DNA of 64,000 nucleotides from an uncultured Gammaproteobacteria bacterium (lineage in GTDB: Bacteria; Patescibacteriota; Microgenomatia; CAZETR01): the NCBI GenBank assembly GCA_964514545.1, contig CAZETR010000033.1, positions 1,954 to 65,953 on the forward strand. The letters are read 5' to 3'. Position 1 is the first letter of the stretch, and the number at the start of each line of letters is the position of its first letter. Shown piece by piece: positions 1-64,000 of this stretch. The notes beneath the pieces are model-generated. The model made no database searches. It was given only the letters and a program-made list of their open reading frames with translations, and was not told where the DNA came from. A program made the position numbers and the translations under genes.

Positions 1-1
1 C

Positions 2-256
2 GAGTTTATAAAACGAGCCCTAACATTCCCAAACCAGTTCGTTATCCAAAAAAAAGTTAGGCAGTTAACCAAAAGGTTCACATTTACCGAAGCTGACGAT
101 CCCAGAACCATCAAAGAGGCGGAGATGTATATGCGTATTTCCCCCTTCTTTACCAAAGACGGGATTGCTACCATCGGTGTAACTGCTCGCGAAACCCCTG
201 CCGTGCACGGAGCCAAAGACGCTATTCAGATACCTGTTGTCTTTGAAAGACAATAA
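2..256 (+). CDS. 3' end of an unidentified CDS (partial, enters from upstream of window)
   Basis: Open frame from position 2 to TAA at 254-256 (…PFFTKDGIATIGVTARETPAVHGAKDAIQIPVVFERQ*); no family recognised. Confidence 0.3.
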   Translation, partial: EFIKRALTFPNQFVIQKKVRQLTKRFTFTEADDPRTIKEAEMYMRISPFFTKDGIATIGVTARETPAVHGAKDAIQIPVVFERQ

Positions 257-794
257 TATGTTAAACACCATAATTCTCATTAGACATGGGGAAACTGAGG
301 CAAATAAAGAAAATCCTTCCCGGGGTCTTACTTCACGCGGTCGTAAGCAGGTCATCAAGACAGCAATTGCTATTCAAAAGTCAATCGTTGGACCCTGCAA
401 GATAATTTCCACATCTACCCAAAGAGCCAGAGAGTCTTCTCGAGTTATCTCAGAAAGACTCAACATCCCGATTGCGGCAGAATTCGAGAATCTAAGAGTA
501 GAAAACATCCAAGAAATTGGGACTAAGAGAAACTATAAGGATCTAACCGCGCTCTACTTCCATCTTTTTTCTGAGAGTAAGCTACCCAAAATCATTCCTA
601 CTCCTCTCGAAATGGCCAAAAGATTTCTGCTTGCCATCAGCTCGTTGGTGGAAAATCCCTTCACCATAATTGTGGTAGGACACAGCGCTGCGCTAGAATC
701 CTTTGCCAACTATCAAACTAAATACTTGCCAACGCAAAAAATTAAAGGAGAACTTAAATACGGCCAGTTCGTTATTCTCAAAAAACGTTTATAA
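237..794 (+). CDS. histidine phosphatase superfamily protein (phosphoglycerate-mutase-like)
   Basis: N-terminal 'LIRHGETEAN' RHG catalytic motif typical of branch-1 histidine phosphatases; alternative start at 258 (MLNTII…). Confidence 0.6.
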   Translation: MSLKDNNMLNTIILIRHGETEANKENPSRGLTSRGRKQVIKTAIAIQKSIVGPCKIISTSTQRARESSRVISERLNIPIAAEFENLRVENIQEIGTKRNYKDLTALYFHLFSESKLPKIIPTPLEMAKRFLLAISSLVENPFTIIVVGHSAALESFANYQTKYLPTQKIKGELKYGQFVILKKRL

Positions 795-801
795 TAAAAT
801 C

Positions 802-2037
802 ATGACAAACACTCAGACACTCAAAGGTTTTCGGGATTTTTTGCCCGAGACCATGGCAATCAGAAATAAAGTAATTAGCACCTTAAAAGGGGTGTTTGAG
901 TCCTATGGCTTCTCCGAAATCCAAACACCGACCCTCGAATACGCCGAAGTGCTTCAGGGGAAATACGGCGAGGAAGCTGAGAAACTCATGTATCTGTTTG
1001 CAGATCCCGGCAAACGCATGGTCGGTCTCAAATATGACCTGACCGTCCCTCTAGCCCGCGTCATGGCCCAATATCCACAACTTCCCTTGCCCTTCAAACG
1101 CTACCAAATTCAGCCAGCCTTCCGAGCCGAAAATACCCAAAAAGGGCGCTACCGGGAATTTTACCAGTGCGATATCGACACAGTCGGAACTACCTCCCCC
1201 ATTGCTGACGCCGAAATATTAGCCGTCATCTCCGACGCGCTAACAGGGCTAAACTTTACTAAGTTCACTATTCGCGTCAACTCCCGCCGGATTCTTTTTA
1301 ATCTCATCGAGAAATCAGGTGTTGCTAAGGAAAAGGCCTCAACTGTAATCCAATCCATTGACAAACTTGACAAGAAAACAAAAGAAGAAGTGGAGAAAGA
1401 ATTATCCGAAAAAGGACTATCTCTATCTCAAATCTCAAATCTTTTTTCGGTCATCGACTCAACGCGACCCGATAGCGCTCTGCAAAACACTATCAACGTC
1501 GCTAGCAAAATGGGCGCTAAAAATATCCAGTTTAGTCCATCCCTCGCCCGGGGATTGAACTACTACACCGGGGCAATATTTGAAACTGTAGTTTCCCAAC
1601 CCAAAATCGGCTCTATCACCGGCGGAGGCAGGTACGACAACCTTATTCAACAGCTCGGCGGACCGGATCTGCCCGCAGTCGGCACCACTATTGGCCTGGA
1701 CCGAATTTGCGATGTGATCGAAGAGTTAAAACTCTGGCCAGACTTACCCGCTTCGCCCGCCAAGGTTTTAGTCACAATTTTCTCGCCGGAATTACTTGAC
1801 AAGTCTCTATCGCTATCTCTTTCTCTCCGTTCTAGTGACATTCCTACCGAACTCTTCCCGGAACCAAATGTCAAGCTCGACAAGCAGCTCAAATACGCCT
1901 CGCAAAAAGGTATTCCCTTCGTTGCCATTCTGGGACCGGAAGAGGCAGTCAAGGATTCAGTGACTCTAAAAAACATGCAGACCGGGGAACAAAAACAAAT
2001 TCGCGCTAAAGAATTGAACAAACAAACCCTCTCTTAA
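802..2037 (+). CDS. hisS: histidyl-tRNA synthetase
   Basis: Class II aaRS motifs (…FRDFLP…, …QCDID…, GGGRYD) and C-terminal anticodon-binding domain; ORF-track start 703 is an in-frame upstream extension, MTNTQTLKGFRDFLP at 802 is the likely start. Confidence 0.9.
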   Translation: MTNTQTLKGFRDFLPETMAIRNKVISTLKGVFESYGFSEIQTPTLEYAEVLQGKYGEEAEKLMYLFADPGKRMVGLKYDLTVPLARVMAQYPQLPLPFKRYQIQPAFRAENTQKGRYREFYQCDIDTVGTTSPIADAEILAVISDALTGLNFTKFTIRVNSRRILFNLIEKSGVAKEKASTVIQSIDKLDKKTKEEVEKELSEKGLSLSQISNLFSVIDSTRPDSALQNTINVASKMGAKNIQFSPSLARGLNYYTGAIFETVVSQPKIGSITGGGRYDNLIQQLGGPDLPAVGTTIGLDRICDVIEELKLWPDLPASPAKVLVTIFSPELLDKSLSLSLSLRSSDIPTELFPEPNVKLDKQLKYASQKGIPFVAILGPEEAVKDSVTLKNMQTGEQKQIRAKELNKQTLS

Positions 2038-2050
2038 CCTCTTCGTCGAT

Positions 2051-2080
2051 TGTATATCATATACTAATATATGATATACA
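2051..2080. repeat. 30-bp perfect palindrome TGTATATCATATA-CTAA-TATATGATATACA (copy 1 of 4)
   Basis: 13-bp inverted arms with 4-bp spacer read directly; lies in convergent gap between hisS and ORF 2103-2774. Confidence 0.9.
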
Positions 2081-2102
2081 GGTCCGCAGATTTCTGTCTG
2101 CT

Positions 2103-2774
2103 TTACTTCAATAAATCTCCATCATCAACACCGCCACGATTTCCCACAACAGGCCGAGTCGCCCGGGTAAAGGCGGCTACAATTTTCTCGAAAGACATAC
2201 AATCAGCCGCTGCCTCGAGAACTGCCTGCCACCTTGAGACGTCGTGCTCGGAATATTCGTCCGGCAACGGATATCTGATCTCAAGCCTGACACTACGTCC
2301 CATTCGGCTCTTACCCCTTTTCCTTTTATTAGCAATCGTAATCCCCGCATACTCAATCGATACACTCCAAAAATCTTCGATTGTCGTGTATTTGTAAATA
2401 AGAACCTGAAGCCCTCCATACCACACCGCCGCCTTAACTTGCTCCGGGGATAGTCGACCCATATTTTCAATGTCAGCAACAACCCTAAACTGGCCATCTG
2501 CCAGCTCCCAATAAACGGCACTTCTTCCTTTCATCTGTTCAACATTCTGACCAATAAAGAACAACGACGCGGGTAAATCGGTCACAAATCCTCTAACGCC
2601 AAATTCAGCATCTGGCATATCCCAACTTTCATGCGTAAGTCTTAACCGCTCAAGGTATTCCTCAATCATTAGGCTGAATTCCGGATCAAACTCGACCTCC
2701 CGATGAGATCTGTCTGCAAATGAACCTCCATGTCCAACACTACCTCCTGCTTCGACTCCTCCACTTATCGCCAT
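2103..2774 (-). CDS. hypothetical protein (223 aa), no recognisable domain
   Basis: Long ORF, locally elevated GC, immediately adjacent to palindrome copy 1. Confidence 0.4.
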   Translation of the reverse strand: MAISGGVEAGGSVGHGGSFADRSHREVEFDPEFSLMIEEYLERLRLTHESWDMPDAEFGVRGFVTDLPASLFFIGQNVEQMKGRSAVYWELADGQFRVVADIENMGRLSPEQVKAAVWYGGLQVLIYKYTTIEDFWSVSIEYAGITIANKRKRGKSRMGRSVRLEIRYPLPDEYSEHDVSRWQAVLEAAADCMSFEKIVAAFTRATRPVVGNRGGVDDGDLLK

Positions 2775-2859
2775 ATGTTTATATTTGGCCGATATTATGC
2801 CCAGATGGACATTGTGTCAAGCACCAGAAAAATACCCATGAGTAGTGTAAGCTAAAAGT

Positions 2860-3783
2860 GTGTCTCCCCGCACCAAGTCTTATCTTATGCTCCTGGTTGT
2901 AGCGGCAATTTGGGGAATTGCCGGGCCGGTAATTAAATACACCCTGCAGTTTCTTTCTCCGGCCACCTTTCTCACCTACCGCTATCTTTTAACCAGCGCG
3001 GCTCTCATTCCGATTCTTCTCGAGAGCCATCCCCGAATAATCCAAACCATAAAAAGGTTCACAAAAACTGAACGGTTGACCATAATTTTTCTAGGGCTAA
3101 TAGGATCTATAGGTCAAATTGGGCTTATTTTTTGGGGGTTTAGTCTGACTTCGTCCCTTGATGGAACTCTAATCGCCGCCACTTCTCCGATCCTTGTCGC
3201 CATTGCCGGACATTTCATGTTGAAAGACCACGTGACACTACGGGAAAAAATGGGACTGGTAATTGCCACACTCGGAACAGTGGTTGTTGTTATCCAACCG
3301 CTCATCCAATCCGGCAAGTTGTTCAGCGGTAGTTTCCTCGGTAATTTGCTCATCCTGGGAGGAAATCTCTGCTGGACAATAGAAGTCATCCTTTCCAAAA
3401 AGTTCCTCCGTCGTGATATCTCTCCGCTTTTCCTCACCACTTCGTCGTTTGCAATCGGCCTAATCGCTCTGTCAATCTTCGCAATTCTCCACCCCTCCTC
3501 TTCCTCCATTCTAAATCAAGTTCTTGCTATTCCTTTCTCGGCGCATCTGGCCGTTTGGTATATGGCCTTCTTTTCAGGCGCCCTAGCTTACCTTCTTTAC
3601 CAAACCGCCCAAAAATCCATCGAGACCTCGGAAGCTGACCTGTTTAACTATTTAGCTCCTGTTTTTGCCATTCCCCTCTCCTACCTCTGGCTCAAAGAGC
3701 CAATTACGAGCACTTTTGCAATCGGGGCAGTTGCAATCGCTCTCGGAGTCGCTAGCGCAGAATTTAAGAAACAGAGAGTTTAG
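2860..3783 (+). CDS. DMT/EamA-family transporter (10-TM)
   Basis: Two repeated 5-TM halves, hydrophobic profile and EamA-like composition. Confidence 0.65.
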
Positions 3784-4675
3784 TTGCCGTCTCCTGAAGT
3801 ACATCCTCCAAACCACCTTCTAAAATTCGATCAAGCTTGTGCCAACTCACACCAATCCTGTGATCCGTCAACCTGTTCTGGGGAAAATTATAAGTCCGGA
3901 TCTTCTCAGCTCTCATGCTCCTGCCGATCTTGGATCGTTGATCCTTGATGTTTGATAATTTCTTTTCCTGTTCGATTTCCCAAAGCTGGCTGCGAAGTAG
4001 ATCGAGAGCAATCTTGCGATTCTGCTCCTGGGAGCGCTCCATGCGACATGAAATTACAATTCCAGTCGGTTTATGTCTTAATCTCACGGCCGTTGAGACC
4101 TTGTTTACATTCTGACCGCCATGTCCTCCGGCCCGAGAGAATTCCCACTCCAACTCGTCAGGTCTAATCGCGATTTCGGTCTCCGGCACCTCCGGCAAAA
4201 CCACCACCGAAGCCGTGGAAGTGTGGATTCTGCCCTGTGCTTCTGTTTCCGGAACTCTCTGAACCCGATGCACCCCAGTCTCGAATTGCAACAAATCAAA
4301 TGTGCCCTTGCCTGATACTCGAATTACTCCCTCACCAATCTCGCTCACCTTAAATCCCGAAATATTGGCAAACCTGGTATACATCCGGAGTAAATCCTCC
4401 GCCCATATTTTCCCCTCGTCTCCACCCACCGCCCCCCTAACCTCAATTATCGCCGTATTAAATCTCTCCGTACTTTCCAGCTGGTCTGCGCCTGAAGTGG
4501 TCTGGCTAAGCTTCGATATCGCCTCAATCAAGCTACTTTTCTGTGCGTTAAGTTTCACCAAGTCCTCGGCCGCCATCGCGGACAGAGACAAGTCAGTTAA
4601 AAGTTGATTTGTTTGCATGATCTCTTCCTCAAGCCGAGCCAACTCCCCTTCTAGATATTTCTTCGTCTCATCCAT
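3764..4675 (-). CDS. prfA: peptide chain release factor 1
   Basis: GGQ motif ([11 protein letters not shown]), RF1-type tripeptide region '[17 protein letters not shown]' (PxT-like, not SPF). Confidence 0.8.
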
Positions 4676-4698
4676 AAATCCTGGCTTACCTTAATCGC

Positions 4699-5058
4699 TT
4701 AGTTAACTTGTTTATCTTGTTTAACTTCGGCCTTTTCTTCCTTCTTCACCCTTTCAATCATCTCCCGCAAAGTCTTGGGCTTGGCTGCCTCAATTGCCTC
4801 CTCCCGCTGTTTCTTAATCAGTTTCTTCATTTTTTTCTTTACAATCACCCGTCCCACAGCGGCTCTCTGCTTTTGGGCAAATTTCTCGACCCTTCCCAAG
4901 GTGTCCACAAACCTCATCTCGCCGGTAAAAAACGGATGACAAGCCGCGCATATCTCCACCTTGATCTCGGGTTTAGTCGAGCCCGTGACAAATGTGTTCC
5001 CGCAAGCACAAGTGACAGTCGCCTGATAATATTGAGGGTGAATTCCTGTCTTCATCAT
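4699..5058 (-). CDS. rpmE: 50S ribosomal protein L31 with Lys-rich C-terminal extension
   Basis: [10 protein letters not shown]…CxCG…CxxCHPFFTG zinc-ribbon signature. Confidence 0.8.
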
Positions 5059-5734
5059 GCCAATTGTACCAAAAACAAAACCTGATCACCAGCAGTGGAT
5101 CACTCTAGCAACTTGTTTCGCTGTTTTTCTAACCAGCAACTGGTTTCGGGTCGTACTGAATTTCCACCCCGAACTCACATTTTTTCTCCTGGGGCTAAAC
5201 CTATTTTTTTCGTGGATTCTTACTCGGAGTAGTGTAAGAAAGAGAACTGTTCTGGCCTCAATTGCTCTATTTTCCCTCCTGTGCCTATTTTTGATCATAA
5301 AATTTCCCGACTCCACCCTGTGGCAGCAAACTCCAGAAGAGACCCAACTCATTAACCAAAGACGATCATTCTATCCAACTCAAATCGGAAAAATTTACCA
5401 GAACAAAGCTTCGCTAATCACTTTTAAGCTGGAACGAAACCTCTTTAACTCGCTGGACACTAACCTCTACTTCTTCGCCGGTCACCCCCGGGAAAGACTA
5501 GGAATAGCGGAGTTTGAAAAATTCTCTTTTGTGCTTTTGCCATTCTTTGTACTCGGGCTAATTAAAATCATAAATACAAAACCTTCTCAGTTACTCGTCC
5601 TTGTCTTCGTTGCCGCTATCAGTTCAAGCCTACTTGACCCGGCTGCAAAATCCGGACCGCTCCCATTTTTTCCGGTAATAAGTTCCATTATCTCGATCGG
5701 GTTTGCTAGGGTCTTTAAGGTTGACCAACTATGA
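5057..5734 (+). CDS. hypothetical multi-pass membrane protein
   Basis: Hydrophobic segments; translationally coupled (4-nt overlap) to downstream GT-C glycosyltransferase. Confidence 0.4.
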
Positions 5735-7395
5735 CCTTACTCCAAAAAACCATCATCGCTTTAATTTTGCTCCTTGCCGCGTTTATCAGGCTTGTAAATC
5801 TAAACCAGGTTCCACCGGGAGTTTACGCCGATACCGCAGCCCACGGCTACAACGCCTACTCCCTACTCAAAACAGGCAGGGACGAATACGGGAAACGTTT
5901 TCCTGTTTTCCTGCGCAGTTTTGGAACGTATTCTTCGCCGCTCTACGCGTATCTAACTGTAATCCCTGTAGCCATTTTTGGTCTTAACGCTTTTTCGACC
6001 AACCTGGTTTCCGCTCTCTCGGGTACACTGCTTTGCCTGATCACGTTTCTCATTCTCTACAACCCAGAGCAAAGCCAGTCTTTCCTAAAATCCACTCTAG
6101 CCACTCTGGTAATTGCACTCTCGCCTTGGTCAATTTTTGCCAGTCGCGGAGCATTCGAACCGAACTTGGGACTCTTTCTGCTATCAGTTGTAATCTTATG
6201 GCTTAAAAAAGCCGTCAACTCCCAACATTGGCTGATGTCAGCTGCGGCTATCGCGGGAGTATCCGGATACGCCTACCACGCGCAGCGCATTGTGTCTCCG
6301 CTTTTACTTTTTGTCTTTGTTATCACCCAAAGGTCCCTTCTTAGAAAGAAAAAGTCAATCGTTTTTCTATCGCTGCTTATCCTCATAATTATCCAGCTTC
6401 CCCAGCTCCTGCTTTCAAATACCAAAGGCGCCAACGTCAGACTAAGAGGCCAAAGTTATGCGGGGAAGATTCTCACCTCAACTTACAACCAAAACCCAAT
6501 TATCAATCTCTCGCTTCGAGGGTACGTTCTAGCGCGGGAATTTACCAGTCAGTACACGGCCTACTTGTCGCCGCGTAATCTATTCTTTGATCCGGACCCA
6601 GACAGACAAAGGTCAATCCCTGAACTAAGTGTGTTTTATCCGTGGATGATAATTTTTCTCTTTCTTGGCTTCAAAAGGTTTGGCGAATCCCGAGACGCAA
6701 CAAGAAACATCCTCGTAATTACTCTTTTGCTGGGACCCATAGCCGGGTCGCTAGTCTCCGACCCATTCTCAACTCTACGCGCACTCCCGGTTTTTTGGAT
6801 TATCTCTATTGCCATCTCTCTGGGTATTTGGGATCTTTTAACTAAACTCAAACTCGTTCCGGCAATTGTGTCCGGATGCGCACTTTTAATTATCTCAGCC
6901 AGTTCTATTTACAGCCATTATTTCGTGCTCCTGCCCAGTGAGCGGGCTATTGACTGGGGTTACGGTTATCAACTGCTTGCCCGGGAAATTAAAAGCCGGG
7001 CAAACACGAAGTTTGTTATCGACACATCTCGCGGCCAGCCTCCCCATATGCTCCTGGCCTTTTATCTACGTTACGATCCGCTAAAAATGCAGGCCGATTA
7101 CGGACCGAGGGTGCTAGATAATTACTACAACCGGGTTGACTTTGATCGCCATTACATTTTAGGCAATATCGAAACACGACCAATCAATTGGGAAAAGGAC
7201 ATATACACAGAACAAGTATTGGTAGGCGACAAACTGGCTATCTCACCAACTCAAGCCACTGAACATAAACTAACAAAAATCCTCGAGTTCAAAGATAAAA
7301 CCGGAGAAACACTACTGGTTGGGTACGAGACAAACCCCGGAGAAAAGTGCAAACTTCCTACAAGCGAACCGCAGTGCCGGGTTTATTCTTACTGA
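5731..7395 (+). CDS. GT-C fold glycosyltransferase (PMT/ArnT-like, family 39/83) membrane protein
   Basis: N-terminal 'LVNLNQVPPGVYADTAAHGYNAYSLLKTGRDEYG' loop-1 motif typical of PMT_2/ArnT enzymes, 10+ TM helices, soluble C-terminal domain. Confidence 0.65.
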   Translation: MTLLQKTIIALILLLAAFIRLVNLNQVPPGVYADTAAHGYNAYSLLKTGRDEYGKRFPVFLRSFGTYSSPLYAYLTVIPVAIFGLNAFSTNLVSALSGTLLCLITFLILYNPEQSQSFLKSTLATLVIALSPWSIFASRGAFEPNLGLFLLSVVILWLKKAVNSQHWLMSAAAIAGVSGYAYHAQRIVSPLLLFVFVITQRSLLRKKKSIVFLSLLILIIIQLPQLLLSNTKGANVRLRGQSYAGKILTSTYNQNPIINLSLRGYVLAREFTSQYTAYLSPRNLFFDPDPDRQRSIPELSVFYPWMIIFLFLGFKRFGESRDATRNILVITLLLGPIAGSLVSDPFSTLRALPVFWIISIAISLGIWDLLTKLKLVPAIVSGCALLIISASSIYSHYFVLLPSERAIDWGYGYQLLAREIKSRANTKFVIDTSRGQPPHMLLAFYLRYDPLKMQADYGPRVLDNYYNRVDFDRHYILGNIETRPINWEKDIYTEQVLVGDKLAISPTQATEHKLTKILEFKDKTGETLLVGYETNPGEKCKLPTSEPQCRVYSY

Positions 7396-8570
7396 GCCTC
7401 CTCCAAAAGAGCCGAAACCGTTTTTCCAATCCCATCCCGCCAGACTTCTAAATTGATCTTGTCTCCCACTTTATGACCTGAAATTATCTTGGCCAAGCTA
7501 CTCTCATCGTCACCGACGCGAGTTCCATCAATCTTGATAATTATATCCCCTTCTGCAATTCCCGCTTTATCGGCCGGCGAACCCGAGACAACCTCCTGCA
7601 CAAATGCCCCCTGTGGAATCTCGTTTAAAATCGCGGTCTTGCGGTCGACAATCCGATACTTAACTCCCAAAAAGGGGCGGGAGAACTTACCCGTATTATT
7701 AAAATTTGCGATCGATTCGCGAACTAAGTTGATCGGCAGAGCAAAACCTACATTCTGGGCCTGGGAAGCAACTGCTGCGTTGACACCAATCACCTCGCCG
7801 GAACTATTTAAAAGCGGCCCCCCGCTATTTCCCGGGTTAATCGCGGCGTCGGTCTGGATCACATTATCCAGCCTCTCAGCGTCGCCAAACGGATCACCAG
7901 CAGTAATTCCCCGCCCGAGACCGGAGATAACTCCGGTAGTCACGGTGTTTCTAAACTCTCCCAGCGCGGTCCCTATTGCCACGACAAATTGACCCACTTT
8001 AAGCTTACTCGAATCTCCCAGGACAACGGGTTTTAACCCCATCGCGTTAATCTTGATAATTGCCAGGTCGTTTGCCGGATCCCGGTAAATCTTCTGCACC
8101 TCAAATGCCTTGTCGCCACTTAGAAACACTTGATACTTAGAGCTTGTATCCGAAACTACGTGTTTGTTCGTCACAATCAGTCCGTCTGCGCTCACAATAA
8201 ACCCAGTACCTATATCCTGCTCCATCTTTTGGTCCTGACCACGACTAGGCATCCGCGGCACCCCAAAGAAATCGCTAAACGGATCAGAACCGCCAAACAA
8301 ATCGGTGGCTCTTTGAGTTCTCTTAATTCCTACAGTGACAACAGACGGTGACGCTTTATCGACAACGTCTATGACGACAGACTCCTCTGAAAGTACCCTC
8401 CTCGTCTCTCCGGGGAGCGCAGTCTGAGCTACTTTTCTCGGAAACCATCTGTCCAGGAGTCTGTACCCCAGTACCCGGTCACCTATAGCCCCACCCAGAA
8501 TAGCTCCTGCCAGAACCACAACGCCGGAGACCCAAATCAAAATATTCTTTCGCTGGAACTTTATATCCAT
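7389..8570 (-). CDS. HtrA/DegP-family serine protease with PDZ domain
   Basis: Trypsin-like catalytic region 'GNSGGPLLNSSGEVIGVN', N-terminal TM, C-terminal PDZ. Confidence 0.8.
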   Translation of the reverse strand: MDIKFQRKNILIWVSGVVVLAGAILGGAIGDRVLGYRLLDRWFPRKVAQTALPGETRRVLSEESVVIDVVDKASPSVVTVGIKRTQRATDLFGGSDPFSDFFGVPRMPSRGQDQKMEQDIGTGFIVSADGLIVTNKHVVSDTSSKYQVFLSGDKAFEVQKIYRDPANDLAIIKINAMGLKPVVLGDSSKLKVGQFVVAIGTALGEFRNTVTTGVISGLGRGITAGDPFGDAERLDNVIQTDAAINPGNSGGPLLNSSGEVIGVNAAVASQAQNVGFALPINLVRESIANFNNTGKFSRPFLGVKYRIVDRKTAILNEIPQGAFVQEVVSGSPADKAGIAEGDIIIKIDGTRVGDDESSLAKIISGHKVGDKINLEVWRDGIGKTVSALLEEAQ

Positions 8571-8572
8571 AC

Positions 8573-9796
8573 TTAACCGGGAAATAATTCTATCGCTTTG
8601 TCCAGTTGTAAATCAACCTTCACGTCTTTGCTGCTTTGAACTGTAACATCAGGCTCAACTCCAACCTTATCAATCCACTTCCCCGAAGGCAAAAGCCACC
8701 TGGCAATCGTTACGTGCAATCCCGACCCTCCGGGCAAATCCTCCGGCTGTTGAACGGTTCCTTTCCCAAACGTCTTGACTCCCACAAGTTGGGCCCTGTG
8801 ATTATCCCGTAGTGCTCCAGCTAAAATCTCGGCCGCTGAAGCACTGCCCTCGTTTACCAACACTACCAGGGGTTCGCTTAAAAGCCTCCCTTTTCGATTA
8901 ACCTCTAAAGTCTTATTCTCCTCACTGTTGCGATTCTCTTGCTTAACCACGATGCCTGATCCCAGAAACTCCGATGCCATGTAGACCGCTCCATCGAGGT
9001 AACCACCGGGGTTATTGCGCAAATCCAAAACAACCGGCATCGTCCCCCCCAAAGAAAGTTCCTCCTGCTTTATCTGATCTACAGCCTTATTCCATTCCTC
9101 ATCTGTCCTTCCGCCAAATTTTGTTAGCTTAAATACTGCCACTCGTCCACCACCCTGCCGTGGCTTAAACGTCAATTCCACACTCTTGACCAGAATTGTA
9201 TCCCGCCTGAGAGCAACTTCTCTGGGTTTTTCCTCCTCACTTCTAAAGATCTTGAGCACCACTTCACTTCCCTTGGGACCCCGAATGAGTGAAACTGCTT
9301 CCGGAAGAGAAATTGTGTCTGTGCTTTTATCCACTCCTGCTTTCTCATCGCGAATGTTAATGATCAGATCTCCAGACTTAATCCCCGCCCTATCCGCCGG
9401 CGAGCCGCTCAATGGAGAAATAACGGCCAATTGTTTGTCTTTATAGCCCAACTGAATCCCCACTCCTTCAAACGACCCTCCTAAGTCGTCCTTTGACTGA
9501 CGATTTTCCTGGGGTGGCAAAAAAACAGTGTAGGGATCGCCAAGTGACGAGACCATCCCGGAAATCGCCCCGTATACCATTTTTGCCGGATCAATGGCTT
9601 TGGGGTCGACATAAATAGCGCTCACCCTATCCCAAACTTTCCAAAAAAGAGACAGGTCTGCTTCATTTCGCCTCCCCACCTCTCGTCGTCCTAATCCGGA
9701 TCGCGCCTGTCCCAACCCAAATCCGACCAAAAATAACATTACTGCTATCGAAAATCTAATCAAACTCCTCGAAGTAGGTAACTTATTAAATCGCAT
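8573..9796 (-). CDS. C-terminal processing peptidase (S41, CtpA-like) with PDZ domain
   Basis: PDZ followed by S41 core '…VVLVNEGSASAAEILAGAL…'. Confidence 0.8.
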   Translation of the reverse strand: MRFNKLPTSRSLIRFSIAVMLFLVGFGLGQARSGLGRREVGRRNEADLSLFWKVWDRVSAIYVDPKAIDPAKMVYGAISGMVSSLGDPYTVFLPPQENRQSKDDLGGSFEGVGIQLGYKDKQLAVISPLSGSPADRAGIKSGDLIINIRDEKAGVDKSTDTISLPEAVSLIRGPKGSEVVLKIFRSEEEKPREVALRRDTILVKSVELTFKPRQGGGRVAVFKLTKFGGRTDEEWNKAVDQIKQEELSLGGTMPVVLDLRNNPGGYLDGAVYMASEFLGSGIVVKQENRNSEENKTLEVNRKGRLLSEPLVVLVNEGSASAAEILAGALRDNHRAQLVGVKTFGKGTVQQPEDLPGGSGLHVTIARWLLPSGKWIDKVGVEPDVTVQSSKDVKVDLQLDKAIELFPG

Positions 9797-9841
9797 GTCT
9801 TAAAGCATACCGCACCCAACCCAACCTGTCACGAAGAAAAA

Positions 9842-10081
9842 CTACACACCGCTGACAAAAGGCAACATCGCGAGATGCCTAGCTCTCTTGATAGCCACAG
9901 CCACACGCCTCTGGTGTTTGGAACACACGCCGCTTAGATCCCCGCCCAATATTTTGGCCCGCTCGGAAATCAGCCTTCCCAAAACATCAGTATCTTTATA
10001 GCTAGGCACAGTTCCACTGTCGCAGTATGTACACTTGCGGTTTCTAACCAGTATCCTTTTTTTCTTTTTTTGTGGAATCAT
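9842..10081 (-). CDS. rpsR: 30S ribosomal protein S18
   Basis: …CTYC…KDTDVLGRLISERAKI…HLAMLPF signature; part of rpsF-ssb-rpsR operon. Confidence 0.9.
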   Translation of the reverse strand: MIPQKKKKRILVRNRKCTYCDSGTVPSYKDTDVLGRLISERAKILGGDLSGVCSKHQRRVAVAIKRARHLAMLPFVSGV

Positions 10082-10111
10082 GTTTGCCTTTTGAATATTG
10101 AGTTTTGAGTT

Positions 10112-10684
10112 TTAGAACGGGATATCCTCCGGCTCAACCCCTTGGCTATCTCCAACCGGAGCCACAACTTCCTCCTCGGCCTTTGCCTTCACAGCCCGAG
10201 ACTTCTTAGCTTTAACTACAGGTGCCGCTTCAACTTGGGCCTCTTCAACTGCAGGAGCTACTACTTCGGCAACTGATGGGGCAATCGGAGCCATTTGAGC
10301 CGATCCCCCTTCGTCCGCAACATACCCACCTCCCGCGTCTTCCGCCCGTTTGTTGTCCAGAATCACCATATCGTCTATCACGATCTCCGTTGCCTGGCGT
10401 TGAGCTCCATCCGTACCAGTCCAGCTTCTGGTCGAAAGTCTTCCCTCGACATATACCCTTCTTCCTTTAAACAGAAGCTGGGAACACAGCTCGGCTAGCT
10501 TATTCCAGGCAACGATCCGGTGAAATTCAGTTTCCTCCCTCTTTTCACCTGAATCAGTGGTCCATGACCTATTAGTAGCCAACCCCATAGTACAAACGGC
10601 CGTTCCCTGGGGCGTGTATCTAAGCTCGGGGTCCCGAGTCAGATTACCAATGAGCATTACTTTGTTTAGCGATCTACTTGACAT
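10112..10684 (-). CDS. ssb: single-stranded DNA-binding protein
   Basis: OB-fold N-terminus (NKVMLIGNLTRDPELRYTPQG), Gly/Ala-rich linker and C-terminal acidic tail ending DIPF. Confidence 0.9.
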   Translation of the reverse strand: MSSRSLNKVMLIGNLTRDPELRYTPQGTAVCTMGLATNRSWTTDSGEKREETEFHRIVAWNKLAELCSQLLFKGRRVYVEGRLSTRSWTGTDGAQRQATEIVIDDMVILDNKRAEDAGGGYVADEGGSAQMAPIAPSVAEVVAPAVEEAQVEAAPVVKAKKSRAVKAKAEEEVVAPVGDSQGVEPEDIPF

Positions 10685-11024
10685 CTGTGTCTTTCTTTTC
10701 GGTGCTATTAATTACTTTTCTATTTCTCACCCTTCTGGGCTTGGACTTATCCGCCTTTACTAGTAAATATCTTAGCATACCTTCTTCAATTTTTACCCGG
10801 CGCTCTATCCTGCCAACCTCACCCGCCGGCATTGACAACTCTAAGTAATGATATACCCCCTCGCTTATTTTTTGGATAGGGTAAGCAAGAGATCTTTTAC
10901 CCCACTCCTCCTTTTTACTTAATTTTCCCTTAGCCTGAAGCACCAACTTATCTATCTCTTCGATTATTTTGGCAGCCGCTCCCGACGTAGGAGAAAACAC
11001 CAAGGTTAATTCGTAATCAGTCAT
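10674..11024 (-). CDS. rpsF: 30S ribosomal protein S6
   Basis: MTDYELTLVFSP… S6 N-terminus; operon context. Confidence 0.85.
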   Translation of the reverse strand: MTDYELTLVFSPTSGAAAKIIEEIDKLVLQAKGKLSKKEEWGKRSLAYPIQKISEGVYHYLELSMPAGEVGRIERRVKIEEGMLRYLLVKADKSKPRRVRNRKVINSTEKKDTDVK

Positions 11025-11105
11025 AAATTTTCCCTTCTGGGTCTAGATTTTAACAAAACAGCCACCCTAACTCAAGCCTGAAACACAAAAGGCCGCATTT
11101 GCGAT

Positions 11106-11711
11106 CTAATATCTCTCGCCTCTCGGCTTTTCTACGAACGGATGAAGAATAGCCACCTCATCGGGCTTATTCTTGTGCAAGTACAAAATTTTATCGATGT
11201 AGTGGCCCAGATCTGCATAGAAATGGGTAAATCTAAGATCAATGTCATCGTTTGTCATCACCGTATCCCCGGCCGAATCTGCAGGATGGATAAATGTTGA
11301 CTTGGCGTGAACAATTACATTTCCCACGTTAAATAGCTTCCAAAATAGACTCGGTGCGTATGTTTTTACTTTGACTGTATCGTCCCACCCCAAGCTTCGC
11401 ATCCCCGTCGAAAATGGCGTGGTCGCCTCAAACCTGACAATCCGCCTGTCGGTAATATAAAACATGTTTCTCCCCTGCATCAAAAATATAGCCCAAATCC
11501 CCAATGCCCAAACAACGAGTCCTAAAAGAACTCCCAAAGAAACAACCCCAGCGTGTCCGGATCCCAAAAAGGAAAAACCGGCAATAATTGCCGCCCCCAG
11601 GCCCAGAACCTTTACGGTTCCAGGAACCAGAGCCACTGCGTGTTGGAGCCCGTGGAACAGAACCTTTTCTCCTTCCTGCTGGCCGGAGAACTTGTGCGGG
11701 GTATTGACCAC
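11106..11711 (-). CDS. hypothetical membrane protein (2 TM + cytoplasmic PH-like region)
   Basis: Hydrophobic core flanked by soluble segments; no motif. Confidence 0.4.
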   Translation of the reverse strand: MVNTPHKFSGQQEGEKVLFHGLQHAVALVPGTVKVLGLGAAIIAGFSFLGSGHAGVVSLGVLLGLVVWALGIWAIFLMQGRNMFYITDRRIVRFEATTPFSTGMRSLGWDDTVKVKTYAPSLFWKLFNVGNVIVHAKSTFIHPADSAGDTVMTNDDIDLRFTHFYADLGHYIDKILYLHKNKPDEVAILHPFVEKPRGERY

Positions 11712-11720
11712 AGGTGAATT

Positions 11721-12860
11721 CTACACCCCGACCTTAAACTCAACAACATCTCCCTCCCGCATCACATACTCCCGTCCTTCGACTCGGACCCGACCCAGCT
11801 CTCTCGCCTTTTGCCATCCTCCCAGAGAAATAAAATCCTCAAATGATACAACTTCCGCTTTAATAAAATGTTTTTCAAAATCGGTATGAATCACTCCCGC
11901 GGCCTGGGGAGCTTTCATGTCTTTTTTAATTGTCCACGCACGAACCTCAAACACCCCTTGCCCTTCCGAAGCTTTAGCGGAGGAGGGAGCAGTTAGAAAG
12001 GTCTGTAAACCCAGCAGTGAAAATGCTGATTGAATAAGTCGTTCCAATCCCGATCTCTCCTGTCCTAACTGGTTTAAATATTCCCTCTGCTCGCTCGCGG
12101 ATAGTTCAGAGAGCTCCGACTCAACCTTGGCGCACACTACAACTACACTTTCGGGCGAAACTCCCAACTCGCTGGCCTTTTCAGCCGTAAGTCCATTCGT
12201 CGCTGTCGAACTTAACTGGGATTCTTCGACATTTAAAACATAAATAGCCGGCTTGGTAGTTAATAAAGGTAAACTTCGTTTCCAATCAGCAAGTCTTTCC
12301 GGCACTTCCACTTCCGCGGCCCTTTGGCCTGCCTCAAGCTTAGACACCATACCCTGCAGTAGAGTCGTGAGCAGCTCTGAATCGGGGTTTGATTTATCTT
12401 TCTTGATTCCATCGAGTAACTTCCCGGCAACGTCAAGATCCGCGAGCTTTAACTCCGTTTCGACTGTCACCAGATCCGCCCGGGGATTTTCACTCCCCGC
12501 CCGAATCACGTTCGGATCATCAAAAGCCCGAATCACGTGCGCAATCGCATCTACCTCCCGAATATGAGATAAAAATTTGTTCCCCAAACCCTCTCCTTTG
12601 CTGGCCCCTGCTACGAGTCCTGCAATATCTACGAAGCGCACAGTCGCCTGAACCTCCGGCGGCAAACGATTCAACTTTCCCGCTTCCCTAACGACCGCGG
12701 CCAGCATTTCCAGCCTCTCGTCCGGCACACCCACCACCCCAATATTCGGTTCAATTGTGGCAAAAGGGTAATTTGCCGCCAACGCCTGCTGCTTCTTAAG
12801 AAGCGCGTTAAAAAGCATCGACTTGCCAACATTCGGGAGACCTACTATTCCTATTTCCAT
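11721..12860 (-). CDS. ychF: ribosome-binding ATPase YchF (Obg-family GTPase with TGS domain)
   Basis: P-loop 'GIVGLPNVGKSMLFNAL', G4 region, C-terminal TGS domain. Confidence 0.85.
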   Translation of the reverse strand: MEIGIVGLPNVGKSMLFNALLKKQQALAANYPFATIEPNIGVVGVPDERLEMLAAVVREAGKLNRLPPEVQATVRFVDIAGLVAGASKGEGLGNKFLSHIREVDAIAHVIRAFDDPNVIRAGSENPRADLVTVETELKLADLDVAGKLLDGIKKDKSNPDSELLTTLLQGMVSKLEAGQRAAEVEVPERLADWKRSLPLLTTKPAIYVLNVEESQLSSTATNGLTAEKASELGVSPESVVVVCAKVESELSELSASEQREYLNQLGQERSGLERLIQSAFSLLGLQTFLTAPSSAKASEGQGVFEVRAWTIKKDMKAPQAAGVIHTDFEKHFIKAEVVSFEDFISLGGWQKARELGRVRVEGREYVMREGDVVEFKVGV

Positions 12861-12881
12861 AGCCAGATTTTATCATCCTCT

Positions 12882-13394
12882 CTATATAAACAAAGCAATC
12901 AATATCCCGTCGTATCCAGAACGCATGTATCCGTAATCTTTAGGTTGACTGCCAATGAATTCCGTTATCCTTTTCGTTGCCTCATTAAATACCTCCCTAT
13001 AAGAAACCGAGTAGGGTGCAAAGTAATCAATTATCTTTCCATTCTTTAATTTAAATCTATACATCTGATACCCTCTCATGCCGGGACCAGTCGTCCGAGC
13101 CCTTCTCACACCCCACTCTGTGATATCTGACACCCCCATTTCAACTTGTTTATGAAAAAACATCCATAAGTTTACAAACTTAAAACCATCTTTTTGCTTC
13201 AAATCAATCCTCATAAATAAAAACGTGACGAGTAGCTTCAAAAAACCACTAATGACTACCAACGAAAACACCAAACTCGCTAAGGACCATGATTCTCGAA
13301 GCAGTGAAAACAAGAGTAGGACTAGTATTCCGACCAGCAAAATTCCAAACCCCCAAACCACATACCTTGTAAATCTGTCTGGATAAATATACAT
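12882..13394 (-). CDS. hypothetical membrane protein
   Basis: Two N-terminal TM helices; no motif. Confidence 0.35.
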   Translation of the reverse strand: MYIYPDRFTRYVVWGFGILLVGILVLLLFSLLRESWSLASLVFSLVVISGFLKLLVTFLFMRIDLKQKDGFKFVNLWMFFHKQVEMGVSDITEWGVRRARTTGPGMRGYQMYRFKLKNGKIIDYFAPYSVSYREVFNEATKRITEFIGSQPKDYGYMRSGYDGILIALFI

Positions 13395-14024
13395 GTACCA
13401 ATGTTATCACTAATTAGAAATTGGCGTAAAATTAACTTTCGGAAGTCTAAACTTTAGTTTAAATTCAAAAAGTGTGTCTGTGACTTGGCCATCCCTATCT
13501 GTAGTCCCACTGACTTTCTCCTCTCTTTTTGTCATCGCTCAAGTACAAAACATGAGGCAGATTCGTCAGCAGAGCCTGTCTCATTTTTTTATCGCTCTCC
13601 ACAAATCGATTTTACCACCTCACGTTCACTAATTTCGCAAACCCCGCATTTAAGTGAGAGTATACGTTTGGCCTGGAAATTCCCGTATCTTGTGCCACCT
13701 CATCTATAACCCCCAGGTCCATGTAGCTACAAATGCACTGCCATTGTCTGACAGTAACTCCAGCTCTAAATGCAATCGTTTCCGCCACTTCATACGACGC
13801 TGACTCTCCAACCTTTCAACTACTTCAGGAAACAGAGCTTCGTATCGGCCTTCGTGGTAAAACTTTATTTTGAGTTCTTCCATACGGGAAATCTAATGAA
13901 TTCAAGTAGATAACTAGAGGATATTAATACGAATCCGGGATAGTTGCTTGATATAATTATGTCAAAATAATGACGATTTAGAGTCTAAAATTAAATCATC
14001 ACTCAATTTCTCTTCCCTTTACAG

Positions 14025-14738
14025 CTAATACTCCTCCACTTCCCAAGTTTTCTCTAAAAATTGCAGCCTGTTCTGGGCCGCCACCTTAAGTATCAAGTGC
14101 ACATCAGGAAATACTTTTGACAAGTCCTTTACTTCTGACTTGCTCATCCAAAGATTCCTACCACCTTCAAATTCCTTAACCAGCTGTCCTTTGACTTTTT
14201 CAGCCACAATCACGTAAAAATATTTGTCTTCGAGGAGCGCTCCATTCTTGTTATCGATTTTGTGCTCGATTCCCACCAACCGCACTTCCCCTTCCAACCC
14301 GGTTTCTTCGTTCAATTCCCTTAGCGCTGCTTCCAAAACCCTCTCTCCCCACTTGATCTTACCGCTAACAAATCCATGATACCCAAAATATGGCTGCTTT
14401 AACCGCTCTTGGAATAAATACTCTACCGTCCCTCCAACAATTCGTCGAGGAATTACCAACACCGCTGTTTTGGGCTGACGCTCGATCTTTCGGTTATCGG
14501 TATCCATTCTGTTTGCCAGCTCCTTACCGGCAGCCGTCAACCCATATCCAAGCGGTGTTTTCTCGACAAACCCCAACTCCACCAATCGCCGGAGATGAAA
14601 ACTAAAGTGATCATTCTCCAGACCCATCAAGTTAAGCTGGGAAAACCGGGCAACGGGCATAAACAGAAGTTTGCGTAAAATCTCGGCCTGAACCGGATGG
14701 ATCTCAAAATCAGTGTTCATGAAGCCAAGTATACCCAT
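14025..14738 (-). CDS. winged-HTH / NUDIX hydrolase fusion protein
   Basis: N-terminal wHTH (…FHLRRLVELGFVEK…) and C-terminal Nudix box 'GKIKWGERVLEAALRELNEETGLEGE'. Confidence 0.6.
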   Translation of the reverse strand: MGILGFMNTDFEIHPVQAEILRKLLFMPVARFSQLNLMGLENDHFSFHLRRLVELGFVEKTPLGYGLTAAGKELANRMDTDNRKIERQPKTAVLVIPRRIVGGTVEYLFQERLKQPYFGYHGFVSGKIKWGERVLEAALRELNEETGLEGEVRLVGIEHKIDNKNGALLEDKYFYVIVAEKVKGQLVKEFEGGRNLWMSKSEVKDLSKVFPDVHLILKVAAQNRLQFLEKTWEVEEY

Positions 14739-14807
14739 ACCCGCCTAGAAGTCTAGTAAAGACCACTTCACCATCCAAAAACAAGGGTTTGTTCCACAGG
14801 AGGAATT

Positions 14808-17777
14808 CTATTTCAAAACCTTAAACTTGGCCTTGCTCCTGGCAGTTCCGTTCGCATTCGTTACTGATACATACCCAGTCGTGGCCCCACGCGGAACCTG
14901 AACGGTTATCGACCTGTCATTTACAATTATTGTCTTTGCTTGATCCAAATTCATGATAACCATAACAGGTCCGTGTCTGAACCCAGATCCAACTATCTTA
15001 ATCTCCGCTCCTGGTTTTGCGCTGTTGGGAACAAAACCATCAATCACCGGCTGAACGGGTGGAGTTGAAGTAATCGTTGTTGCCGGGGACGGACCGGGAG
15101 TTAACATTCGAGTAGGTGAAGGAACTGGAGGCGTAAGGACAACTGTTGGTGTCGGGACTACAGAAACAAGAGGAGTTGGCGTAGAAACAGGAGGAATATA
15201 GTCAAACGGCTTATAGTAGATTAATACCCTGCCTCGGTTTAAGTCGGGAATGTATAAATTATCATCTTCATCGAAAACTGCTGAATATGGCTGAGAATAA
15301 AAATCCCTCAACTTGTAATCAGGGTTAATGCTCGTTTTAAGCGTCTGGACCGGATCAGTATAAAGTCCGGGGAAGGGGGGCCAGGTTCCCCAGACATTGT
15401 AACCTATCGCCATCTGATTTCTGGAATTAAACGCCGGCTTCCACGCTGCGACTTTCGGCGAGACCAGAGTCGCGTCAGGCCCCATTAGTGCTCTATCCGT
15501 AATCCCGTCGAACATGTTTTTATCAAACATCAGGATTCTCTTATTGCCGTGAAATTCCAATGAATTGTCATTTACCCACACATTTCCCAATCTATCCAGA
15601 GTAACCCCCCCAGGTTTGCAAACCGTGTTTGTAGCAGCCCCAGTCGGTTCTGCAGTCCCTGAGTAATTATTAAGCGCCGGATCCCTGTTACAGGAGGCGT
15701 CTGTTGCATTTGCCTGCCCGAGAATCACATCGACAACCGGGCTTGTCAACGGATCACGAACCCTAATCACTCTATGCGTATTATCCGAAGCCTGAGTTAG
15801 CCACAGATATTTACCGTCGGATGTTACATCTATACCCCAAAAATCATCATTAAAACCCCATTTTATTTCTCCCCCACCAAGAACAGGTAACGGCCTTTCG
15901 GAAGAGATAACTCCACGAGTAACCGGCTGAGCTCCGCTAACCAACGGTAGGTCATAAACATCTACTGTCGATTTTCTAACTACGAACATGTGGTTGCTGT
16001 CAGCCGTAATCATTCCAATCCCCCACGGGTCCCTATCTTCAAAACCGCTTATTCCTGCATATCCGTTCGCCGGCTGACCACTGGAAAGAGTTTTCGCATC
16101 GTTCCAAAACAATAATCTGTAAGAATCAGCGACAATAAATTGATTATTTTTAACCATAACCGCATGAGGAGAATCAAGCCCTTTATTGCTACGATAATTT
16201 AACCCTTCCGGAGGAGAAAACAACTTCTTGTCAGCCGAATAAATAAATCCGGGGTGAATTGTGGGGATCGGAGCCGGAAATCTCCACACGTCCTGCCAAG
16301 ACGAAGAGGCAGACACAAAGATATTGCCATCGGTGTCAAACCCAAAGGAACCATACGCTTCACACATATTTGAAGAGCAATTACCGTCCTTGTCGGGATT
16401 AACACATTGTAAGTTGGGCGTAACCGACCCACACTGAAGATTCTGCTGCAACGAATCCTTAAACAACACCTTATCAACTGCAGTTCCTTCTCTGTTCCAA
16501 TGAGTCAACATCTGGTTAAACCTCTCCAAAATCCACACCCCATCACCGGATGGATCAAACTCAATGGAAAGCGGACCCTTTATCCCGGTCCCGAAAGTTG
16601 ACGAAGCTGACATGCCGCTTGTAAACGGAGGCTTAAATATTGTTATTCTCCCGGTATTCTCGAGTTCGTGACCTTTTTCTACCACATACAAGTCCCCCTC
16701 CGGACTAAATCTAACGGCAGCCGGCTCATTCATCTGGTTCAGGCCAGTACCCCGGGTTCTGGTCGAAAAGCGCTGCTGCCCAAGTACCAAATCCGCGGTC
16801 TTTGATATCTCTCCAGAGTCGTTTACAGGAAATCTCAATACCCGATGGTTTGAAGAGTCGGCCACCCACAAGTTACCCGTTTTATCAATCTCAACACCTG
16901 CCTGAAAGCTATCCTGAAATGCTTGATTAAATCCCATACACAAAGTGCCTGACGTCGGCGAAGCGTCTCCACCGCCTCCGTTACACTCGTTTCCGGTAAA
17001 ATCATTTTGTCCCCACACTTCATCTGCAACAGTATCTGTAGTAAATGGAGAGTTAAACTTTAAAACTCTATTGTTATAAAAGTCAGGAACGAACAGATTA
17101 CCATTTGAATCAACCGCCATGCTGGCTGACGAACCACCCTCGAGCGGACTGGGCAAGACACCGGGTAACAAACAAAGAGACCCAGAAGAGGCCTTTTTCC
17201 TAGCCGGATAATATTCGTTATTACTATCCCCGTTGCACGCCGAGTAGCCATAAAGGCCCGGTTGGCCTAGCACCAAATCAGCGGGCTTTTTATCAATCAG
17301 TTGGCATTTGGAATCTTCACATTCAGAATTGCTGGTGCAGTTTCTGAGAACCCCATTCTTATTACAAGTTCCCAGATAGGAATGCCCCAATATTCTATTA
17401 TTGCCACCGTCATAAACGTAAATTCTATTTGGCTTGACTGACCTATCGACAACAACTCCGCCTGGGTTAAACAACTTAAAGGGAGCTACTTCGTTTATGG
17501 CCATCTGGTTAAAATCAATCTGGCCAATGACTACGTCGGCCCACAAATCTCCTGGTTTACCCCTCTCGACCGAAGATAAGGCAACAGAAGAAGCGCTAGC
17601 CTTAAGCTCTCTTTTTTTCTTTACAGCATGCGCACCAAATCCCACGCCAACTACGAGAAGCAGCATCAATGCGGGAACAAGATATTTCTTCGAGTTTGAG
17701 AACCAGTTAAATAGCCGGTCGGGAAACTTTGAGGAAGATTGAACCAAAACTTGACCGTCGTTATCTATCTCCACCAT
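14808..17777 (-). CDS. large secreted/surface protein with NHL (β-propeller) repeats and C-terminal IPT/TIG domain
   Basis: N-terminal TM/signal, repeated 'NNRVLKFN / NHRVLRFP' NHL motifs, Pro/Thr-rich linker, C-terminal Ig-like 'PVIDGFVPNSAKPGAEIKIVGSGF…'. Confidence 0.6.
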   Translation of the reverse strand: MVEIDNDGQVLVQSSSKFPDRLFNWFSNSKKYLVPALMLLLVVGVGFGAHAVKKKRELKASASSVALSSVERGKPGDLWADVVIGQIDFNQMAINEVAPFKLFNPGGVVVDRSVKPNRIYVYDGGNNRILGHSYLGTCNKNGVLRNCTSNSECEDSKCQLIDKKPADLVLGQPGLYGYSACNGDSNNEYYPARKKASSGSLCLLPGVLPSPLEGGSSASMAVDSNGNLFVPDFYNNRVLKFNSPFTTDTVADEVWGQNDFTGNECNGGGGDASPTSGTLCMGFNQAFQDSFQAGVEIDKTGNLWVADSSNHRVLRFPVNDSGEISKTADLVLGQQRFSTRTRGTGLNQMNEPAAVRFSPEGDLYVVEKGHELENTGRITIFKPPFTSGMSASSTFGTGIKGPLSIEFDPSGDGVWILERFNQMLTHWNREGTAVDKVLFKDSLQQNLQCGSVTPNLQCVNPDKDGNCSSNMCEAYGSFGFDTDGNIFVSASSSWQDVWRFPAPIPTIHPGFIYSADKKLFSPPEGLNYRSNKGLDSPHAVMVKNNQFIVADSYRLLFWNDAKTLSSGQPANGYAGISGFEDRDPWGIGMITADSNHMFVVRKSTVDVYDLPLVSGAQPVTRGVISSERPLPVLGGGEIKWGFNDDFWGIDVTSDGKYLWLTQASDNTHRVIRVRDPLTSPVVDVILGQANATDASCNRDPALNNYSGTAEPTGAATNTVCKPGGVTLDRLGNVWVNDNSLEFHGNKRILMFDKNMFDGITDRALMGPDATLVSPKVAAWKPAFNSRNQMAIGYNVWGTWPPFPGLYTDPVQTLKTSINPDYKLRDFYSQPYSAVFDEDDNLYIPDLNRGRVLIYYKPFDYIPPVSTPTPLVSVVPTPTVVLTPPVPSPTRMLTPGPSPATTITSTPPVQPVIDGFVPNSAKPGAEIKIVGSGFRHGPVMVIMNLDQAKTIIVNDRSITVQVPRGATTGYVSVTNANGTARSKAKFKVLK

Positions 17778-17816
17778 CCCATGGTACAGCCAACTCGCTC
17801 AAATTTGCAACTACAC

Positions 17817-18998
17817 TCAAAGTGCAACTGCTCCCAGTTTTGACTTTGCTAAAATCCGCAGTGAAATTAACAAACAAGTGAAAACTACCAAACTTCCAAA
17901 CAGAAACGGCGCCGGAATAGCTATTGTCGCCACAATTCCGCCGGCAATTGGTCCAAATATCATTCCCAAACTGACATAGGACGAATTAACTCCCAATATC
18001 TCACCCTGGCTTTTGGCATCGACCTCTTTGGACAAAAGGGATGAGATAACCGGAGCCACAAAACCATTTACCAGCGAATGAAGCAGAGAAACTGTAATAA
18101 ACCAAGCGAAGCTCCGGGAGAAAAAGAGGAGGGCAAACGAAACCACGCCGAAAGACAGGGATAAACTTAACGTTTTTCGATCTCCAAATTTTTTAGTAAT
18201 CCTGGGGATAATCAGAAGCTGCGAAACCAGCCCCATAATTCCAAACACGGTAAAGCTCTCCGATATCTGGGTTGGGGAAAGATGCAACACGCGAACGGAA
18301 ACAGGCTGGTAGGCAAAGATAAATAACGAAAAGGCAAATGAATAAAGCAGCGAAACTAGTAAGGTCATGCCGACATTTTTATCGACAACTGCCCGGGCCA
18401 ATTTCCGCAGATCAATTAGCTGGCCATGCGCAACCTGGCCTATATTTTTATTAGTCTCGGGCAGAATAAACCAAGTCAATAGAATTGCAATAAACGTCAT
18501 ACTGGCTGCGACCAAAAACGGTACTGAAAGACCAAATCCCAAAGTCAAAGCTGAAATCGCCGGACCGAAAATAAATCCGAACCCGAACGAGGCCCCGATT
18601 ATTCCAAATCCGCGGGCCCGATCCTTGTGCTCAGTCGTATCGGAAATAACCGCCGAGGCCACAGGAATATTGCCGGCAGTAATCCCGTCCAATGCCCGGG
18701 CCAAAAAGAGAAAAACTGCGCTCGGGGCAAACGCCATCATTAGAAAGGAAATCATGGTTCCGGCCAGCGAGATGAGAAGCAATGGTTTTCGCCCATACTG
18801 GTCCGACAACCTGCCGATAAGTGGGGTTGCCAGGAATTGAAACAGAGAGAAAGTCGCAAACAGTAACCCGTTTTGAAAATCGTTTAGCCCAAACTTACGG
18901 GAATATGAATAAAGAATAGGGATGATAATCCCATATCCCAAGGCATTTACAATCGCAATGACAGATACGGCCAGTAGACTCTTGTTGTTTTTAAACAC
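17817..18998 (-). CDS. MFS transporter
   Basis: 12 TM profile with MFS loop motif 'GRLSDQYGRKPLL'. Confidence 0.75.
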   Translation of the reverse strand: MFKNNKSLLAVSVIAIVNALGYGIIIPILYSYSRKFGLNDFQNGLLFATFSLFQFLATPLIGRLSDQYGRKPLLLISLAGTMISFLMMAFAPSAVFLFLARALDGITAGNIPVASAVISDTTEHKDRARGFGIIGASFGFGFIFGPAISALTLGFGLSVPFLVAASMTFIAILLTWFILPETNKNIGQVAHGQLIDLRKLARAVVDKNVGMTLLVSLLYSFAFSLFIFAYQPVSVRVLHLSPTQISESFTVFGIMGLVSQLLIIPRITKKFGDRKTLSLSLSFGVVSFALLFFSRSFAWFITVSLLHSLVNGFVAPVISSLLSKEVDAKSQGEILGVNSSYVSLGMIFGPIAGGIVATIAIPAPFLFGSLVVFTCLLISLRILAKSKLGAVAL

Positions 18999-19097
18999 AA
19001 TCTCCTATGTTAACTCAAGCACAAACCAGCTGTCTACCCCAAAGACGGCAAAAATCCCGCCCAAAGGCGGGATTTTTAACTCCTTAAATTCAAGTCT

Positions 19098-19334
19098 TTA
19101 CATTGCAGGAGCTGCCGGCGCTGCCGGAGTCTCCATAACTTCTGTCGCTGTTTCACACATCTTGGCAACATCCTCCATCGAAGGAACTGGCTGACCCACG
19201 TGCTTTTCACCAAAGTGGGCGTTGACTGCATCCTGAGTCATCATGGCCTTAAAAGCTGCCACGGCTGCCGGTTGATCTGCTGCATCGACAAACATGTCAT
19301 CTCCGCAGGTACAAGTCATTTTAAATTTCTTCAT
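19098..19334 (-). CDS. small Cys-containing protein, DUF1059-like (putative metal-binding)
   Basis: MKKFKMTCTCGDD… pattern and size resemble DUF1059 family; intermediate GC. Confidence 0.35.
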   Translation of the reverse strand: MKKFKMTCTCGDDMFVDAADQPAAVAAFKAMMTQDAVNAHFGEKHVGQPVPSMEDVAKMCETATEVMETPAAPAAPAM

Positions 19335-19408
19335 TCAATTTCACCCCCTCTCAGTTTTGAAACTGATCCCAGTCTACGCTAAAACAAGTCCTCATTCAAC
19401 CACAAAAA

Positions 19409-19434
19409 GCCCCGGCTGGAAAACCAGCCGGGGC
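19409..19434 (-). terminator. rho-independent terminator (11-bp GC stem, AAAA loop, T5 tail on minus strand)
   Basis: GCCCCGGCTGG-AAAA-CCAGCCGGGGC perfect hairpin; minus-strand reading is followed by CTTTTTGTGG; immediately downstream of minus-strand gene 19611-20726. Confidence 0.8.
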
Positions 19435-19610
19435 CGGGGGTCTGCTCTGGAAACCAGGCAAACCCGCGATTTTAGAGATCCTTCTCCAATTGCCGGACAG
19501 GAACTACCCCGCGCGGCGGCAAATACGCCGCGAGGATGGCCCCGCCGACAGTGAAAATGAGCAGCGGTACCAAGATAGCTAAAACCACCAGATTCATGGG
19601 GTTTAGCCTA

Positions 19611-20726
19611 CTAGGGCGCGGGGGCTGTCGGGGTGACAGTAATGATAGCCCCAGGGAACATCACCTGAAGCACCGCCCGGACCACCTCCGGATCTTGGCC
19701 TGTAGTTGCTGAGAAAATCGTCCTCAAGACTTTCGCCTGGGACTCCGCATCGAGTTCGGCTTGCTGTCGACCGAACGCGGACTGCGTTGCCTCAATACTC
19801 TGACGCAGTTGCAGATTTTCTTGCTGCTGCTGGAGGCGCTCCCCTTCCAAACGCTCTTTCTCCACTTCGGACTGCGCCGCAGACTGACTATCACGGTAGG
19901 CCTGATCGCCAATTTCGACCCCGCGGATGAACACCGCGAGGATTTCAATCGGCTGACCGGCGACGGCCTTATCGATAATGCCTTTATAGATATCCGCCAG
20001 GCGAGCGCGCCCATCGGCAGACAAGATGTCATTCTGAGTCAATCCCGAACTCATCGCCCGGGCCGCACGCAGCGGCGATCCGATGAAAATCTGGGTTGCC
20101 GCGTCAGCAGAGGCCATCTCCCACAAGGCCTTGGCCGTATCATCGGTGTAAACGAATCTGAAAGACACGTCCACGTCCACGTTCGCACCGACCGGGTTGT
20201 CGTTAACTGACGCGCCCGTTAGCGTAGTTTCACACTTAAAACTGGCGCAAGCATCGGGATTGGTCAGCAGATCGGGGCGCAGAGTTCTGTAGCGGAGGAC
20301 GCCTGCAGGAAACAACAGTGTCTGTGAAACATCAATGTTGTACGTCCCCTGACTCAGAATCCGGTACTTCGTCTGGCTTTCGCGGTAAACCGCAACCAAG
20401 CCAGTCTGCACCACTGCCGCAGGAACCAGGAGAACCCAGGATTGGGCAATCTCCCGGTATTGGCCAGACGGAAGAATCTGGCCCTTGTAGAGGCCGAACT
20501 GTCCCTGCGGGACGTCTGCGATCGGCTCAACGATATCTTGGGACCCGACCGAATCGCCCGGCCGGAACAGTTGGGTGTAGGGATCCTGCTCGTTGCCTGG
20601 CGTGAACTGCTGATTGGGCGTGTAGCCGATCTCACCCGTTTGCACAACCTGGGGCCCGCCCGCACAGGACGACGCCAAAAGCGAGAGTAATACAAGCAGC
20701 GCAAACACGATCGATTTCCTGCTCAT
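19611..20726 (-). CDS. lipoprotein with SPFH/band-7 (prohibitin-like) domain
   Basis: Lipobox signal (LLASSCAGG), C-terminal SPFH-like region and coiled-coil (…EKERLEGERLQQQQENLQL…); high-GC island. Confidence 0.55.
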   Translation of the reverse strand: MSRKSIVFALLVLLSLLASSCAGGPQVVQTGEIGYTPNQQFTPGNEQDPYTQLFRPGDSVGSQDIVEPIADVPQGQFGLYKGQILPSGQYREIAQSWVLLVPAAVVQTGLVAVYRESQTKYRILSQGTYNIDVSQTLLFPAGVLRYRTLRPDLLTNPDACASFKCETTLTGASVNDNPVGANVDVDVSFRFVYTDDTAKALWEMASADAATQIFIGSPLRAARAMSSGLTQNDILSADGRARLADIYKGIIDKAVAGQPIEILAVFIRGVEIGDQAYRDSQSAAQSEVEKERLEGERLQQQQENLQLRQSIEATQSAFGRQQAELDAESQAKVLRTIFSATTGQDPEVVRAVLQVMFPGAIITVTPTAPAP

Positions 20727-21104
20727 TCCACATCCTCCATGATGTTGTTCAAGTAATTGCTGAAAAATCGATAGTCTTTCCGACGCAATCGCTCGATAAA
20801 TCTCCTCCGTTTCTTTGAAGAAATAGTAGTCAGCAATTCATTCAAGCTGCCATTCTAAGCACAAGTTATTTATGCCAAAATTGGCAGCCTGAAAGTATAA
20901 ATTGGATTTCAAAGTGCAACGATAGAGTTGACAGCACATCGACAAGATATGCGGTCAATATATCGGGCAATCCGGGTGCCAGGTCTCTACCAGCCGCGGT
21001 TTCCCGCAACTGTCAGAATACCCGACACCCGTTTTTTCAGTCAGAGGATTGCTCCCCCAGCCGGATTGCCGTGTTGTTACTTGAGATTCAAACTGGGAAC
21101 GATG

Positions 21105-22286
21105 TTACGCAGCGCGCATGATCTCGACAAGCTGGGCGGACAGCTTGTTCTCCGCCTCATGCAGTTCGCCACGACCGCGCTCGACTTCCTGACGCGCCTT
21201 TCGGTTGGCGGCGGCCGCATCGCCCAGCGCCTTCATGAGCGTCTCACCGCTCGTAACAATGGCATCAGCCATCCGATTGAGGGTCTCGACACGCAAGGCC
21301 ATCTGGCCCAGGAGCTGGGAACTTTGAGCGATCATCTGCTCATAGGCTTCCGCAGAGTCCACCGCTTGTTTGTTCATGAAGTCAATGCCCGTCTGGAGAG
21401 CGAGTTGGGCAATTTCGGCTTGCAGGGCATCGAGCTGCAGAACGACGTCGGTCTTCCACTGCGGAATGCCCATCTCCAAGAAATCGCCCAGGCCAAGCGC
21501 CACAATCGCATTGGCATTGCGCTGGCCGAGAAACCGACGCTCGTTCATGTTGCCCATGTGAATGTACGCCGGCAGCGACCCGAGCCGCTTGATGAGCAAC
21601 GGGCTGATGCCTTCGAGCCGTTCACGCTCGCCGCTGTCCACGGCCAACTTGAGGGCTTCGAGGCGATCGGTCAGCAGGTCCTTCAAGTCCTCCATGCCCG
21701 CACACAGATACAACAACTTATCCGTGCGCCCGTCGGCCTCTTCGGCCAACTGGCCATCGCGGACCACGGCCTCGATCACCAGATCGTACTGCCGCTGCAG
21801 AATGTCAATGTCCTTCTGCATCACCGCGAGGACGGTCTGAAACTGCTGGAGCGCTTCGCGGATCTCCTCGGAGATCGCGCGCACCCAGTTGACGACTTCG
21901 CGCGCCTTCGCCTTGCCCTGTGCGACTTTCTCGACAAAGCGCTGGTCAACTTTCGGCAACCTGCCGTTGACTTCGCGCATCTTGCGCGTGGCGCCCTGCA
22001 CGCCCTGGCTGACAACACCACCGTCGCGCATCTTCATGTTTTCGAGCATGGCATCCAAGCCGGGCGTCTGCTGAACATCGAAACCCTTGATCATCTCGAT
22101 GAAGAACGTGACACCGAAGTTGGAGTCCTCGAGCGCTTTCAACGCCCAGGCCTTGACTTCATCGCGCTTTCCTTGAGACAAGAGAGCACGCGCAGAGAAC
22201 TGAGGGCCGGGCGTAGTGACAGCGGCTTGGACGACTGGGACAAGTTGCTGTGAAGCAGCGGTCGGAAGGGGTAACGTGGTAGTCAT
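21105..22286 (-). CDS. TelA-like (toxic-anion-resistance / YaaN family) coiled-coil protein
   Basis: ~390 aa all-helical coiled-coil protein with TelA-like layout and C-terminal 'IPQWK…' region comparable to B. subtilis YaaN; neighbour is XpaC-like as in Bacillus xpaC-yaaN. Confidence 0.5.
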   Translation of the reverse strand: MTTTLPLPTAASQQLVPVVQAAVTTPGPQFSARALLSQGKRDEVKAWALKALEDSNFGVTFFIEMIKGFDVQQTPGLDAMLENMKMRDGGVVSQGVQGATRKMREVNGRLPKVDQRFVEKVAQGKAKAREVVNWVRAISEEIREALQQFQTVLAVMQKDIDILQRQYDLVIEAVVRDGQLAEEADGRTDKLLYLCAGMEDLKDLLTDRLEALKLAVDSGERERLEGISPLLIKRLGSLPAYIHMGNMNERRFLGQRNANAIVALGLGDFLEMGIPQWKTDVVLQLDALQAEIAQLALQTGIDFMNKQAVDSAEAYEQMIAQSSQLLGQMALRVETLNRMADAIVTSGETLMKALGDAAAANRKARQEVERGRGELHEAENKLSAQLVEIMRAA

Positions 22287-22345
22287 GCTTATTCTCCTTA
22301 TCTGACTAAGTCTGAACGTTGGAACGAGGAATATTGCTCGCTATT

Positions 22346-23458
22346 TTACTGAATAGCGGTCTTGATGGCCTCAAACACGTCGCGCTTGGGTTCGCCCACT
22401 GACTGGGGATTCGCCACGAGCCACGGAACGTCAGTGTCGCCCGGCTTGGCAGCGATGCCGCCGGCTGCAGTTCGCATACCGTACTGGCTCCAACCGAGAG
22501 CTTGCAACGTTTCATCCGTGCCAAAGATTTCGACGAGACGGTCCCCATTCTCTGTCAGACTGCCAAGCACGTGATCCGTGCTCACAGTCCACTCGGGGTA
22601 AATTCCGACGATCAGGTTGCCGTCGGACTCGCGCCGCGACTGTGGCAACTTGTTGCGCCAGCCTAGGTAGAGCGACTCAGAGCTAGCAGCCAACGGGATC
22701 GAGCCACTCTGGTAGACATAATCCTCGAACCACTCAGGACTAGACTCGGCCTGCCGAGGTTGCATAGCCCAGTTGGCTACCAGATTCGGAAGTACCGTAG
22801 GCAGGCCATTCAGATCGCACACGAGGCCGCCTTCGACACCGCCCGGCATCTGGTAATTGCAGAGCAAGAACAGGTGTTGTAAGCCACCGCTGCTTTTGGC
22901 CGGGTTAGTGTAACGGATATTCACTCGGCCAGGAATGGGCACGCCGATGTCCACCCACGCCTCCTGACTATTCATCGCCTCGATCACCGGCGCCATTTTC
23001 ATGTAGTAGGCGCCGTTCTTCCCATAGACGATGCCGCTGTCCAAAAGCGGTTGGAGAAACAGATCCCGACGGGTATAAAACAGGCCGTAGGTGCGAAAGA
23101 TTGTGTCGTGTTTTCGGACAAGCCCCGGTTTGGCGGTAGTGAAATCTTCGTACCCGCTTGCCGACCCCGGCCAGATACAATCAATGCCGGTCAGATCCTT
23201 GTCCTTCATCTCGAAGGTTCCGACGCTGATCGACTCCACATCGATATTGTAGTCAGCCAGTAGGTATTCCTTCACTTTCGCGTCGCGCAGGAAGACCTGG
23301 CCACCGAGGCAGGTAACCTTCATCGCCGGCCCGAGCGTGGGCGTCGGCGTCGGCAGGTTGGACTTTGCCTGACCCGCCAGCGAAAACGCGATGATAAGGA
23401 ACGTGGCAACGACGACAAGAACGCCAAGTCCGATAAGGAGACGTTTGTTCATGTTCAT
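22346..23458 (-). CDS. membrane-anchored periplasmic-binding-protein-like protein (paralogous to N-terminal half of the vWA protein)
   Basis: N-terminal TM then Pro/Thr linker; shared pattern with ORF 24131-25723 N-domain (K..L.D.GI…DV.W..S……RTY). Confidence 0.4.
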   Translation of the reverse strand: MNMNKRLLIGLGVLVVVATFLIIAFSLAGQAKSNLPTPTPTLGPAMKVTCLGGQVFLRDAKVKEYLLADYNIDVESISVGTFEMKDKDLTGIDCIWPGSASGYEDFTTAKPGLVRKHDTIFRTYGLFYTRRDLFLQPLLDSGIVYGKNGAYYMKMAPVIEAMNSQEAWVDIGVPIPGRVNIRYTNPAKSSGGLQHLFLLCNYQMPGGVEGGLVCDLNGLPTVLPNLVANWAMQPRQAESSPEWFEDYVYQSGSIPLAASSESLYLGWRNKLPQSRRESDGNLIVGIYPEWTVSTDHVLGSLTENGDRLVEIFGTDETLQALGWSQYGMRTAAGGIAAKPGDTDVPWLVANPQSVGEPKRDVFEAIKTAIQ

Positions 23459-24111
23459 GGCTTACTCCTCTCCGAGTCTTCGATGATGCTCCGAAGTAAT
23501 TCCGCAGCCCGCCCCGCCTTTGAGGTTGTGGTGGCAAGCTGTCGGAGCAAATTCAATTCGCTTTCGGCCGCGAGCAGCTTGCGCGCCCGGCCTTCGTCAA
23601 TACCGACTTCCAGAGCTTCAAGCGCTGTTTCCGTCTCCGGAATGTGCTGAGTTTCCAACTCCGTCATCAACGCGGCCATCTGGGAACGACTCAACGTTAC
23701 TTCACCGGTGAGCACACCCAGAACGGTCAGAAAACTATCTGAAAGCTTTTCCAGCCGCCGCACGTGAGTACCAATACCGGTGAGATCGCGCGTAACGAGC
23801 TTGGCAGCCATGCGAGCGATGTGAACCGCAATCGCCTGCAGCGCATCCTTCAATTTCGGTGAGCGCTGACTTTCAGCGATACGCTTGATTTGCGTTGCAA
23901 TCCGAGCCGTCCGCCCCAACGATTCCTCCAACGCGATGACGTCATCGGACTTGCGTAGAAACAGAAAGTACGTAACCAGCAGGCCAGCGGACGGGACAAG
24001 CCCAACCGCAACCCGAATGATTGGCGCACCGTATGGAAACAGAAATGCTGTGGCAACCATCGCGATGAGTGCTGCAGCCACAGCTAGAGAGTCAAGGATC
24101 TTTTGATTCAT
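23455..24111 (-). CDS. XpaC-like (5-bromo-4-chloroindolyl phosphate hydrolysis family) membrane protein
   Basis: Two N-terminal TM helices followed by helical cytoplasmic domain, ~210 aa, 4-nt overlap with downstream gene; classic partner of TelA/YaaN. Confidence 0.4.
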   Translation of the reverse strand: MNQKILDSLAVAAALIAMVATAFLFPYGAPIIRVAVGLVPSAGLLVTYFLFLRKSDDVIALEESLGRTARIATQIKRIAESQRSPKLKDALQAIAVHIARMAAKLVTRDLTGIGTHVRRLEKLSDSFLTVLGVLTGEVTLSRSQMAALMTELETQHIPETETALEALEVGIDEGRARKLLAAESELNLLRQLATTTSKAGRAAELLRSIIEDSERSKP

Positions 24112-24130
24112 GCAACACTCTCCTTGGCAA

Positions 24131-25723
24131 CTAATTGTTGCCCTTGAACAGGCGGAAGCACTTCACAAGCGCCTCCTGCCCGCCGCGGCCGTCACAGACC
24201 GCGCCGTGCGTGTAGTCGGCGATTTCTTTCATCGCCCCTTCGCTGGCAGAGCCGAAAAGGATCGTGTAGATGGGCACATTGCTTTGATCACCCTCGTAAG
24301 TCCTCTTCAGAGAGCCAAACGACGTGCCGACCGCGTTGTGCTCACCGTCGGTCAGAAGAATAACTGCCGGAAGCTGTCCAGGCTGAGCGCCCGTCGAAAC
24401 AATCTCCACCGCTCGTTGGGCGCATCCATAGATGTTGGTTCCGCCGGCAAGTTGCTGATTCTCAACGCTTGACAGGAGCGAGGCAAACTGCACAGAATCA
24501 TTGCCTTGAATTGAATACTCAGCCAGAACATTCTCGGCAAAAGCAAGCACGTAAGTGGTGTCGCCGCCTGACGCCTGCAAGAGGTACTGCGCCGCCAGGG
24601 TTTGATCCAGCAGGAGTTTCATCGCCGCCCTGAGTTGAGTCTCACCAGTCCCCTGCATGCTACCGGAGTAGTCAAGGCAAAAGACTGTGAACGACGGCTT
24701 GCGTAAAACAGTCTGGTACATATCGAGGGCGCGGGCAATTATCGTGTCTTTTGGCAATTCGATCAGCGCAAACTCGGTTTGCGCATCGATGCCCCACGCC
24801 GGATTGAAAACGCTCGGATCGGGATTCTCCACCCGCATACCGACGCGCCCTGTCCGGAACCCGAGAGACTGCAGTTTGGCACGCACGTCGTCACTGGTGA
24901 GGTATTCGGCCAGTTGTTTGAACTGGGCCTGCTTTTCCTCACTGGCGCCCGACACCCACCCAAGCTGGTAGTTCTGCATGCCGACAGCGTTGCTGACGTA
25001 AAAGACCGTCATCGGCGCCGCACCCTTGCCGACCAGTTCTTGATTGGTCGCGATGAGCATGCTTTCCGGCAGCACTATAGCGTTGTATTGCCCGCCACCG
25101 GAAGTGCGGTCCGCCACGAATGCAGCTTTGAGGTCGCTCGCGTTGCTGGCAGTCCGGCTCACCGCGGATAGAATCGTCCGCAGCGCGTCGACATCACCGC
25201 CCGTCGCCTGCCACAAGGCAAGGTAGAAATTGGCGCCGGCATCGTCCTGCGACGCACTCGGCATGGCCAGCTTGACCTTGCCCGCATTGATCGCAGCAAT
25301 GATGTCATTGACCGTGATGCCCGTCTGAGAATTCCAGCCAAGTTCACTGACCAGACCGGGATCCATGGCGAACACCACGTAGGTGCGCATCACCGAGGTC
25401 TTATCCCGGACAAGGCTTCCCGGCAACCAGATCGGTGAGGCCGCCCAGAAGACATCCACGTCACCGGGGTTCTGTGCCGTATACGCCAGGACCTTAAGTT
25501 TGACCTCAACAGAGCCCAGATAGCGTGTAGATACCGCAACTCCGGTCTTTTCAGTGAACGCTTTGAAAATGCCAGCGTCCTCGAGAAGCTTCACCTCACT
25601 CGCCGCATTGATGCGCAGAGAGCTCGGATCAGCCGGCGGAGTGACATTGGGCAACAAATCAGGCCCGCACGCCACGACAGCCAGATACAGTAGTACGACG
25701 GGAAACAGACATAACCGCTTCAT
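24131..25723 (-). CDS. lipoprotein with N-terminal PBP-like domain and C-terminal von Willebrand factor A (vWA) domain
   Basis: Lipobox (LAVVACG), MIDAS motif 'DYSGSM', second vWA motif '…LLTDGEHN…'. Confidence 0.7.
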   Translation of the reverse strand: MKRLCLFPVVLLYLAVVACGPDLLPNVTPPADPSSLRINAASEVKLLEDAGIFKAFTEKTGVAVSTRYLGSVEVKLKVLAYTAQNPGDVDVFWAASPIWLPGSLVRDKTSVMRTYVVFAMDPGLVSELGWNSQTGITVNDIIAAINAGKVKLAMPSASQDDAGANFYLALWQATGGDVDALRTILSAVSRTASNASDLKAAFVADRTSGGGQYNAIVLPESMLIATNQELVGKGAAPMTVFYVSNAVGMQNYQLGWVSGASEEKQAQFKQLAEYLTSDDVRAKLQSLGFRTGRVGMRVENPDPSVFNPAWGIDAQTEFALIELPKDTIIARALDMYQTVLRKPSFTVFCLDYSGSMQGTGETQLRAAMKLLLDQTLAAQYLLQASGGDTTYVLAFAENVLAEYSIQGNDSVQFASLLSSVENQQLAGGTNIYGCAQRAVEIVSTGAQPGQLPAVILLTDGEHNAVGTSFGSLKRTYEGDQSNVPIYTILFGSASEGAMKEIADYTHGAVCDGRGGQEALVKCFRLFKGNN

Positions 25724-25940
25724 GTAGCCTCCTTAACTATCTAATAGCTAATGGACCAGTAGGTAAGACTATTGCCAATATCTTCGGGAAATTTTCCCTC
25801 CTTTGAATCTCAAGTTGTTAAAGAGCTAATTAGGCTGTAACTCCACAAAAAAGCACCGCAAAAGTGGCGCTTGTTCTGTGAAGTTTACATCGGGCGCGAT
25901 TTTATCAGCTTCCAACCCCTAAGTCAAATCCTATGGGTTA

Positions 25941-26723
25941 CTATTTTCCTATCGCCATCCAGTTTACCTTGACCGAAGAGTTAACGCCAGCTTTATATAC
26001 GAATTGAGTATTAGATACGCTTCTAATTAAAACCGAAAATGGAGTTCCCGTCACCGAGATAGGAGTCGCAAGTACAACGGGAGCTGATGTGTATGGCTGG
26101 CTAAAGATCACCGTTCCCTTGCCAGTAGCGTCTGATGTAGAAACACCGAAAAGCAGAGTGTTACCTGATTCAACATTTAGGGCTAAGGGTCCTGTTGCTC
26201 CGGTTGCTCCAATAGATCCAGTAGCCCCTGTCGGCCCTACCGGACCTGCAACTCCAATCGGCCCGGTCACACCGGTTGTCCCCAACAGACCTGTCGCCCC
26301 GGTTGCTCCATCTGCCCCCGCCACTCCCGTCGGTCCCGTAGTTCCCATATATCCGGCAATTCCCGAGAATCCAGTATAACCGAACAGTCCTGTGAAGCCG
26401 GTATATCCAGCCTGCCCGGACGGTCCTGTCGGTCCGGTTGTTCCAGTGGGTCCAGTGCGACCCGCAAAACCGGAAGCACCCGTGTAGCCGGCCATCCCGG
26501 TTGGTCCGGTAGCGCCCGTTAACCCAGTCGGGCCGGTTTTACCCGCTGACCCAGACATACCCGTAAATCCAGCCGGACCGGACGGACCCGTAGGACCGGT
26601 CGCTCCAGTCGGACCTGTAATTCCTGAGGAACCAGTAAAACCAGCCTGCTGAGCCAAAGCAACTCTCGCAAAAACACCAATTCCCAACACTCCGAATACT
26701 AAAACTATAATTAAGCGCTTCAT
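25941..26723 (-). CDS. secreted collagen-like triple-helix repeat protein ((G-X-T)n, BclA-like) with ~80-aa C-terminal globular domain
   Basis: Signal peptide, ~50 uninterrupted Gly-X-Thr/Pro triplets ([19 protein letters not shown]…), non-repetitive C-terminus. Confidence 0.75.
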
Positions 26724-26868
26724 TTAAACCAATTCTTTCACTTGAATGTATTACGCTCTAAGTTACCTGTCAAGTAGTATCGACCTCCTGCCAAAGAGCA
26801 ACTATCTAAACTCCGTTCCGAGATTCTTAACCACATTGACCCCGTAATGAAGGTGCTCAAACTAACTT

Positions 26869-28293
26869 CTATTTTATCTTTACATTAGGTCCTTGATCCG
26901 AATCATGAACTTCGTATCCCAATTTCTCTATTTCACCTCTTAATTTATCCGCCTGGGCCCAATCCTTGGCTTGTCTCGCCTTCTCTCGCCTCGCAACCAA
27001 CACAGCTACTTCTTCTGAGATTTGGGATTTGGGATTTGGGATTTGGGATAAGCGCAAGCCCAGCACCTCATCCCAACTCATCAGCAGGTCCCATTTATCC
27101 CGATCCGGCAACATGCTCTTTCCCATCTCCCATACCACTGCCATCGCCTGGGGCATATTCAGGTCATCCTCGACGGCCAAACGAAACCTATTTGTAAATT
27201 TGTCAACCAGTTTGGTTTTTGAGTCTGACACTATTTTTCTTATATCCGCATTTTCCCTCCAACCCTGCACCAACGTGACTAGCCTAACTCGGGCATTTCT
27301 GGCCGCGTCCAGAGATTCAAACGTCATATTTAACTGATCCCGGTAATGAGCGGTCAGGTAAAGATAGCGCAAGTCCAACGGATCGTAGCCCCTTTGCACT
27401 AAATCTTGAAGGGTATAAAAGTTTGCGGTACTCTTGGCCATCTTTTTACCGTTCACTAGAATAAACGCTCCGTGAACCCAATACTTCACAAACGGCTTGC
27501 CTGTCGCGGCCTCCGACTGGGCAATCTCATTGGGATGGTGGGTAGAGCGCAAATCCTCTCCACCCACGTGCAGATCAAAAGACTCACCCAAATATTTCAT
27601 GCTCATAGCCGAGCACTCGATATGCCATCCCGGAAACCCCAACCCCCAGGGACTATCCCACTCCATTTGTCGCTTAGCCAGCCCCGAGCTTGCCGAAGGA
27701 CTAAACTTCCACAGCGCAAAATCCCGTGGGTTTCGCTTCTCGGGATTTACCTCGACCCTCGCGCCCTCCCGAATCTCATCCAGTGTCGAAAGCTCACCGT
27801 AATCCGGAAATTTGGAGGTGTCAAAGTACACCCCGTCGCGGGTTTTATAAGCATAGCCCTTTTCCTCGAGTTTCTTTACCAGCTCAATTTGCTCATCTGT
27901 GTGGTCCGTGGCCTTGGCAAACAAGCGCGGTTGAATGAGATTCAACTCCCCAAAATCCTTGAGAAACGCCTGAGTATAAAATTCCGCAATATCCCAAACC
28001 GTCTTCCCTTCTCTTTTAGCTGACTCCTCCATCCGGTCGTGGCCTGTATCAGAATCTCCCAAATTATCCCCAGTCAAGTGTCCCACGTCAGTCAGATTCA
28101 TAATATAGTCAACCTCGTATCCGAAAAACTTCAGAGCCCGAATCAGTAAATCCCCCAAAGTGTAGGTACGGAAATTGCCGATGTGGGCAAAGGAGTAAAC
28201 AGTCGGTCCGCAGGTGTATATGCCAACCTTGCCTGGATTAATCGGCGCAAATTCTTCCAGCTTTCGTGTCAAAGAGTTAAACAATCTCATCAC
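26869..28293 (-). CDS. cysS: cysteinyl-tRNA synthetase
   Basis: Class I motifs: 'CGPTVYSFAHIGN' (HIGH region), 'KMAKS' (KMSKS); contains in-frame heptamer-repeat insertion (…SQIPNPKSQIS…). Confidence 0.9.
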   Translation of the reverse strand: MMRLFNSLTRKLEEFAPINPGKVGIYTCGPTVYSFAHIGNFRTYTLGDLLIRALKFFGYEVDYIMNLTDVGHLTGDNLGDSDTGHDRMEESAKREGKTVWDIAEFYTQAFLKDFGELNLIQPRLFAKATDHTDEQIELVKKLEEKGYAYKTRDGVYFDTSKFPDYGELSTLDEIREGARVEVNPEKRNPRDFALWKFSPSASSGLAKRQMEWDSPWGLGFPGWHIECSAMSMKYLGESFDLHVGGEDLRSTHHPNEIAQSEAATGKPFVKYWVHGAFILVNGKKMAKSTANFYTLQDLVQRGYDPLDLRYLYLTAHYRDQLNMTFESLDAARNARVRLVTLVQGWRENADIRKIVSDSKTKLVDKFTNRFRLAVEDDLNMPQAMAVVWEMGKSMLPDRDKWDLLMSWDEVLGLRLSQIPNPKSQISEEVAVLVARREKARQAKDWAQADKLRGEIEKLGYEVHDSDQGPNVKIK

Positions 28294-28314
28294 GCTAATA
28301 ATACCTTAAAAATC

Positions 28315-28794
28315 CTAAAGCATGCGCGAACCCATCATTCCCTGCCTTCGCTCCCCTGTTCCCCCGTCTCTTAACTCCGCAAGCACAATCCCCATTCGCG
28401 CAAGTTCCCTCACGTCACCCAGCCACTCCCAAACCCTAAATCTATCGTCGTATAATTTATCCAGAGCCACCAATCCCTTTCCGCTTCCTGCCTCACGTCT
28501 GGTTGCACAAACCCTGCCTTCGTTAAGCGCAACGTCATCAAGCAAAAATTCCCAGAGCCCGCCGTCCTTCAATAATCCTCTGATCTCCGCATACACTCTC
28601 TTATTTGCGACCAGTCCCTCCCACATCGCTCTCCCTTGAACTTTCCTCGATTTTTCAACGGAGAAACCCGGCTGCCTTCTTTGGTTAATCAACATCTCAA
28701 ACGCTTGCCTTTCACCGTCACTCAAGCCCACCTTCCGGGCAAATTCCGCGAATAATTCCAGTGGATCCGGCCATTCCTCCTGAATTGCAAACAT
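28315..28794 (-). CDS. hypothetical protein
   Basis: ORF only; somewhat GC-rich. Confidence 0.3.
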   Translation of the reverse strand: MFAIQEEWPDPLELFAEFARKVGLSDGERQAFEMLINQRRQPGFSVEKSRKVQGRAMWEGLVANKRVYAEIRGLLKDGGLWEFLLDDVALNEGRVCATRREAGSGKGLVALDKLYDDRFRVWEWLGDVRELARMGIVLAELRDGGTGERRQGMMGSRML

Positions 28795-28827
28795 ATTGCC
28801 CTTTTATACTCCCAATATACAAAAACT

Positions 28828-29247
28828 TCAACCACTCGCTCCCCGCTGTCTCTCAGCTGCAGTCTGCGCTCTTTGGACCGGTAATGGCCTAGCTTCCTTT
28901 TTCTTCCTTTCCATCAACTTAAATTGCTCTACCTTGTTCTCCTCTGCCTTTTTCTCCTGCACGTTTTTTTCGGGTTTCTTGGGCTGGGCAGAAACCATCT
29001 GGAATAGGCGCTGGCTCACTAAATAAGTTTTCGCCGCTGTATCAGCCTCGTCCTGTTGTTTCATCTGGGCAATCTGAGCTTGGGACTGGCCTGCCTGCCC
29101 TTGTTCGGCCGAGCCTTGCTCGCCGGATACTTGAGCCTTTGCTATCTCGGCCACTTTCTTGACCTCACCCACAACGGGTCGAACCGTCTGCGCTACGGCC
29201 GCAGTCAGGTTTTCAAATGAATCGGTGAAAGTCTTCTGTTGAGACAT
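28828..29247 (-). CDS. hypothetical low-complexity (Gln/Ala/Lys-rich) protein
   Basis: ORF only. Confidence 0.3.
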   Translation of the reverse strand: MSQQKTFTDSFENLTAAVAQTVRPVVGEVKKVAEIAKAQVSGEQGSAEQGQAGQSQAQIAQMKQQDEADTAAKTYLVSQRLFQMVSAQPKKPEKNVQEKKAEENKVEQFKLMERKKKEARPLPVQRAQTAAERQRGASG

Positions 29248-29322
29248 ACTAGAAAAGTAAGTTAAGAGTCAAAATGAAAAGTCAAAATTTTTTATATTTG
29301 ATCTTTAATCTTTAATCTTTCT

Positions 29323-30021
29323 TTAGTACTCCATTCTCCCCTCCATGGCCCGAGAGAGAGTAACGTCGTCGGCATACTCGATATCAGCCCCCACCGGAAG
29401 TCCACGGGCAAGCCGAGTCACCCGCGGGAGATTTAAGATTTGCTTGCCCTGAACAATGTCGGAGGGAGATTTAAGATTTGAGATTTGACCGCTGATATAC
29501 ATGGCTGTTGCTTCCCCTTCCATGTTTGAATTTAACGCCAATATTACCTCACTTATTGGGATTTGGGAATTGGGATTTGCTTGCCCCTCGAAGTCCTGAG
29601 CTTCCGATGGACGAAGTAGGGGGATTTTGAGCCGAACTATTAGTTCGGCGATGTGTATCTCATCCGGTCCGATGTTATTCAAGGGTGAAATCGATCCATG
29701 CAGAACATGATACACGCCCTTAAACACCCCGGACCGCTCCACCGCAAATAAGTCCAAGGGTTGCTCCACAACACAAATTACCCCTTTCTCGCGACTTGGA
29801 TCAGAACAAATCGGACAGGGATCGTTTTCAGAGACGTTGAGGCAAATGGAGCATAAAACCGTATGCTTCTTTAAATTTCCCAGAGCTTCGGCAAATTGGT
29901 CCAGGTGATCCTGGGGAACATGAAGTAAGTAGTAAGTTAACCTCTGCGCCGACTTGGGCCCAATCCCCGGCAATCTCTCAAAGGCCTCAATAAGTCTCGC
30001 AAGGGGTCTGGCAATCTGCAT
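29323..30021 (-). CDS. recR: recombination protein RecR
   Basis: HhH N-terminus, C4 zinc finger (CSICLN…CPIC), Toprim region; two repeat-derived insertions. Confidence 0.85.
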   Translation of the reverse strand: MQIARPLARLIEAFERLPGIGPKSAQRLTYYLLHVPQDHLDQFAEALGNLKKHTVLCSICLNVSENDPCPICSDPSREKGVICVVEQPLDLFAVERSGVFKGVYHVLHGSISPLNNIGPDEIHIAELIVRLKIPLLRPSEAQDFEGQANPNSQIPISEVILALNSNMEGEATAMYISGQISNLKSPSDIVQGKQILNLPRVTRLARGLPVGADIEYADDVTLSRAMEGRMEY

Positions 30022-30096
30022 CGCTCTTTATATTACCAAAAAATCCGTTCCCGTAGATCACCAATTCAAATTTTAAATTGTAAATTGTAAATTCGG

Positions 30097-30384
30097 CTAT
30101 TGTCCTCCTCCGCGCATTAGTCCCCCGAGACCCCCGCTCATCTCCTGAAGTTTCTTTGCGGCCAGCTCCTGCGATTTCCGAATCGCCTCATTTAAAACAT
30201 CGTTTAGAATCTGGTTTGAAATCCCCTGAATTGAGAGTTCCTTGATCTTTTGATCCCCACTCATAACGACCTTTACTCTATCCCGATCCACCACCACCTC
30301 TTCACCAGCCAAAGCCTGCTGCATCGCCATCGCCTGCTGACGCAGCTTGTTTAAGTCCCCCAGTTTTTGCAACGGATTTATCAC
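30097..30384 (-). CDS. ybaB: nucleoid-associated protein YbaB/EbfC
   Basis: ~95 aa, 'MINPLQKLGDLNKLRQQAMAMQQ…' family signature; dnaX-ybaB-recR synteny. Confidence 0.8.
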   Translation of the reverse strand: MINPLQKLGDLNKLRQQAMAMQQALAGEEVVVDRDRVKVVMSGDQKIKELSIQGISNQILNDVLNEAIRKSQELAAKKLQEMSGGLGGLMRGGGQ

Positions 30385-30401
30385 GACAACTTATTCTACC
30401 A

Positions 30402-30797
30402 TCAAAGAGGTAAATTAGAACTCGCAGTTGCCCCGAGCGGATTCACCCCCTCAAACAATCCATAATGTCTCAGTACGGAAATCGCCTCCTCTGTCTTGAC
30501 CCTGCGATTCTCTCTTCTCCCCAAGACCACTTCTAGAGCTTCAATCTTAAACCCTCTTTTCTCCAGTTTTGGCGCTCCCGTTACTCTGTTCGCTGGAAAC
30601 CTAAAATAAAACCTTACCCCTTCGGGCAACTCCAGCTCAATAAATAACTCTGCATATAGCCGGGATAACTCCACATATGCCCTGACCGGATCACCATCAT
30701 CTTCTCTGGTTAATCTGCGAACTATATAAGGAGTAAGTCTTTCTCTTAATGTCTCCGCGCCAGTCTTCGAAACCGGCCGAGCTACTCTTTCTACCAT
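30402..30797 (-). CDS. hypothetical protein
   Basis: ORF only. Confidence 0.3.
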   Translation of the reverse strand: MVERVARPVSKTGAETLRERLTPYIVRRLTREDDGDPVRAYVELSRLYAELFIELELPEGVRFYFRFPANRVTGAPKLEKRGFKIEALEVVLGRRENRRVKTEEAISVLRHYGLFEGVNPLGATASSNLPL

Positions 30798-30837
30798 GAC
30801 CAGCCATATTTTAGTCTGAATCCTATTTTTTCAACAG

Positions 30838-32430
30838 TCAAATCGCCTCCACTCCAAAAATCTCCTCCGCGGCCTTTAGAATCTCATCATCTATCTGCTT
30901 TCCACTAATATTCTCCTCTATTGCGGTATCGGGTTTCATCAGCCTTTGTGGTCCAGTGCCCAATCGATAGGTTATCCGCATCGGCACACCCAACAAGGAC
31001 TCAATCGATTCTTCGATTATCCGCCGACATTTGTCGGTCTCCAGCCTCTCTTTATGGAATTTATAAAATACCTCCAGTTCCAAATTATTTCCGCGCACTT
31101 CAAGTGGCCGAGACGATCGAAGCAGTGCCTCAACAGAATGATTTTTGGGCCTAATTGCCTGCAGAATCTCTTTCCATCTAGTCTCAACCTCACCGATAGA
31201 TATCTTGGCAGAAGAGTCGGAGGGGACAGACTGACCAGAACTATCTGGGCCACCAGCTAAATCGATCTCGCGAGCATCATTTGTCGAATTTGCCGGATTT
31301 GGAGTATCGTTGGTATTCGTCTGCTGGTCTTTCTTCGACTTAGACTCTTTACTCTCGCCTACTCCAGCTCCACACCACTCAACCACCATAAGTTCCAAGG
31401 GAAGTGACACAATAATCGCATCTTTCAATTCCCTTCCAGCCTGATCAAAAACCCTGGCCAGCCCGAGCAGGTCTGAAGTACCGGCACCCTTTAATTCTTT
31501 AGCCTCCTGGACCCCCGGTATTCCGGATTTTGCCAGGATAGCCTTTCTTAACTCTTCCAAGCCCCGTTCCAAAAATACCCGCGCCGATATTCCGGCCTCA
31601 ACCACAGCCTCTACTTCAGCCATTGCCCTTTCCAGATCTCTGGCAACCAAGTGCTGTATCAGCCGAACAGGTTCTCCCTCTTCTTGCCGGCTAAGAAACT
31701 TTGCTACGTGTGTATCGTCCAGATCCGGACCGAAAACCGCCAACTGCTCCAGGACCTTAACCGCATCACGAAAACTGCCGCCGGCATCCCTGGCAATCTG
31801 CTCCAGTGCTTCCTCGCTAATCTTTATCTTCTCCGATTTGACTACCTTAGCTAGTTTACCAACCACTTCCTTACTATTTGCCCGGCGAAAGATAACCCGT
31901 GTTGCGCGTGAAACAATCGTGCCAATTACCTTGTGGGCTTCTGTGGTACACAGTACAAAAATTGCATGAGCCGGCGGTTCCTCCAGAGTTTTTAAAAGCG
32001 CGTTTGAAGCCTCGGTCGTGAGCATGTGGCACTCGTCGACAATGTAGACCTTAAACGGCAAAGCGACTGGGGACAACTTAATTTTTTCCCTCAATTCCCG
32101 AACGTCATCTATTCCGCGGTTTGAAGCCGCGTCAATTTCGATTACATCCATGGCAGATCCGTTATCAATTGCTCTACAGGCATCGCATTCACCGCACGGT
32201 TCTTCCAAACCACCCCCACTCCTGATTGCCTTTCGATTCTTCTCACAATTAACCACCTTAGCCAGAATCCTGGCAGCTGAGGTCTTCCCAATTCCCCGCG
32301 GACCTGTAAAAAGAAACGCGTGCGGAATCTTTCCGAATGCGAGCAAGCCTACAAAAAAATCCCTAACTTCGACTACATCAAGATCGGTAAATCTCTGGGG
32401 ACGGTATTTTAGATACAATGCTTGGTCCAT
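30838..32430 (-). CDS. dnaX: DNA polymerase III subunit gamma/tau
   Basis: AAA+ clamp-loader: Walker A 'GPRGIGKTS', zinc module 'CGECDACRAI', SRC/sensor motifs. Confidence 0.9.
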   Translation of the reverse strand: MDQALYLKYRPQRFTDLDVVEVRDFFVGLLAFGKIPHAFLFTGPRGIGKTSAARILAKVVNCEKNRKAIRSGGGLEEPCGECDACRAIDNGSAMDVIEIDAASNRGIDDVRELREKIKLSPVALPFKVYIVDECHMLTTEASNALLKTLEEPPAHAIFVLCTTEAHKVIGTIVSRATRVIFRRANSKEVVGKLAKVVKSEKIKISEEALEQIARDAGGSFRDAVKVLEQLAVFGPDLDDTHVAKFLSRQEEGEPVRLIQHLVARDLERAMAEVEAVVEAGISARVFLERGLEELRKAILAKSGIPGVQEAKELKGAGTSDLLGLARVFDQAGRELKDAIIVSLPLELMVVEWCGAGVGESKESKSKKDQQTNTNDTPNPANSTNDAREIDLAGGPDSSGQSVPSDSSAKISIGEVETRWKEILQAIRPKNHSVEALLRSSRPLEVRGNNLELEVFYKFHKERLETDKCRRIIEESIESLLGVPMRITYRLGTGPQRLMKPDTAIEENISGKQIDDEILKAAEEIFGVEAI

Positions 32431-32530
32431 CTCGTCCCACCATAGCAGAAACTTAACCTATCATGTCAAGACTCAGGCGGAACAGAGAAGTTAGAAGTTA
32501 AAATGCGAAAGGCAAAATTGAATTTTGAAT

Positions 32531-32935
32531 TTACTCGGGATGGTGTTTTCCCAACAAATGCAGAGTTCCATGCTCGACCAGTTCAGCCAAAATCTCATCC
32601 AGCATCCGGCTTCTTTTCTTGGCCCACTCCTTAACCTGAGGAAAAGAAATAACAATGTCGCCTAATCGTAAGATCCCATCCGGACCAGTTCCTTTTCCTA
32701 CTTTTGACTCTTCAAGAGTAAAAGACAACACGTCGGTCGTCTTGTCCAATCCCCTGTACTGCTTATTCAACCCCCGCATTTTGCGATCACCGACGATTGC
32801 TACACTCACCTCCACTACCCCCAAATCACTAACCCGATTAGCTTTAAGCGTTCTGCGAACAACTTCCCGAATCAGCTTCCGATTTGCGGGATATCTGGAT
32901 TCAGCGGTAACCAAAACATTTATCATCTCAAACAC
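32531..32935 (-). CDS. ybeY: endoribonuclease YbeY (rRNA maturation)
   Basis: '…TDVLSF…LGDIVIS…' and C-terminal His-rich 'HGTLHLLGKHH' metal site. Confidence 0.75.
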   Translation of the reverse strand: MFEMINVLVTAESRYPANRKLIREVVRRTLKANRVSDLGVVEVSVAIVGDRKMRGLNKQYRGLDKTTDVLSFTLEESKVGKGTGPDGILRLGDIVISFPQVKEWAKKRSRMLDEILAELVEHGTLHLLGKHHPE

Positions 32936-33386
32936 CCAGCACTTTCTTTACCGCAATTGAGATTCTTCCCCCGTCAGCGCTAGCTCCGGCCTTCTCCCGC
33001 ACCAAGCCAATCACCCGACCCATATCCCGCATCCCGACCGCGCCAGTCGCACCAATTGCCTCCCTAACCCAAATTTCCAGCTGGTCATCCGACACCTGTT
33101 GAGGCAAATAGCCGGATAGAATGTCCATCTCAGCCTTTTCTTTATCCGCCAAATCAGGCCTGGACTCACGATAGGCATCGATACTTTCCTTCCTCTGTTT
33201 GACCCCTTTGCCAAGTACGGCAATTACCTCCGCCTCACCAAGCTCCCTTTGCAACTCAATCCGGCGATAATTCGCAGCCGAAAGTAACATCCGTAAAACG
33301 GAAGTCCTCAGTTCCTCCCGCGCCAGCTGCGCCGCCCTCAAATCTGCCTGAATCTTCTCAAGGAGCACTGATTTGATATTTGACAT
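32928..33386 (-). CDS. GatB/YqeY-domain protein
   Basis: Family-typical size and conserved rpsU-yqeY arrangement. Confidence 0.65.
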   Translation of the reverse strand: MSNIKSVLLEKIQADLRAAQLAREELRTSVLRMLLSAANYRRIELQRELGEAEVIAVLGKGVKQRKESIDAYRESRPDLADKEKAEMDILSGYLPQQVSDDQLEIWVREAIGATGAVGMRDMGRVIGLVREKAGASADGGRISIAVKKVLGV

Positions 33387-33424
33387 TTTTGAAATTTGTG
33401 ACTTGGGATTTGGGGCTTGTCGAC

Positions 33425-33607
33425 CTACCCTCTTCTTTTCATTCCCCGCTGCATCCGTTTTTTCTCGTAACGAACACGGGAGGGCTTTTGGTAAAACTCG
33501 CGCTTTTTCAGCTCATTGATAATATCATCAGCCAGCACCTTCTTGCGAAATGCTGCTATAAGCTTATCATCGCTATCTCCTGGTTTTTTTTTGACTACTG
33601 TAGCCAT
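33425..33607 (-). CDS. rpsU: 30S ribosomal protein S21
   Basis: 60-aa basic protein, …YEKKRMQRGMKRR C-terminus. Confidence 0.85.
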   Translation of the reverse strand: MATVVKKKPGDSDDKLIAAFRKKVLADDIINELKKREFYQKPSRVRYEKKRMQRGMKRRG

Positions 33608-33660
33608 TAAACACCTCCTTTGTAAAATTTAAAAGTTAAAAGGCAAAATTAATTGAAAAT

Positions 33661-34017
33661 TTACACGGATCTATTCTTGTCAACAGATCCGAGTATGTGG
33701 ATGTGCAAATGGTTGGAAACAAAAGTTGCTGATCCTCCGTTTATGGCCAGCCTATATGATTCCGAAAGGCCTTTATCCGCAATCATCCGGCGGGAAACTA
33801 TAAGCAGCCGAATTAAATAATCTGGATTTGCCGAAACAAATTCAACTCCGTGACTCTTCGCAACCACCAACAAATGCGTTGGCGCTTTGGGACTAATGTC
33901 ATGAATCACGAGACAATCATTGTCCTCGTATTCCTGATTATTCGCCGATATTTGGCCTGAAATTATCTTGCAAAAAACGCAATCCACACTGGGTGTGGAC
34001 ATCGCAAACACCCCCAA
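33661..34017 (-). CDS. HIT-family nucleotide hydrolase
   Basis: Histidine triad 'HLHIHILG' and N-terminal 'CVFCKI' motif. Confidence 0.8.
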   Translation of the reverse strand: MGVFAMSTPSVDCVFCKIISGQISANNQEYEDNDCLVIHDISPKAPTHLLVVAKSHGVEFVSANPDYLIRLLIVSRRMIADKGLSESYRLAINGGSATFVSNHLHIHILGSVDKNRSV

Positions 34018-34088
34018 TTCTTATTTCTAATATCACCAATTGTACCACTGTAGAAATTTTATTTAAATCCCCAAAATCATTTCTTTTC

Positions 34089-34113
34089 TATATCATATAT
34101 TAGTATATGATAT
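34089..34113. repeat. AT-rich palindrome copy 2 (TATATCATATATTAGTATATGATAT)
   Basis: Same 13-bp arms as copy 1 in inverted centre orientation; 3' of TrpR-like gene, ~70 bp upstream of HIT gene. Confidence 0.9.
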
Positions 34114-34118
34114 GTGAA

Positions 34119-34589
34119 TTACTTTAGATTCGACTTCAGGCTCCTTTTTTTTGTTTCTTTGGTGAAAGGTTCGACAAATGTATATTTACGAAAGGTCTGT
34201 CTATTTAATCGACCCAGGACTTCCTCGAGTATATCCCCAAGCCTCTCAGATTGCTCTGTACTCCTTGCCACCCTCTCTCGTTGACTAATATGGACAAATG
34301 CCTGAGCCAGCTTGGGCCCTGCTTCACGATGCTCAATTCTCAAACGCCACACAGTCATTGCCGACAACCCCAAACCGGTACAAATCTGAGAATCGGGGTA
34401 GTCCTTCGCAATCAAATAATGAGCCACCAGTCTTTTGGCCAACATTATCCGCTCTGTCCTCGTTAGGATTATCTGCAAAAATTCTGAAAGAATTCTGTCC
34501 TTGGCTGATCCAACCAGAGCTGCGTCAAAGCTCCCAATCAGTGCCGCCTCGAGTTCCCGCCCCAAATCTTTCTTAGAAATATGAGTCAC
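34119..34589 (-). CDS. TrpR/YerC-YecD-like helix-turn-helix DNA-binding protein (GTG start)
   Basis: '…ERIMLAKRLV…YPDSQICTGLGLSAMTVWRL…' resembles Trp-repressor-like HTH; gene bracketed by palindrome copies 2 and 3. Confidence 0.5.
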   Translation of the reverse strand: MTHISKKDLGRELEAALIGSFDAALVGSAKDRILSEFLQIILTRTERIMLAKRLVAHYLIAKDYPDSQICTGLGLSAMTVWRLRIEHREAGPKLAQAFVHISQRERVARSTEQSERLGDILEEVLGRLNRQTFRKYTFVEPFTKETKKRSLKSNLK

Positions 34590-34596
34590 TAAAAAA

Positions 34597-34625
34597 GTAT
34601 ATCATATACTAATATATGATATACA
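34597..34625. promoter_or_regulatory. AT-rich palindrome copy 3, 8 nt upstream of the GTG start of the TrpR-like gene (candidate autoregulatory operator)
   Basis: GTATATCATATACTAATATATGATATACA read directly; overlaps expected RBS/promoter of 34119-34589. Confidence 0.6.
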
Positions 34626-34706
34626 AGGACATTATACTTCCGGGGATGTTTAACCAATAATCAATTAAAGCCTGCAACTAGGATTATTTAGGGTCTTTTA
34701 CTGGAT

Positions 34707-36413
34707 TTATTGGAGGTCATTTTTAGCCTTTTTTACATCTACCAGCTTAGATTCAGGCTCCCCTCTTCTTTTCCATTCTACCTGGGTACCGGTCTTGGTA
34801 GACACGACCAGCCGAACCGGAATTCCGATTAGGTCCGCGTCGGCGAATTTCTCGCCGGCCGAGACATCCTCTCTGTCATCCCACACCACGTCGATACCCG
34901 CCTTTACCAATTGGTCGTAAACTGACTTCGCTTGTTCACTCACCCCGATATTAATCAGGTGTGCCCGAAACGGCGCAACAATCTCCGGCCACAAAATCCC
35001 CTTATCGTCGTGCTGGGCTTCAACGATTGCAGCCAACGTCCTACCAATCCCGATGCCATAGCATCCCATGTAGTACGGTTTTGCTGATCCATCCTCGTCC
35101 ATAAAAGTTGCCCCTTTCATAAGCCTGGTATAGTGATAACCAAGCTGAAAGATGTTACCCACTTCAATCCCGGTCTTCTGGGTCATCTTTTGACCCAAAT
35201 CACTAATATATCCCGCCTTCGCCAGAGCGATATCGCCCTCGATGTCCGGTACATAATCGCGGTCAATATTGATATTAACCGCATCTCGGTTCAGTTTGTT
35301 CGCTCCTCCGTACGCATTTCTAACAGTCCGAAGAGAAATGTCTCCGACAATCATGGCTTTTCCCTTAAGCCCCACCGGACAAATAAATCCCGGCTCGCTC
35401 CCAATGCTACGAATCTCTTCCGCCGTCGCGTGCCGTAAGCTAATCGAGCCTGTCACTTGAGCCAGTTTGACTTCGTTGACTTCCAAATCCCCTCGGATCA
35501 CCGCCAGAATCAATCTGCCTTTCTCGTCCACCATCATCAAATCCTTAATTTGCTGCCACATGGGAAGACCGTGCAATTTGACTCCGTCCTCCATAGTAGT
35601 TCCCCGAACAGCATCCACAACCGCGTATTCCTTAATCGGCTCGTCTAAATTCTTCTCGTCTCTTTGAAACTTGGCCACCTCTTCATGGGCACAGTACGAC
35701 CCGTCGGGGGTCACTAAAAACTTACTCTCCCCCGCTTCCGACTCGACCACGAACTCATGACAATACTCCCCGCCGATATATCCATTGTCCGCCTCAACGA
35801 TATAAGTTTTGAGGCCCAGTCTTTCAAATATCCGGGTGTAAGTCTGCTCCATCAGCTTATAAGTTCTTTTAAACTCTTCTTCATTCCGATCAAACGAGTA
35901 GGCATCCTTCATTACAAACTCCCGCACCCGAAGTAGCCCTCCCCGTGCCCGCAACTCATCCCGAAACTTCAGTGAAAATTGATAAATATTAAAGGGCAGA
36001 TCACGGTAAGAAATCTGGAATTTACGCACCACGTCCACAAACATTTCCTCCGCCGTCCCTCCCAGAGCAAACTCGGCCTCCCGTCGGTCCTTGACTTTCA
36101 TCAGTTCAAACCCCGCGGTATTTGTTCTGTTAGTTTCCTTCCACAGCTCCAGAGGGTGTAAAACCGGAACTGACATTTCCTGGGCCCCGGCTCTATCCAT
36201 CTCTTCACGAACAACCTGCATAATCCTATCGTGGACGCGAAACCCCAAAGGCAAAAACGAGTACCTGCCGGCCGCAATCTCCCGAATAAACCCAGCCCGA
36301 TAGAGTAGCGTAGTCGATGTGTTTACGGCCCCCCTCTGGGCTTCTTTAACTGTTTTGCCAAACAACTGTGAGTAACGCATATAGTAAGTATATCTGAATT
36401 TAAAAGGAATCAA
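34707..36413 (-). CDS. proS: prolyl-tRNA synthetase (bacterial type with editing domain)
   Basis: Class II motifs and INS editing domain; N-terminus MRYSQLFGKT… matches bacterial ProRS. Confidence 0.9.
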   Translation of the reverse strand: MIPFKFRYTYYMRYSQLFGKTVKEAQRGAVNTSTTLLYRAGFIREIAAGRYSFLPLGFRVHDRIMQVVREEMDRAGAQEMSVPVLHPLELWKETNRTNTAGFELMKVKDRREAEFALGGTAEEMFVDVVRKFQISYRDLPFNIYQFSLKFRDELRARGGLLRVREFVMKDAYSFDRNEEEFKRTYKLMEQTYTRIFERLGLKTYIVEADNGYIGGEYCHEFVVESEAGESKFLVTPDGSYCAHEEVAKFQRDEKNLDEPIKEYAVVDAVRGTTMEDGVKLHGLPMWQQIKDLMMVDEKGRLILAVIRGDLEVNEVKLAQVTGSISLRHATAEEIRSIGSEPGFICPVGLKGKAMIVGDISLRTVRNAYGGANKLNRDAVNINIDRDYVPDIEGDIALAKAGYISDLGQKMTQKTGIEVGNIFQLGYHYTRLMKGATFMDEDGSAKPYYMGCYGIGIGRTLAAIVEAQHDDKGILWPEIVAPFRAHLINIGVSEQAKSVYDQLVKAGIDVVWDDREDVSAGEKFADADLIGIPVRLVVSTKTGTQVEWKRRGEPESKLVDVKKAKNDLQ

Positions 36414-37335
36414 AATAATTTCCTAGTTCACGGGCTTTGTCAAAAGCCGCAATCACCCCAGCCCGAACAACCCCATTTAAGTTATTATTCTCAAACGCCA
36501 TCATGGCAGCTTCGGTGGTACCACCTTTAGATGTCACGGCCAATCTAAGTGAATCCAACTCCCTCTCCGACTGATCCAGTAACGTAGCTCCACCAATCAA
36601 AGTTTCTTTCACCAATTTCTTCGCTCGCTCGTAATCTATGCCCAGCTCCACGGCAACTTCGACCATCGACTCGGCAAACCTAAAGAAATATGCCGGCCCA
36701 GAACCGGATATCGCCGTTACGGCATCAATTTCCCGGTCGCTAGAAACAAATACCTCCACTCCCAAACGGTTCAGAAGAAAGGCTAGTTGTTTCGCCTGCC
36801 CTACAGTAACCTCATCACTTACGGTCCACCCAAAAACACCTCGCCCAACTGACACAGGGGTGTTTGGCATGACCCGGGCCACTGCCTGATTTATATTTCC
36901 AATCCATTTCTTGATAGTCGCAATTCTGACCCCGGCCGCAAAAGATACCAAAAGCTTTCCTTCAAGCGAAACCTCCTTCTCTCTCCAACTCTCCAACTCT
37001 TCCTTTAACTGCTTCTGCTTAAGCCCCAGAAATACAACGTCACAGTCGGAAACAAGATCGATATTGGTCTTAGCAATCTGGATCTTACCGGCTAATCCTA
37101 CCTTCAAAACCTTCTCAAGTGTGTTCTCCTTGGTCCTGTTACAAACAAATATCTCGTTTTTTCCAAGAACTTGACTTGTAACTAATCCCTTCACCAGTGC
37201 GACACCAATACTACCCAATCCCACGATCCCAATGCGACCAATTTCAGCCGATCCTTGTTCATATTCAAATTGTGTATTTACCTCGTTCATCACAAAAAAC
37301 CTCGTCTCTACCCGACACAATAAAGTATCGAGCAA
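36400..37335 (-). CDS. proC: pyrroline-5-carboxylate reductase
   Basis: Rossmann 'IGIVGLGSIGVAL', C-terminal dimerisation motif '…SKGGTTEAAM…'; 14-nt overlap with proS. Confidence 0.8.
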   Translation of the reverse strand: MLDTLLCRVETRFFVMNEVNTQFEYEQGSAEIGRIGIVGLGSIGVALVKGLVTSQVLGKNEIFVCNRTKENTLEKVLKVGLAGKIQIAKTNIDLVSDCDVVFLGLKQKQLKEELESWREKEVSLEGKLLVSFAAGVRIATIKKWIGNINQAVARVMPNTPVSVGRGVFGWTVSDEVTVGQAKQLAFLLNRLGVEVFVSSDREIDAVTAISGSGPAYFFRFAESMVEVAVELGIDYERAKKLVKETLIGGATLLDQSERELDSLRLAVTSKGGTTEAAMMAFENNNLNGVVRAGVIAAFDKARELGNYFDSF

Positions 37336-37612
37336 GGACGAGGTCTTCGTGTACCACCCTGCTTTTGTTCAAGTATCACTACTTGAGCCTTATTAGCTGA
37401 CTCCGTTTCCGACATCAGCGTCCATGTTTATCCGGTTTGGCTTCCGACCAGCTTATCCTTTAACAGCTTCGCTGGGAGCTTTTTTACCCTACTGGGTTGG
37501 AGTTGGGAACTCCAAAGCTAAAAATATTATAGCAAAACAGCAAAAAATAATCAACTCTCTTATCTCAATAACTAAAACCCCTACAACACTCTGGCTGTCA
37601 ACGCACCGTACT

Positions 37613-38731
37613 TTAATACAATTTTGCTCCTGTAAAAAGACGCAGTAAATCACGAGCTGTAATTAAAATTATCAATGCTATTAAAACTACCATTCCGACA
37701 GTGTGGAGCCATCTTTCAAACCGCGGCACGACCCGCCTTCCAAAAATGGCCTCAATAATAATGAATAGCAATCGGCCTCCATCCAAAGCCGGAATCGGCA
37801 TAATGTTTAAAACCGCCAGGTTAACTGACAATATCCCCACCAATTGCAGTAAATTTAGAAATCCGGTTTTGGCAACTTCACGAGTCACCTCAAAAATTCC
37901 CACCGGGCCGGAAATATCCTGCGGCACCCGGCCAAAGCGGACCAACTCAAATATCAGTTTGCCAAACCCCGACAAAACCATCCTCGTCCAACCGAACGCC
38001 TCGCCTACTCCATAGTAACCCGCACGGAAGGGCATCTGCCACCAGGGAAAAAACTTGGGAACAACTTGTGAGATCGCCACTCCGAGCGGCCCCTCCCCCT
38101 GCGGAGGACTGGTCCTGGGAGTCATCCTGATGGCAATCTTTTCTCCACTTTTTCTCTCTATCTCTATCTCGATCTCACGGCCGTTTGCCTGCTTTGTCGC
38201 CTGAATAAATTCATCGCTCCTACTAATCAGCTTGTCGAAAACCTCCGAGCCCGAAATCACAAACTTGAAATTCGTAACCTTGTCCCCTTCTTTGAGTCCA
38301 GCTGTCTCCGCAGGAGAATTCTTTGCAATCCCAACCACAAAGACATTGTCTGTCTTTGTCGGAATTCCAAGTTTGGCATAGAGAAAAGTAAACACCCCAA
38401 TTGCCAAGAGAAAATTCATAGCAACACCAGCCACAATTACCGAAGCCCGGGTTAACTTGGATTTAGCAAAAAATGCCCTATCCTTCAAATCTTGATTAAT
38501 GTCACCGTCCTGGTCATCTTCTCCCAACAGCTTCACAAACCCACCAATCGGTAACGCGTTTATGGAAAAAACTGTCTCGCCAATCTTTCGTCCCCAAATC
38601 CGCGGAGGCAAACCAAATCCAAATTCCTCAACACCGATTCCAGCTCTTTTGGCCATTAAAAAATGTCCCAGCTCGTGTATTAATACCAAAACCGAGAGCA
38701 CGGCTAAAAAGATGAGAATTGAAAATATCAT
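37613..38731 (-). CDS. rseP: RIP site-2 metalloprotease RseP (M50) with PDZ domain
   Basis: HEXXH 'HELGHFLMA', PDZ, C-terminal LDG motif. Confidence 0.8.
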   Translation of the reverse strand: MIFSILIFLAVLSVLVLIHELGHFLMAKRAGIGVEEFGFGLPPRIWGRKIGETVFSINALPIGGFVKLLGEDDQDGDINQDLKDRAFFAKSKLTRASVIVAGVAMNFLLAIGVFTFLYAKLGIPTKTDNVFVVGIAKNSPAETAGLKEGDKVTNFKFVISGSEVFDKLISRSDEFIQATKQANGREIEIEIERKSGEKIAIRMTPRTSPPQGEGPLGVAISQVVPKFFPWWQMPFRAGYYGVGEAFGWTRMVLSGFGKLIFELVRFGRVPQDISGPVGIFEVTREVAKTGFLNLLQLVGILSVNLAVLNIMPIPALDGGRLLFIIIEAIFGRRVVPRFERWLHTVGMVVLIALIILITARDLLRLFTGAKLY

Positions 38732-38772
38732 TTATCTGTATCCGAGGTTTTTGTGATTTGAGATTTGGCTAA

Positions 38773-39342
38773 TTACACCGTGACCAGTTCTTCCTCCTTT
38801 TTCTTCCCCAGCTCCTCAATTCGAAAAACGCACCGGTCAGTTTCCTCCTGTAGTTGCTTTTCTACCCTGACTTGGTCATCCTCGGTAATCTCTTTGGCTT
38901 CCTGGGCCCGTTTCAACTCCCCCATTTTGTCGTGCCTGATCTGGCGAATCGAAATCCGTGCAGCCTCTAACTTTTGATGCAAAAGTTTGACATATTCCTG
39001 CCGCCTCTCGGCCGAAAGCGAAGGAACTGCAATACGGATCAGCGAACCGTCTATAGTCGGATTTAACCCCACGTTTGCCTCAGCAATCCCCTTTCTGATA
39101 TCCCCAATAATCGATTCGTCCCAGGGCTGAATCGTAATCGTCTGCGGATCAGTAACATTAATTGATCCCACCTCCAAAACCCTAAGTTTCTGCGTCCCCC
39201 CATACGCCGGAACGATTATGTTTTCGACCAGTGCACTTGTCGCCCGGCCGGTCCTAATCCCCGCAATGTCCGATGCAAAGGAATCAACGCTCCTTTGCAT
39301 CCTTTGCTTTAATTCATCTAGTGAAAGTGAAAGCATTCGCAA
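38773..39342 (-). CDS. frr: ribosome recycling factor
   Basis: Full-length Frr signature (…IRTGRA…, …QIRHDKM…). Confidence 0.9.
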   Translation of the reverse strand: MRMLSLSLDELKQRMQRSVDSFASDIAGIRTGRATSALVENIIVPAYGGTQKLRVLEVGSINVTDPQTITIQPWDESIIGDIRKGIAEANVGLNPTIDGSLIRIAVPSLSAERRQEYVKLLHQKLEAARISIRQIRHDKMGELKRAQEAKEITEDDQVRVEKQLQEETDRCVFRIEELGKKKEEELVTV

Positions 39343-39364
39343 ACAAATTATACACTACCAGATT

Positions 39365-40513
39365 TTAGAAATCCCAGGTTAAAAGATATATATCGTGCCT
39401 GGTATCCTCCCCAGCCTTCAACATCTGGGCCTTCGAAATTAACTCCAAAGCCCTGACCCAAACTGGTTCATTTTTTTCGGCAATAGGCCAATAATTTTCC
39501 AGCGAATTTGCCACTAAAAATTGCAATTCAGGCGGTTGTTCTTGGGTATGCCGTACACCGACTACCGCAACTGCATGGTCAGCAAAAATCCTCATAAATA
39601 GGCCTCCTTTACGCTGCTCCATTAATTTTATTGCCTCCCCCCAGTTGAAATCCGCATGGACGTCAAACCCCTTTTCAGCCATATAGTCGAGCCACTTACC
39701 ACCGAAAGTCCTGTACCTCGTCCCCTCGCCTTGCGGAATTCGCTGCTGCATCTCTGTAATATCTACGGGTTTAATATCTGCCCCTTGGGCAAGAGCCGCT
39801 TGGGCTAAGTTATAGCTTGCATACAGCACGCATTCCACGCCGGTTTGCATCGTAACCCTGTCAAGCATTCGAATTTCCGGAAGAAAATGCCTGGTCACCT
39901 GAAAACTAGTTTCAGCCGCTTCAAAATCCTGAAGTTCGTCTACTCGCTTACTCAAGTCAGATAAATATGCTAATAATTGATCGAGCGATCTTCCCTCAAT
40001 CTCAGAAGGCGGAATTCCTAATGCAGTTGCCAACCGCACCGCCCGCATTGGATTAACCTTAGGCATACCCAGGCTAATCACATTAAGAATATCATCACCG
40101 CCAACGACTAGCTCCTTTGTCTCTTCAAAAATAATTCTGATTATTTCACTAGCCGGAGCAGTCTCTGGAAATTGATCTAGAATTCTAATCACATCTGCAA
40201 TTGACTGATCAGTGCTGCCAGCGACCTTCGGACCCGGAAGGTGGTCTATGCGAATCTGGGTGAGAAGATCAGAATCAGGATCCTGTTCCCGAACAAGCGC
40301 GATCAACTTAACAAGGGCATCGCTATCCCCCCTACCCATAATCCTATCTATAATCGACTTGAAATCAAATGTTCCAGCCCCGGTGTTCATTCTCTCTGGT
40401 TCACCCAATCCAGACAGCTTGATAAAAGTCCTTAACCCTAGTATTTCGTCCTCCCTGTTTGGCAAGACTGGCTTTTTAGAAGGTTGGAAATCTGTATGAT
40501 CTTCAGAATACAT
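39365..40513 (-). CDS. hypothetical protein with C-terminal papain-fold (C39-like) cysteine-peptidase signature, occupying the usual pyrH position
   Basis: C-terminal 'Q…GVECVLYASYNLAQAAL' (Cys) and 'ADHAVAVVGVRH' (His) with C39_2-like spacing; N-terminal ~200 aa unassigned. Confidence 0.35.
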   Translation of the reverse strand: MYSEDHTDFQPSKKPVLPNREDEILGLRTFIKLSGLGEPERMNTGAGTFDFKSIIDRIMGRGDSDALVKLIALVREQDPDSDLLTQIRIDHLPGPKVAGSTDQSIADVIRILDQFPETAPASEIIRIIFEETKELVVGGDDILNVISLGMPKVNPMRAVRLATALGIPPSEIEGRSLDQLLAYLSDLSKRVDELQDFEAAETSFQVTRHFLPEIRMLDRVTMQTGVECVLYASYNLAQAALAQGADIKPVDITEMQQRIPQGEGTRYRTFGGKWLDYMAEKGFDVHADFNWGEAIKLMEQRKGGLFMRIFADHAVAVVGVRHTQEQPPELQFLVANSLENYWPIAEKNEPVWVRALELISKAQMLKAGEDTRHDIYLLTWDF

Positions 40514-40526
40514 GGTTCAATTAATT

Positions 40527-40988
40527 CTACACTGCCAATCTCTTAAACTCCGCCACCACAATCTTCTCCCCCGTCTTTCCAGACACTTCCTTAACCAATT
40601 GATCAATGGTCTTTCCGGCATCACGAATATATGGTTGGCCCAATAGTTCCTCGACGCTTTGGGGATCCATCGAGGCTACTTGCTTGGCAATCTCTTCACC
40701 TAGAAGTTTGACCTCATCTAGTCGCGCCACAAAATCCGTCTCGGTACCGATTACGACCATTGCGCCGACCGTTCCAGTGTGGTGGAGGTACATAAATACC
40801 CGTCCGGATTTAACTTCCCGCTCCGCTGCCTTTTTCTCAGCCCTCTCAATTCCCTTCTGTTCCAAAATCTTCACGGCTTTGGCAAAATCTCCCCCCGTTT
40901 CCGTGAGGGCCCGCCGGCAGTCCATAATTCCTGCGCTGGTCTTTTCGCGAAGTTCCTTAATTTGATCAATGGTTACAGTCTTCTTCAT
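40527..40988 (-). CDS. tsf: elongation factor Ts (short form)
   Basis: N-terminal UBA-like 'IKELREKTSAGIMDCRRAL' EF-Ts signature. Confidence 0.8.
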   Translation of the reverse strand: MKKTVTIDQIKELREKTSAGIMDCRRALTETGGDFAKAVKILEQKGIERAEKKAAEREVKSGRVFMYLHHTGTVGAMVVIGTETDFVARLDEVKLLGEEIAKQVASMDPQSVEELLGQPYIRDAGKTIDQLVKEVSGKTGEKIVVAEFKRLAV

Positions 40989-41076
40989 GCGGATATCTTG
41001 CAGTATTAATCGGACTCGTCGAGTTGCATCAACTGTCCAGATTGGACATTTGAAATTGAGTGATTGTTGATTTGGT

Positions 41077-41874
41077 TTAGATTTCCTCGGGTTCGTCTAC
41101 AACTCCCTCAATCTTCTGCACCACTTTTTTCTTTTTTGCCTCGGCCTTGGCTGTCTTTTCTTCCGTCTTTGTTTTTGACTGCCGACCCTCCTCAACCGCC
41201 CCGGCAATCTCGTTTATGATTAGTTCAATCGACTTGACCGCATCATCGTTGGCCGGAATCACGTAGTCTATGCCCTCCGGATCGCCGTTGGAGTCGACTA
41301 TTCCAATAATCTTAATTCCCATTCTTTTGGCTTCGCGAATTGTTGTATCCTCCTTGTGGGTATCTACCACAAACACTGCCTTGGGCAACTCGGTCAACTG
41401 TGCCATCCCGCCAAAGAATCTCTCAAGCTTTGTAATTTCCCGATCCAGAAGCAGTTGTTCTTTCTTCGTAAATTCCTTAAGTTCTCCGGCCGCCCGCTTT
41501 GCCTTTAAATCGCATAGCCGGTCAACTCTTTTTTTCATCTGGGAAAAATTGGTAAATGACCCACCTAGCCACCTCTCGGTAACATACGCCGCACCGACTC
41601 TCTTCGCCGCCTCCTGAACCATCCCCGCCGCCTGTCTCTTGCATCCGACAAAGACAACGACTCCGCCACCGGCAACTAGGTCCCGGAGATATGCGCAAGC
41701 ATTATCCAATCCCTCTTTAGTCTTGACCAAATCAAATACATGCACCCCGTCCCTCTCAGTAAATATGTACTGTTCCATCTTGGGATTCCACCGTCTGGAT
41801 TGATGCCCAAAATGGCAACCGGCCTCAAGTAATTGTTTTAGTGTAACTGCCATATGTCCTCCTTGTACCGCCAC
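41077..41874 (-). CDS. rpsB: 30S ribosomal protein S2
   Basis: 'LLEAGCHFGHQSRRWNPKM' signature. Confidence 0.9.
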   Translation of the reverse strand: MAVQGGHMAVTLKQLLEAGCHFGHQSRRWNPKMEQYIFTERDGVHVFDLVKTKEGLDNACAYLRDLVAGGGVVVFVGCKRQAAGMVQEAAKRVGAAYVTERWLGGSFTNFSQMKKRVDRLCDLKAKRAAGELKEFTKKEQLLLDREITKLERFFGGMAQLTELPKAVFVVDTHKEDTTIREAKRMGIKIIGIVDSNGDPEGIDYVIPANDDAVKSIELIINEIAGAVEEGRQSKTKTEEKTAKAEAKKKKVVQKIEGVVDEPEEI

Positions 41875-41982
41875 TTGTCAGAAGTTATCAGGAGGATCCC
41901 AACAAGTGTGAGAATTAATTAATACGTAGTTTACCAAAGATCGATCCTGAGGTCAATTACAAAACACAGCCTGGTGCGGAAA

Positions 41983-42008
41983 TATATCATATACTAATAT
42001 ATGATATA
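41983..42008. promoter_or_regulatory. AT-rich palindrome copy 4, ~110 bp upstream of rpsB
   Basis: TATATCATATACTAATATATGATATA read directly. Confidence 0.6.
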
Positions 42009-42110
42009 TATTACTCTCTGGGTAACGCTCGTGGGGGTTTAGCCACTCCACAGTCGCATCTTCTAATTCCCTAGAACAAATGAAGACGCAACAAATTAGA
42101 CCTCTGACTA

Positions 42111-42842
42111 CTAACCAGGCGTAAACTTGACCATTTCACTCTCCCCGATTGCCAACGCAACAAACCCTCGATTTCTACCCAGCATCTGCTCATCTTTTCG
42201 CTTGGCCATATAGAGAAGGCCGTCTACCCTTTTTCTTAACTCATCGGCACTTTCGCTCCCGTCATCTATACTTGCACCAATGCTTACTGTGACCGATCCA
42301 AAGTCAGACGGCAATCTAGCCATTTCAGCCAGAGATTTGGCGCAAACCTCTCCAACCTGACGAACAACTTCAATTAACTCCTCCTCTGAAACATCGGGGA
42401 TCACCACCAAAAACTCCTCTCCACCATCCCTACCTATCACCCAACCGTCCGACAGAGAATTTAAAATCTCTGCAAGTGCCAACAAAACCTTATCACCATC
42501 TGGATGACCGTAAGTATCGTTCACCTGTTTAAAGTGATCGACGTCCATCAATATCACTCCCACTTTTGAGTTATGTCTTCTCTGCAGAGATAGAGCGTCC
42601 TCCAGCCACTCTCTTATTCCTGTTTGATTCAACAGACCAGTCAACCTATCAACCCTAGTCAATACCTCAATTTCCAAACGCTCCTCAACTAGAATTCTAG
42701 CAAACTCTTCTCTCAATAACGTCCCGTCCACGATTTTATCGTGCATTTCTCCATACCTTACGTCTAGCGCCTCACTATGCAATCGCGCTCTATCTGGAAG
42801 AGAAAGCCTAGGCTTCTCCCGCCTTTCTCCCGCCTCGCTCAT
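42111..42842 (-). CDS. GGDEF-domain diguanylate cyclase
   Basis: 'GGEEF' active site, upstream 'DVDHFKQVNDTYGH' motif. Confidence 0.8.
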   Translation of the reverse strand: MSEAGERREKPRLSLPDRARLHSEALDVRYGEMHDKIVDGTLLREEFARILVEERLEIEVLTRVDRLTGLLNQTGIREWLEDALSLQRRHNSKVGVILMDVDHFKQVNDTYGHPDGDKVLLALAEILNSLSDGWVIGRDGGEEFLVVIPDVSEEELIEVVRQVGEVCAKSLAEMARLPSDFGSVTVSIGASIDDGSESADELRKRVDGLLYMAKRKDEQMLGRNRGFVALAIGESEMVKFTPG

Positions 42843-43681
42843 TTCAGCACCTCCACCAAATTCTCAAACAAACTTACAACTGTTACCGGACCGACACCCC
42901 CGGGTACCGGGGTAATGAAACTGGCCTTCGGGGAAACAGAAGCAAAGTCAAAGTCGCCCTGCGGGGAACCCACGTCAATAGCAATTACGCCCCGCTCGCC
43001 TCGCCGAAGCCCGTCGGGCGAAGGAGGGTCTTTTACCATATCGCGGGTTATAAGACCCGGCCGACCTGTGGCGCTAATTACCACGTCGGCGGTCTTTAAT
43101 TTCTCGATGTCGAAATCCTCTCTGTCCATGCCGAAAACTATCATCTTCCCTCTTTTCTCTATCTCTATCTCAATTCTTCTCCCAACCGTTCCCTTATTCC
43201 CAACAACCGCCAGGCTGACAGGGACTGTCCTTGTCAATCGCATCGCCTCATCGAGAATCGCGATAACCGCCCGAACAGTAGCCGGTAAAAGGTAACTATC
43301 GGGGCGAAGACCATCGATATCCTTACGCGAATCAATCAATTCCACAATTTCCGATTCCAAATCACGAGTATCGGGAAGTAACGGAAGCTGAATCATGATA
43401 CCGTCAACCGTAAAACCAACATTTAACCGCAGGATTAAATCTCTTAAACCGGCCGGGTTGAACGAATTGGAAATAGGGGTGGAGACAAAATCTATTCCCA
43501 TCTCGCCCGCTTTCTTTTCCTTAATCCGAGTGTATATCCGGCTGGGCTCATGATTGGGATTATAGATACTCGTTAGTTTGGGTCTGCGCCCAAGTTTTTC
43601 GGTCAGCTTAACTACTCTATCTCTAACCTCTATCTCTATCTTATTCGCAAACTCTTTACCGTTAAAAACTATGGGGGCCAT
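42839..43681 (-). CDS. folD: bifunctional methylenetetrahydrofolate dehydrogenase/cyclohydrolase
   Basis: C-terminal 'TPVPGGVGPVTV' and overall FolD layout. Confidence 0.85.
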   Translation of the reverse strand: MAPIVFNGKEFANKIEIEVRDRVVKLTEKLGRRPKLTSIYNPNHEPSRIYTRIKEKKAGEMGIDFVSTPISNSFNPAGLRDLILRLNVGFTVDGIMIQLPLLPDTRDLESEIVELIDSRKDIDGLRPDSYLLPATVRAVIAILDEAMRLTRTVPVSLAVVGNKGTVGRRIEIEIEKRGKMIVFGMDREDFDIEKLKTADVVISATGRPGLITRDMVKDPPSPDGLRRGERGVIAIDVGSPQGDFDFASVSPKASFITPVPGGVGPVTVVSLFENLVEVLK

Positions 43682-43731
43682 CGTGGAAAGTCAAAAATTA
43701 AAAGGCAAAAGGCAAAATTTAAAGTAAAAAG

Positions 43732-45081
43732 TTAAAAGTCTGACGGAATCGGGAACTCTCTACACAGAGACAATACTTCCTTTCTCAACCGGACGACCGT
43801 CTCATCCTCAAAAATCTTAACTTTGAAACGCTTCCTGGCAGCTTGATCTTTTTCCTTATCTCCGCTTCCAATATCTGCGAATTTTGATTTGACATTGGAC
43901 ATCGCCAGATTTGTGATCGTATCGATCCACCCCGCAATTAACCTCATTTCTTTCTCCTTCATTCCGCGGGTTGTAATCGCCGGAGTCCCCAACCTTAATC
44001 CTGAAGGGTAGTAATTGCTCCGAGGATCATTGGGAATCGTTTGCCGATTGGCTACAACCCCCGCAGCTTCCAGAGCCCACGCGGCAGTCCAGCCATCTAT
44101 CTCTTTGTTTGAAAGGTCAATCCAGATCATGTGGTTTTCCGTCCCACCACCGATCAAGGTATAGTCTTTTTGTGATAACACTTCACAAATTGCTTGAGCA
44201 TTTGTAACTATCTGTTTCGCATAGATCTTAAATGCATCCGTCATCGCTTCATCCAGCGCTACAGCCACCCCGGCTACAGTCTCCATGTGCGGACCGCCCT
44301 GAAGTCCGGGAAAAACAGCTCTGTCTATTTTCTCCCCCAGCGCCGGATCTTTCTTGAGTCCCTTGTCAGTTACCATAACGATCGCCCCCCGCGGTCCCCG
44401 CAGAGTCTTGTGAGTTGTAGTCATAATTACATCCGCAAAAGGCACGGGTGAGGGATGAGCATTACCTGCAACCAAGCCCGCAATATGGGAAATGTCAGCT
44501 ACAAAATAAGCCCCGACCTTTTTAGCAACTTGGGCATATCTCTCCCATTTAAAAACCCTGGTATATCCAGTCCCGCCGGAAAAAATAATTTTGGGCTGGA
44601 ATTTCACCGCCTGACTCTCCAGGCTCTCCCAGTCAATCTCTCCATCGGCAGTCATGTAGTAATAAAAGGGCTTAAAAAATTTAGAAGTCACACTGGCCGT
44701 TTGTCCCATAGACAGGTGCCCCCCGTGAGACAAAAGCTGCGAAAGAATTACATCCCCCGGCTCGCAGATGGCCGAAAGGATGGCCAGATTCGCGGGTGAT
44801 CCGGAGTAGGGCTGAACATTGACATACGGCACGCCAAACAATTTCTTCGCCCTCTCCTGCGCCAGTCTTTCCAGTTTGTCTACCGCCTCGTTGCCCTGAT
44901 AGTATCTCTTGCCCGGGTACCCCTCGGCATACTTATTCATAAACACCGACCCGACCGCTTCCATCACCGCCCGGGATACATAGTTTTCCGAGGGAATCAT
45001 CTCCAAAACCTCCGATTGGCGTTTCTGCTCCAAGCCAATCAGTTCGCGGACATCCAAGTCATCTAAAATCTTTTTCACCAC
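43732..45081 (-). CDS. glyA: serine hydroxymethyltransferase
   Basis: 'LIPSENYVS', PLP site 'TTHKTLRGPRG'. Confidence 0.9.
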   Translation of the reverse strand: MVKKILDDLDVRELIGLEQKRQSEVLEMIPSENYVSRAVMEAVGSVFMNKYAEGYPGKRYYQGNEAVDKLERLAQERAKKLFGVPYVNVQPYSGSPANLAILSAICEPGDVILSQLLSHGGHLSMGQTASVTSKFFKPFYYYMTADGEIDWESLESQAVKFQPKIIFSGGTGYTRVFKWERYAQVAKKVGAYFVADISHIAGLVAGNAHPSPVPFADVIMTTTHKTLRGPRGAIVMVTDKGLKKDPALGEKIDRAVFPGLQGGPHMETVAGVAVALDEAMTDAFKIYAKQIVTNAQAICEVLSQKDYTLIGGGTENHMIWIDLSNKEIDGWTAAWALEAAGVVANRQTIPNDPRSNYYPSGLRLGTPAITTRGMKEKEMRLIAGWIDTITNLAMSNVKSKFADIGSGDKEKDQAARKRFKVKIFEDETVVRLRKEVLSLCREFPIPSDF

Positions 45082-45336
45082 GCCTGAATTCTAACATCGA
45101 CCGAGGTATTTTCCTACTCACCTCTAACCCGATCGTTCCCGTTCTTCATACTTAAAAGGCCAAATGCAACCAGCAATGTCACACCAGCGGCCTTAAAACC
45201 AAAAACTAAATCCGCCAACACCGCCGGCCCCACCAGTACAGCCAGGGAGACCAGCGCCTTCCTCAACCCTTCGGGCAAGAGCTCCCAGAAATTTACGTTT
45301 CGCAGTTTTGCTTCCGAATCGGCAGTCATGTATTTA

Positions 45337-46275
45337 TTATACCCTACCTGAAGCCAAAAGACCCGCCGACGTCTCGCCTTCCCGGCCCATCCGTGTGTCA
45401 ATAACTCCCAAACTTGCCCACTCGGCAAACATTTGAATCCTCATCGCCTCCAAATCCAACCCTTCTTCCCGCCGATGACCGTCAATTATCTCAACCACCC
45501 GCTGGAGGGTCAGCTCTCGTCCAAACAAGGGAACATTAATTCTATGAAATCTGGCTTTAATCTCGGCTTCTCCCAACAGTTTTCTGCGGGAGTCAGCTCC
45601 TGCTCCCAATATCTCTCTATATGCTTCATCCCCGGCCATCACCCCCACAATCGAGTCGTACATCTGAATCATTATTTCCCAGGGCTTATCAAAACCATCA
45701 AAGACAACCACTCTATCCCGAAACTGACCAACCAGCTTTAAATAGTTCTGTCTAATTTGCTGGTAAACTCCAAGCGGCGCCCGATCCCGGTAATTTCTCT
45801 TCATCATCATCCCCTCGGAAGCCCTAACTCTCATCATGGACTCTTCGGGTAACAGATCCGTGTAAAAAATTTTCGTCGGATAAGCGCCTATAAAGGGTTT
45901 TTGCACCGAAGCTAAGTAATCGTCACTGCCTGCCCCGTCTACAGACTGAATTGCCAGGGTCGACATCCAACTCCTATCACCCAATAGTATTCCGGTCGGA
46001 TTTTCCGCCATCCAAGGCAAAATCTCTTTATAAACCAATTCTGATCTCTGGGCGCTAAACATAAACAGGTTAGTTAGTCCATGCGGATGCGCCTCGTGCC
46101 ACTGCTCCTTGCCAAACATCATCTCCCGTATCATCATGCCGATCGGCGTCCCTCCAGGTTCAACCAAAGTTTTGACAGGCACACCAAAGGCTTTCTCCAA
46201 AAGCGGGGGCAAGAGTCCGTGCAGTGTGGTCTTGCCCACCCCCTCGGGTCCTTCGAGTGCGATGCTAATTGCCAT
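45337..46275 (-). CDS. tmk: thymidylate kinase-like protein with ~90-aa C-terminal extension
   Basis: P-loop 'LEGPEGVGKTT', 'EPGGT' dTMP-binding motif. Confidence 0.55.
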   Translation of the reverse strand: MAISIALEGPEGVGKTTLHGLLPPLLEKAFGVPVKTLVEPGGTPIGMMIREMMFGKEQWHEAHPHGLTNLFMFSAQRSELVYKEILPWMAENPTGILLGDRSWMSTLAIQSVDGAGSDDYLASVQKPFIGAYPTKIFYTDLLPEESMMRVRASEGMMMKRNYRDRAPLGVYQQIRQNYLKLVGQFRDRVVVFDGFDKPWEIMIQMYDSIVGVMAGDEAYREILGAGADSRRKLLGEAEIKARFHRINVPLFGRELTLQRVVEIIDGHRREEGLDLEAMRIQMFAEWASLGVIDTRMGREGETSAGLLASGRV

Positions 46276-46278
46276 AAT

Positions 46279-47844
46279 TTATGAATCTCTAAGCTGTAGA
46301 AATCTGAAGATGGGCGCATTGGCTTTCTTTAGAGCCAGTGCAAATTCACTGCTTGGAGAGCTGATGTCCGGATGCGCGTTGGGGCTAGCTCTCAGTTTAA
46401 GGAAATGAAATACATCCAACCCGCTTATCCGCATCGTTACTGGAATTAGAGACGCCCTAGAAACAAACAGAGGCCCAAAAACTCTCCCGTATTGGGGACC
46501 AATATCCTCTATCAAGTAATAACCTTGATTGTTCAGCTCAATCCCCTTTTGGTATAAGTCTGTAAGACCAAGTTCCCGATACAACCTCGGAGTGCTAAAC
46601 CCGTCGGGAATAAATTCACCAACTATATATGTTGCCAGCCTGTGCCTAACCATTTCAAAAAACGCACCCACCGACAGATTAAAGCCGGCCGTAATCTGGA
46701 CCATTTCCAATTCCGCCGGCGGTCTATCATGAATGGTAAAACCTTCGAAAATTCCCTGGATTGCAGTCTCAACGCTCTCCGGAGATAAAAATTGAACTTC
46801 TCGATAAACGCGGGTAAAATCCTGCTCACCGCCGTTTGCCAGAAAAGCCGCCAAAAACATCTCCTCAGCGTGCGGACTGCAATCCATCCATAAGAACTCT
46901 GATTTCTCGGAGAGAATCGGCCTACCAGCCCCTAAATCCAGCTGTTCACAAATTCTTCTCCTTCTCTCGGGCAACCCTTGGGTATACGGAGATGGCTCTA
47001 CACGTCGCATTAGTGTCGGCAGTCCCTCCCTGGCCAGATTTCGCAACCTAATGGCAATTTCAGCTGTTTCCGGAAACTCACTAGCAGCAAGTTTAGCTAT
47101 CCCCTCCCGAAGGGCCAATGCGCTATTTGGATGCATCGCAAGATGATTTAAAAAGCTGCCATTTGTAACCTGTCTCGCATCATCCAGCGAATGTGAGAGC
47201 GCCCTCCATCTAAACTGCCATTGCTTCTCTCCTTCCCGCCTGGTTAGGGATTCTAAGTAATGCTCAAGCCCTCTAAATGTCAGCTCTTTGTAAATGTCGT
47301 AAATTTCCTGGTTCACATTACCCAAAGTCTCACCAATACCAGCCCTAACAAGCTCATCAGGAATACGCCAATAATGTTCAGGAAAGACCCCTCCCCTGCT
47401 AGAAAAAGCCTCAAAAGCTCCATGTCTTAATGAGCAAATATCCCTCAAACCCGCTAAGACAGAAATCCCCTCCATGATAATTGGCGGATCCCCACCGAAT
47501 TCCCCAGGCCCGGCATTTACCTGTTCAATAATACTAGCATGCGACACTTCCTTCGAAGACCTAGCCGCCAAAGCGTAAAGCAGAAAAAACGCGCTGCTTG
47601 CACTTTCCTCCTCGCCTTCAACCTCGATTTTCTTTCCCCGCTCGGTCAGCACCATTCTTTGAAGTTCACTATAGGAAGTTGCGGTTCGATCCCCCAAGGC
47701 AACCACCCTCCCCCTCTCTTCTCTGGTAAGTGCCCCTTCCCGATCCAGGAAATCTACAAGAGGCCGATACTCCACAAGACTGGGGTCAGGAGTCCTTTCT
47801 CTCATAATTGACTCGGCCAGGTTCTCGCTTATTCTCTCCCCCAT
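46279..47844 (-). CDS. long ThyX-like protein (flavin-dependent thymidylate synthase domain in C-terminal half, unassigned N-terminal ~300 aa)
   Basis: 'H…P.E……FFEMVRHRLATY…STPRLY' (ThyX RHR motif region) and 'LKLRASPNAHPDIS' (cf. LRxDxHAQxEI); context between dcd and tmk. Confidence 0.45.
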   Translation of the reverse strand: MGERISENLAESIMRERTPDPSLVEYRPLVDFLDREGALTREERGRVVALGDRTATSYSELQRMVLTERGKKIEVEGEEESASSAFFLLYALAARSSKEVSHASIIEQVNAGPGEFGGDPPIIMEGISVLAGLRDICSLRHGAFEAFSSRGGVFPEHYWRIPDELVRAGIGETLGNVNQEIYDIYKELTFRGLEHYLESLTRREGEKQWQFRWRALSHSLDDARQVTNGSFLNHLAMHPNSALALREGIAKLAASEFPETAEIAIRLRNLAREGLPTLMRRVEPSPYTQGLPERRRRICEQLDLGAGRPILSEKSEFLWMDCSPHAEEMFLAAFLANGGEQDFTRVYREVQFLSPESVETAIQGIFEGFTIHDRPPAELEMVQITAGFNLSVGAFFEMVRHRLATYIVGEFIPDGFSTPRLYRELGLTDLYQKGIELNNQGYYLIEDIGPQYGRVFGPLFVSRASLIPVTMRISGLDVFHFLKLRASPNAHPDISSPSSEFALALKKANAPIFRFLQLRDS

Positions 47845-48446
47845 ATACTATTTAAATTAGAACTAACGGTACCCTTCTGGCCCTGATAGTGGCTTTTGAC
47901 CTTCTTGTGACCATAGGGATATTGAGCCGGGCTAGTCATCTGGATAAAACTGATTTGACAAATCTTCATGCCTTTGTAGAGGGCAATCGGTAAATTTGAG
48001 AGGTTGGAAATCTCAAGCGTCAACTGACCCTCAAACCCCGGATCGACATAACCGGCTGTGGAGTGAATTACAATCCCGATCCGCCCCAAACTGCTTTTTC
48101 CCTCCAGCCGGGCCACAAGATCAACCGGAATTCTGACCCATTCAATTGTCGTTCCCAAGACAAATTCCCGCGGGTGAATGATCAATGGCTCGTCCCTCTT
48201 AATTTCTATCCGTTTCATTAAACGCTTTTGATCTTTCCTGGTGTCGATGAGCGACTGGCTGTGAGAATCGAATATTAAAAAATCAGAGCCTAAGTGAAGA
48301 TCCACGGAAGAGGGCTGGACGCAATTGTCCCGAAACGGCTTAACCTGAAGCCTCTTTTCTCGATCTTTATCTCTAACTCTCTGCCTAATGTCCCTGTCCG
48401 ACAATACCATCCCGAAATTTATAGTAAACAATATGCAATGAAGCAA
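47829..48446 (-). CDS. dcd: dCTP deaminase
   Basis: N-terminal 'LSDRDIRQ…' and 'VDLHLG' β-clasp motifs of Dcd/Dut superfamily. Confidence 0.8.
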   Translation of the reverse strand: MLHCILFTINFGMVLSDRDIRQRVRDKDREKRLQVKPFRDNCVQPSSVDLHLGSDFLIFDSHSQSLIDTRKDQKRLMKRIEIKRDEPLIIHPREFVLGTTIEWVRIPVDLVARLEGKSSLGRIGIVIHSTAGYVDPGFEGQLTLEISNLSNLPIALYKGMKICQISFIQMTSPAQYPYGHKKVKSHYQGQKGTVSSNLNSIWGRE

Positions 48447-48491
48447 CTAGATCTTTTAGTATCTTTCCGATTTATCGACTTTACACCCTAG

Positions 48492-49370
48492 CTAAAACTG
48501 TAGAATAAATAGGTTTCCTGAAGGTACCCCAACAGTCTTTTCACCCTGCTTTGCATACCTTACAACAGGCATTCTAGTCGGTTCCCGCAGATCTTTAAAC
48601 AAAAAACTAAAGAAGTCATCTATCCCGCCCTGGTCTGCCACCCCAGCATCCAAATCCTCTATCGCTCGAGCTAGTCCATTGGCAAAAACTCTGTTGGAAT
48701 GTAACTTCCAGGCCATAGAATTTACGAACCGAACATCGGCTAGCCTGGGAATTTGATATTTAACTAACTCTTGGGGACGAGCCACAATTGCCGCCACTTT
48801 TAGCGAAGTCACTACTCCCGTTATTAAATCCTGGGACCTCACCACGTCTCCCTCTTCGGTTGTTACTACTCGAGCAGATTCGACTCTTTTTTCCGCTCCC
48901 ATTAACATTCCCATAAATAGCAATTCCTCGAGATCATTCCAGTGATAATTTACCGGCTCCGGCCACTCCCAAGCTCCATTCTGCAAATATACTGGAGCTT
49001 CCATCGACTGGTTTACACAACCACGGTAGACAAAATAAGCTGCCCTTAGAACTCTTAAAGCAATTTTATCCAACCCTGATGATCTGTGATGTTCCTCCAC
49101 TGCATCCAAGAGCTTTAGCGGCAAAAGTCTGACTGGAACATAATCGTTAACAAAAAGAAGGCGTCTCTCTTTATCGCCCTTCTTGCCATCTAGCCCCACG
49201 TCGATTAACTCCTCTACGCTAAACTCCCCTCCAGACTCCAATAGCTCTTCCCGAGAGGACCAACGTACTAAATCAAGAAACCTCATAATACTAATAGTAA
49301 GATGCCTTTTATCACAGCAAAAAGGACTTGTCAAACAAATCAATTGCAAACAAGAGACCCTATAGTACAA
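48492..49370 (-). CDS. hypothetical protein
   Basis: ORF only (likely start at internal MRFLDL…). Confidence 0.3.
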   Translation of the reverse strand: MYYRVSCLQLICLTSPFCCDKRHLTISIMRFLDLVRWSSREELLESGGEFSVEELIDVGLDGKKGDKERRLLFVNDYVPVRLLPLKLLDAVEEHHRSSGLDKIALRVLRAAYFVYRGCVNQSMEAPVYLQNGAWEWPEPVNYHWNDLEELLFMGMLMGAEKRVESARVVTTEEGDVVRSQDLITGVVTSLKVAAIVARPQELVKYQIPRLADVRFVNSMAWKLHSNRVFANGLARAIEDLDAGVADQGGIDDFFSFLFKDLREPTRMPVVRYAKQGEKTVGVPSGNLFILQF

Positions 49371-49373
49371 AGG

Positions 49374-49610
49374 TTATAAACTTTCTACGAGCTTCCCTCT
49401 ACCCCATGTCAATCTGATATCATCCGTAATACTAAACGTCCAGCTACCCTCTAGTTTCTTGTGTAACTCATGGTTGTCTAACCTGGTGTCATTCGTATTT
49501 CTTCTAAACCACAACACCCGTTGCTCGACGACCTCTTTTAATTCGGGAGAGTCCTGGAGCAGAATTTTTAGATTGCCCTGATACTTTTTGGCGTACTTTA
49601 CTTTTAACAT
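49374..49610 (-). CDS. RelE/ParE (YoeB-like) type II toxin
   Basis: 'MLKVKYAKKYQGNLKIL…' N-terminus and '…NHELHKKLEGSWTFSITDDIRLTW' C-terminal toxin motif. Confidence 0.6.
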   Translation of the reverse strand: MLKVKYAKKYQGNLKILLQDSPELKEVVEQRVLWFRRNTNDTRLDNHELHKKLEGSWTFSITDDIRLTWGRGKLVESL

Positions 49611-49884
49611 TCTCGGGGAAAGGGTGACTCAAAACAAAATCAGTGAAAGAACCCTTACCGTCCCATTCTACGACATTACCAGCTGCCGCCTCCTGCTCTG
49701 AACGCAACACCTCTTCTTCAAATTCTGGGGTAAATCCGTTTCGAGTTAACCTATCATCCAGCCACCACCGCAAAGCATCACGGATAAGTTCGCTGACACC
49801 CGTATAATGATATCTCTTAGCCCGCTTCTTTGCCTGGTCATACAAACCCCTGGGCATGGAAATATTTACGGTTATCGTATCCAT
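49504..49884 (-). CDS. ribbon-helix-helix (ParD/CopG-like) antitoxin, 3' end overlaps toxin by 107 nt (possible indel/extension)
   Basis: N-terminal 'TITVNISMPRGLYDQAKKRAKRYHYTGVSELIRDALRWWL' RHH signature; directly upstream of toxin. Confidence 0.55.
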   Translation of the reverse strand: MDTITVNISMPRGLYDQAKKRAKRYHYTGVSELIRDALRWWLDDRLTRNGFTPEFEEEVLRSEQEAAAGNVVEWDGKGSFTDFVLSHPFPENVKSKVRQKVSGQSKNSAPGLSRIKRGRRATGVVV

Positions 49885-49974
49885 ACAAACATTGTATGGT
49901 ACGCCTCAACAAAAATCAACAAGCAACAGACTATAAAACCAGAGCAGCAATTTAAGCCAAATTCCAAGCGGAAC

Positions 49975-50304
49975 TTATGAAACTCGATCCCGGCTCCTAG
50001 CTAGCCAAAACGAGTCACCGCTATCACCGAGACTTGCCAGGTAATCGGCCACTTCAACGGCTTGTTCTTCAGTCCCCAATATGTAAATATCTGTCCTTTC
50101 CCATGGAGCCAATGGCGTATCACGCTCTGTCACGCAAACTATATCCTGTCCGGAAACACCAGCTGAATCATGAAGTTCCGGAACCATGGTCTTCAACAAC
50201 TCAAACACATCGTCGACTGGTCTCCCGACAGTATAAGCGACAAACCCCCGCCACTCTTCCTCCGAAGGTGGCGTGCGGACTAAACCCTTCACCGACTGCC
50301 ACAA
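49975..50304 (-). CDS. hypothetical protein (possibly 5'-truncated / frameshifted with ORF 50201-50407)
   Basis: Two overlapping minus-strand ORFs in different frames. Confidence 0.25.
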   Translation of the reverse strand: MWQSVKGLVRTPPSEEEWRGFVAYTVGRPVDDVFELLKTMVPELHDSAGVSGQDIVCVTERDTPLAPWERTDIYILGTEEQAVEVADYLASLGDSGDSFWLARSRDRVS

Positions 50305-50495
50305 GAACTCTCTCTTCCTCTAATTTCTTTAAAGACGAAACAACCGCTAGATATCGCTCTCCCATCCCTTGATTTGAGCCAATCTCCACTTCAATCTCTG
50401 TTGTCATAAACCCATCATACTCCTTGATGTCAAGAAACCTAATCTGACCCTTTCCATTTAAGAAAGTTTCCCTGCGCGATTAGTTTTCCAAACCG

Positions 50496-51692
50496 CTACG
50501 AACTTATCCTAGGTCTTCCTTCTACGGTCACATACGGAAAGGGTATCCCTTGCTCCTCAGCCTTGCTCGAAACAGACCGAAAAAACTCTTCACTCAAAAC
50601 CCGTCTCTCCCCATCTAATTTTTGGTTCACCCAGTCAAGATAGGCTTTGCAATCTCTCACTTGGCTAACAATTTCAGGACCTGCTAAAATCCTCGCGCTT
50701 TCTATTTCCGTGCGAATAAAATCAAGAATCCCCAGGGTTGATGCAATCTTTCCTTTCCATTTGTCCGTTTCTGCTTCAAGTAACTCTTCAGCCAAAATCA
50801 CATTTAATTCACCCGGGGACGTTGTAAAACCGCTTCGTGCAGCTTTAACAACCGATCTGCCCGCCCTAGAATGGAATCCGCTTGGGTCAAGATCATAGCC
50901 ATATCTACTTCCCAAATCATCCATTTCTAGTTGATACTTCCTCGCTCTTAATATCATTTTGTCTCTCTCGAGAAGCACGGGGCTCTCGAATCTCCCAATT
51001 TGGCCTTCTGAATTCAAGTTCCCAAGCCGCAGGCCCATCTCCTTCGCCAAAAGCACCCACTTCGTGGCTGGAAAAGTCATCTCCGGACTCCGACGACTTG
51101 CTACAACGATGGAACCAACTGCCTCATTTTGAAAAACAACGTAAGACCCAAGAGGGTCTACGTCGCACTCCACCAGACCTGAAATAATTTTTAACAATGG
51201 CATTTCTGTAGTCTCTCGAAGAACCGAGTCCAATGGAAGCCTCCTGTTAATAGTCAAAACCTGCGCATCAGATGTCTCAGCCTTCAATGAGCCCCTTAAA
51301 CGATCCACAAATCTCGAAAACTCCTTGTTAGTGTTAGGAAGAGAATCAGCAAGAAGTCGGTCGAAATCGGCATACAGCACGAGGTCAGTCCCCATTTTAC
51401 CAGCCTCAACAATTGCTCTTAGATGATTGTTCTCGACAGAATTTGAAGACAATTGCTCTCCACTATTCTCAAACACTACTCTAATACCAGCCTTCTCCAA
51501 TACCTGAACTATCCAATCCCTACCCTCCATTGCCAAACTTAAACTCACTACAAAACCATCAAAGTGAGAAGCTAACTTGCGAAATGGGTTATTACCCTGA
51601 AAAAAAGCGCCTATCCACTCACCTTTCGGATCATGAAAAGTGGCCCCTAGCGCAATCGATGGACTCCTTTTACCCATAGCTATATATACCAT
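50496..51692 (-). CDS. hypothetical protein (398 aa)
   Basis: ORF only. Confidence 0.35.
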   Translation of the reverse strand: MVYIAMGKRSPSIALGATFHDPKGEWIGAFFQGNNPFRKLASHFDGFVVSLSLAMEGRDWIVQVLEKAGIRVVFENSGEQLSSNSVENNHLRAIVEAGKMGTDLVLYADFDRLLADSLPNTNKEFSRFVDRLRGSLKAETSDAQVLTINRRLPLDSVLRETTEMPLLKIISGLVECDVDPLGSYVVFQNEAVGSIVVASRRSPEMTFPATKWVLLAKEMGLRLGNLNSEGQIGRFESPVLLERDKMILRARKYQLEMDDLGSRYGYDLDPSGFHSRAGRSVVKAARSGFTTSPGELNVILAEELLEAETDKWKGKIASTLGILDFIRTEIESARILAGPEIVSQVRDCKAYLDWVNQKLDGERRVLSEEFFRSVSSKAEEQGIPFPYVTVEGRPRISS

Positions 51693-51740
51693 GCCAACAA
51701 GTAATATTCAAAAAGGGGGATACCGCTTTACTTCGTCAAC

Positions 51741-52163
51741 TTAACTCACGTTCAGGAAAATGTGCCTATGGGAAGGAATTAATTTGTCCGGCGGCTTGAA
51801 TAAAAACTTTCGTTCAGCATTTTCTTTAATTGCCTCACGGTTCACCATAACAGAATAAACGATGTGAACCACATGCCCCCGAGATTCTTTTAGATCCTCA
51901 TCTAGGCGCAAAAATCTTGGGCTCTTCCCGTTAGTTTCCAGACCGACCTCTTCTCTCGCAATTCTTTCTATACATTCATGGACAGCTTCACCAACCAATA
52001 AAAACCCTCCCGGAATATGCCAATATCCGAGATAAGGTTCGCTCTGCCTAATAAAATACAGCACCGCCCCGTCTTCGTTCTTGATCCACAAATCAATAGC
52101 AATTCTGGGAGCCAGCTTAAAAGATCTTAAAAACTCCTTCATTGATAGTTTCTTTGGAATCAT
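51741..52163 (-). CDS. NUDIX hydrolase
   Basis: Nudix box 'GGFLLVGEAVHECIERIAREEVGLE'. Confidence 0.7.
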   Translation of the reverse strand: MIPKKLSMKEFLRSFKLAPRIAIDLWIKNEDGAVLYFIRQSEPYLGYWHIPGGFLLVGEAVHECIERIAREEVGLETNGKSPRFLRLDEDLKESRGHVVHIVYSVMVNREAIKENAERKFLFKPPDKLIPSHRHIFLNVS

Positions 52164-54322
52164 GTTTGTTTCGGTTTAGCCGCGCCCTCCGTAGCCCTTG
52201 GCGTTGGGCGGGTCCAACTGGCAAAATCGCACTTGGGGTAGCTGGAGCAGCCGTAAAACGACTTGCCTGTGCGGGTTTTCTTAATGATTATATCCCCTCC
52301 GTCCTTGGGGCACTTCACTCCCTCGACGACCTGCACATAATTGGCCTTGTATTTACACTCCGGAAAACGGGAGCAGGAGAGGAATTTGCCAAACTTGCCC
52401 AACCTGATAACGATATCCCCGACCTTGCAATCCGGGCACTTCTCCCCTGTGGCTTCAGTTTCTACCGCAACTCTCTCGGCCACCTCCCCGACCGCCGTCA
52501 ATTTCTCGGAAAACGGAATATAAAACTCCTTTATTACCTTCTCCCAATCTAAGTTCCCGTTGGCAATTGAATCCAGCTCGTCCTCCATCTTGGCCGTAAA
52601 CTGATAATCAACAATATTGGGGAAATACTCGACTAAAAAGTCATTCACCGCAAATCCCAGCACTGTAGGTTTAAGTCTCCTGGCCTCCCGTTCCACATAT
52701 TGCCTGTCGACAATGGTCGTAATGGTCGGGGCGTATGTAGAAGGCCTACCGATCCCCAGCTCCTCGAGAGCTTTGATCAGTGAAGCTTCATTAAACCGTG
52801 CCGGCGGTTGGGTAAACTTCTGTTCGCTTTTAATCTCGCTTTTATTCAGCTCCTCGCCCTGGATTAGTTCAGGCAACCGTTGGTCGTCTACTGTGTTTTC
52901 GTCAATACCGTTTTGATCATTTAAGTTTCGGACTTTATTGGGATTTGAGATTTGGAATTTGGGATTTGTTTGATACAGTCGGCTCCACCCGGCAAACTTC
53001 ATTACCTCTCCCTTGGTTTCGAGGATATACACATGTTTCGCCCCCTCGGCACTTACCCGAACCGTTGTCTGATCAACAACGGCCTCCGCCATTTGGGTTG
53101 CCATAAATCTATTCCAAATTAGTTCGTAGAGCTTCCGGCCTTCATGCTCAACGTTTATTCTGGCAGGATCTGTGGGCCTAATAGCCTCATGCGCCTCCTG
53201 GGCAACTTTGGATTTAGTCTTGTAAAATCTGGGCGCGGAAAGAGCGTATTCCGGACCAAACTCCTTTTCAATTACAACCTTTGCGGCCGTAACCGCCTCC
53301 ATCGCCATATTCGTCGAATCCGTGCGATGATAGGTAATCAGTCCCTCTTCATATAAAGACTGGGCTATCTGCATTATCCTTTTAGCCGTCATTCCCATTT
53401 TGTTTGAAGCAATTTGCTGGAGGGTTGATGTCGTAAACGGCGGCGGCGGAGTTCGCCTGAGCTCCTTTTTCTCAATCGCTACAACCTGATACCCCGCCTC
53501 TTCCAACTCAGATACCGCATCCTGAGCCTCTGCCCCGTTTGTAATTTTTATTTTCGCCCCGTCTCTTTCAACCAAGGTAACCCAAAACATTTCGAGATTT
53601 GACATTTGAGATTTGTCATTTGTCATTCGCGCAAGCAACGCTTGAATCGCCCAGTATTCCTCAGGTACAAACTTCTCTATCTCCCTCTCCTTCTCCACAA
53701 TCAACCGCACTGCGACCGACTGCACCCGACCCGCGGAAAGTCCCCGCCTGACCTTGCGCCACAGAAGAGGCGAAAGCTTATAGCCCACCAGCCGATCCAA
53801 AGCTCTTCTGGCCTGCTGAGCGTTAACCAGGGGCATATCGATAGTTCGCGGATGTTTAAAAGACTCCAAAATTGCGTGCTCGGTAATCTCATGAAACACA
53901 ATCCTACTAAATAAGGATTGAGGATTGAGAATTGAGAATTGACGATGAGGTTTGAGATTTGAAGTTAGAGGACCGACATCTGACTTCGACAATCTACCCT
54001 CAGGATCAGTCTTCTTCCTTCGATCTTCGGTCTTCAGTAATTGCGAAATGTGCCATGCAATGGCCTCTCCCTCCCGATCAGGGTCCGTCGCCAAAAATAT
54101 TGCAGCTGATTCTTTGGCAATTTTCTTTAATTCATTAACCCTCTCATCTTTTTTCTCAATTACCACATAGTCCATCTTTACCCCCCCGTTCACACTTACC
54201 CCAATCTTCTTCTTCGGCAAATCCCGAACATGTCCCATGGTCGCCTCCACCCGGAAAGTTGCATCCAGGTACTTTGACAGCGTGCGAGCTTTAGTTGGAC
54301 TTTCAACAATAACTAAATTCAT
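52160..54322 (-). CDS. topA: DNA topoisomerase I with C-terminal zinc ribbons
   Basis: Toprim N-terminus (MNLVIVESPTKA), active-site region 'GLITYHRTDS', C4 zinc ribbons; contains several repeat-derived in-frame insertions. Confidence 0.9.
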   Translation of the reverse strand: MNLVIVESPTKARTLSKYLDATFRVEATMGHVRDLPKKKIGVSVNGGVKMDYVVIEKKDERVNELKKIAKESAAIFLATDPDREGEAIAWHISQLLKTEDRRKKTDPEGRLSKSDVGPLTSNLKPHRQFSILNPQSLFSRIVFHEITEHAILESFKHPRTIDMPLVNAQQARRALDRLVGYKLSPLLWRKVRRGLSAGRVQSVAVRLIVEKEREIEKFVPEEYWAIQALLARMTNDKSQMSNLEMFWVTLVERDGAKIKITNGAEAQDAVSELEEAGYQVVAIEKKELRRTPPPPFTTSTLQQIASNKMGMTAKRIMQIAQSLYEEGLITYHRTDSTNMAMEAVTAAKVVIEKEFGPEYALSAPRFYKTKSKVAQEAHEAIRPTDPARINVEHEGRKLYELIWNRFMATQMAEAVVDQTTVRVSAEGAKHVYILETKGEVMKFAGWSRLYQTNPKFQISNPNKVRNLNDQNGIDENTVDDQRLPELIQGEELNKSEIKSEQKFTQPPARFNEASLIKALEELGIGRPSTYAPTITTIVDRQYVEREARRLKPTVLGFAVNDFLVEYFPNIVDYQFTAKMEDELDSIANGNLDWEKVIKEFYIPFSEKLTAVGEVAERVAVETEATGEKCPDCKVGDIVIRLGKFGKFLSCSRFPECKYKANYVQVVEGVKCPKDGGDIIIKKTRTGKSFYGCSSYPKCDFASWTRPTPRATEGAAKPKQT

Positions 54323-54327
54323 AACTT

Positions 54328-55236
54328 TTACCGAATTGAGTATTTATCATCCAGCTTAATAATTTTGTTTGCAAGCTCTAGTATTGTAACCGTCGCCGTC
54401 AAATCTGCAGTACTTAAACCCGTTTCCCTAACCAAAGAGTCCAAGTCTTTTCCCTCATTTAAAATCGCCGCTAAAATCTTTACCTGCATCTCATTTTCGC
54501 CTAAACTTCGGACCTCCTCAAGAGTCAAATATTTACCATTCTCCCGATCAACTTTAATACCCAATACATCAAAAATATCATCTACTTGAGAGACAACTCG
54601 AGCTCCATTTTTTATTAAATAATTCACCCCCTCGGAAAGGGAACTGGTTACCGGGCCGGGAACTGCCATTACCTCGCGACCGTACTCCGCAGCAAACCCC
54701 GCAGTAATCAAACTACCGCTATTTGCCGCGGCCTCAGTGACTAATACCGCCTGACTCATCCCGGCCACAATTCGATTTCTTTGCGGAAACGTCCAATCCT
54801 GGGGAACAACCCCCGTATCATACTCCGCCAGAATCACTCCTCCTTCCAAGACCCGATTCGCGGTATTTTCGCGGCTGGTTCCAAAGATAGTATCCAGCCC
54901 GCCGGCCCAAACTCCAACAGTAAAACCGCCCGAGTCAACTGCCGCCCGATGAGCCACTTCATCGACTCCATACATCAAACCCGAGACAATTGTAACCCCA
55001 AACGCACACAATTTACTAACCAAATCCACAGTCACTTGCCTGCCGTAAGAAGTAATTTGCCTCGTACCGACAACAGCCAACACCCGCCCGCTCGCAAGTT
55101 GACCAAAACGCTCTATATTCGATTCGCTCCCCAGTAGATAAAACTTCACCGGCCTGTCCCTTACCTCGAGTAAGAGCGGAGGGTACAAGTTGTCATTAGG
55201 TACTACTTCGACCATCTGGAAATTTCTAGGAATCAT
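54328..55236 (-). CDS. dprA: DNA processing protein DprA (Smf)
   Basis: Rossmann-like DprA core 'SGLMYGVDEVAHRAAV…GGLD'. Confidence 0.85.
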   Translation of the reverse strand: MIPRNFQMVEVVPNDNLYPPLLLEVRDRPVKFYLLGSESNIERFGQLASGRVLAVVGTRQITSYGRQVTVDLVSKLCAFGVTIVSGLMYGVDEVAHRAAVDSGGFTVGVWAGGLDTIFGTSRENTANRVLEGGVILAEYDTGVVPQDWTFPQRNRIVAGMSQAVLVTEAAANSGSLITAGFAAEYGREVMAVPGPVTSSLSEGVNYLIKNGARVVSQVDDIFDVLGIKVDRENGKYLTLEEVRSLGENEMQVKILAAILNEGKDLDSLVRETGLSTADLTATVTILELANKIIKLDDKYSIR

Positions 55237-55311
55237 GAATGCTATTAGTCAAATTAGTCTAATTGGAACTATTGGTCAAATTTGTAGTATTTGTCGGATT
55301 TGTCTGATTAC

Positions 55312-57114
55312 TTATTCCCCCACCCCGCTTAACGTCGAATAGTTATAATTATCCTCAACCCCAAAGTACGCTGCCAGCACTCGGCGCGCCACCGGCGCCG
55401 CCACTTTGGATCCTTCCCCGGCTCCTTCAACCAAAACCGTGATAGACACCGGGCCACGCCCATGTTCTGCCGCAACTTGCTTCTCCACAAACGCCGTCAG
55501 CCAAGCGTGCGTCCTGTTTTTCACCTCTCCGTACTCGGCCGTCCCGGTCTTACAAGCTATCGCAATTCTTTCCTTTTGGCTGGGAAACTCAAACAGCGGG
55601 AAAGCAGTTCCCCCCGTCTCGCACGCTCCGTACATGCCTGATTTTACCAGATCTAGATTTTCGCGGGAGATAGCCAGCTCCTGACACGAGGAAGCTTTGT
55701 CGCCCTGATTATTTACAATTTTCGGCCTGCACAATTTGCCCCCTGTTGCAATTACCCCAGTCATCCGATTGATCTGCAAAGGGGTCGTCAACAAATTTCC
55801 CTGACCTATAGCCATAATTACCGAATCTCCCAGAAACCAATTTTCCCCCCTTTCCCTCTGTTTCCAGATTGGATCCGGAACTAGTCCCGCGGCCTCCCCC
55901 GGCAAGTCAATCCGCGTCTCCCTGCCCAGACCGAACTTTCTGGACCAGTCGGCTAATCTATCCACCCCCAACAATTCACCCAACCGATAGAAAAACGTGT
56001 CCGTGGATCTGGTTATAGCCCTCACAACGCCGATCTGCCCCTCGGTTCGGCCATATTGAGTAAAATACCAGTTGGAGAATCTCTGTTGTAAAGTGCCCAA
56101 AGTAACAAATCCCTTATCATCAAATCTGTAATCCCTATCTATTACTTTGCTCTCCAAACCGGCAATCGCCGAGACAATTTTAAAAGTCGACCCCGGCGGA
56201 TAGGTACCCGCAATTGCGCGATTAAACAAAGGGCGGTCAGGATCAGCAAAAACCTGCTGTAACTTTTCTGTGCCTCTTGCGTCTGTTACCTCACGCGAGA
56301 AATCAAACTGATCCGGATCAAAGCCCGGCGAGGAGACCAGAGCCAAAATAGCTCCGTTTTCGGGATTTTCTACCACCACCGCCCCTTTTCGCCCAGACAG
56401 AGCCGCCATCGCCGCCTCCTGAAGATTAAAATCTAGAGACAACACCAAATCCTTTCCGTCAACCGGGTCGCGTTTACCCACCTCACGAACCACCAATCCT
56501 GTCGTATCCACCTCAAGTAATCTGGCCCCATCCTGCCCCCTTAAAAGCCGATCATACTCCTCCTCTATTCCGCCGCGCCCGACAATATCCCCGGGAGTAA
56601 ATCCTCCCGACTTCACCTCCTCGCTCGCTACCTCACCCAAATAACCCAACAGGTGAGACGTGGCCAAACCCCCGGTATATTCCCGGCCAATCTCCTCAAC
56701 TAGCTCCAAATCCGCTCCCTGAGCCATCCGTCCCAACGCCTCCTGCCTGGTAATTGTCCTGAATCGATTGCCTTCGTTTGCCCCACCCGGTTTACTGGAA
56801 ATTATAATCCTGTAAACGGGTTTATTTAACGCCAGGGGGTTTCTATCCTTATCAAAGATAACACCGCGGGCCGCCTTTATTGGCACGACCCGAAGTCGGT
56901 TCTCCTCTGACATTCTTCTATAAGTCGGGCCAAACAATACCATGAGCCAAATAAGCCTGACTAAAACAACGCTAAGCCCGGAAAAAAGCAAAATAAGAAA
57001 TATCGCCTGCGTCCACCCCCGTCCAGACAACTTGACCTCCCCCTTTTTCCCACCCGAGGGCCCCAATCCGGAGGTCAGCTGATCACTAAAACCAAGCCCG
57101 AGCTTATCGGGCAT
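55312..57114 (-). CDS. mrdA: penicillin-binding protein 2 (elongasome transpeptidase)
   Basis: N-terminal TM, dimerisation domain, transpeptidase motifs 'STFK', 'SxN', 'KTGTA'. Confidence 0.85.
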   Translation of the reverse strand: MPDKLGLGFSDQLTSGLGPSGGKKGEVKLSGRGWTQAIFLILLFSGLSVVLVRLIWLMVLFGPTYRRMSEENRLRVVPIKAARGVIFDKDRNPLALNKPVYRIIISSKPGGANEGNRFRTITRQEALGRMAQGADLELVEEIGREYTGGLATSHLLGYLGEVASEEVKSGGFTPGDIVGRGGIEEEYDRLLRGQDGARLLEVDTTGLVVREVGKRDPVDGKDLVLSLDFNLQEAAMAALSGRKGAVVVENPENGAILALVSSPGFDPDQFDFSREVTDARGTEKLQQVFADPDRPLFNRAIAGTYPPGSTFKIVSAIAGLESKVIDRDYRFDDKGFVTLGTLQQRFSNWYFTQYGRTEGQIGVVRAITRSTDTFFYRLGELLGVDRLADWSRKFGLGRETRIDLPGEAAGLVPDPIWKQRERGENWFLGDSVIMAIGQGNLLTTPLQINRMTGVIATGGKLCRPKIVNNQGDKASSCQELAISRENLDLVKSGMYGACETGGTAFPLFEFPSQKERIAIACKTGTAEYGEVKNRTHAWLTAFVEKQVAAEHGRGPVSITVLVEGAGEGSKVAAPVARRVLAAYFGVEDNYNYSTLSGVGE

Positions 57115-57478
57115 TTAAACTCCTTACCACAGAAATAAATATTGCCAAAAATAACATCTGTCCCAAATTTAAATGCGAAACAGTTATTGAGTAAGCCCAA
57201 ATTACCCCAATTCCAAAAAGGGCAAAACCCCACCAGGAATCCAATGATAGACGCCGATTGATTAAAAAAAACAAGCCCGTGAACCCTAAGAAAAATAGGG
57301 AGCTAGTCCAATACGCGCTCCCCAAGAATAAATCCCTCAGGATTCCCAGAAAAAAAGCCATCCGGATAAGGCGAAACGTCGGTTCCCGTCGGGACAACAG
57401 CATTAGAACCGCCAAGGCTCCGGGTATACGAAAGCTAACTTCCACCACTAAACCCATAAGGGCGAGAATCAAAACCAT
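57104..57478 (-). CDS. mreD: rod shape-determining protein MreD (putative)
   Basis: Small polytopic membrane protein between mreC and mrdA. Confidence 0.45.
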   Translation of the reverse strand: MVLILALMGLVVEVSFRIPGALAVLMLLSRREPTFRLIRMAFFLGILRDLFLGSAYWTSSLFFLGFTGLFFLINRRLSLDSWWGFALFGIGVIWAYSITVSHLNLGQMLFLAIFISVVRSLNAR

Positions 57479-57480
57479 AT

Positions 57481-58245
57481 CTAAATGATAATAAAAACTG
57501 GCTGAGGAAATGCCAAATCACTCGCTAACTTAACATCTCCCTCCTGATAAATCCCGCCGGGTCCCTGAAATACCCGACCGAGATTTCCAATCAAAAGTCC
57601 GGACGGCTCGCCGGATATTCCGGCTGAAACAATCAAATCACCTTCCGCTATTTTGTCTTTGCGCAAAACCTTAATAAGACGAGCTTGTCCCGCAAGTCCG
57701 GTTAAAAGCCCGTCCGCCCTCCGCCCTCCGCTTATTGCACCACGAACCAGCACCGCCAGACGAAATTGAGCACTTGTCGGCATAGCAACCCGCGCCGAAT
57801 GGTCAAAAACCCCTACTACCCTCCCCACGATCAGATTTTCCCGAACTACGACCTGGCCGACGGCCACTTGATCATTGGAACCTTTGTCGATCCAGGCCAC
57901 GCCGGTCGCTTCCCCCACAATCTGCGCCAGCACCTTTTGCCGGGATACGGTCTCCGTAATTTTTTGCTGGGCCAAAAGCAACTTGTTGTCTTCCGTCAGC
58001 TTTCCGATCTGCGCAATTTGCGCCCTAGCTCGTGCCAAATCCAAACGTAATTGCGAAATCTCCGCATCGCGTCTCGTCAGCTGGACTCTTGCTCCCCAAA
58101 TTATTTTTCTGACTGGCAATGTCAAACTATCGGCTATGTTAGTAAAAATCTCCAAATTTGGCCCGGCGAGCACAAGCACAAGACTCACAACCGCAAGTAT
58201 TCCCAAAAGCTTGTAATCTTTCATTCGACTTGGATCGTCGTTCAT
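57481..58245 (-). CDS. mreC: rod shape-determining protein MreC
   Basis: N-terminal TM, coiled coil, β-rich C-domain; mreBCD synteny. Confidence 0.7.
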   Translation of the reverse strand: MNDDPSRMKDYKLLGILAVVSLVLVLAGPNLEIFTNIADSLTLPVRKIIWGARVQLTRRDAEISQLRLDLARARAQIAQIGKLTEDNKLLLAQQKITETVSRQKVLAQIVGEATGVAWIDKGSNDQVAVGQVVVRENLIVGRVVGVFDHSARVAMPTSAQFRLAVLVRGAISGGRRADGLLTGLAGQARLIKVLRKDKIAEGDLIVSAGISGEPSGLLIGNLGRVFQGPGGIYQEGDVKLASDLAFPQPVFIII

Positions 58246-58311
58246 TTGGCTAATTGGTCAAACTGGCAGGATTAGACTGATTTGGCATTTGAAATTATCT
58301 GATTGGTTGAT

Positions 58312-59442
58312 TTACCTCAGTCCTCCCGTGACCCTAACCCTCTTTAAAAAAGCTTCATCGTCCCAACATTTTCCGCACCCGATGACCACACACGATTGGG
58401 GCAAATCAGCAGTCCAAACCGGAAGCTTGGACTCCTCGGCCACAACGCTGTCAAGCCCGGTCAAAAGAGCCCCGCCACCGGTAAGAACCACTCCTTTCTC
58501 CACAATATCGGAAACGAGCTCCGGCGGTGTAGCTTCAACTATATCCTGGATTAAGGTCACAATTTCCCGAACCACCGGGGATATCGCCTCACGCACTTCA
58601 GCCTCCAAAATTTTAAGCGACATCGGCAGTCCCGTTTCCAAACTTCTCCCCCGCACAACCATGGCCCTTTCCCGCTTTGGCTCCTTCTCCCCAAGCCCTT
58701 CCATCGAGTCCAAACGAAACCGTGAAGTTTTTTCAGTCGCACTCCCGATCGCAATTTTTACCTCTTCCGCCGTCTGATCCCCCAAAAGTAAAGAGTGCTT
58801 AAGCCGCAGGTAATTAACTACAGCCATATCCATTGCCTCCCCAGCACTAAGAATAGATCTGTGAATTACTATTCCGCCCAGTGAAATAACCGCAGCTTCG
58901 GTCCTCCCCGCCCCAATAGTTACGACCAAGGCTCCGTTTGATTCCTCCACCGGGATCCCGGCCCCGATGGCCGCAGCCATAGGCTGTTCTATTAAATAGG
59001 TCTTTCTGGCTCCGGCCGACATGACTACTTCCTGAACGGCCCTTCTTTCGACCTCAGTTACTCCGGAAGGGATGGACACTACGACCCGGGGACGGGGAAT
59101 TTTGGGAATCACCTGCCCTCCCAGATGTACCTGCCGGATAAAAGCCGACGCCATGGCTAAAGTTGCGTCAAAGTCGGCAATCACTCCCCCTACAATCGGC
59201 CTCACTGCCTCGATTAAGGCCGGAGTTTTGCCAATCATTTTTTTGGCCTCCGTTCCCATGGAAAGAACCTGTTTGGTTTTCCGGTGCCTGGCCACAACCG
59301 AGGGTTCACGAACAACAACTCCTTTTCCCTGCACGTAGACCTGCGTGTTCGCCGTCCCCAAGTCAAGTCCAAGATCATAAGAGAAGAGAGAGAAGAAGGA
59401 GTCAAACATATAGGGCAAATATACACTAGCTCTCAGCACCAC
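58312..59442 (-). CDS. mreB: rod shape-determining protein MreB
   Basis: Actin-fold motifs 'GLDLGTANT', '…VTIGAGRTE…'. Confidence 0.9.
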   Translation of the reverse strand: MVLRASVYLPYMFDSFFSLFSYDLGLDLGTANTQVYVQGKGVVVREPSVVARHRKTKQVLSMGTEAKKMIGKTPALIEAVRPIVGGVIADFDATLAMASAFIRQVHLGGQVIPKIPRPRVVVSIPSGVTEVERRAVQEVVMSAGARKTYLIEQPMAAAIGAGIPVEESNGALVVTIGAGRTEAAVISLGGIVIHRSILSAGEAMDMAVVNYLRLKHSLLLGDQTAEEVKIAIGSATEKTSRFRLDSMEGLGEKEPKRERAMVVRGRSLETGLPMSLKILEAEVREAISPVVREIVTLIQDIVEATPPELVSDIVEKGVVLTGGGALLTGLDSVVAEESKLPVWTADLPQSCVVIGCGKCWDDEAFLKRVRVTGGLR

Positions 59443-59900
59443 AAAACACCCAATTTAACCAATCTGTTAAAATGGGCGCTCTAAATTAATCAGTTACAAT
59501 TGTGGAATCAAAGATTAACATCTGGGGTAAACCAGGCTACCTCTTGCCCGACGGAGAAATGTGCCAGGCATGCTGCGTCGGCGGCTGGGTTCCTGAACTT
59601 GATAAACTTCCCAACAATCCTTGCCGCTTTCAGTGCAAAAACGGCTGTTCTCTCCACAATCAAGGAGGACAACCGAATCGCTGCCAAAGCTACCATTGCT
59701 CAACAGACACAAACCCAAACAGATTGGCACATTTTATCCATATCGCTCTTGTCCTTTCCCTGGTCACCCAAACAGAAGCAAGTTCCGCATTCGGCACACT
59801 TCCTCCACCACAAATCGTTGAAGACATTCCCGAAGCTTATAGGTCAGAGGCTGATATCGTAAACTATCTACTAAAACAAAAACAGCCTAGATAAGGTAAA

Positions 59901-60290
59901 ATGCTTACCATGAACTCTATATCCGTTGTCATTATCCCAAGTTGGGAAAAGCGAGACGAAGAAAAAAAACCGTACTACCAAGCAGTCTATACTCGATTCA
60001 ACGACGAAAAAATCAGTGTCGGCTTTGCTCCAAATCGAGGAGTATTCATCAAGATGCTCGGCTTAATTATCAGGCAGGAGAAAAGTTATGTATTTTTAGT
60101 AGGACCTGAAGCAACCCCCCAGGATAGAAGAGAAATAAACGAATTATTAGTAAGGGCTAATTTCGATCCGAGATTAACATTTGAACTAACAGAAATTCTA
60201 AACCCGGATACACCGTTGGGAGAGCAACTAAAAGAAATTTACAGAAGAATGTCTCGCGAGACAGAGCTACCGAATAGATTAGAGAGATGA
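59901..60290 (+). CDS. hypothetical protein
   Basis: ORF only. Confidence 0.3.
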   Translation: MLTMNSISVVIIPSWEKRDEEKKPYYQAVYTRFNDEKISVGFAPNRGVFIKMLGLIIRQEKSYVFLVGPEATPQDRREINELLVRANFDPRLTFELTEILNPDTPLGEQLKEIYRRMSRETELPNRLER

Positions 60291-60315
60291 GGCTAACGCC
60301 CGTCATTTCTGCCAC

Positions 60316-60819
60316 ATGCCAAATAACACCAAAGATAGTCAAGTATACATCGTTGATGACGACACATTGGGCACTAGAAACAGGTACAAAGTTGCTAAAA
60401 CATTGAGAGAGAGAGGAGTTCCCGCCACCGTCATAGGTTCCTTCACTGAACTTAAAAGGCTATTCAAAGCCAATGCAATCAACCCAAATGCCCTTTTTGT
60501 AATGGATTCAACACTGATTGAACCGGGTCACCTTTATGATTTTTACGACACAGTGCCATGGCTAGTCACCGAAGGAAAAATTAAACCCAGTCAAATAATG
60601 CCCGCATCAAGCGCGCAAGGGGGTTTCGAAATGAACGACAGCCTCAGAGCATGGTTCGAAGTAAAATTCGGCTATATTGCCCCTCTGGAGCAGCAAAATC
60701 TGGCCATTACCGGCCTCACGGGGGACCCTGTCGAATTAGCAAAGTCAATTATCAATTATCTCGAGAGGATGGTCACCCCCACTGAAGGACAGGTCGAGGG
60801 AGAATCAACTAGATGGTAA
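60316..60819 (+). CDS. hypothetical protein
   Basis: ORF only. Confidence 0.3.
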   Translation: MPNNTKDSQVYIVDDDTLGTRNRYKVAKTLRERGVPATVIGSFTELKRLFKANAINPNALFVMDSTLIEPGHLYDFYDTVPWLVTEGKIKPSQIMPASSAQGGFEMNDSLRAWFEVKFGYIAPLEQQNLAITGLTGDPVELAKSIINYLERMVTPTEGQVEGESTRW

Positions 60820-60828
60820 ACTTAACAG

Positions 60829-62967
60829 ATGGATATAATTCGGCAGAAAAACATCCATTCAGTCGTATTTGTTCTCGTCTTTTTAACCATCCCCATTATT
60901 GCCACCCCACTCAACTCCGAGCTTTTCGAATTCAATAAAATAGTCATTTTATATACACTAACGACTATTGCAGTTGGAGCCTGGATCGCCAGGATGATTT
61001 GGGAAAAGCGAATTATCATCAAACGCACCCCGTTTGATATTCCCCTGCTCCTCTTTCTCGCCTCGCAGATCCTCTCAACCATTTTCTCCATCGACCTTCA
61101 CACCTCAATCTTCGGCTACTATTCCAGGTTTAACGGCGGACTTCTTTCGACAATCTGTTATCTGCTGCTTTATTGGGCATTCGTCAGCAATATAGATGCA
61201 AGGCAAGCCAAAGCTATTTTAAAAACCACCCTTTGGACCGCCGCCTTCGTCGCTATCTGGGGAATTCTGGAGCACTTTGGCCACTCGCCCAGCTGTCTAA
61301 TTATTACAGGCAAGTTCAACGCCGAGTGTTGGGTCCAGGACGTGCAAAACAGAGTGTTCGCTACCCTGGGGCAACCGAATTGGCTGGCAGCTTACCTGGT
61401 TGTGCTTATCTTTATTCCAGTCTCAGAAACAATAGCAAATATTAAAAATCAAAGATCGAAAATACAAATAAAAAACTTAAATATAACTATCCTTGCCAAT
61501 TTAGCTATCTCGCTTCTTTTATTCGCCTGCCTGTTATTTACCAAGTCGAGATCTGGAATTCTGGCTTTCGCCATCTCATCGCTCGCCTACTGGACTCTTC
61601 TAATCATCAAGACCAGAGACGCAAAATTTCTAGTCAAACCATTTTTGGTATTTAATATTTCATTTTTAATTTTAGTCGCAACGTTTGGCACTCCCTGGAC
61701 ACCATCACTTGAAAGCTATCTAAAATCCCGATCCCAATCCCCGATTACATCCAAGCCTCAACCAGCCGACTTACTTATATCCGAATCGGGCGATATCAGA
61801 AAAGTTGTCTGGAAAGGAGCCATTAACCTGTGGAAACTAAAGCCTGTTTTTGGCTCCGGGGTCGAAACCTTTGCCTATGCCTATTACTGGACCCGACCGC
61901 CAGAACACAATCTCCTTTCCGAGTGGGACTTTGTCTATAACAAAGCGCATAACCAGTATCTTAATCTGGCCGCAACCAGCGGAAGCATCGGTTTACTAAC
62001 TTACATTTTGGTGATAGGGACGGCTGTTCTTATATTCCTCAAGCCACAGGCCACAAGCTCCAATGATTTGGGATTTCTGCCCGCGGCTCTGGCTGCCGGA
62101 TGGTTTAGTATTTTAATTACCAACTTTTTCGGCTTTTCGGTCGTGCCGGTGGACCTGCTCTTTTTTCTCCTGCCCGCCATTGCAACCGTAATCCAAGCTC
62201 AATCACCCGACCCCAATTATCAAACTCAATTCTCCCGTCTTCAACAGGGCTTCGACGGGGAACCAAATCTCAAATCTCAAATCTCTATCCCGCAAGTCAC
62301 CGGCCTCGCATTTATCTCTATCTCAACTCTCTATCTTCTCATCTCAATCGGACGTTACTGGTTTTCTGATTTTCACTACGCCAAATCAGTTACTTTTTCC
62401 AAAACAGTCCTGACCCTCCCCGACGCATTTGATGAAATCAGAAACGCCATTCGTCTAAACCATAGCGAACCGATTATGCTCGACCGCCTATCCTCAATTT
62501 CCACCGATATCGCCGGCGCCACCAAAAACAACGCGTCCATTTCCGCGCAAATGAAAGACCTGGCAGTGGCTGCCAGCGACGAAGCAATAAGACTTTCCCC
62601 TTACAATTTAACGCTTCTCCAAAACCGGGCAGCTAACCTAAACTCGCTCACATCGCTCGATCCGTCCCTTTTCCCCCAATCCGTCGCGGCTCTCCAAGCG
62701 GCAATCAATATCTCACCCAGCTTCCCCAAGTTCTACTACAACCTGGGTGTAATCTACAGCCAAAAAGGAATTTTTGATCCCGCGATAGAAAATCTAAAAA
62801 AAGCCTATCAACTTAAGCCCAACTACCAAGAACCGCTTTTGGCGCTTGCCCAGATTTATGATAAAGAAAAGGACCAAAAAACTGCCCTTGAATATTACCG
62901 AAAGCTTCTCGAAATAAACCCCTCCAATCCGATAGCGAAACAAAAACTAGGCCTGCCCGCTAATTGA
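60829..62967 (+). CDS. O-antigen ligase/polymerase-like (Wzy_C) membrane protein with C-terminal TPR repeats
   Basis: ~10 TM helices with large periplasmic loop, C-terminal TPR-like 'YNLGVIYSQKG…AYQLKPNYQE…'. Confidence 0.55.
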   Translation: MDIIRQKNIHSVVFVLVFLTIPIIATPLNSELFEFNKIVILYTLTTIAVGAWIARMIWEKRIIIKRTPFDIPLLLFLASQILSTIFSIDLHTSIFGYYSRFNGGLLSTICYLLLYWAFVSNIDARQAKAILKTTLWTAAFVAIWGILEHFGHSPSCLIITGKFNAECWVQDVQNRVFATLGQPNWLAAYLVVLIFIPVSETIANIKNQRSKIQIKNLNITILANLAISLLLFACLLFTKSRSGILAFAISSLAYWTLLIIKTRDAKFLVKPFLVFNISFLILVATFGTPWTPSLESYLKSRSQSPITSKPQPADLLISESGDIRKVVWKGAINLWKLKPVFGSGVETFAYAYYWTRPPEHNLLSEWDFVYNKAHNQYLNLAATSGSIGLLTYILVIGTAVLIFLKPQATSSNDLGFLPAALAAGWFSILITNFFGFSVVPVDLLFFLLPAIATVIQAQSPDPNYQTQFSRLQQGFDGEPNLKSQISIPQVTGLAFISISTLYLLISIGRYWFSDFHYAKSVTFSKTVLTLPDAFDEIRNAIRLNHSEPIMLDRLSSISTDIAGATKNNASISAQMKDLAVAASDEAIRLSPYNLTLLQNRAANLNSLTSLDPSLFPQSVAALQAAINISPSFPKFYYNLGVIYSQKGIFDPAIENLKKAYQLKPNYQEPLLALAQIYDKEKDQKTALEYYRKLLEINPSNPIAKQKLGLPAN

Positions 62968-62985
62968 CAGGGTTCAACCCTGTCA
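62965..62985. repeat. REP-like palindrome TGACAGGGTT-C-AACCCTGTCA (copy 1), overlapping the stop codon of the upstream gene
   Basis: Perfect 10-1-10 palindrome read directly. Confidence 0.85.
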
Positions 62986-62998
62986 GTCAAAATCACAG

Positions 62999-63686
62999 AG
63001 TGCCTTCAAAGAACACAATCAAGAACTATCTCCCCGAACACTACTATCACGCCTATAACCGAGGTGTCGAGAAACGCGACATTTTCATGGACGACCAAGA
63101 TTACCGAGTATTTCTATCCCTTATAAGACATCTCCTCACGCCAAAAACGGGTAGCTACTCCCACCCAATAACAGCCGTGACAGGGTTGAACCCTGTCAGA
63201 ATGCGGCAAATAGGCAATATCTCATCTGAAGTACAACTAGTAAGCTACTGCCTCATGCCAAACCATTTCCATTTATTAATCTGGCAAAAGACTCCCCTTG
63301 GCATGAAGAAATTGATACAAAAGCTTTGTACAAGTTACTCTATGTATTTCAATAAAAAATACTCTCGAGTCGGTCACTTGTTTCAGGGAATATACAAAGC
63401 TGTAAATATTGAAGGCGACAGCTATCTTCTCCACCTCTCAAGATACATCCACCTCAATCCGACCGACGTCGAAATAGACTACAAAACCTATCCCTATTCA
63501 AGTTATAAATATTTTCTTTCAGAAAAACCTCCGGTATGGCTTTATCCAAACCACATTCTTGAATACTTCAAACAAACGTCACCAATTAAGCCCATCGCAG
63601 AGGAGAAATTCAATTCCTACAAATCATTTGTCGAGGATTATTCCGAAGACTCGCGCAACATACTTCAAAATTATTGCGTTGATTAG
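62999..63686 (+). mobile_element. Y1 HuH transposase, REP-associated tyrosine transposase (RAYT)/IS200-like TnpA
   Basis: 'YHAYNRGVEKRDIF', HuH motif 'YCLMPNHFHLLIW', catalytic Tyr region 'YKAVNIEGDSYLLHLSRYIHLNP'; ORF-track TTG start at 62964 lies inside the REP, GTG at 62999 more plausible. Confidence 0.7.
63178..63198. repeat. REP-like palindrome copy 2 (TGACAGGGTT-G-AACCCTGTCA) located inside the transposase coding sequence, in frame
   Basis: Read directly; encodes …TAVTGLNPVRM…. Confidence 0.85.
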
Positions 63687-63692
63687 CCCCAA

Positions 63693-63711
63693 GACAGGGT
63701 TCAACCCTGTC
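63693..63711. repeat. REP-like palindrome copy 3 (GACAGGGTT-C-AACCCTGTC) just 3' of transposase stop
   Basis: Read directly. Confidence 0.85.
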
Positions 63712-63758
63712 ACTCTATCAAGCGCTCCACTTGGCATATAAGCTGGTAAAATACACTC

Positions 63759-64000
63759 ATGACACAAATCGTGAAGGTGCCGGCCGAGGTGTTGCGAAAT
63801 CCGGCCAAAAAAGTCGAAGGGGTTGACAAGAAAGTGTTAGGTATTATCGAGGAAATGCGAACTGCCCTACTGGCCCAAAAAAACCCTGAAGGCGTGGGGC
63901 TGGCCGCCCCGCAGATTGGCATTTCCCTGCGCATTTTTTTTATCCGCCCCTTCACGGAAGGAAGCAAAGCCAAACCGGAACCAAAACTGTTTATTAATCC
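63759..64000 (+). CDS. def: peptide deformylase (5' part, runs off window)
   Basis: ATG at 63759; motif 1 'EGVGLAAPQIG'; no stop before window end. Confidence 0.8.
   Translation, partial: MTQIVKVPAEVLRNPAKKVEGVDKKVLGIIEEMRTALLAQKNPEGVGLAAPQIGISLRIFFIRPFTEGSKAKPEPKLFIN

Follow-up and report, generated by a model that had tools for sequence, protein, structure and literature searches.

How did a block of GC-rich genes, some of them related to the xpaC and telA genes of envelope stress, come to lie in a chromosome of the CPR type, and do its five genes make up one system? The window, by which we mean the whole 64,000-nt stretch of DNA analysed, comes from a contig with core housekeeping genes whose topoisomerase I had its best named matches in the Microgenomates group, Shapirobacteria and Amesbacteria. 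By this match the host is a Microgenomates-type (CPR/Patescibacteria) bacterium, as an earlier note made from the letters alone had guessed in calling the genome CPR-like. We read the island as real, composite and laterally acquired, consisting of two independent transcription units in a Microgenomates-type chromosome, the first of which, at about 20961-25927, would be an extended xpaC-telA operon working by the mechanism proposed below; the probability that we attach to this reading is about 0.6.

Gene content and relatives of the island

All five genes were recovered as co-directional minus-strand ORFs within 19611-25723, in agreement with the earlier note. Gene V (24131-25723) encodes a 530-aa lipoprotein (lipobox VVAC19) in which a type II solute-binding (SBP) domain, at about residues 35-337, is fused to a vWA domain whose MIDAS site is complete (D351, S353, S355, T429 and D459). 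The proposed N-terminal fusion was confirmed by Pfam, with SBP_bac_11 scoring 45.9 bits (cut-off 25) and VWA_2, VWA and VWA_3 each above its cut-off. The AlphaFold model of V had a pLDDT of 90.3, and its top Foldseek matches were AfuA, FbpA/FutA, ModA and PEB3; its SBP fold belongs to the cluster of iron, oxyanion and phospho-ligand binders. The product of X (23455-24111, minus strand) is an XpaC-family protein of 218 aa; it starts with two TM helices, and its helical domain is probably cytoplasmic. Gene P (22346-23458, minus strand) encodes a protein of 370 aa that has a TM anchor at its N-terminus and carries a free paralogue of the solute-binding domain of V (BLASTP, E = 2e-4; P and V families compared by hhalign, 99.1% probability, E = 5e-19, 293 columns). 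Gene T (21105-22286, minus strand) encodes a 393-aa TelA-family protein without TM segment or signal peptide, which would place it in the cytoplasm.

X and T diverge from the Pfam models, so that profile-profile comparison and synteny were needed to identify them. Pfam gave no match to P and no direct match to X, and its TelA model scored 20.8 bits on T, under the cut-off of 30; the Pfam assignments foreseen in the earlier note were thus obtained for vWA and SBP_bac_11, with the XpaC-like protein unmatched directly and the TelA-like one below threshold. Proteins at the X-syntenic position matched PF10112 in 38 of 47 cases (best 3.7e-40), and hhalign joined the window X subgroup to PF10112-type members with 95% probability (E = 4e-8, 176 aligned columns). 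At the T-syntenic position 25 of 26 proteins matched PF05816 (best 5.7e-121), and T was linked to the TelA family by hhalign at 95.2% probability (E = 2.8e-8, 339 columns). The TelA, XpaC-like, vWA and SPFH calls and that of two paralogous SBP-fold domains all survived testing.

Relatives of V were found in at least 518 species genomes of many phyla, including Woesebacteria, for the most part within an operon of this kind, and NCBI already names such proteins 'substrate-binding and vWA domain-containing protein', showing that the fusion is not the undescribed architecture it had been taken for. The lipobox cysteine is conserved across the family and the MIDAS residues are invariant or nearly so. 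V, X, P and T stood in that order in a majority of the 80 fetched species genomes, whose phyla included Firmicutes, cable bacteria, Bacteroidota, Spirochaetes, Chloroflexi and Acidobacteriota, and P was found beside V in 73 of 81 other loci. Among closer relatives, L083, L084 and L086 kept the order V-X-P-T and L092 read V-X-P up to the contig end; in Woesebacteria all four parts were present, arranged as V-P and X-T. No paper describing this operon, and no experiment on any V or P homologue, was found in the literature. Judged by gene order and homology, V-X-P-T is a widespread four-gene operon and an extended form of the xpaC-telA (yaaN) envelope stress pair.

Like that pair (B. subtilis xpaC/yaaN, L. 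monocytogenes lmo1966-lmo1967, E. faecium xpaC-telA), the window operon joins a two-TM XpaC and a soluble TelA. However, it has four genes, adding two SBP-fold proteins of predicted extracytoplasmic location, one of them fused to vWA; P sits between X and T, and both X and T are too divergent for Pfam's own thresholds. The annotated V proteins of Candidatus Electrothrix YB6, Puia dinghuensis, Niallia sp. and Paenibacillus chartarius share its domain architecture, lipobox cysteine and MIDAS residues, and the gene order of the window matched the Niallia and Electrothrix loci; T was not detected beside V in Paenibacillus chartarius. By contrast, identity between the window V and these four was only 32-37%, the window copy belonged to a CPR/Chloroflexia-associated clade unlike theirs, and its operon differed from the annotated ones in being flanked by inverted repeats specific to the clade and in having a terminator hairpin that is conserved.

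Composition and origin of the island

The composition of the island is foreign to the host, although the contrast was smaller than first claimed. GC was 57.0% inside and 47.1% outside, 10 points apart, where 65 and 42% had been given, and the actual means over 60-nt lines were 56.8% and 47.1%, not the 68 and 40% drawn from sampled lines. Sliding windows placed the GC maximum of the contig at the island, with the top-scoring 6.36-kb window beginning at 19401, and the strand-symmetrised tetranucleotide profile of the island correlated with that of the rest of the contig at only r = 0.065, against 0.83-0.94 for non-overlapping windows outside it; both results upheld the claim of foreign DNA. GC3 of the five island genes was 0.60-0.76 (z = 2.3 to 5.7), compared with 0.488 ± 0.047 and a maximum of 0.572 in the 56 other genes. 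GC2 was ordinary (0.38-0.44 vs 0.395), and the excess was greatest at synonymous third positions. GC skew, mostly -0.15 to -0.35 in the host, was flattened to -0.03 to -0.10 inside the island. The island was itself uneven: the 378-nt spacer (20727-21104) that parts the four-gene module from the SPFH gene dropped to 43.5% GC at 20801-21000.

The nearest relatives, at 43-70% identity, were CPR-like contigs, a Woesebacteria chromosome and a Chloroflexia MAG, and Firmicutes relatives reached 32-36%, which argues against the Actinobacteria- or Firmicutes-like donor once suggested. The module also recurs in Woesebacteria and several CPR-like contigs, so its presence in a CPR genome is less surprising than had been supposed. 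This recurrence in other Microgenomates-type genomes would equally fit a native, vertically inherited cluster whose composition is held by selection or amino-acid content and does not reflect recent transfer. V was 70% identical to its best relative, no lower than the 64% between topoisomerase I and its best match, and identities of this size would also suit vertical inheritance within a poorly sampled lineage. The island lacks mobility genes, and no integrase, tRNA or flanking direct repeats marking it were found. Cluster GC exceeded flank GC in several hosts (L091, 58.8% in V with GC3 0.757 vs 38.1% in the adjoining gene; L086, 59.9 vs 47.5%; L004, 50.7 vs 41.8%) and could be a property of the genes themselves. 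However, the cluster in L084 had no GC excess, indicating that the excess is not intrinsic to the genes. Its concentration in GC3 at ordinary GC2, the deviating tetranucleotide signature and GC skew, the same GC jump in L091, L086 and L004, and the unrelated contexts of the relatives (the neighbour is a collagen-like gene in the window, a PBP-like one in L091 and a sortase gene in L086) also speak for lateral acquisition, and we regard vertical inheritance as improbable.

Proposed role of the V-X-P-T operon

A study of the B. subtilis sigma-W regulon reportedly names XpaC/TelA (PMC3498285). In Listeria, an lmo1967 mutant was sensitive to nisin and tellurite, and a bacteriocin acts as an inducer (PMC12791056); in E. 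faecium, daptomycin binding and the layout of phospholipid microdomains depend on xpaC (PMC6811118). We propose that V-X-P-T couples an extracytoplasmic ligand or adhesion sensor to XpaC/TelA. Outside the membrane, the two SBP-fold domains would bind either a small ligand or some component of the envelope. An S/K-S-N-S-G motif, kept in both the V and P families and lying at a helix start in the V model, makes an anionic ligand probable; the ligand class is suggested by fold neighbours at 12-16% identity. The MIDAS site of V may make a metal-dependent contact with a partner, and the resulting state would be relayed inwards by two membrane elements, the TM anchor of P and the X hairpin, until it reaches the cytoplasmic parts of X and T. 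These would then act as they do in Listeria and Enterococcus, changing how the membrane is organised and how well envelope-damaging agents are tolerated. The loop that X exposes outside the membrane has only about 6 residues, which makes the coupling of outside to inside a conjecture.

V and P might instead serve an epibiotic CPR cell as adhesins on its surface or as factors for attachment to its host, their vWA MIDAS site and SBP folds binding host surface ligands and XpaC/TelA only stabilising the membrane where contact is made. The lipoprotein V has its MIDAS site intact, and vWA lipoproteins act as adhesins elsewhere, for example CglB of Myxococcus (PMC9946355). The island also has surface-protein genes as neighbours in the window, one for a collagen-like repeat protein (25941-26723) and one for a 989-aa NHL/TIG protein (14808-17777). 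However, these neighbours are host-like in composition and are not conserved beside the operon, and the operon is common in Bacilli, Clostridia and cable bacteria and thus not special to epibionts; attachment as the main role is unlikely.

Ter-type vWA proteins are described as forming sub-membrane structures. Ter clusters resemble the operon in combining a vWA protein (TerY/TerF) with TelA in a membrane-associated stress context, and comparative genomics has connected resistance to phages and colicins with TelA and with vWA proteins associated with Ter (PMC7824862). Defence genes are often laterally transferred and island-borne, and the module might be an anti-phage or abortive-infection defence of the Ter/TelA type. 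In the island, however, Ter-family Pfam models matched none of the five proteins, and the vWA domain is fused to an SBP domain and predicted to be extracytoplasmic. PADLOC models gave nothing beyond a weak coiled-coil match between T and ZorA (22.8 bits), the conserved neighbours were not seen to include a nuclease, an NTPase or a toxin-like effector, and the experimental phenotypes of XpaC/TelA involve envelope-active compounds, so that we consider a defence role quite unlikely. The SBP_bac_11 match and the structural neighbours AfuA, FbpA and ModA would suit ordinary SBPs feeding an ABC importer of iron, oxyanions or sugar phosphates, with TelA/XpaC linked by chance; this is very improbable, as neither a permease nor an ATPase gene was seen next to V in the window or in the loci with annotation shown, the linkage of V and P to X and T spans many phyla, and we know of no vWA fusion among importer SBPs.

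Flanking elements, the SPFH unit and the island borders

The extended xpaC-telA operon is preceded on the minus strand by a promoter-like site (25899-25927), predicted by consensus match only: a sigma-70-like TTGACT-17-TAAAAT with extended TG, upstream of the leader. An equivalent site, TTGACT-N17-TAnAnT, also precedes the leader hairpin in L004 of Woesebacteria and in L336. Between this site and the operon lies a hairpin with a U-run (25851-25872, minus strand), which would serve either to terminate the upstream collagen-like gene or as an attenuator in the leader. A T-run after hairpin-like sequence was seen just 5' of the leader repeat copy in the window, L086 and L091, and at the same position L004 had a hairpin with a U-run and L336 a hairpin followed by an A-run.

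The repeat itself is a new feature of the CPR-type clade, in which a co-varying 11-15-nt inverted repeat brackets each transcription unit, one copy in the 5' leader and the other directly past the last stop codon, with a conserved terminator hairpin after the second. In the window the 5' copy ACTTGAGATTCAAA (25802-25815, minus strand) lies 79 nt upstream of the V start codon, and the 3' copy TTTGAATCTCAAGT (21079-21092, minus strand), its perfect reverse complement, 12 nt past the TelA stop codon; these were the only two matches in the window, even with one mismatch allowed. The 5' copy was kept upstream of V in L083, L086, L091, L004 and L336, and in four of six units the leader copy was directly followed by a GGAGG-like sequence. 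The 3' copy was found at the same position in L083 and in both L004 units, and the copies in L336 were degenerate. The icaR mRNA of S. aureus is a bacterial transcript with 3'-UTR to 5'-UTR pairing, and here too a short 3' UTR sequence is complementary to the 5' leader. However, the pairing here is only predicted and would bracket whole operons of up to 4.7 kb; the repeat could equally act at the DNA level as an inverted repeat.

A long hairpin (20961-21070, minus strand; fold z = -4.2), with closing stem GGCAATCCGG/CCGGATTGCC followed by CGAUAUAUU, is likely the terminator of the V-X-P-T operon. Homologous hairpins followed by CGAU and a U-run occurred once in L083 and twice each in L004 and L336, with compensatory changes in the closing stem. 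The rest of the spacer (20727-20960, minus strand) was also structured when the window sequence was folded (z = -5.5), has the block TTGCACTTTGA (20919-20909) in common with L083, and presumably holds the SPFH gene's own promoter; an Rfam search of the spacer matched no family.

The product of the SPFH gene (19611-20726, minus strand) is a lipoprotein of 371 aa (lipobox LASSC21), made up of an N-terminal domain rich in beta structure, an SPFH domain and a helix of 65 residues. The gene had been regarded as an extension of the system, but it is a separate transcription unit (19398-20726) and not a conserved partner, sharing only the foreign composition. The operon terminator hairpin stands between T and the SPFH gene, the other loci that were fetched for V homologues all lacked the gene, and no V-X-P-T was found near SPFH homologues with visible context (one 11-kb and one 3.7-kb contig). 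The best Foldseek match was MVP, which also covered the beta-rich N-terminal part, and the protein likely assembles into an oligomeric cage or ring at the membrane's outer face. Compared with the cage-formers HflK/C, prohibitin, erlin, stomatin and flotillin, it is anchored by lipid at an N-terminal lipobox and not by a TM helix, carries a 150-residue beta domain before the SPFH domain, and belongs to a tiny family (29 representatives in 1.84 billion proteins). Neither an NfeD nor an FtsH partner gene is present in the island, and the SPFH gene is followed only by an ORF for a 41-aa peptide with a single TM (19471-19596, minus strand), 14 nt past the SPFH stop codon; this ORF had no homologue in the loci fetched and was called as a gene in the Logan record described below. 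The unit is closed by the strong intrinsic terminator that the earlier note had placed past the island genes (19408-19435, minus strand; 12-bp stem with 10 GC pairs, 4-nt loop and U-run), which marks the low-coordinate border of the island.

Both borders lie in intergenic DNA with ordinary terminators, and an independent Logan assembly (L001, run ERR3478687, 10,556 bp) was identical to window positions 16493-27048 across both of them, making misassembly at the borders unlikely. Although the genome is a metagenome-assembled contig and its k-mer signature and GC3 change sharply at both borders, an assembly chimera or a contaminant fragment on a CPR contig is extremely unlikely, as specific non-coding elements of the leader and 3' flank also occur in other CPR-like loci of low GC, one of them on a complete Woesebacteria chromosome, and the same GC jump was found in L091 and L086.

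Gene identities and organization of the four-gene operon

The five minus-strand ORFs that the earlier note had claimed for the island (~19400-25760) were found at the positions it gave, and its domain calls (TelA, XpaC, vWA, paralogous substrate-binding protein (SBP) domains and SPFH) were correct. Four of these genes form the operon V-X-P-T. V (24131-25723), an SBP-vWA lipoprotein, scored 45.9 bits against SBP_bac_11 (PF13531; cut-off 25) and also exceeded the Pfam cut-offs of three vWA models, VWA, VWA_2 and VWA_3. Its MIDAS motif (DxSxS...T...D) was complete; D351, S355, T429 and D459 were invariant and S353 was nearly invariant in 28 homologues, and the lipobox cysteine was nearly invariant within the family. 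With E values of 1e-11 to 1e-9, the AlphaFold model of V (pLDDT 90.3) matched AfuA, FbpA, FutA, ModA and PEB3, placing the SBP part with the type II proteins that bind ferric ion, oxyanions and phosphorylated ligands. P (22346-23458) carries an N-terminal TM anchor and had no Pfam match of its own; it was recognized as a paralogue of the SBP domain of V by BLASTP (E = 2e-4) and by family-versus-family hhalign comparison (99.1%, E = 5e-19, 293 columns).

No direct Pfam match was obtained for X (23455-24111), in which two N-terminal TM helices, as read from the sequence, precede a helical domain. However, 38 of 47 proteins at the operon position of X matched PF10112 (XpaC / Halogen_Hydrol; best 3.7e-40), and hhalign aligned the X subgroup with the PF10112-type members (95.0%, E = 4e-8, 176 columns). 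X is assigned to the XpaC family by profile comparison and synteny and not by Pfam's own threshold. T (21105-22286) was assigned to the TelA family by the same two approaches: it reached 20.8 bits against PF05816, below the cut-off of 30 (E = 2.3e-4; profile positions 32-130), 25 of 26 syntenic proteins matched this model (best 5.7e-121), and the T subgroup aligned over its full length with the PF05816-positive syntenic proteins (95.2%, E = 2.8e-8, 339 columns). PDB sequence searches with T and V returned nothing useful, and NCBIfam supplied no useful names. A 441-aa plus-strand ORF antisense to the TelA gene (20928-22253) was rejected as a shadow ORF of GC-rich coding DNA; a naive longest-ORF caller would prefer it over the real gene.

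The SBP-vWA fusion had been regarded as a novel architecture, and this view could not be kept: at least 518 GTDB species genomes encoded a V relative in a search with a query alignment of 12 sequences, and a database name for the protein already exists. Among the candidates scored, 157 V relatives fell below E = 1e-3, with names including 'substrate-binding and vWA domain-containing protein'. In the best 80 loci of the at least 518 genomes, the order V-X-P-T recurred with similar gene sizes (V ~530-550 aa, X ~200, P ~355, T ~365-380) in Bacilli (Niallia, Oceanobacillus), Clostridia, cable bacteria, Bacteroidota, Spirochaetes, Chloroflexi and Acidobacteriota. Paenibacillus had V and P; neither X nor T was detected there. 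The metagenome relatives L083, L084 and L086 showed the V-X-P-T order, as did L092 up to the end of its contig. All four parts were also present in a complete Woesebacteria chromosome (L004, 9971-14980; protein identities confirmed by hhalign), contrary to the claimed rarity of such a system in CPR genomes. There and in the comparison locus L336 (8001-12955) they were arranged as V-P and X-T in two units, each bracketed by inverted repeats, indicating that the units were reshuffled together with their flanking repeats.

As in an xpaC-telA operon, X and T belong to a single co-directional cluster, here with P between them; they are directly adjacent in one unit in Woesebacteria. The four-gene module can best be seen as the xpaC-telA pair in extended form, and the island is one example of a variant of the XpaC/TelA system that is widespread: hundreds of species carry V relatives, and the four-gene form was present in most loci examined. 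A full-text literature search of limited coverage found no description of the four-gene operon, and a prior description is possible. A 2026 preprint on Actinobacteria sensing Patescibacteria deals with a different TelA, and with MoxR-vWA systems, and has no bearing on the island.

Other known systems differed in gene content. Unlike in an ABC importer, no permease or ATPase was among the five island proteins, and the annotated neighbours of the operon in L002, L083, L084 and L086 included none either. TerD, TerC and TerB mark a terZABCDE-type Ter cluster, and no Ter domains were detected when the five island proteins, together with the products of four flanking genes, were scanned with Pfam. 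PADLOC identified no defence system: T scored 22.8 bits against ZorA, in its coiled-coil part only, and nothing was obtained for V, X, P or the SPFH protein.

The topology read from the protein sequences puts V and the SPFH protein outside the membrane as lipid-anchored proteins and P outside on a single TM helix; X crosses the membrane twice and exposes only ~6 residues on the outer side, and T is cytoplasmic. In such a layout, V and P would form an extracellular ligand-binding and MIDAS-contact module, the state of which might be relayed through the TM segments of P and X to X and T, which could then act as their Firmicutes counterparts do. In Firmicutes, TelA/XpaC proteins have been linked to nisin and tellurite tolerance (PMC12791056) and to daptomycin tolerance and the layout of phospholipid microdomains (PMC6811118). 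Induction by, and protection from, envelope-active compounds is known only for the Firmicutes homologues (PMC12791056, PMC6811118). An S/K-S-N-S-G motif was kept in both SBP families, at a helix start in the V model, and the fold neighbours of the SBP domains bind anions or metal-anion complexes; on these grounds, our best guess is that the SBP ligand would be anionic. The four-gene form suggests that XpaC/TelA makes up the cytoplasmic half of a system whose other half, outside the cell, serves ligand binding and MIDAS adhesion, and the SBP ligand and the MIDAS partner provide a testable handle on XpaC/TelA.

Composition, borders and origin of the island

The GC contrast between the island and its surroundings was real, and its size had been much overstated; GC content was 57.0% within 19400-25760 and 47.1% outside, compared with the ~65% and ~42% claimed. 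The highest-GC 6.36-kb window of the contig started at 19401. GC3 was 0.60-0.76 in the five island genes versus 0.488 ± 0.047 (maximum 0.572) in 56 other genes (z = 2.3-5.7); GC2 of the island genes was ordinary, the GC excess sitting mainly at synonymous sites. The tetranucleotide profile, which the earlier note had proposed as a check, agreed with this, the correlation with the remainder of the contig being r = 0.065 for the island and 0.83-0.94 for island-free windows, and the strongly negative GC skew of the host flattened within the island. The island thus has the atypical composition of a classical genomic island in GC, GC3, GC skew and tetranucleotide profile. It was two-part, not uniform, being split by a 378-nt spacer (20727-21104) that dipped to host-like GC.

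A Logan assembly of run ERR3478687 (L001) was identical to the window over 16493-27048 and crossed both borders, which makes an assembly artefact very unlikely. The terminator at 19435..19408 is strong, 10 of the 12 bp in its stem being GC pairs, and it includes a U-run. No direct repeats were found flanking the island, and the ends of the four-gene module showed only an inverted pair. There were no tRNA genes in the 64-kb window and no integrase was found; the genes scanned beside the island were not recombinases.

Nearly all genes of the 64 kb lie on the minus strand, and the skew is strongly negative everywhere except in the island. The island is neighboured by genes of host-like composition that encode surface-type proteins: one of 260 aa, with a signal peptide and collagen-like G-x-y repeats (25941-26723, minus strand), and one of 989 aa with NHL/TIG repeats (14808-17777, minus strand). 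A small minus-strand ORF with a C-x-C motif and no Pfam match (19098-19334) is located just outside the island; it has 78 aa as listed and 65 aa by the Logan gene call, and a terminator-like hairpin is apparent after it (~19050-19075).

The contig carries core genes for HisRS, CysRS, ProRS, RecR, DnaX, TopA, SHMT, MreB, PBP2, YchF, HtrA, CtpA and RseP. The best named relatives of topoisomerase I were from the Microgenomates group, Shapirobacteria, Amesbacteria and Patescibacteria, and the best match overall was 64% identical, indicating that the host is a sparsely sampled CPR lineage, in line with what had been guessed from the sequence. In a neighbour-joining tree of V, the window sequence grouped with the comparison locus L091 (70% identity) and then with L086, L092 and P0004; a Woesebacteria/L336 group and an L083 group came next, and a Chloroflexia MAG and others were placed further out. 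V proteins of Firmicutes and other phyla were only 32-37% identical to that of the window, which, with the nearest relatives lying elsewhere, speaks against the Actinobacteria or Firmicutes donor that had been expected.

The closest relatives of the cluster were found in differing genomic contexts, and the GC jump was repeated in L091, where V had 58.8% GC (GC3 0.757) and the adjoining PBP-like gene 38.1%, and in L086, where the cluster had 59.9% GC beside a sortase region of 47.5%. GC was 61-63% throughout L092. Because the closest relatives show the same GC jump in different contexts, repeated acquisition from higher-GC organisms fits better than ancient vertical descent, the less likely alternative. 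The foreign origin claimed for the island DNA was borne out by its composition and by the GC jump at the relatives' loci. The same cassette was found at differing sites across low-GC CPR hosts; judged from the island, minimal CPR genomes take up and retain envelope modules from higher-GC donors.

Inverted repeat bracketing the operon

The four-gene module was bracketed by the sole 14-nt perfect inverted repeat of the region. The 5' copy, ACTTGAGATTCAAA, is located in the leader (25815..25802) and its reverse complement 12 nt after the TelA stop codon (21092..21079); no further match was found in the 64-kb window with one mismatch allowed. In each transcription unit of the CPR-type clade, a repeat of 11-15 nt was present in the 5' leader and its exact reverse complement 2-15 nt past the last stop codon, and the core CTTGAGATTCA recurred at both of these positions in relatives. 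Copies of the core were at 9755 (upstream of V) and 14759 (just past the T stop codon) in L083, and at 9918 and 12798 (ahead of V and behind P) and 12936 and 14982 (ahead of X and behind the TelA-like gene) in L004. Degenerate copies bracketed the two units of L336 (7825 and ~10775-10790; ~10930-10945 and ~12960-12975). In L086 and L091, the upstream copy was present and the contigs stop short of the 3' site.

In the two-unit genomes, the units differed from one another, whereas the ends of each unit matched. Unit 2 of L336 had TTTTGAGATTT at both ends; unit 1 had TCTTGAGAT at both ends, with a single difference, which in RNA would form a G.U pair. The base preceding the core was A in the window and L083 and T in L004 and L336, on both copies. 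Compensatory changes were seen at 3-4 positions of the bracket, together with one G.U wobble. When covariation was counted over six units, 84% of cells paired and four pairs changed on both sides; the score was 0.221 versus 0.121 for shuffles (0 of 500 reached it) and at most 0.08 for slid controls. This covariation is suggestive only, as the sequences are few and related and the structure was derived from those same sequences.

A general inverted-repeat search around the operon in 27 non-CPR loci gave nothing beyond chance, indicating that the repeat is clade-specific. Matches to the 15-nt 5' repeat in metagenomes and to the 14-nt 3' repeat in viruses were attributed to chance, with no relatives of the island proteins among the matches listed; one extended match among these (L195) was eukaryote-like in appearance and encoded nothing related. 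Rfam gave no match at the gathering score in the window, and at E ≤ 1 there were only terminator-like chance matches, those in the leader and spacer included.

Each mRNA might pair end to end, 5' with 3', closing a loop of 1.9-4.7 kb that would control its translation or stability, a tentative reading to which we give roughly three chances in ten. Alternatively, the bracket could act at the DNA level, as terminal inverted repeats that delimit a mobile cassette and stay similar through recombination. A shared DNA-binding regulator is argued against by the unit-specific matching of the repeats. If the ends of the mRNA do pair, the bracket would represent a type of cis-regulatory element not described before, travelling with a laterally mobile cassette; a co-varying end-to-end repeat, if functional, would be a new type of cis-element at the level of the operon. 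The interest of the island is raised somewhat by this repeat and by the recurrence of a high-GC cassette in low-GC CPR hosts.

Each 3' copy was followed by a long hairpin (window 20961-21070, minus strand; L083 14805-14912; L004 12821-12883 and 15049-15113; L336 ~10803-10870 and ~13025-13097). Its closing stem, GGCrAyC.../...GrTyGCC, showed compensatory changes, and next came CGAU, replaced by AGAU in one L004 copy, and then a U-run or a U/A-rich tract. The long hairpin is most simply taken as the terminator of the operon. The non-coding repeat/hairpin blocks were near-identical among loci with only 40-50% protein identity. Ahead of the 5' repeat, the window, L004 and L336 had a sigma-70-like promoter (TTGACT-N17-TAnAnT) with a hairpin following within ~20-35 nt (window 25851-25927, minus strand; L004 ~9810-9890; L336 ~7725-7800), followed by a U-run in the window and L004 and by an A-run in L336. 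This leader hairpin may be an attenuator and not simply the terminator of the upstream gene.

The SPFH lipoprotein gene

The SPFH protein (371 aa, 19611-20726) matched Band_7 with 26.1 bits (cut-off 23.6), as did 16 of 24 of its relatives, and has the SPFH / Band 7 arrangement, in which a coiled-coil helix comes after the SPFH alpha/beta domain. A lipoprotein signal opens nearly all of the full-length family members listed. A 41-aa single-TM ORF (19471-19596) comes after the five minus-strand ORFs and belongs to the same transcription unit as the SPFH gene. A word-indexed search of 5.8 billion proteins returned only the SPFH protein itself, and an exhaustive search found only 28 relatives among 1.84 billion representatives.

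The earlier note had counted the SPFH gene as part of the XpaC/TelA system. This assignment was abandoned, since the gene is absent from the other V loci and forms its own unit behind a terminator: no SPFH relatives were found in the other loci fetched around V homologues, and in the window the gene sits behind the operon's terminator hairpin and the 378-nt spacer. No V-X-P-T genes occurred near the SPFH homologues on contigs of 11 kb and 3.7 kb (L087 and L090), and the 1.6-kb contigs L088 and L089 contained little besides the homologue. Inverted repeats bracketing the SPFH gene or its homologues were not found. The homologues had a higher GC content than their flanks, with 0.59 versus 0.44 in L088 (242-1405), 0.56 versus 0.39 in L090 (2437-3567) and 0.45 versus 0.33 in L087 (4374-5492), indicating that SPFH is a second laterally moving gene, located beside the operon by chance. 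GC3 of the homologues was high in L088 and L090 and host-like in L087, a pattern that suggests transfers of different ages.

Follow-up and report, generated by a model that had tools for sequence, protein, structure and literature searches.

Many collagen-like proteins of bacteria and phages carry a globular head, and as a general design this is well known and ordinary. In the Bacillus proteins BclA and BclB, a Thr-rich and nearly uncharged GXT region of variable length is followed by a C-terminal globular head. Scl1 and Scl2 and the Legionella protein Lcl are bacterial collagen-like surface adhesins; Scl has an N-terminal globular trimerisation domain and charge-rich repeats, and is anchored by LPXTG. 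The animal collectins, ficolins and C1q are secreted and consist of a collagen stalk with a trimeric C-terminal head for carbohydrate or pattern recognition. Among the lectins, the H-type family (PF09458), represented by the Helix pomatia and Helix aspersa agglutinins (HPA and HAA), the C-terminal domain of discoidin I/II and coral SLL-2, is found in mollusc, slime mould and cnidarian, and displays a six-stranded beta-sandwich. Finally, pyocin and phage fibres and tailspikes end in a C-terminal knob, behind shafts that are beta-helical or intertwined. Members of the CPR are thought to spend their lives attached to other cells, by means of molecules of which little is known.

The gene analyzed here lies in a window of 64 kb, which is the whole stretch of DNA that was studied, and its features are collected in Table 1. 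What is new is the combination of a collagen stalk with a head of predicted H-type-lectin or tail-fibre-tip type in a chromosomal protein carrying a Sec signal; a search of the literature found no paper in which collagen-like proteins are linked either to CPR or to H-type lectin heads. The product is read as an adhesin, a homotrimeric fibre that is secreted, measures about 44 nm and has a putative glycan-binding tip; the probability of this reading is estimated at roughly 0.6.

Table 1. Location of the features of the collagen-like gene and its flanks within the window.
Feature	Position	Strand	Basis
Entire gene from ATG start to TAG stop, 260 codons excluding the stop	25941..26723	-	ORF listing; same product on Logan contig; homologues of same architecture
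Predicted Sec-type signal peptide, residues 1-24	26652..26723	-	Direct sequence reading; same layout in homologues
Collagen-like region, 51 G-X-Y triplets, residues 28-180, Thr- and aromatic-rich, almost uncharged	26184..26642	-	Triplet count, composition, Pfam Collagen
C-terminal head, residues 179-260, 82 aa, predicted six-stranded beta-sandwich	25944..26189	-	AlphaFold2, Foldseek, family profile, hhalign
Promoter-like TTGACA-17-TACATT, in 145-bp gap after CysRS gene	26745..26773	-	Consensus scan, 10/12 matches; pattern only
Terminator-like hairpin, 7 pairs, loop 8, then T-run; 70 bp past stop codon	25841..25872	-	Consensus scan; pattern only

The gene, its export signal and its collagen-like rod

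Coding repeats are known to be prone to misassembly, and an array that is collapsed, expanded or chimeric would mean that the open reading frame as read is not real. The Logan assembly of run ERR3478687, which is independent, agrees with the window over 10,556 bp with 0 mismatches, and within that length the whole gene is included and the repeat array is reproduced exactly. At the DNA level, the array copies inside the gene share no more than 60-70% identity and long exact repeats are absent, so that collapse is unlikely. Moreover, the open frame continues through all of the triplets into a conserved head that has homologues, and variation in length is natural in this family, in which the number of triplets ranges from 4 to 51 and an indel of 6 triplets separates P0143 from P0144, two close relatives in one 90% cluster. 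An artefact can be given hardly any weight, and the open reading frame was confirmed as a genuine gene, whose product is a small secreted protein with a collagen-like rod.

The N-terminus consists of MKR, 15 hydrophobic residues and ARVALA, followed by QQ. By its layout this segment is a classical SPase I signal, with cleavage predicted between ALA and QQ. The same layout recurs in 5/5 homologues of like architecture, mostly with A-x-A before Q, and with A-L-G before Q and K-V-K-A before E in two. In P0014, P0121, P0124 and P0126 the n-h-c arrangement closes with a cleavage motif of small residues, at most a few positions ahead of the first collagen triplet; P0123 has a longer spacer there. 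Type IV pilin-like processing at "AGFTG" was also considered and was rejected because the hydrophobic segment lies before that motif and not after it. No recognisable anchor (LPXTG, lipobox, C-terminal TM or SLH) was found in the mature protein, which may simply be soluble.

The collagen-like region comprises 51 consecutive G-X-Y triplets with zero interruptions and, over all frames of the 64 kb, is the sole run that reaches 6 triplets or more. With 51 Gly in register, chance is excluded. The Y position is occupied by Thr in 29/51 triplets (57%), by Ala in 8 and by Ser in 6, and the X position by Pro in 14/51 (27%), Ala in 9, Phe in 5 and Tyr in 4; the proportions of Pro at X and Thr at Y correspond to a BclA-like composition. 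The aromatic content is unusual, with aromatic residues in 0.20 of triplets; the mean among 119 other collagen-like hits is 0.014. Phe and Tyr in the stalk are 10-30 times as abundant as in other Thr-rich collagen-like proteins, which is a further new feature. Bacteria are, to our knowledge, not expected to make hydroxyproline, and a triple helix would have to form without it, possibly aided by glycosylation of Thr.

The NCBIfam models for Scl and Lcl (NF038329, NF038330 and NF046116) align over the repeats only and score 85.7, 71.7 and 76.7 bits against 325, 400 and 500, respectively. Compared with Scl, the head is C-terminal, no anchor was found, and charged residues occur in just 0.06 of triplets.

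The first-pass annotation had described the product as a BclA-like protein with a signal peptide, some 50 uninterrupted G-X-T/P triplets and, at the C-terminus, a non-repetitive domain of about 80 residues. The three-part architecture stands, with a head of 82 residues, and Pfam Collagen (PF01391), proposed there as a check, scored 84.6 bits, above its gathering threshold of 27.2 bits (E 4e-24). The likeness to BclA holds in part. A BclA-type protein of the exosporium or spore-surface nap would combine a collagen stalk with a TNF/C1q-like BclA_C head and an N-terminal exosporium leader. The GXT-rich, charge-poor repeats do resemble those of BclA and BclB, as well as those of phage fibres; when the full-length protein was searched, the top named hits were exosporium proteins of BclB type, and both kinds of protein run from an N-terminal targeting segment through collagen to a globular head at the C-terminus. 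However, the exosporium hits span the repeats only, about 45-63% of the query. In the head, neither BclA_C (PF18573) nor C1q (PF00386), the models that the annotation had proposed for this part, gave a hit at E<=10. The hhalign probability was 0.1% both against a BclA_C protein (P0099) and against a C1q protein, and structures of TNF, C1q or BclA are absent among the 50 fold matches listed. No exosporium-leader model among the NCBIfam models matched the N-terminus, which has instead the layout of a cleavable Sec signal. Furthermore, the one named homologue belongs to Microgenomates, which is not a spore-former. Membership of the BclA family is refuted by the Pfam, hhalign, fold and leader tests, and a BclA-type protein is extremely improbable here. 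Compared with BclA and BclB, the head is of the H-type-lectin kind, the stalk is unusually rich in Phe and Tyr, and the host is presumably of a non-sporulating CPR-type lineage.

Fold, homology and probable trimerisation of the head

The rod passes into the head through a conserved junction, TGP-x-x-[LI]-x-[IV]-E-x-G. The AlphaFold2 model of the head has a pLDDT of 92.8 and six strands. Among the 50 PDB matches listed by Foldseek, the best were phage and pyocin tips (TM 0.70-0.77), with the R2 pyocin fibre foot PA0620 (6CT8 and 6CL6) at the top with a TM of 0.77, followed by AP22 gp53 (4MTM, TM 0.72) and the tailspike of cyanophage Pam1 (7EEA, TM 0.70, rmsd 1.6); the phi297 and LKA-1 tailspikes belong to the same group. 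HPA, HAA, SLL-2 and discoidin II were matched at a probability of 1.00, and discoidin I was also matched. In BFVD, 33 hits at E<=1e-3 were obtained, nearly all of which are tail fibres, receptor-binding proteins or "H-type lectin domain" proteins. On the basis of this model, the fold of the head is that of H-type lectins and Gp53-like tail-fibre tips.

Comparison of profiles leads to the same families. When the single head sequence was used, phmmer of the PDB returned just chance flavivirus hits (E about 0.7-1), and the family profile was needed: with it, hmmsearch recovered the Helix agglutinins HPA/HAA at E 1.4e-5, and hhalign of the family head against a Helix agglutinin gave 94.3% with E 9.6e-8. 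The head alone scored 17.9 bits against H_lectin (PF09458; E 0.0034) and 18.8 bits against Gp53-like_C (PF21882; E 0.0025), both under the gathering scores of 24 and 24.9, respectively. Across the family at E<=1, PF09458 was matched by 12/15 domains (best 1.8e-9) and PF21882 by 14/15 (best 1.8e-6), and one relative (P0127) carries a precomputed PF09458 hit. Two motifs of the H-type lectins, F-x-x-x-[FY]-x-x-x-P-V-V and the terminal W-x-A-I, align with the head, which on these alignments is homologous to them. Compared with these lectins, the head is about 15-20 residues shorter, with deletions where HPA has Asn61/Arg63 and Trp83/His84, it is fused to a collagen stalk, and it occurs in a CPR-like bacterium.

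The GalNAc contacts of HPA, said to have been described by Sanchez et al. in 2006, are reportedly Asp26, Asn61, Arg63, His84 and Tyr89. In the hhalign alignment, these contacts fall on Ser17, a 5-residue deletion (Asn61, Arg63), Val69 and Ser71 of the head, so that none is conserved. Since the contacts are not kept, sugar binding and any particular ligand remain predictions; attachment to a cell and the role as an adhesin are likewise putative. Among the close relatives, variation is greatest in the loop that joins strands 3 and 4, which carries all of the indels and has a pairwise identity of 0.18 against 0.69 for strand 6. This is the pattern that would be expected of a specificity loop, and the loop is the equivalent of the variable distal loops of the pyocin foot.

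The pyocin fibre foot and the AP22 gp53 foot are both trimers, and one lectin fold groups them with the C-terminal domains of the LKA-1 and phi297 tailspikes, discoidins, agglutinin and an octocoral lectin; many members of this fold bind polysaccharide via variable distal loops, through which the pyocin foot has been proposed to bind LPS sugars (PMC6363177). In the present family, three tandem copies of the head domain are found in one chain in P0125 and P0137, which fits with a threefold unit; the predicted structure of P0125 is poor (pLDDT 32). By analogy with the trimeric homologues, and considering the fusion to collagen and the natural triple repeats, the head probably trimerises, and a surface fibril is the best reading of its role.

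Relatives, codon usage and gene surroundings

The restriction to a very small family is also new. When 1.84 billion proteins were scanned in full with HMMER, only 18 relatives of the head were found, 5 of which share the design of signal peptide, collagen and head. One of these five lies in a Candidatus Microgenomates genome, the sole named genome with a homologue, and the design has been seen so far in that one CPR genome and a few metagenome contigs. A rod tipped by a knob of sugar-binding type is accordingly a rare variant of bacterial collagen-like proteins. Other searches added little: the full-length query returned mostly repeat-only hits, yet it recovered the true homologue P0014; the word-indexed search gave nothing with the head alone and P0127 only with a 15-sequence profile; and a JGI metagenome scan with alignment A2 gave zero relatives.

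The gene stands alone among housekeeping genes and is flanked by promoter-like and terminator-like sites of its own, which fits a cellular origin. Its neighbours in the window include CysRS, RecR, DnaX, ProRS, S2, EF-Ts, RRF and TopA and similar genes. The Microgenomates homologue adjoins LeuRS, another homologue lies beside HisRS/RF/L31 genes, and another is located upstream of comEA-comEC. Across the homologue loci examined, no conserved neighbour hinting at a partner was found. No flanking direct repeats were found around the gene, no tRNA was found, and no integrase domain was recognised among the approximately 40 window ORFs scanned.

The first-pass annotation had placed the gene in a CPR-like genome, which is plausible given the Microgenomates homologue. 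It had further supposed that the GC content was raised only by the codons of particular amino acids and that the gene might have been acquired together with the adjacent high-GC island. The former proved correct: GC2 is 0.66 and GC3 is 0.42, which shows that the raised GC comes from Gly, Pro, Thr and Ala codons. The latter is contradicted by codon usage and was rejected. GC3 in the island genes is 0.59-0.76, compared with 0.45-0.55 in the backbone, and the Gly codons of the gene are rich in GGA and GGT, as in the backbone, while the island favours GGC. The codon usage of the gene is native to the genome backbone.

These surroundings also bear on a viral origin, in which the gene would encode a phage tail fibre or receptor-binding protein of a prophage (or its remnant), or else a tailocin fibre, and would not be cellular. 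The head has the predicted fold found on pyocin and phage fibre tips and, as in these, forms the C-terminal end behind a predicted fibrous stalk; the gene adjoins a compositionally foreign island; and PHROG tail-fibre profiles hit strongly, a few alignments extending into the head (phrog_8745 as far as residue 242 and phrog_38766 as far as residue 251). Moreover, a viral contig (L004) encodes a 193-aa protein that ends in the same domain (...INWMAIGK), beside a 335-aa capsid-like (unannotated) gene. However, the PHROG scores stem mostly from the collagen repeats, and the codon usage is that of the backbone. The shaft is a predicted collagen triple helix, unlike the shafts of phages and pyocins. 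Virion fibres need no Sec signal peptide, and here one is present and conserved in all of the close homologues. Phage genes were not recognised among the window ORFs scanned or around the homologues in L003, L006 and L007-9, and the locus has no baseplate-attachment domain, chaperone or phage neighbours. A tblastn search of 50,697 phage records gave two weak hits only (E 3e-3 and 0.2), and PADLOC gave no hit for the gene. On the last two results a prophage gene was rejected, and a viral fibre in general is considered highly unlikely.

Proposed fibre and its possible roles

In the preferred reading, that of a secreted adhesin fibre, the protein would be exported via Sec and freed from its signal peptide. 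Subsequently, the beta-sandwich heads of three chains would associate and set the register for the collagen helix, which would zip up from there toward the N-terminus over 153 residues. With the rise of a collagen triple helix, 0.29 nm per residue, this would give a rod some 44 nm long that bears one trimeric knob. It would serve a CPR-type (Microgenomates-like) bacterium as a glycan-binding fibril or adhesin, and could be used in attachment to the surface of another cell or to the envelope of the bacterium itself.

In a rival reading the protein is no cell-attached fibril but a secreted agglutinin in free solution, which cross-links or coats other cells or polymers as a prokaryotic equivalent of collectins, ficolins or C1q. 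The mature protein opens with the collagen region and lacks an anchor motif, a collagen stalk with a trimeric head of lectin fold is the design of the animal soluble defence collagens, and the exposed aromatics of the stalk could make the rods bundle into larger assemblies, as collectin oligomers do. Nevertheless, Cys is absent from the protein, which leaves none for the disulphide-linked bouquets of collectins and C1q, and the Cys-rich N-terminal oligomerisation segment of these proteins has no counterpart here. The lectin activity is itself putative, and no result separates the agglutinin from an attached fibril. The animal heads (C-type lectin, fibrinogen-like and C1q) are not homologous to this one, and the likeness in working principle is an analogy only. 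A soluble agglutinin is regarded as unlikely.

A bolder form of the adhesin reading, which must be considered doubtful, is that a CPR lineage of Microgenomates type fused a tip of phage-receptor-binding or H-type-lectin kind to the unusually aromatic collagen rod, and exports it as a "tail-fibre-like" organelle of about 44 nm for attachment to the host. If true, it would represent a previously undescribed class of episymbiont adhesin, a prokaryotic counterpart of the collectin/C1q-type defence collagens, in which specificity for host or glycan would lie in the hypervariable loop at the tip domain. The protein is short and easily expressed and carries a tip of receptor-binding type, which makes it a testable candidate for CPR attachment. 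It is also a compact bacterial collagen, and its C-terminal domain may serve as a trimerisation module in protein engineering.

Architecture of the collagen gene and its aromatic stalk

The first-pass annotation had placed a secreted collagen-like protein at 25941..26723, and an open reading frame on the minus strand is present at exactly these positions. The signal peptide, approximately 50 uninterrupted Gly-X-Y triplets and head of about 80 residues claimed there are borne out by the sequence, which reads as 51 triplets and an 82-residue tail. The Pfam Collagen profile, also suggested in that annotation, scored 84.6 bits on the product (cut-off 27.2), and the protein belongs with the bacterial collagen-like proteins. 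Of the 51 triplets, 29 have Thr at Y and 14 have Pro at X; the entire collagen-like region contains only three charged residues. Furthermore, scanning all six frames revealed no other run of at least six triplets in the window. GC2 of the gene is 0.66 but GC3 is only 0.42, and therefore the earlier remark that its GC is raised solely through amino-acid composition was correct.

Identity among the repeat units is only 60-70% at the DNA level, and Tandem Repeats Finder returned short, weak arrays only; therefore, collapse or expansion of the array during assembly is unlikely. The gene is also contained in an independent Logan assembly (run ERR3478687), in which 10,556 bp correspond to window 16493-27048 with 0 mismatches. 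Stalk length varies naturally within the family, with 4, 23, 24, 26, 29, 35 or 51 triplets, and a clean six-triplet indel distinguishes the homologues P0143 and P0144, which belong to one 90%-identity cluster.

Family members with long stalks have an aromatic residue, mostly Phe/Tyr at X, in 0.14-0.42 of their triplets, compared with a mean of 0.014 and a maximum of 0.098 per triplet in 119 other Thr-rich collagen-like proteins obtained by full-length search. The Phe/Tyr richness of the family stalks (the present protein, P0121, P0123, P0124, P0143 and P0144) is 10-30 times that of the 119. In the present stalk the aromatics are concentrated in triplets 27-33, a stretch of 21 residues. Side chains at the X position of a collagen triple helix face outwards, so the rod would bear a hydrophobic belt, and it is our conjecture that this belt might make rods associate side by side or bring them into contact with an envelope layer. 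A PMT_2-type membrane glycosyltransferase (dolichyl-phosphate-mannose protein mannosyltransferase-like, E 6.4e-6) is also encoded in the window, and could conceivably serve as an O-glycosylation enzyme for Thr-rich secreted proteins, the collagen stalk for example.

Coordinates of the collagen gene, neighbouring features and related loci (window positions unless a contig is named)
Feature	Location	Strand	Description
Collagen gene ORF	25941..26723	-	ATG start, TAG stop, 260 codons
Signal peptide	24 residues, then QQA	-	Basic n-region, 15-residue hydrophobic core, A-x-A cleavage motif
Collagen-like region	residues 28-180, 26184-26642	-	51 Gly-X-Y triplets, zero interruptions
C-terminal head	final 82 residues	-	Non-repetitive
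Promoter-like site of collagen gene			TTGACA-17-TACATT, consensus pattern match
Terminator-like hairpin and T-run	70 bp past collagen gene stop		Consensus pattern match
Island genes (within 19000-25900)	19611-20726, 21105-22286, 22346-23458, 23455-24111, 24131-25723	-	All on one strand
PMT_2-type glycosyltransferase	5731-7395	+	
NHL/IPT-TIG protein	14808-17777	-	989 aa
GGDEF protein	42111-42842	-	
P0127, more distant relative			76-aa single domain with Pfam H_lectin match
P0125 and P0137, more distant relatives	P0125: L012 5001-5837		Exactly three tandem head-type domains per chain, without collagen
P0132 and P0135, more distant relatives			Head-type domain at C-terminus
Large surface proteins, more distant relatives			Several head-type domain copies
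Viral relative of head	L004 7694-8275		193 aa
P0143-comEA-comEC locus	L007 10001-13242; L008 3180-6421; L009 1090-4331		
Tyrosine recombinase	L006 13499-15688		729 aa

Family, fold and putative ligand site of the head

The head had previously been expected to be BclA_C or C1q/TNF-like, a proposal that must be abandoned. Neither BclA_C (PF18573) nor C1q (PF00386) matched the product even at E<=10. A family profile built from A1, an alignment of 15 head-domain sequences, gave hhalign probabilities of 0.1% against both a BclA_C-containing protein and a C1q-containing collagen protein, and the 50 Foldseek PDB matches listed for the head model contain no structure of the TNF, C1q or BclA type. Membership of the BclA family was rejected, because head domain and leader were both tested and neither is of that type. 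Instead, the only weak Pfam matches of the head are H_lectin (PF09458, 17.9 bits, cut-off 24) and Gp53-like_C (PF21882, 18.8 bits, cut-off 24.9). Across the 15 family domains, H_lectin matches 12 and Gp53-like_C 14. The A1 profile retrieved the Helix pomatia and Helix aspersa agglutinins (HPA and HAA) from the PDB at E 1.4e-5, and hhalign aligned it to HPA residues 24-98 with a probability of 94.3% (E 9.6e-8). The head is related distantly, and below the Pfam cut-offs, to the H-type lectin and Gp53-like_C families, and at family level profile comparison makes homology to H-type lectins clear.

The head belongs to a very small family. No relatives were returned by a word-indexed protein search with the head as sole query, and when 1.84 billion representative proteins were scanned exhaustively with HMMER, 18 reached E<=1e-3. 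Five of these (P0121, P0014, P0123, P0124 and P0126; 132-226 aa) share the plan of signal peptide, GXT-rich collagen, junction and head. Collagen begins right at the predicted cleavage site in all of them except P0123, where it starts about 20 residues later. The junction TGP-x-x-[LI]-x-[IV]-E-x-G is kept in the five, and the head ends in NW[ML]A[IV]GK, or NWTAIGQ in P0126. More distant relatives display other arrangements (Table). A phage relative of the head without collagen stalk was observed on a viral contig (IMG/VR UViG_3300050010_000040); its N-terminus contains a hydrophobic segment, its C-terminal domain ends in INWMAIGKANQ, and its gene directly follows an unannotated 335-aa gene that is capsid-like in appearance.

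The AlphaFold2 model of the head, obtained with A1, is confident (mean pLDDT 92.8, pTM 0.81) and contains six beta-strands. Foldseek against the PDB ranked the R2 pyocin fibre foot domain first (6CT8/6CL6, TM 0.77), then the receptor-binding domain of the cyanophage Pam1 tailspike (7EEA, TM 0.70, rmsd 1.6 A), HPA and HAA, and the AP22 gp53 tail fibre (4MTM, TM 0.72), with the R1 pyocin fibre, the phi297 tailspike and then coral lectin SLL-2 and discoidins I/II at subsequent ranks. Among predicted viral structures there were 33 matches at E<=1e-3, almost all labelled tail fibre, receptor-binding protein, H-type lectin domain or gp53-like C-terminal domain. Largely the same protein set has been described as one lectin fold, many members of which bind polysaccharide via a variable 'distal loop network' (PMC6363177). 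In the present family the strand 3-4 loop is by far the most variable element of the head, where all indels fall, and pairwise identity is 0.18 in this loop versus 0.69 in the last strand, the behaviour that would be expected of a specificity loop. The GalNAc-binding residues of HPA (Asp26, Asn61, Arg63, His84 and Tyr89) are not conserved: in the hhalign alignment the head has Ser17, Val69 and Ser71 opposite Asp26, His84 and Tyr89, and a five-residue deletion takes in Asn61 and Arg63. The comparison therefore singles out no ligand.

Four observations suggest that the head forms a trimer. The feet of the pyocin and AP22 fibres, solved homologues of the head, are trimers (PMC6363177). The head is fused to a sequence able to fold only as a three-chain helix, the junction motif between collagen and head is conserved, and relatives with exactly three tandem domain copies exist. 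HPA and the discoidins are also trimeric. The three-domain relatives P0125 and P0137 are possibly single-chain pseudo-trimers; the predicted structure of P0125, from a two-sequence alignment, has a pLDDT of 32.

Proposed mechanism and role

The product would pass through the Sec pathway and lose its signal peptide by cleavage behind Ala24, so that the mature chain would start with a Gln that may cyclise. Subsequently, the C-terminal head would trimerise and nucleate a presumably stable 153-residue triple helix of ~44 nm, while the variable loops of the head would bind surface carbohydrate. Most likely it would serve an episymbiotic CPR-type cell as a fibril or adhesin that binds glycans. The main alternative is a freely soluble agglutinin, since the mature protein carries no recognisable anchor. 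The protein would follow the working logic of the collectins and C1q, namely a collagen-stalked lectin, and would work like a phage fibre tip. The individual modules are familiar. Unfamiliar are the way they are combined, the aromatic stalk, and the occurrence of such a protein as a secreted, chromosomally encoded product of a CPR-type lineage.

Genomic setting and the high-GC island

The window comes from a bacterial chromosome, and nearly all of its genes lie on the minus strand. Among the products encoded are RecR, DnaX, YbeY, ProRS, an RseP-type protease, RRF, EF-Ts, S2, SHMT, TopA, YchF, S6, SSB, HtrA, a CtpB-like protease and RF. CysRS lies immediately upstream of the collagen gene across a 145-bp gap. 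The collagen gene has promoter-like and terminator-like sites of its own (Table) and looks monocistronic. No phage genes were recognised among the scanned window ORFs, and PADLOC on the window returned nothing for the collagen gene.

Joint acquisition of the collagen gene with the adjacent high-GC island, as considered in the first-pass annotation, is contradicted by its native codon usage. GC3 is 0.59-0.76 in the five island genes (19611-25723), 0.45-0.55 in the backbone and 0.42 in the collagen gene; moreover, the island prefers GGC for Gly, whereas the collagen gene is GGA/GGT-rich, as is the backbone. The collagen gene therefore borders the island without belonging to it. Island products comprise an SPFH/Band-7 protein, a weakly TelA/ZorA(MotA)-like protein and a solute-binding and VWA protein with a lipoprotein-like N-terminus; two island proteins have no significant Pfam match. 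Neither a tRNA nor flanking direct repeats were found for the island, and no integrase domain was recognised among the scanned ORFs. The island resembles a membrane-associated module gained by horizontal transfer. Just past it, 8 kb from the collagen gene, the 989-aa protein, which has NHL repeats and an IPT/TIG domain at its C-terminus, is probably another large surface protein.

The homologues are found in cellular contexts. One adjoins LeuRS in Candidatus Microgenomates bacterium JACQHK010000017, and the homologue contig L006 is syntenic with window 700-9800 (HisRS, EamA, RF, L31, HtrA and S41 protease, 28-65% identity). In three ENA contigs P0143 immediately precedes comEA-comEC, 46 bp 5' of comEA and in the same orientation, with SLBB and HHH_3 domains in comEA and Competence and Lactamase_B in comEC. 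This neighbourhood is not conserved in the window, L006 or the Candidatus Microgenomates contig L003, and no neighbour is common to all homologue loci compared. Family membership and synteny with related contigs point indirectly to a CPR assignment of the window. The related genome of L006 also encodes a tyrosine recombinase (Phage_integrase), at a distance of 3 kb from its collagen-like homologue; the recombinase is split by an intein that contains a LAGLIDADG endonuclease domain.

No tRNA genes occur in the 64 kb window. GC skew is negative in 64/64 one-kb windows, below -0.1 in all but about eight, and reaches a cumulative -13, a pattern consistent, together with the minus-strand genes, with one replichore in which gene strand is strongly biased. 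A protein with a GGDEF diguanylate cyclase domain (E 6.7e-32) is encoded among the translation genes for S2, EF-Ts and RRF.

Follow-up and report, generated by a model that had tools for sequence, protein, structure and literature searches.

We analyzed arrays of tandem 7-nt units in a 64-kb window (that is, the whole stretch of DNA under study). The arrays lie within cysS, recR, topA, hisS, and a Wzy_C/TPR gene, as well as in spacers and at gene edges (Table 1). Gene identities were confirmed by Pfam, and the host of the Wzy_C/TPR array is a Wzy_C/O-antigen-ligase-like gene. Judging from its sequence, the window comes from a Microgenomates-group bacterium of the Candidate Phyla Radiation (CPR); the best RecR identity among GTDB representative genomes was 60%, to metagenome-assembled genomes (MAGs) of the Gottesman-, Shapiro-, and Levybacteria types. 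A tRNA scan of the window returned no matches. The original prediction, which had listed the arrays in cysS, recR, topA, and the Wzy-like gene, was partly borne out: all of the arrays it named were located, at the reported position or no more than a few bases from it, and all are in frame within intact ORFs. The list was not complete, as it missed the hisS array, the intergenic arrays beginning at 33370, 38755, and 58279, and arrays of other units beginning at 29286, 30068, and 10089.

Table 1. Heptamer arrays in the 64-kb window, in order of position.
Array	Position	Strand	Repeat units	Encoded peptide	Context
hisS	1425..1442	+	(ATCTCAA)2.6	SQISNL	Sense, + strand gene
Gene edge	10089..10113	-	(CTCAAAA)3.6		Overlaps stop codon of ORF 10112-10684
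cysS	27019..27049	-	(CCAAATC)4.4, perfect, 31 nt	...SQIPNPKSQIS...	Linker before CysS_C domain
Intergenic	29286..29320	-	(AAAGATT)5		Begins 3 nt past recR stop codon
recR site c	29426..29442	-	CAAATCTTAAATCTCCC		Second copy of site b 17-mer, 38 nt away
recR site b	29464..29490	-	CAAATCT CAAATCT TAAATCT CCC	QISNLKS	Orthologous Microgenomates linker array
recR site a	29556..29590	-	CAAATCC CAATTCC CAAATCC CAAT	ANPNSQIPI
Intergenic	30068..30093	-	(ACAATTT)3.7		47 nt upstream of recR
Intergenic	33370..33412	-	CAAATCY-type, imperfect, ~6 units		Spacer downstream of small ORF
Intergenic	38755..38767	-	CAAATCTCAAATC		41-nt spacer upstream of M50 peptidase gene, sense orientation
topA site c	52937..52973	-	CAAATCC CAAATTC CAAATCT CAAATCC CAAT	NPKFQISNPN
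topA site b	53587..53628	-	GACAAAT GACAAAT CTCAAAT GTCAAAT CTCGAAAT	NDKSQMSNLE
topA site a	53914..53965	-	~7.4 degenerate units (TCAAATC TCAAACC ... CAATTCT CAATTCT CAATCCT CAATCCT)	TSNLKPHRQFSILNPQS
Intergenic	58279..58291	-	CAAATGCCAAATC		Spacer upstream of mreC, sense orientation
Wzy_C/TPR gene	62263..62289	+	CCAAATC TCAAATC TCAAATC TCTATCC	PNLKSQISI	Sense, + strand gene

The arrays are genuine, and their number greatly exceeds chance. We counted 15 perfect period-7 arrays of ≥15 nt in the window, compared with 1.06 expected from dinucleotide shuffles (maximum of 3 in 50 shuffles), and the CAAATCY dimer CAAATCYCAAATC, allowing at most one mismatch, occurs 22 times compared with 0.56 expected. 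Tandem Repeats Finder (TRF), lag-7 runs, and direct reading all confirmed that the units are arranged head to tail. One unit family, CAAATCY, accounts for all ten coding arrays and for three intergenic arrays in the 64 kb, always in a single orientation. The excess of period 7 was common to 80 related loci: perfect arrays of periods 5, 6, 7, 8, and 9 numbered 309, 216, 173, 22, and 18 in 1.2 Mb from 80 related genomes, and TRF arrays of periods 6, 7, and 8 numbered 64, 320, and 127 in related loci. All of these loci are centered on recR, so some of the array counts are not independent, which we partly corrected by dropping the orthologous recR and cysS sites. The units themselves are highly diverse, with 94 canonical heptamers among 188 perfect arrays, and across the lineage they form a continuum of single-base variants; intergenic units in particular vary. 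More than half of the arrays (102 of 195) are intergenic or at gene edges, yet non-coding DNA makes up only 10% of the sequence, so that array density is several-fold higher in non-coding than in coding DNA. We consider it probable that the arrays are heptanucleotide simple-sequence repeats, or period-7 microsatellites, characteristic of the whole Microgenomates-group CPR lineage and not of this genome alone. They are a further example of the known bacterial heptanucleotide excess, not a novel type of element.

The imperfect array beginning at 33370 extends into a YqeY-like ORF at its N-terminus (MSNIKS), and the putative product of the ORF upstream of it resembles ribosomal protein S21, as judged by eye. 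The (AAAGATT)5 array behind recR has a unit unlike those of the coding arrays, one that would encode a stop codon.

Alignments to orthologs and solved structures show that the coding arrays lie in variable linkers, and that they correspond to net insertions in TopA and RecR but not in CysS or HisS. In TopA and RecR, the arrays coincide with gaps relative to solved structures. TopA residues 100 to 138 have no counterpart in solved TopA structures, which bears out the insertion of ~35 aa predicted to follow the EGEAIAWHI segment; topA site a forms the 3' half of this 39-aa insertion after the Toprim domain, and the 5' half (53966-54025; residues 100 to 119), with a weak lag-7 identity of 0.40, may be a decayed array. 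Site c opens an insertion of 14 to 24 aa (residues about 452 to 480), and site b occupies a beta-hairpin turn (residues 233 to 247), where the gain is small, at 8 aa relative to the solved chain 6ozw and 2 aa relative to Microgenomates orthologs. An AF2 model of TopA (mean pLDDT 83) gave pLDDT values of <50 at residues 109 to 134 and 454 to 479, within the two long inserts, for which disorder is thus predicted. In RecR, site a falls within an insertion of ~16 to 20 aa in a helix-to-strand loop of the Toprim domain; this assignment comes from alignment to PDB 3VDP, the AF2 model of RecR being poor (19-sequence alignment, mean pLDDT 59.5). No lag-7 signal was found in the other non-repetitive halves of the inserts (RecR 132 to 146 and TopA 463 to 480). 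The cysS and hisS arrays sit in pre-existing variable linkers, and neither adds net length relative to orthologs or PDB structures. These comparisons agree with the suggestion that proteins tolerate the repeats in loops. The description of the arrays as inserted, however, fits TopA and RecR and not CysS or HisS.

The expectation that the segments would be specific to one lineage also needs revision. Heptamer-encoded peptides occupy the RecR and TopA sites in many other Microgenomates, which indicates that several arrays are old and orthologous, or recurrent, instead of being insertions specific to this genome. At the same site, sequences differ widely among orthologs (e.g., NSKFKIQNSKFS, NSKFEIRNSK, and NFKLKIENLK). 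The array in the RecR linker has orthologs across Microgenomates and is constant in length. In several lineages it is a perfect array of 30 to 32 nt built from different units, namely AACTCAA (L073, L067, and L070), AGTTCAA (L029), and AAATCTC (L072), a pattern that indicates concerted evolution; in other lineages the DNA periodicity has decayed and the peptide pattern [LF]KxQxSx[LF]K and the length have been kept. A state shorter by 7 aa, through which a cycle of contraction and re-expansion would pass, was absent from the orthologs at the RecR site.

We also compared the window with one near-identical genome (L201, L202) over 10.4 kb, a comparison without the perfect 31-nt cysS array, the most slippage-prone of the arrays. 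Three of the eight real differences in this interval fall in arrays, which constitute ~3% of the sequence (binomial p ~0.001, our own calculation). Two of them, at position 29473 in recR site b and position 29435 in site c, are both T/C differences and change from T to C together. The third, at position 30073, lies in the (ACAATTT)3.7 array, which is perfect in the near-identical strain. The clustering of differences in arrays and the joint change of the two 17-nt recR copies point to homogenization that is still under way. No copy-number difference was seen between the two genomes over the 10.4 kb.

Because 7 and 3 have no common factor, three units span 21 nt, or seven codons, and every reading frame yields one and the same cyclic peptide of 7 aa: PNPKSQI from CCAAATC and QISNLKS from CAAATCT. 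The coding arrays of the window encode two peptide families, PNPKSQI and SNLKSQI. It had been argued that the motif, read on the other strand, gives different peptides, but this argument does not hold. In fact, the nine listed arrays and the hisS array all present a C/A-rich sense strand, including those in the two + strand genes, and the sole antisense match to the motif is a 13-nt relic with one mismatch at 62065-62077. A stop-codon filter by itself would leave a broader set than the single unit family in a single orientation that the window shows.

The same bias holds in related loci, where coding arrays with A>T on the sense strand outnumber those with T>A by 80 to 7, and by 55 to 2 among independent coding sites once the orthologous recR and cysS sites are removed. 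Intergenic arrays between co-directional genes, by contrast, show no clear preference lineage-wide (28:21), and on this ground we rejected the idea that a mutational strand asymmetry produces the orientation bias. Sense peptides have a mean hydropathy of -1.08, compared with +0.89 for the antisense reading, which also contains 69 stop codons in 651 codons. Of 119 metagenomic arrays of at least three CAAATCT units, 69 lie in long ORFs in the sense orientation, and none lies in an antisense ORF. Where a unit in a coding array would contain a stop codon, one substitution removes it (e.g., AGTTAA to AGTGAA in L031 and L043), and two genomes carry identical arrays corrected in this way (AAGTTAAAAGTTAAAAGTGAAAAGTTAAAAGTT) in ORFs of unequal length and at different positions. 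Since the antisense reading produces stop codons or hydrophobic peptides, translation filters a process operating at the DNA level. The contrast between the coding bias of 80:7 and the intergenic ratio of 28:21 further shows that selection acts on the encoded peptide, at the least negatively (against stop codons and for hydrophilicity), contrary to the original prediction that the peptide is not selected.

That the repeats are a DNA-level microsatellite phenomenon, as first proposed, is supported by three observations: the DNA is exactly periodic at 7 nt even at synonymous positions (in the 31-nt cysS array and in the perfect 30- to 32-nt arrays of L073, L029, and L072), non-coding arrays are of the same kind, and different lineages carry different units at the same site. 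The proposed spread of one element was not upheld, given the lack of common flanks, the diversity of intergenic units, and the occupied RecR and TopA sites of other Microgenomates. The arrays would instead arise and stay homogeneous because repeat units misalign as the DNA is replicated or repaired, whether by slipped-strand mispairing or by templated "dislocation" copying between units. Because the near-identical genomes showed no copy-number difference, slippage is here a deduction and not an observation. The statistics show that a coding array can persist only where its net length is divisible by 3, where its orientation leaves the sense strand free of stop codons and the peptide hydrophilic (with many K, S, Q, N, and P residues), and where the linker or loop that holds it is permissive. 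The survivors lengthen or re-code flexible linkers of housekeeping proteins (TopA, RecR, CysS, HisS, and the Wzy-like protein), with no known benefit, and some, like the RecR linker array, have remained at one site since before the Microgenomates orders diverged, evolving in concert.

Array lengths have a sharp mode at 30 to 33 nt (4.4 to 4.6 units) in both coding and non-coding DNA, with 86 of 195 arrays in the 4.5-unit bin, and octamer arrays peak at 30 to 31 and 34 to 35 nt. Simple slippage does not predict such a mode in coding and non-coding DNA alike. It seems unlikely that the preference of heptamers and octamers for ~30 to 35 nt reflects a size-calibrated process not yet described, which may be either a mutational mechanism (repeat growth capped by a homology threshold for recombination, or a polymerase or primase that reiterates a 7- to 8-nt template ~4 times) or a widespread functional four-site nucleic-acid element. 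If real, a size-calibrated process in the CPR would be a standing generator of new linkers that are homogenized in place for a very long time. We regard as quite unlikely the related reading that the arrays are functional nucleic-acid elements of set size, with ~four sites of 7 to 8 nt in a total of 30 to 35 nt, whose coding copies either are by-products that are tolerated or regulate translation or transcription. Such elements might be sites bound by proteins at one heptamer per subunit (CspB-like, S1, or other), unstructured C/A-rich mRNA, or G-quadruplex or other non-B DNA. The length peaks fit this reading, as do the position of many intergenic arrays in short spacers right after stop or before start codons, the perfect periodicity of the RecR array at constant length in several lineages, the four-unit preference reported in Xanthomonas and Nostoc (PMC4692102), and the annotation of Geobacter metallireducens arrays, some inside genes, as putative regulatory elements (PMC2700814). 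No single sequence-specific binder, though, fits the variety of canonical heptamers counted above; intergenic arrays show no clear orientation preference; an Rfam scan of the window matched no family; and in many orthologs the array has decayed by point mutation and the gene is retained. The + strand of the cysS array, (GGGATTT)4, fits the G3N4 quadruplex motif, but it alone has four G3 tracts, and the other arrays are degenerate or A/T-rich, so we rejected the G-quadruplex as a general explanation.

The protein might instead be what is selected, with the peptides (PNPKSQI, SNLKSQI, and LKTQNSK) serving as flexible spacers, as helix extensions with a heptad hydrophobic position, or as short linear motifs, and the DNA periodicity being secondary. 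The recurrence of two peptide families in five proteins of the window, the related peptides at the same RecR, TopA, and CysS sites of distant orthologs, the strong sense orientation of coding arrays, and the survival of the RecR pattern and length beyond the DNA periodicity all favor selected modules. We nevertheless consider this very unlikely, as protein selection produces neither 7-nt periodicity at synonymous sites nor perfect units that differ between lineages, and such arrays are several-fold denser in non-coding DNA; moreover, the TopA inserts are predicted by AF2 to be disordered, the segments are missing altogether from solved orthologs, and sequences at the same site diverge widely. 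A 21-nt periodicity without exact 7-nt repetition, which would mark a protein-level heptad or coiled-coil repeat, is not what we found. Transposition, targeted integration, or ectopic copying of a mobile or actively inserted element could account for the dominance of CAAATCY in the window, for the ending ...CAAATCCCAATAA(A)GT shared by recR site a and topA site c, for the 17-mer repeated within recR, and for the identical stop-corrected arrays in two genomes. Apart from those two similar endings, however, the nine arrays of the window share no flanking sequence and lack both terminal inverted repeats and target-site duplications; a non-exhaustive search found no transposase or integrase linked to arrays; the units grade into one another across the lineage; and the RecR array is orthologous over deep divergence and not a new insertion. 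A mobile origin is therefore extremely improbable, and we rejected it on the absence of shared flanks. Finally, all of the sequences come from MAGs or metagenome contigs, the length mode near 31 to 33 nt is close to common k-mer sizes, and one Logan contig (assembled from public SRA reads) begins with adapter sequence, all of which could point to an artifact of assembly or sequencing. The chance of this is close to negligible: the ORFs are unbroken and in frame, arrays turn up in loci from numerous studies and assemblers (k141 assemblies and a closed chromosome among them), and the four-unit preference appears in published analyses of Xanthomonas and Geobacter genomes as well. An independent assembly of run ERR3478687, which reproduced the arrays and their copy numbers, led us to reject the artifact.

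Read as DNA-level microsatellites, the arrays extend the little-studied heptanucleotide excess to the CPR, and they offer a natural experiment that parts mutation from selection, with non-coding arrays in either orientation and coding arrays nearly all stop-free and hydrophilic. They show how essential enzymes (TopA, RecR, and aminoacyl-tRNA synthetases) can gain 7-aa modules in their loops from a 7-nt repeat and how an array can persist, homogenized, at one site across orders. Low-complexity inserts of this kind inflate the apparent divergence of CPR marker proteins, create alignment gaps, and may pass for lineage-specific "domains." The ~4.5-unit mode is now found in a fourth unrelated group, and the question "why heptamers, why four?" can be tested with comparative data.

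PMC4692102 and PMC4679880, citing Mrázek (2007), describe an excess of heptanucleotide repeats in bacteria and the idea that polymerase slippage produces it. In the account that these two articles give of the long prokaryotic simple-sequence repeats of Mrázek, Guo and Shah (2007), tandem 7-nt units are over-represented in comparison with neighboring periods, enriched in non-coding DNA, and scattered in a lineage-specific distribution, with polymerase slippage as the proposed cause, all of which resembles our arrays. Relative to the repeats as summarized there, ours differ in belonging to CPR/Microgenomates genomes, in lying about half the time in frame within conserved housekeeping genes, and in being in some cases orthologous across orders. 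No paper in the literature that we searched ties the CPR or Microgenomates to heptanucleotide repeats. Phase-variable contingency loci, such as the HMW1A heptanucleotides of Haemophilus influenzae (PMC8262952), likewise consist of short, slippage-prone tandem repeats. In those loci, changes of frame or of promoter spacing turn surface or virulence genes on or off, and copy number is highly polymorphic, whereas the arrays here are short (~4.5 units), often imperfect, and hosted mostly by essential genes (cysS, hisS, and topA) or recR, the Wzy_C/O-antigen-ligase-like gene being the exception. A one-unit change in a coding array would cause a frameshift.

The closest parallels are families of tandem heptamers in other groups. 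The GGGNATC and GGGGA(T/C)T quadruplex repeats of Xanthomonas and Nostoc (Rehm et al. 2015, PMC4692102) share with our arrays the heptamer, the size of ~four units, the location near stop and start codons between co-directional genes, and, in the case of cysS, the G3N4 motif. They are G-rich, of one type, mainly intergenic, and under-represented in coding regions; the units here are mostly A/T-rich and diverse, most copies lack the four or more G3 tracts of a quadruplex, and about half of the arrays are coding, though at several-fold lower density. The 49 copies of the GGGACCG element in Geobacter metallireducens (Aklujkar et al. 2009, PMC2700814) also contain four tandem heptamers each, with a single GC-rich consensus; they were read as regulatory RNA elements, and encoded peptides and orientation are not reported in that study. 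The TAACTGA repeats of marine Beggiatoaceae, cyanobacteria, and Bacteroidetes (MacGregor 2015, PMC4679880) are tandem heptamers located mostly just upstream of start codons, and, as in our arrays, stop codons dictate their orientation within ORFs, where they encode a 7-aa repeat (LSVISYQ). That family has one fixed unit with forward stops in all frames, has its ORF copies mostly in hypothetical proteins, and was proposed to move by horizontal transfer, whereas the arrays described here comprise many units, reside in housekeeping genes, and persist by vertical descent.

The window holds 15 perfect period-7 arrays 15 nt or longer, compared to 1.06 expected from 50 dinucleotide-preserving shuffles of its sequence (maximum 3 among the shuffles), and the dimer CAAATCYCAAATC, with at most one mismatch, occurs 22 times, compared to 0.56 expected. 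A chance origin of these arrays is excluded. Periods 5 and 8 to 15 are at or close to the shuffled expectation; perfect period-6 arrays are likewise in excess (15 compared to 3.6 expected). The original prediction had listed heptamer repeats in cysS, recR, topA, and a Wzy-like gene; we found all of these arrays, each in frame, along with one in hisS. The sense-strand core CAAATC[C/T], here termed the CAAATCY family, is common to all ten coding arrays, and almost every gene of the window is on the - strand. In the cysS product, a cysteinyl-tRNA synthetase of 473 aa, the array encodes ...LSQIPNPKSQISEE....

Arrays and other features of the window and of related loci (L-numbers, RecR-centred loci from related genomes)
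Feature	Sequence	Position	Details
cysS array	window	27019-27049	perfect 31 nt; + strand (GATTTGG)4.4, coding (-) strand (CCAAATC)4.4
recR site a	window	29556-29590	in frame
recR site b	window	29464-29490	in frame
recR site c	window	29426-29442	in frame
topA site c	window	52937-52973	in frame
topA site b	window	53587-53628	in frame
topA site a	window	53914-53965	in frame
Wzy_C + TPR gene array	window	62263-62289	in frame
hisS array	window	1425-1442	in frame; absent from the original prediction
mreC array	window	57708-57731	G-rich (GGAGGGC)3.3, sense strand; unrelated in sequence to CAAATCY family
Imperfect heptamer array	window	33387-33425	fills entire spacer 3' of small ORF resembling ribosomal protein S21 (by eye); provides start-codon region and first residues (MSNIKS) of next, YqeY-like ORF
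Five TCTCTA/CTCTAT hexamer tandem arrays	window	1804-1826, 38155-38176, 43156-43171, 43615-43641, 62313-62349	
High-G+C block	window	19600-26750	G+C 0.55-0.57, vs 0.44-0.50 elsewhere; four ORFs without Pfam match
Solute-binding and von Willebrand A protein	window	24131-25723	in high-G+C block
Collagen-triple-helix-repeat protein	window	25941-26723	in high-G+C block; 9-nt periodic DNA at 26190-26615
Stop-corrected array AAGTTAAAAGTTAAAAGTGAAAAGTTAAAAGTT	L031	4794-4830	ORF of 315 aa, array at residue 243
Stop-corrected array AAGTTAAAAGTTAAAAGTGAAAAGTTAAAAGTT	L043	2273-2305	ORF of 308 aa, array at residue 39
CysS array	L036	9327-9357	(AAATCCC)4.4, at the window's CysS linker
CysS array	L066	13808-13838	near that linker
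CysS array	L028	16321-16352	second site, residue ~345-350
CysS array	L069	15043-15073	second site, residue ~345-350
Octamer arrays (examples)	L030; L066; L008	12250-12284; 10390-10420; 14484-14513	

The high-G+C block, possibly an acquired island, directly adjoins cysS. Along the whole window, + strand GC skew is strongly negative (-0.04 to -0.30) and long ORFs are nearly all on the - strand; a scan of the 64 kb found no tRNA genes or Rfam matches.

The closest homologs of RecR, TopA, and CysS (55 to 67% identity) belong to Microgenomates-group Patescibacteria/CPR, in MAGs of Gottesman-, Shapiro-, Levy-, Woese-, and Amesbacteria. In 80 loci centred on RecR (1.2 Mb in all), taken from GTDB species representatives, we counted 309, 216, 173, 22, and 18 perfect arrays of periods 5, 6, 7, 8, and 9, respectively; Tandem Repeats Finder (TRF) reports 64, 320, and 127 arrays of periods 6, 7, and 8. 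The period-7 excess is common to the related loci and not a property of the window alone; density differs greatly among loci (0 to 15 arrays per 10 kb). The units vary, most combining an A-tract with T and one or two G/C (e.g., AAAACTC, AAATCTC, AAAATTG, AAATCCC). When metagenome contigs were scanned for exact (CAAATCT)3, at least 120 stretches matched; among the matches listed, 69 of 119 internal arrays fall within a sense ORF of 150 codons or more, and no array falls within an antisense ORF.

By a simple ORF-based gene call, 93 of 195 period-7 arrays in the related loci lie within genes, 32 at gene edges, and 70 in intergenic regions. Because 102 are thus outside gene interiors while 90% of the sequence is coding, arrays are several-fold denser in non-coding DNA. 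The sense strand of in-gene arrays is A-rich in 80 cases and T-rich in 7; since all loci are centred on recR, some arrays are orthologous, and dropping the recR and cysS sites, the only ones corrected for, leaves a ratio of 55:2. Between co-directional genes the intergenic ratio is 28:21; therefore, translation imposes the orientation bias on coding arrays, and a strand-asymmetric mutation process is not its cause. Peptides read in the sense direction have many K, S, Q, and N residues and a mean Kyte-Doolittle hydropathy of -1.08. The bias arises because the antisense reading yields hydrophobic residues and stop codons: it is rich in L and F (hydropathy +0.89) with 69 stops in 651 codons, as in (AGATTTG)n, which holds TGA, or (GGGATTT)n, which reads GIWDLGF. 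Where a stop-containing unit does lie in a coding array, a single substitution has removed the stop (AGT TAA to AGT GAA in loci L031 and L043). The identical corrected array AAGTTAAAAGTTAAAAGTGAAAAGTTAAAAGTT (peptide KLKVKSEKLKV) in these two genomes could reflect convergence or ectopic copying. Of the 22 dimer matches in the window, 21 have the sense orientation of the local gene, also in the two + strand genes. This contradicts the earlier claim that the motif is translated from either strand, giving different peptides. As 7 and 3 have no common factor, three units make seven codons and every frame yields one cyclic peptide, which is why PNPKSQI and QISNLKS recur across proteins.

The original prediction described the arrays as insertions, and this holds for TopA and RecR but not for CysS and HisS. 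The solved structures of TopA contain nothing equivalent to residues 100-138 (39 aa) and 457-480 or to part of 233-247. All three sites vary in length among 119 Microgenomates orthologs, some with other heptamer-encoded peptides (P0147, NSKFKIQNSKFS; P0144, NSKFEIRNSK; P0136, NHKSQITN; P0159, NFQFSIFN). In an AF2 model of TopA (55 sequences, mean pLDDT 83, pTM 0.78), residues 109-134 and 454-479 are predicted at pLDDT <50 without secondary structure, and 233-247 as a hairpin turn. Compared to PDB 3VDP, RecR has two additional segments, of ~20 and ~14 residues, each in a connection from a helix to the next strand of the Toprim domain. We found no net length gain in CysS or HisS compared to orthologs and solved structures, where the linker holding the array is of equal or greater length. 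Arrays of 31 to 32 nt also occur in four CysS orthologs, at or near this linker and at residue ~345-350, so arrays recur at two or more sites in CysS.

In most Microgenomates the second RecR linker is a 9-aa segment, [LF]KxQxSx[LF]K. Its DNA is a perfect 30 to 32 nt heptamer array in several lineages, with a unit that differs per lineage (AACTCAA in L073, L067, and L070; AGTTCAA in L029; AAATCTC in L072); in other lineages it has decayed in part or completely, at constant length. This pattern indicates a single old array evolving in concert. For strain comparison we used 10.4 kb of one near-identical genome (run ERR3478687, contigs L201 and L202), leaving out an Illumina adapter sequence (CGACGCTCTTCCGATCT) at positions 1-18 of L202, a Logan contig. 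Copy number does not differ at the eight arrays compared. Although differences are few, three of eight real substitutions fall within arrays, which make up ~3% of the alignment (binomial p ~0.001, our calculation). The 17-mer CAAATCTTAAATCTCCC occurs twice in recR, at 29426-29442 and 29464-29480, 38 nt apart, and both copies read CAAATCTCAAATCTCCC in the 99.7% identical genome (L201); at the variable base of CAAATCT[T/C]AAATCTCCC, the window has T in both and the other genome C in both, so the two copies changed together. Simple gain and loss of units does not fit these strain differences. They fit templated copying between misaligned units. Mutagenesis by dislocation or misalignment is well documented in vitro; from the substitution patterns, we infer that such a mechanism may act on these arrays.

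Array length in the related loci has a sharp mode at 30 to 33 nt (86 of 195 arrays in the 4.5-unit bin), in both coding (38 of 93 at 31 to 33 nt) and non-coding DNA (40 of 102 at 30 to 32 nt); long arrays (maximum 102 nt) are confined to DNA outside genes. The window arrays in cysS and topA site c (31 nt by TRF) agree with this mode, and those in recR site a (~30 nt) and the Wzy gene (~29 nt), counted from sequence, agree approximately. The related loci also hold 42 octamer arrays independent of the heptamer arrays, with length peaks at 30 to 31 and 34 to 35 nt (~3.8 to 4.4 copies); therefore, the size preference extends beyond period 7. The 30 to 33 nt mode is not predicted by simple slippage and is an unexplained regularity, for which a recombination cap once misaligned homology exceeds ~25 nt and a functional four-site element are possible candidates.

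Several other origins were considered. Spread as a mobile element was rejected, as the arrays have no shared flanks, and G-quadruplex formation fails as a general explanation given that four G3 tracts occur in the cysS array only. Peptide-level selection as the origin was rejected because the 7-nt periodicity is exact even at synonymous sites and arrays are denser in non-coding DNA. An assembly artefact was rejected because the arrays are reproduced in an independent assembly; the loci also come from many assemblers, and published analyses of Xanthomonas and Geobacter genomes report the same pattern.

The literature searched yielded no link of CPR, Patescibacteria, or Microgenomates to heptanucleotide or simple-sequence repeats. 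Three features may not have been described before: a quantified filter imposed by translation, a coding array that is deeply orthologous and evolves in concert, and a ~31-nt mode common to coding and non-coding arrays. A heptanucleotide SSR excess in bacteria, with a polymerase footprint proposed for the 7 nt, is attributed to Mrázek et al. 2007 as cited in PMC4679880 and PMC4692102. Within ORFs, TAACTGA heptamer repeats have their orientation dictated by stop codons (PMC4679880). Xanthomonas GGGAATC repeats prefer four units (PMC4692102), and Geobacter metallireducens carries 49 copies of "four tandem heptanucleotide" elements between and within genes (PMC2700814); the ~4.5-unit mode of the window's lineage echoes both. 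Overall, the window arrays are best filed with these known bacterial heptanucleotide repeats.
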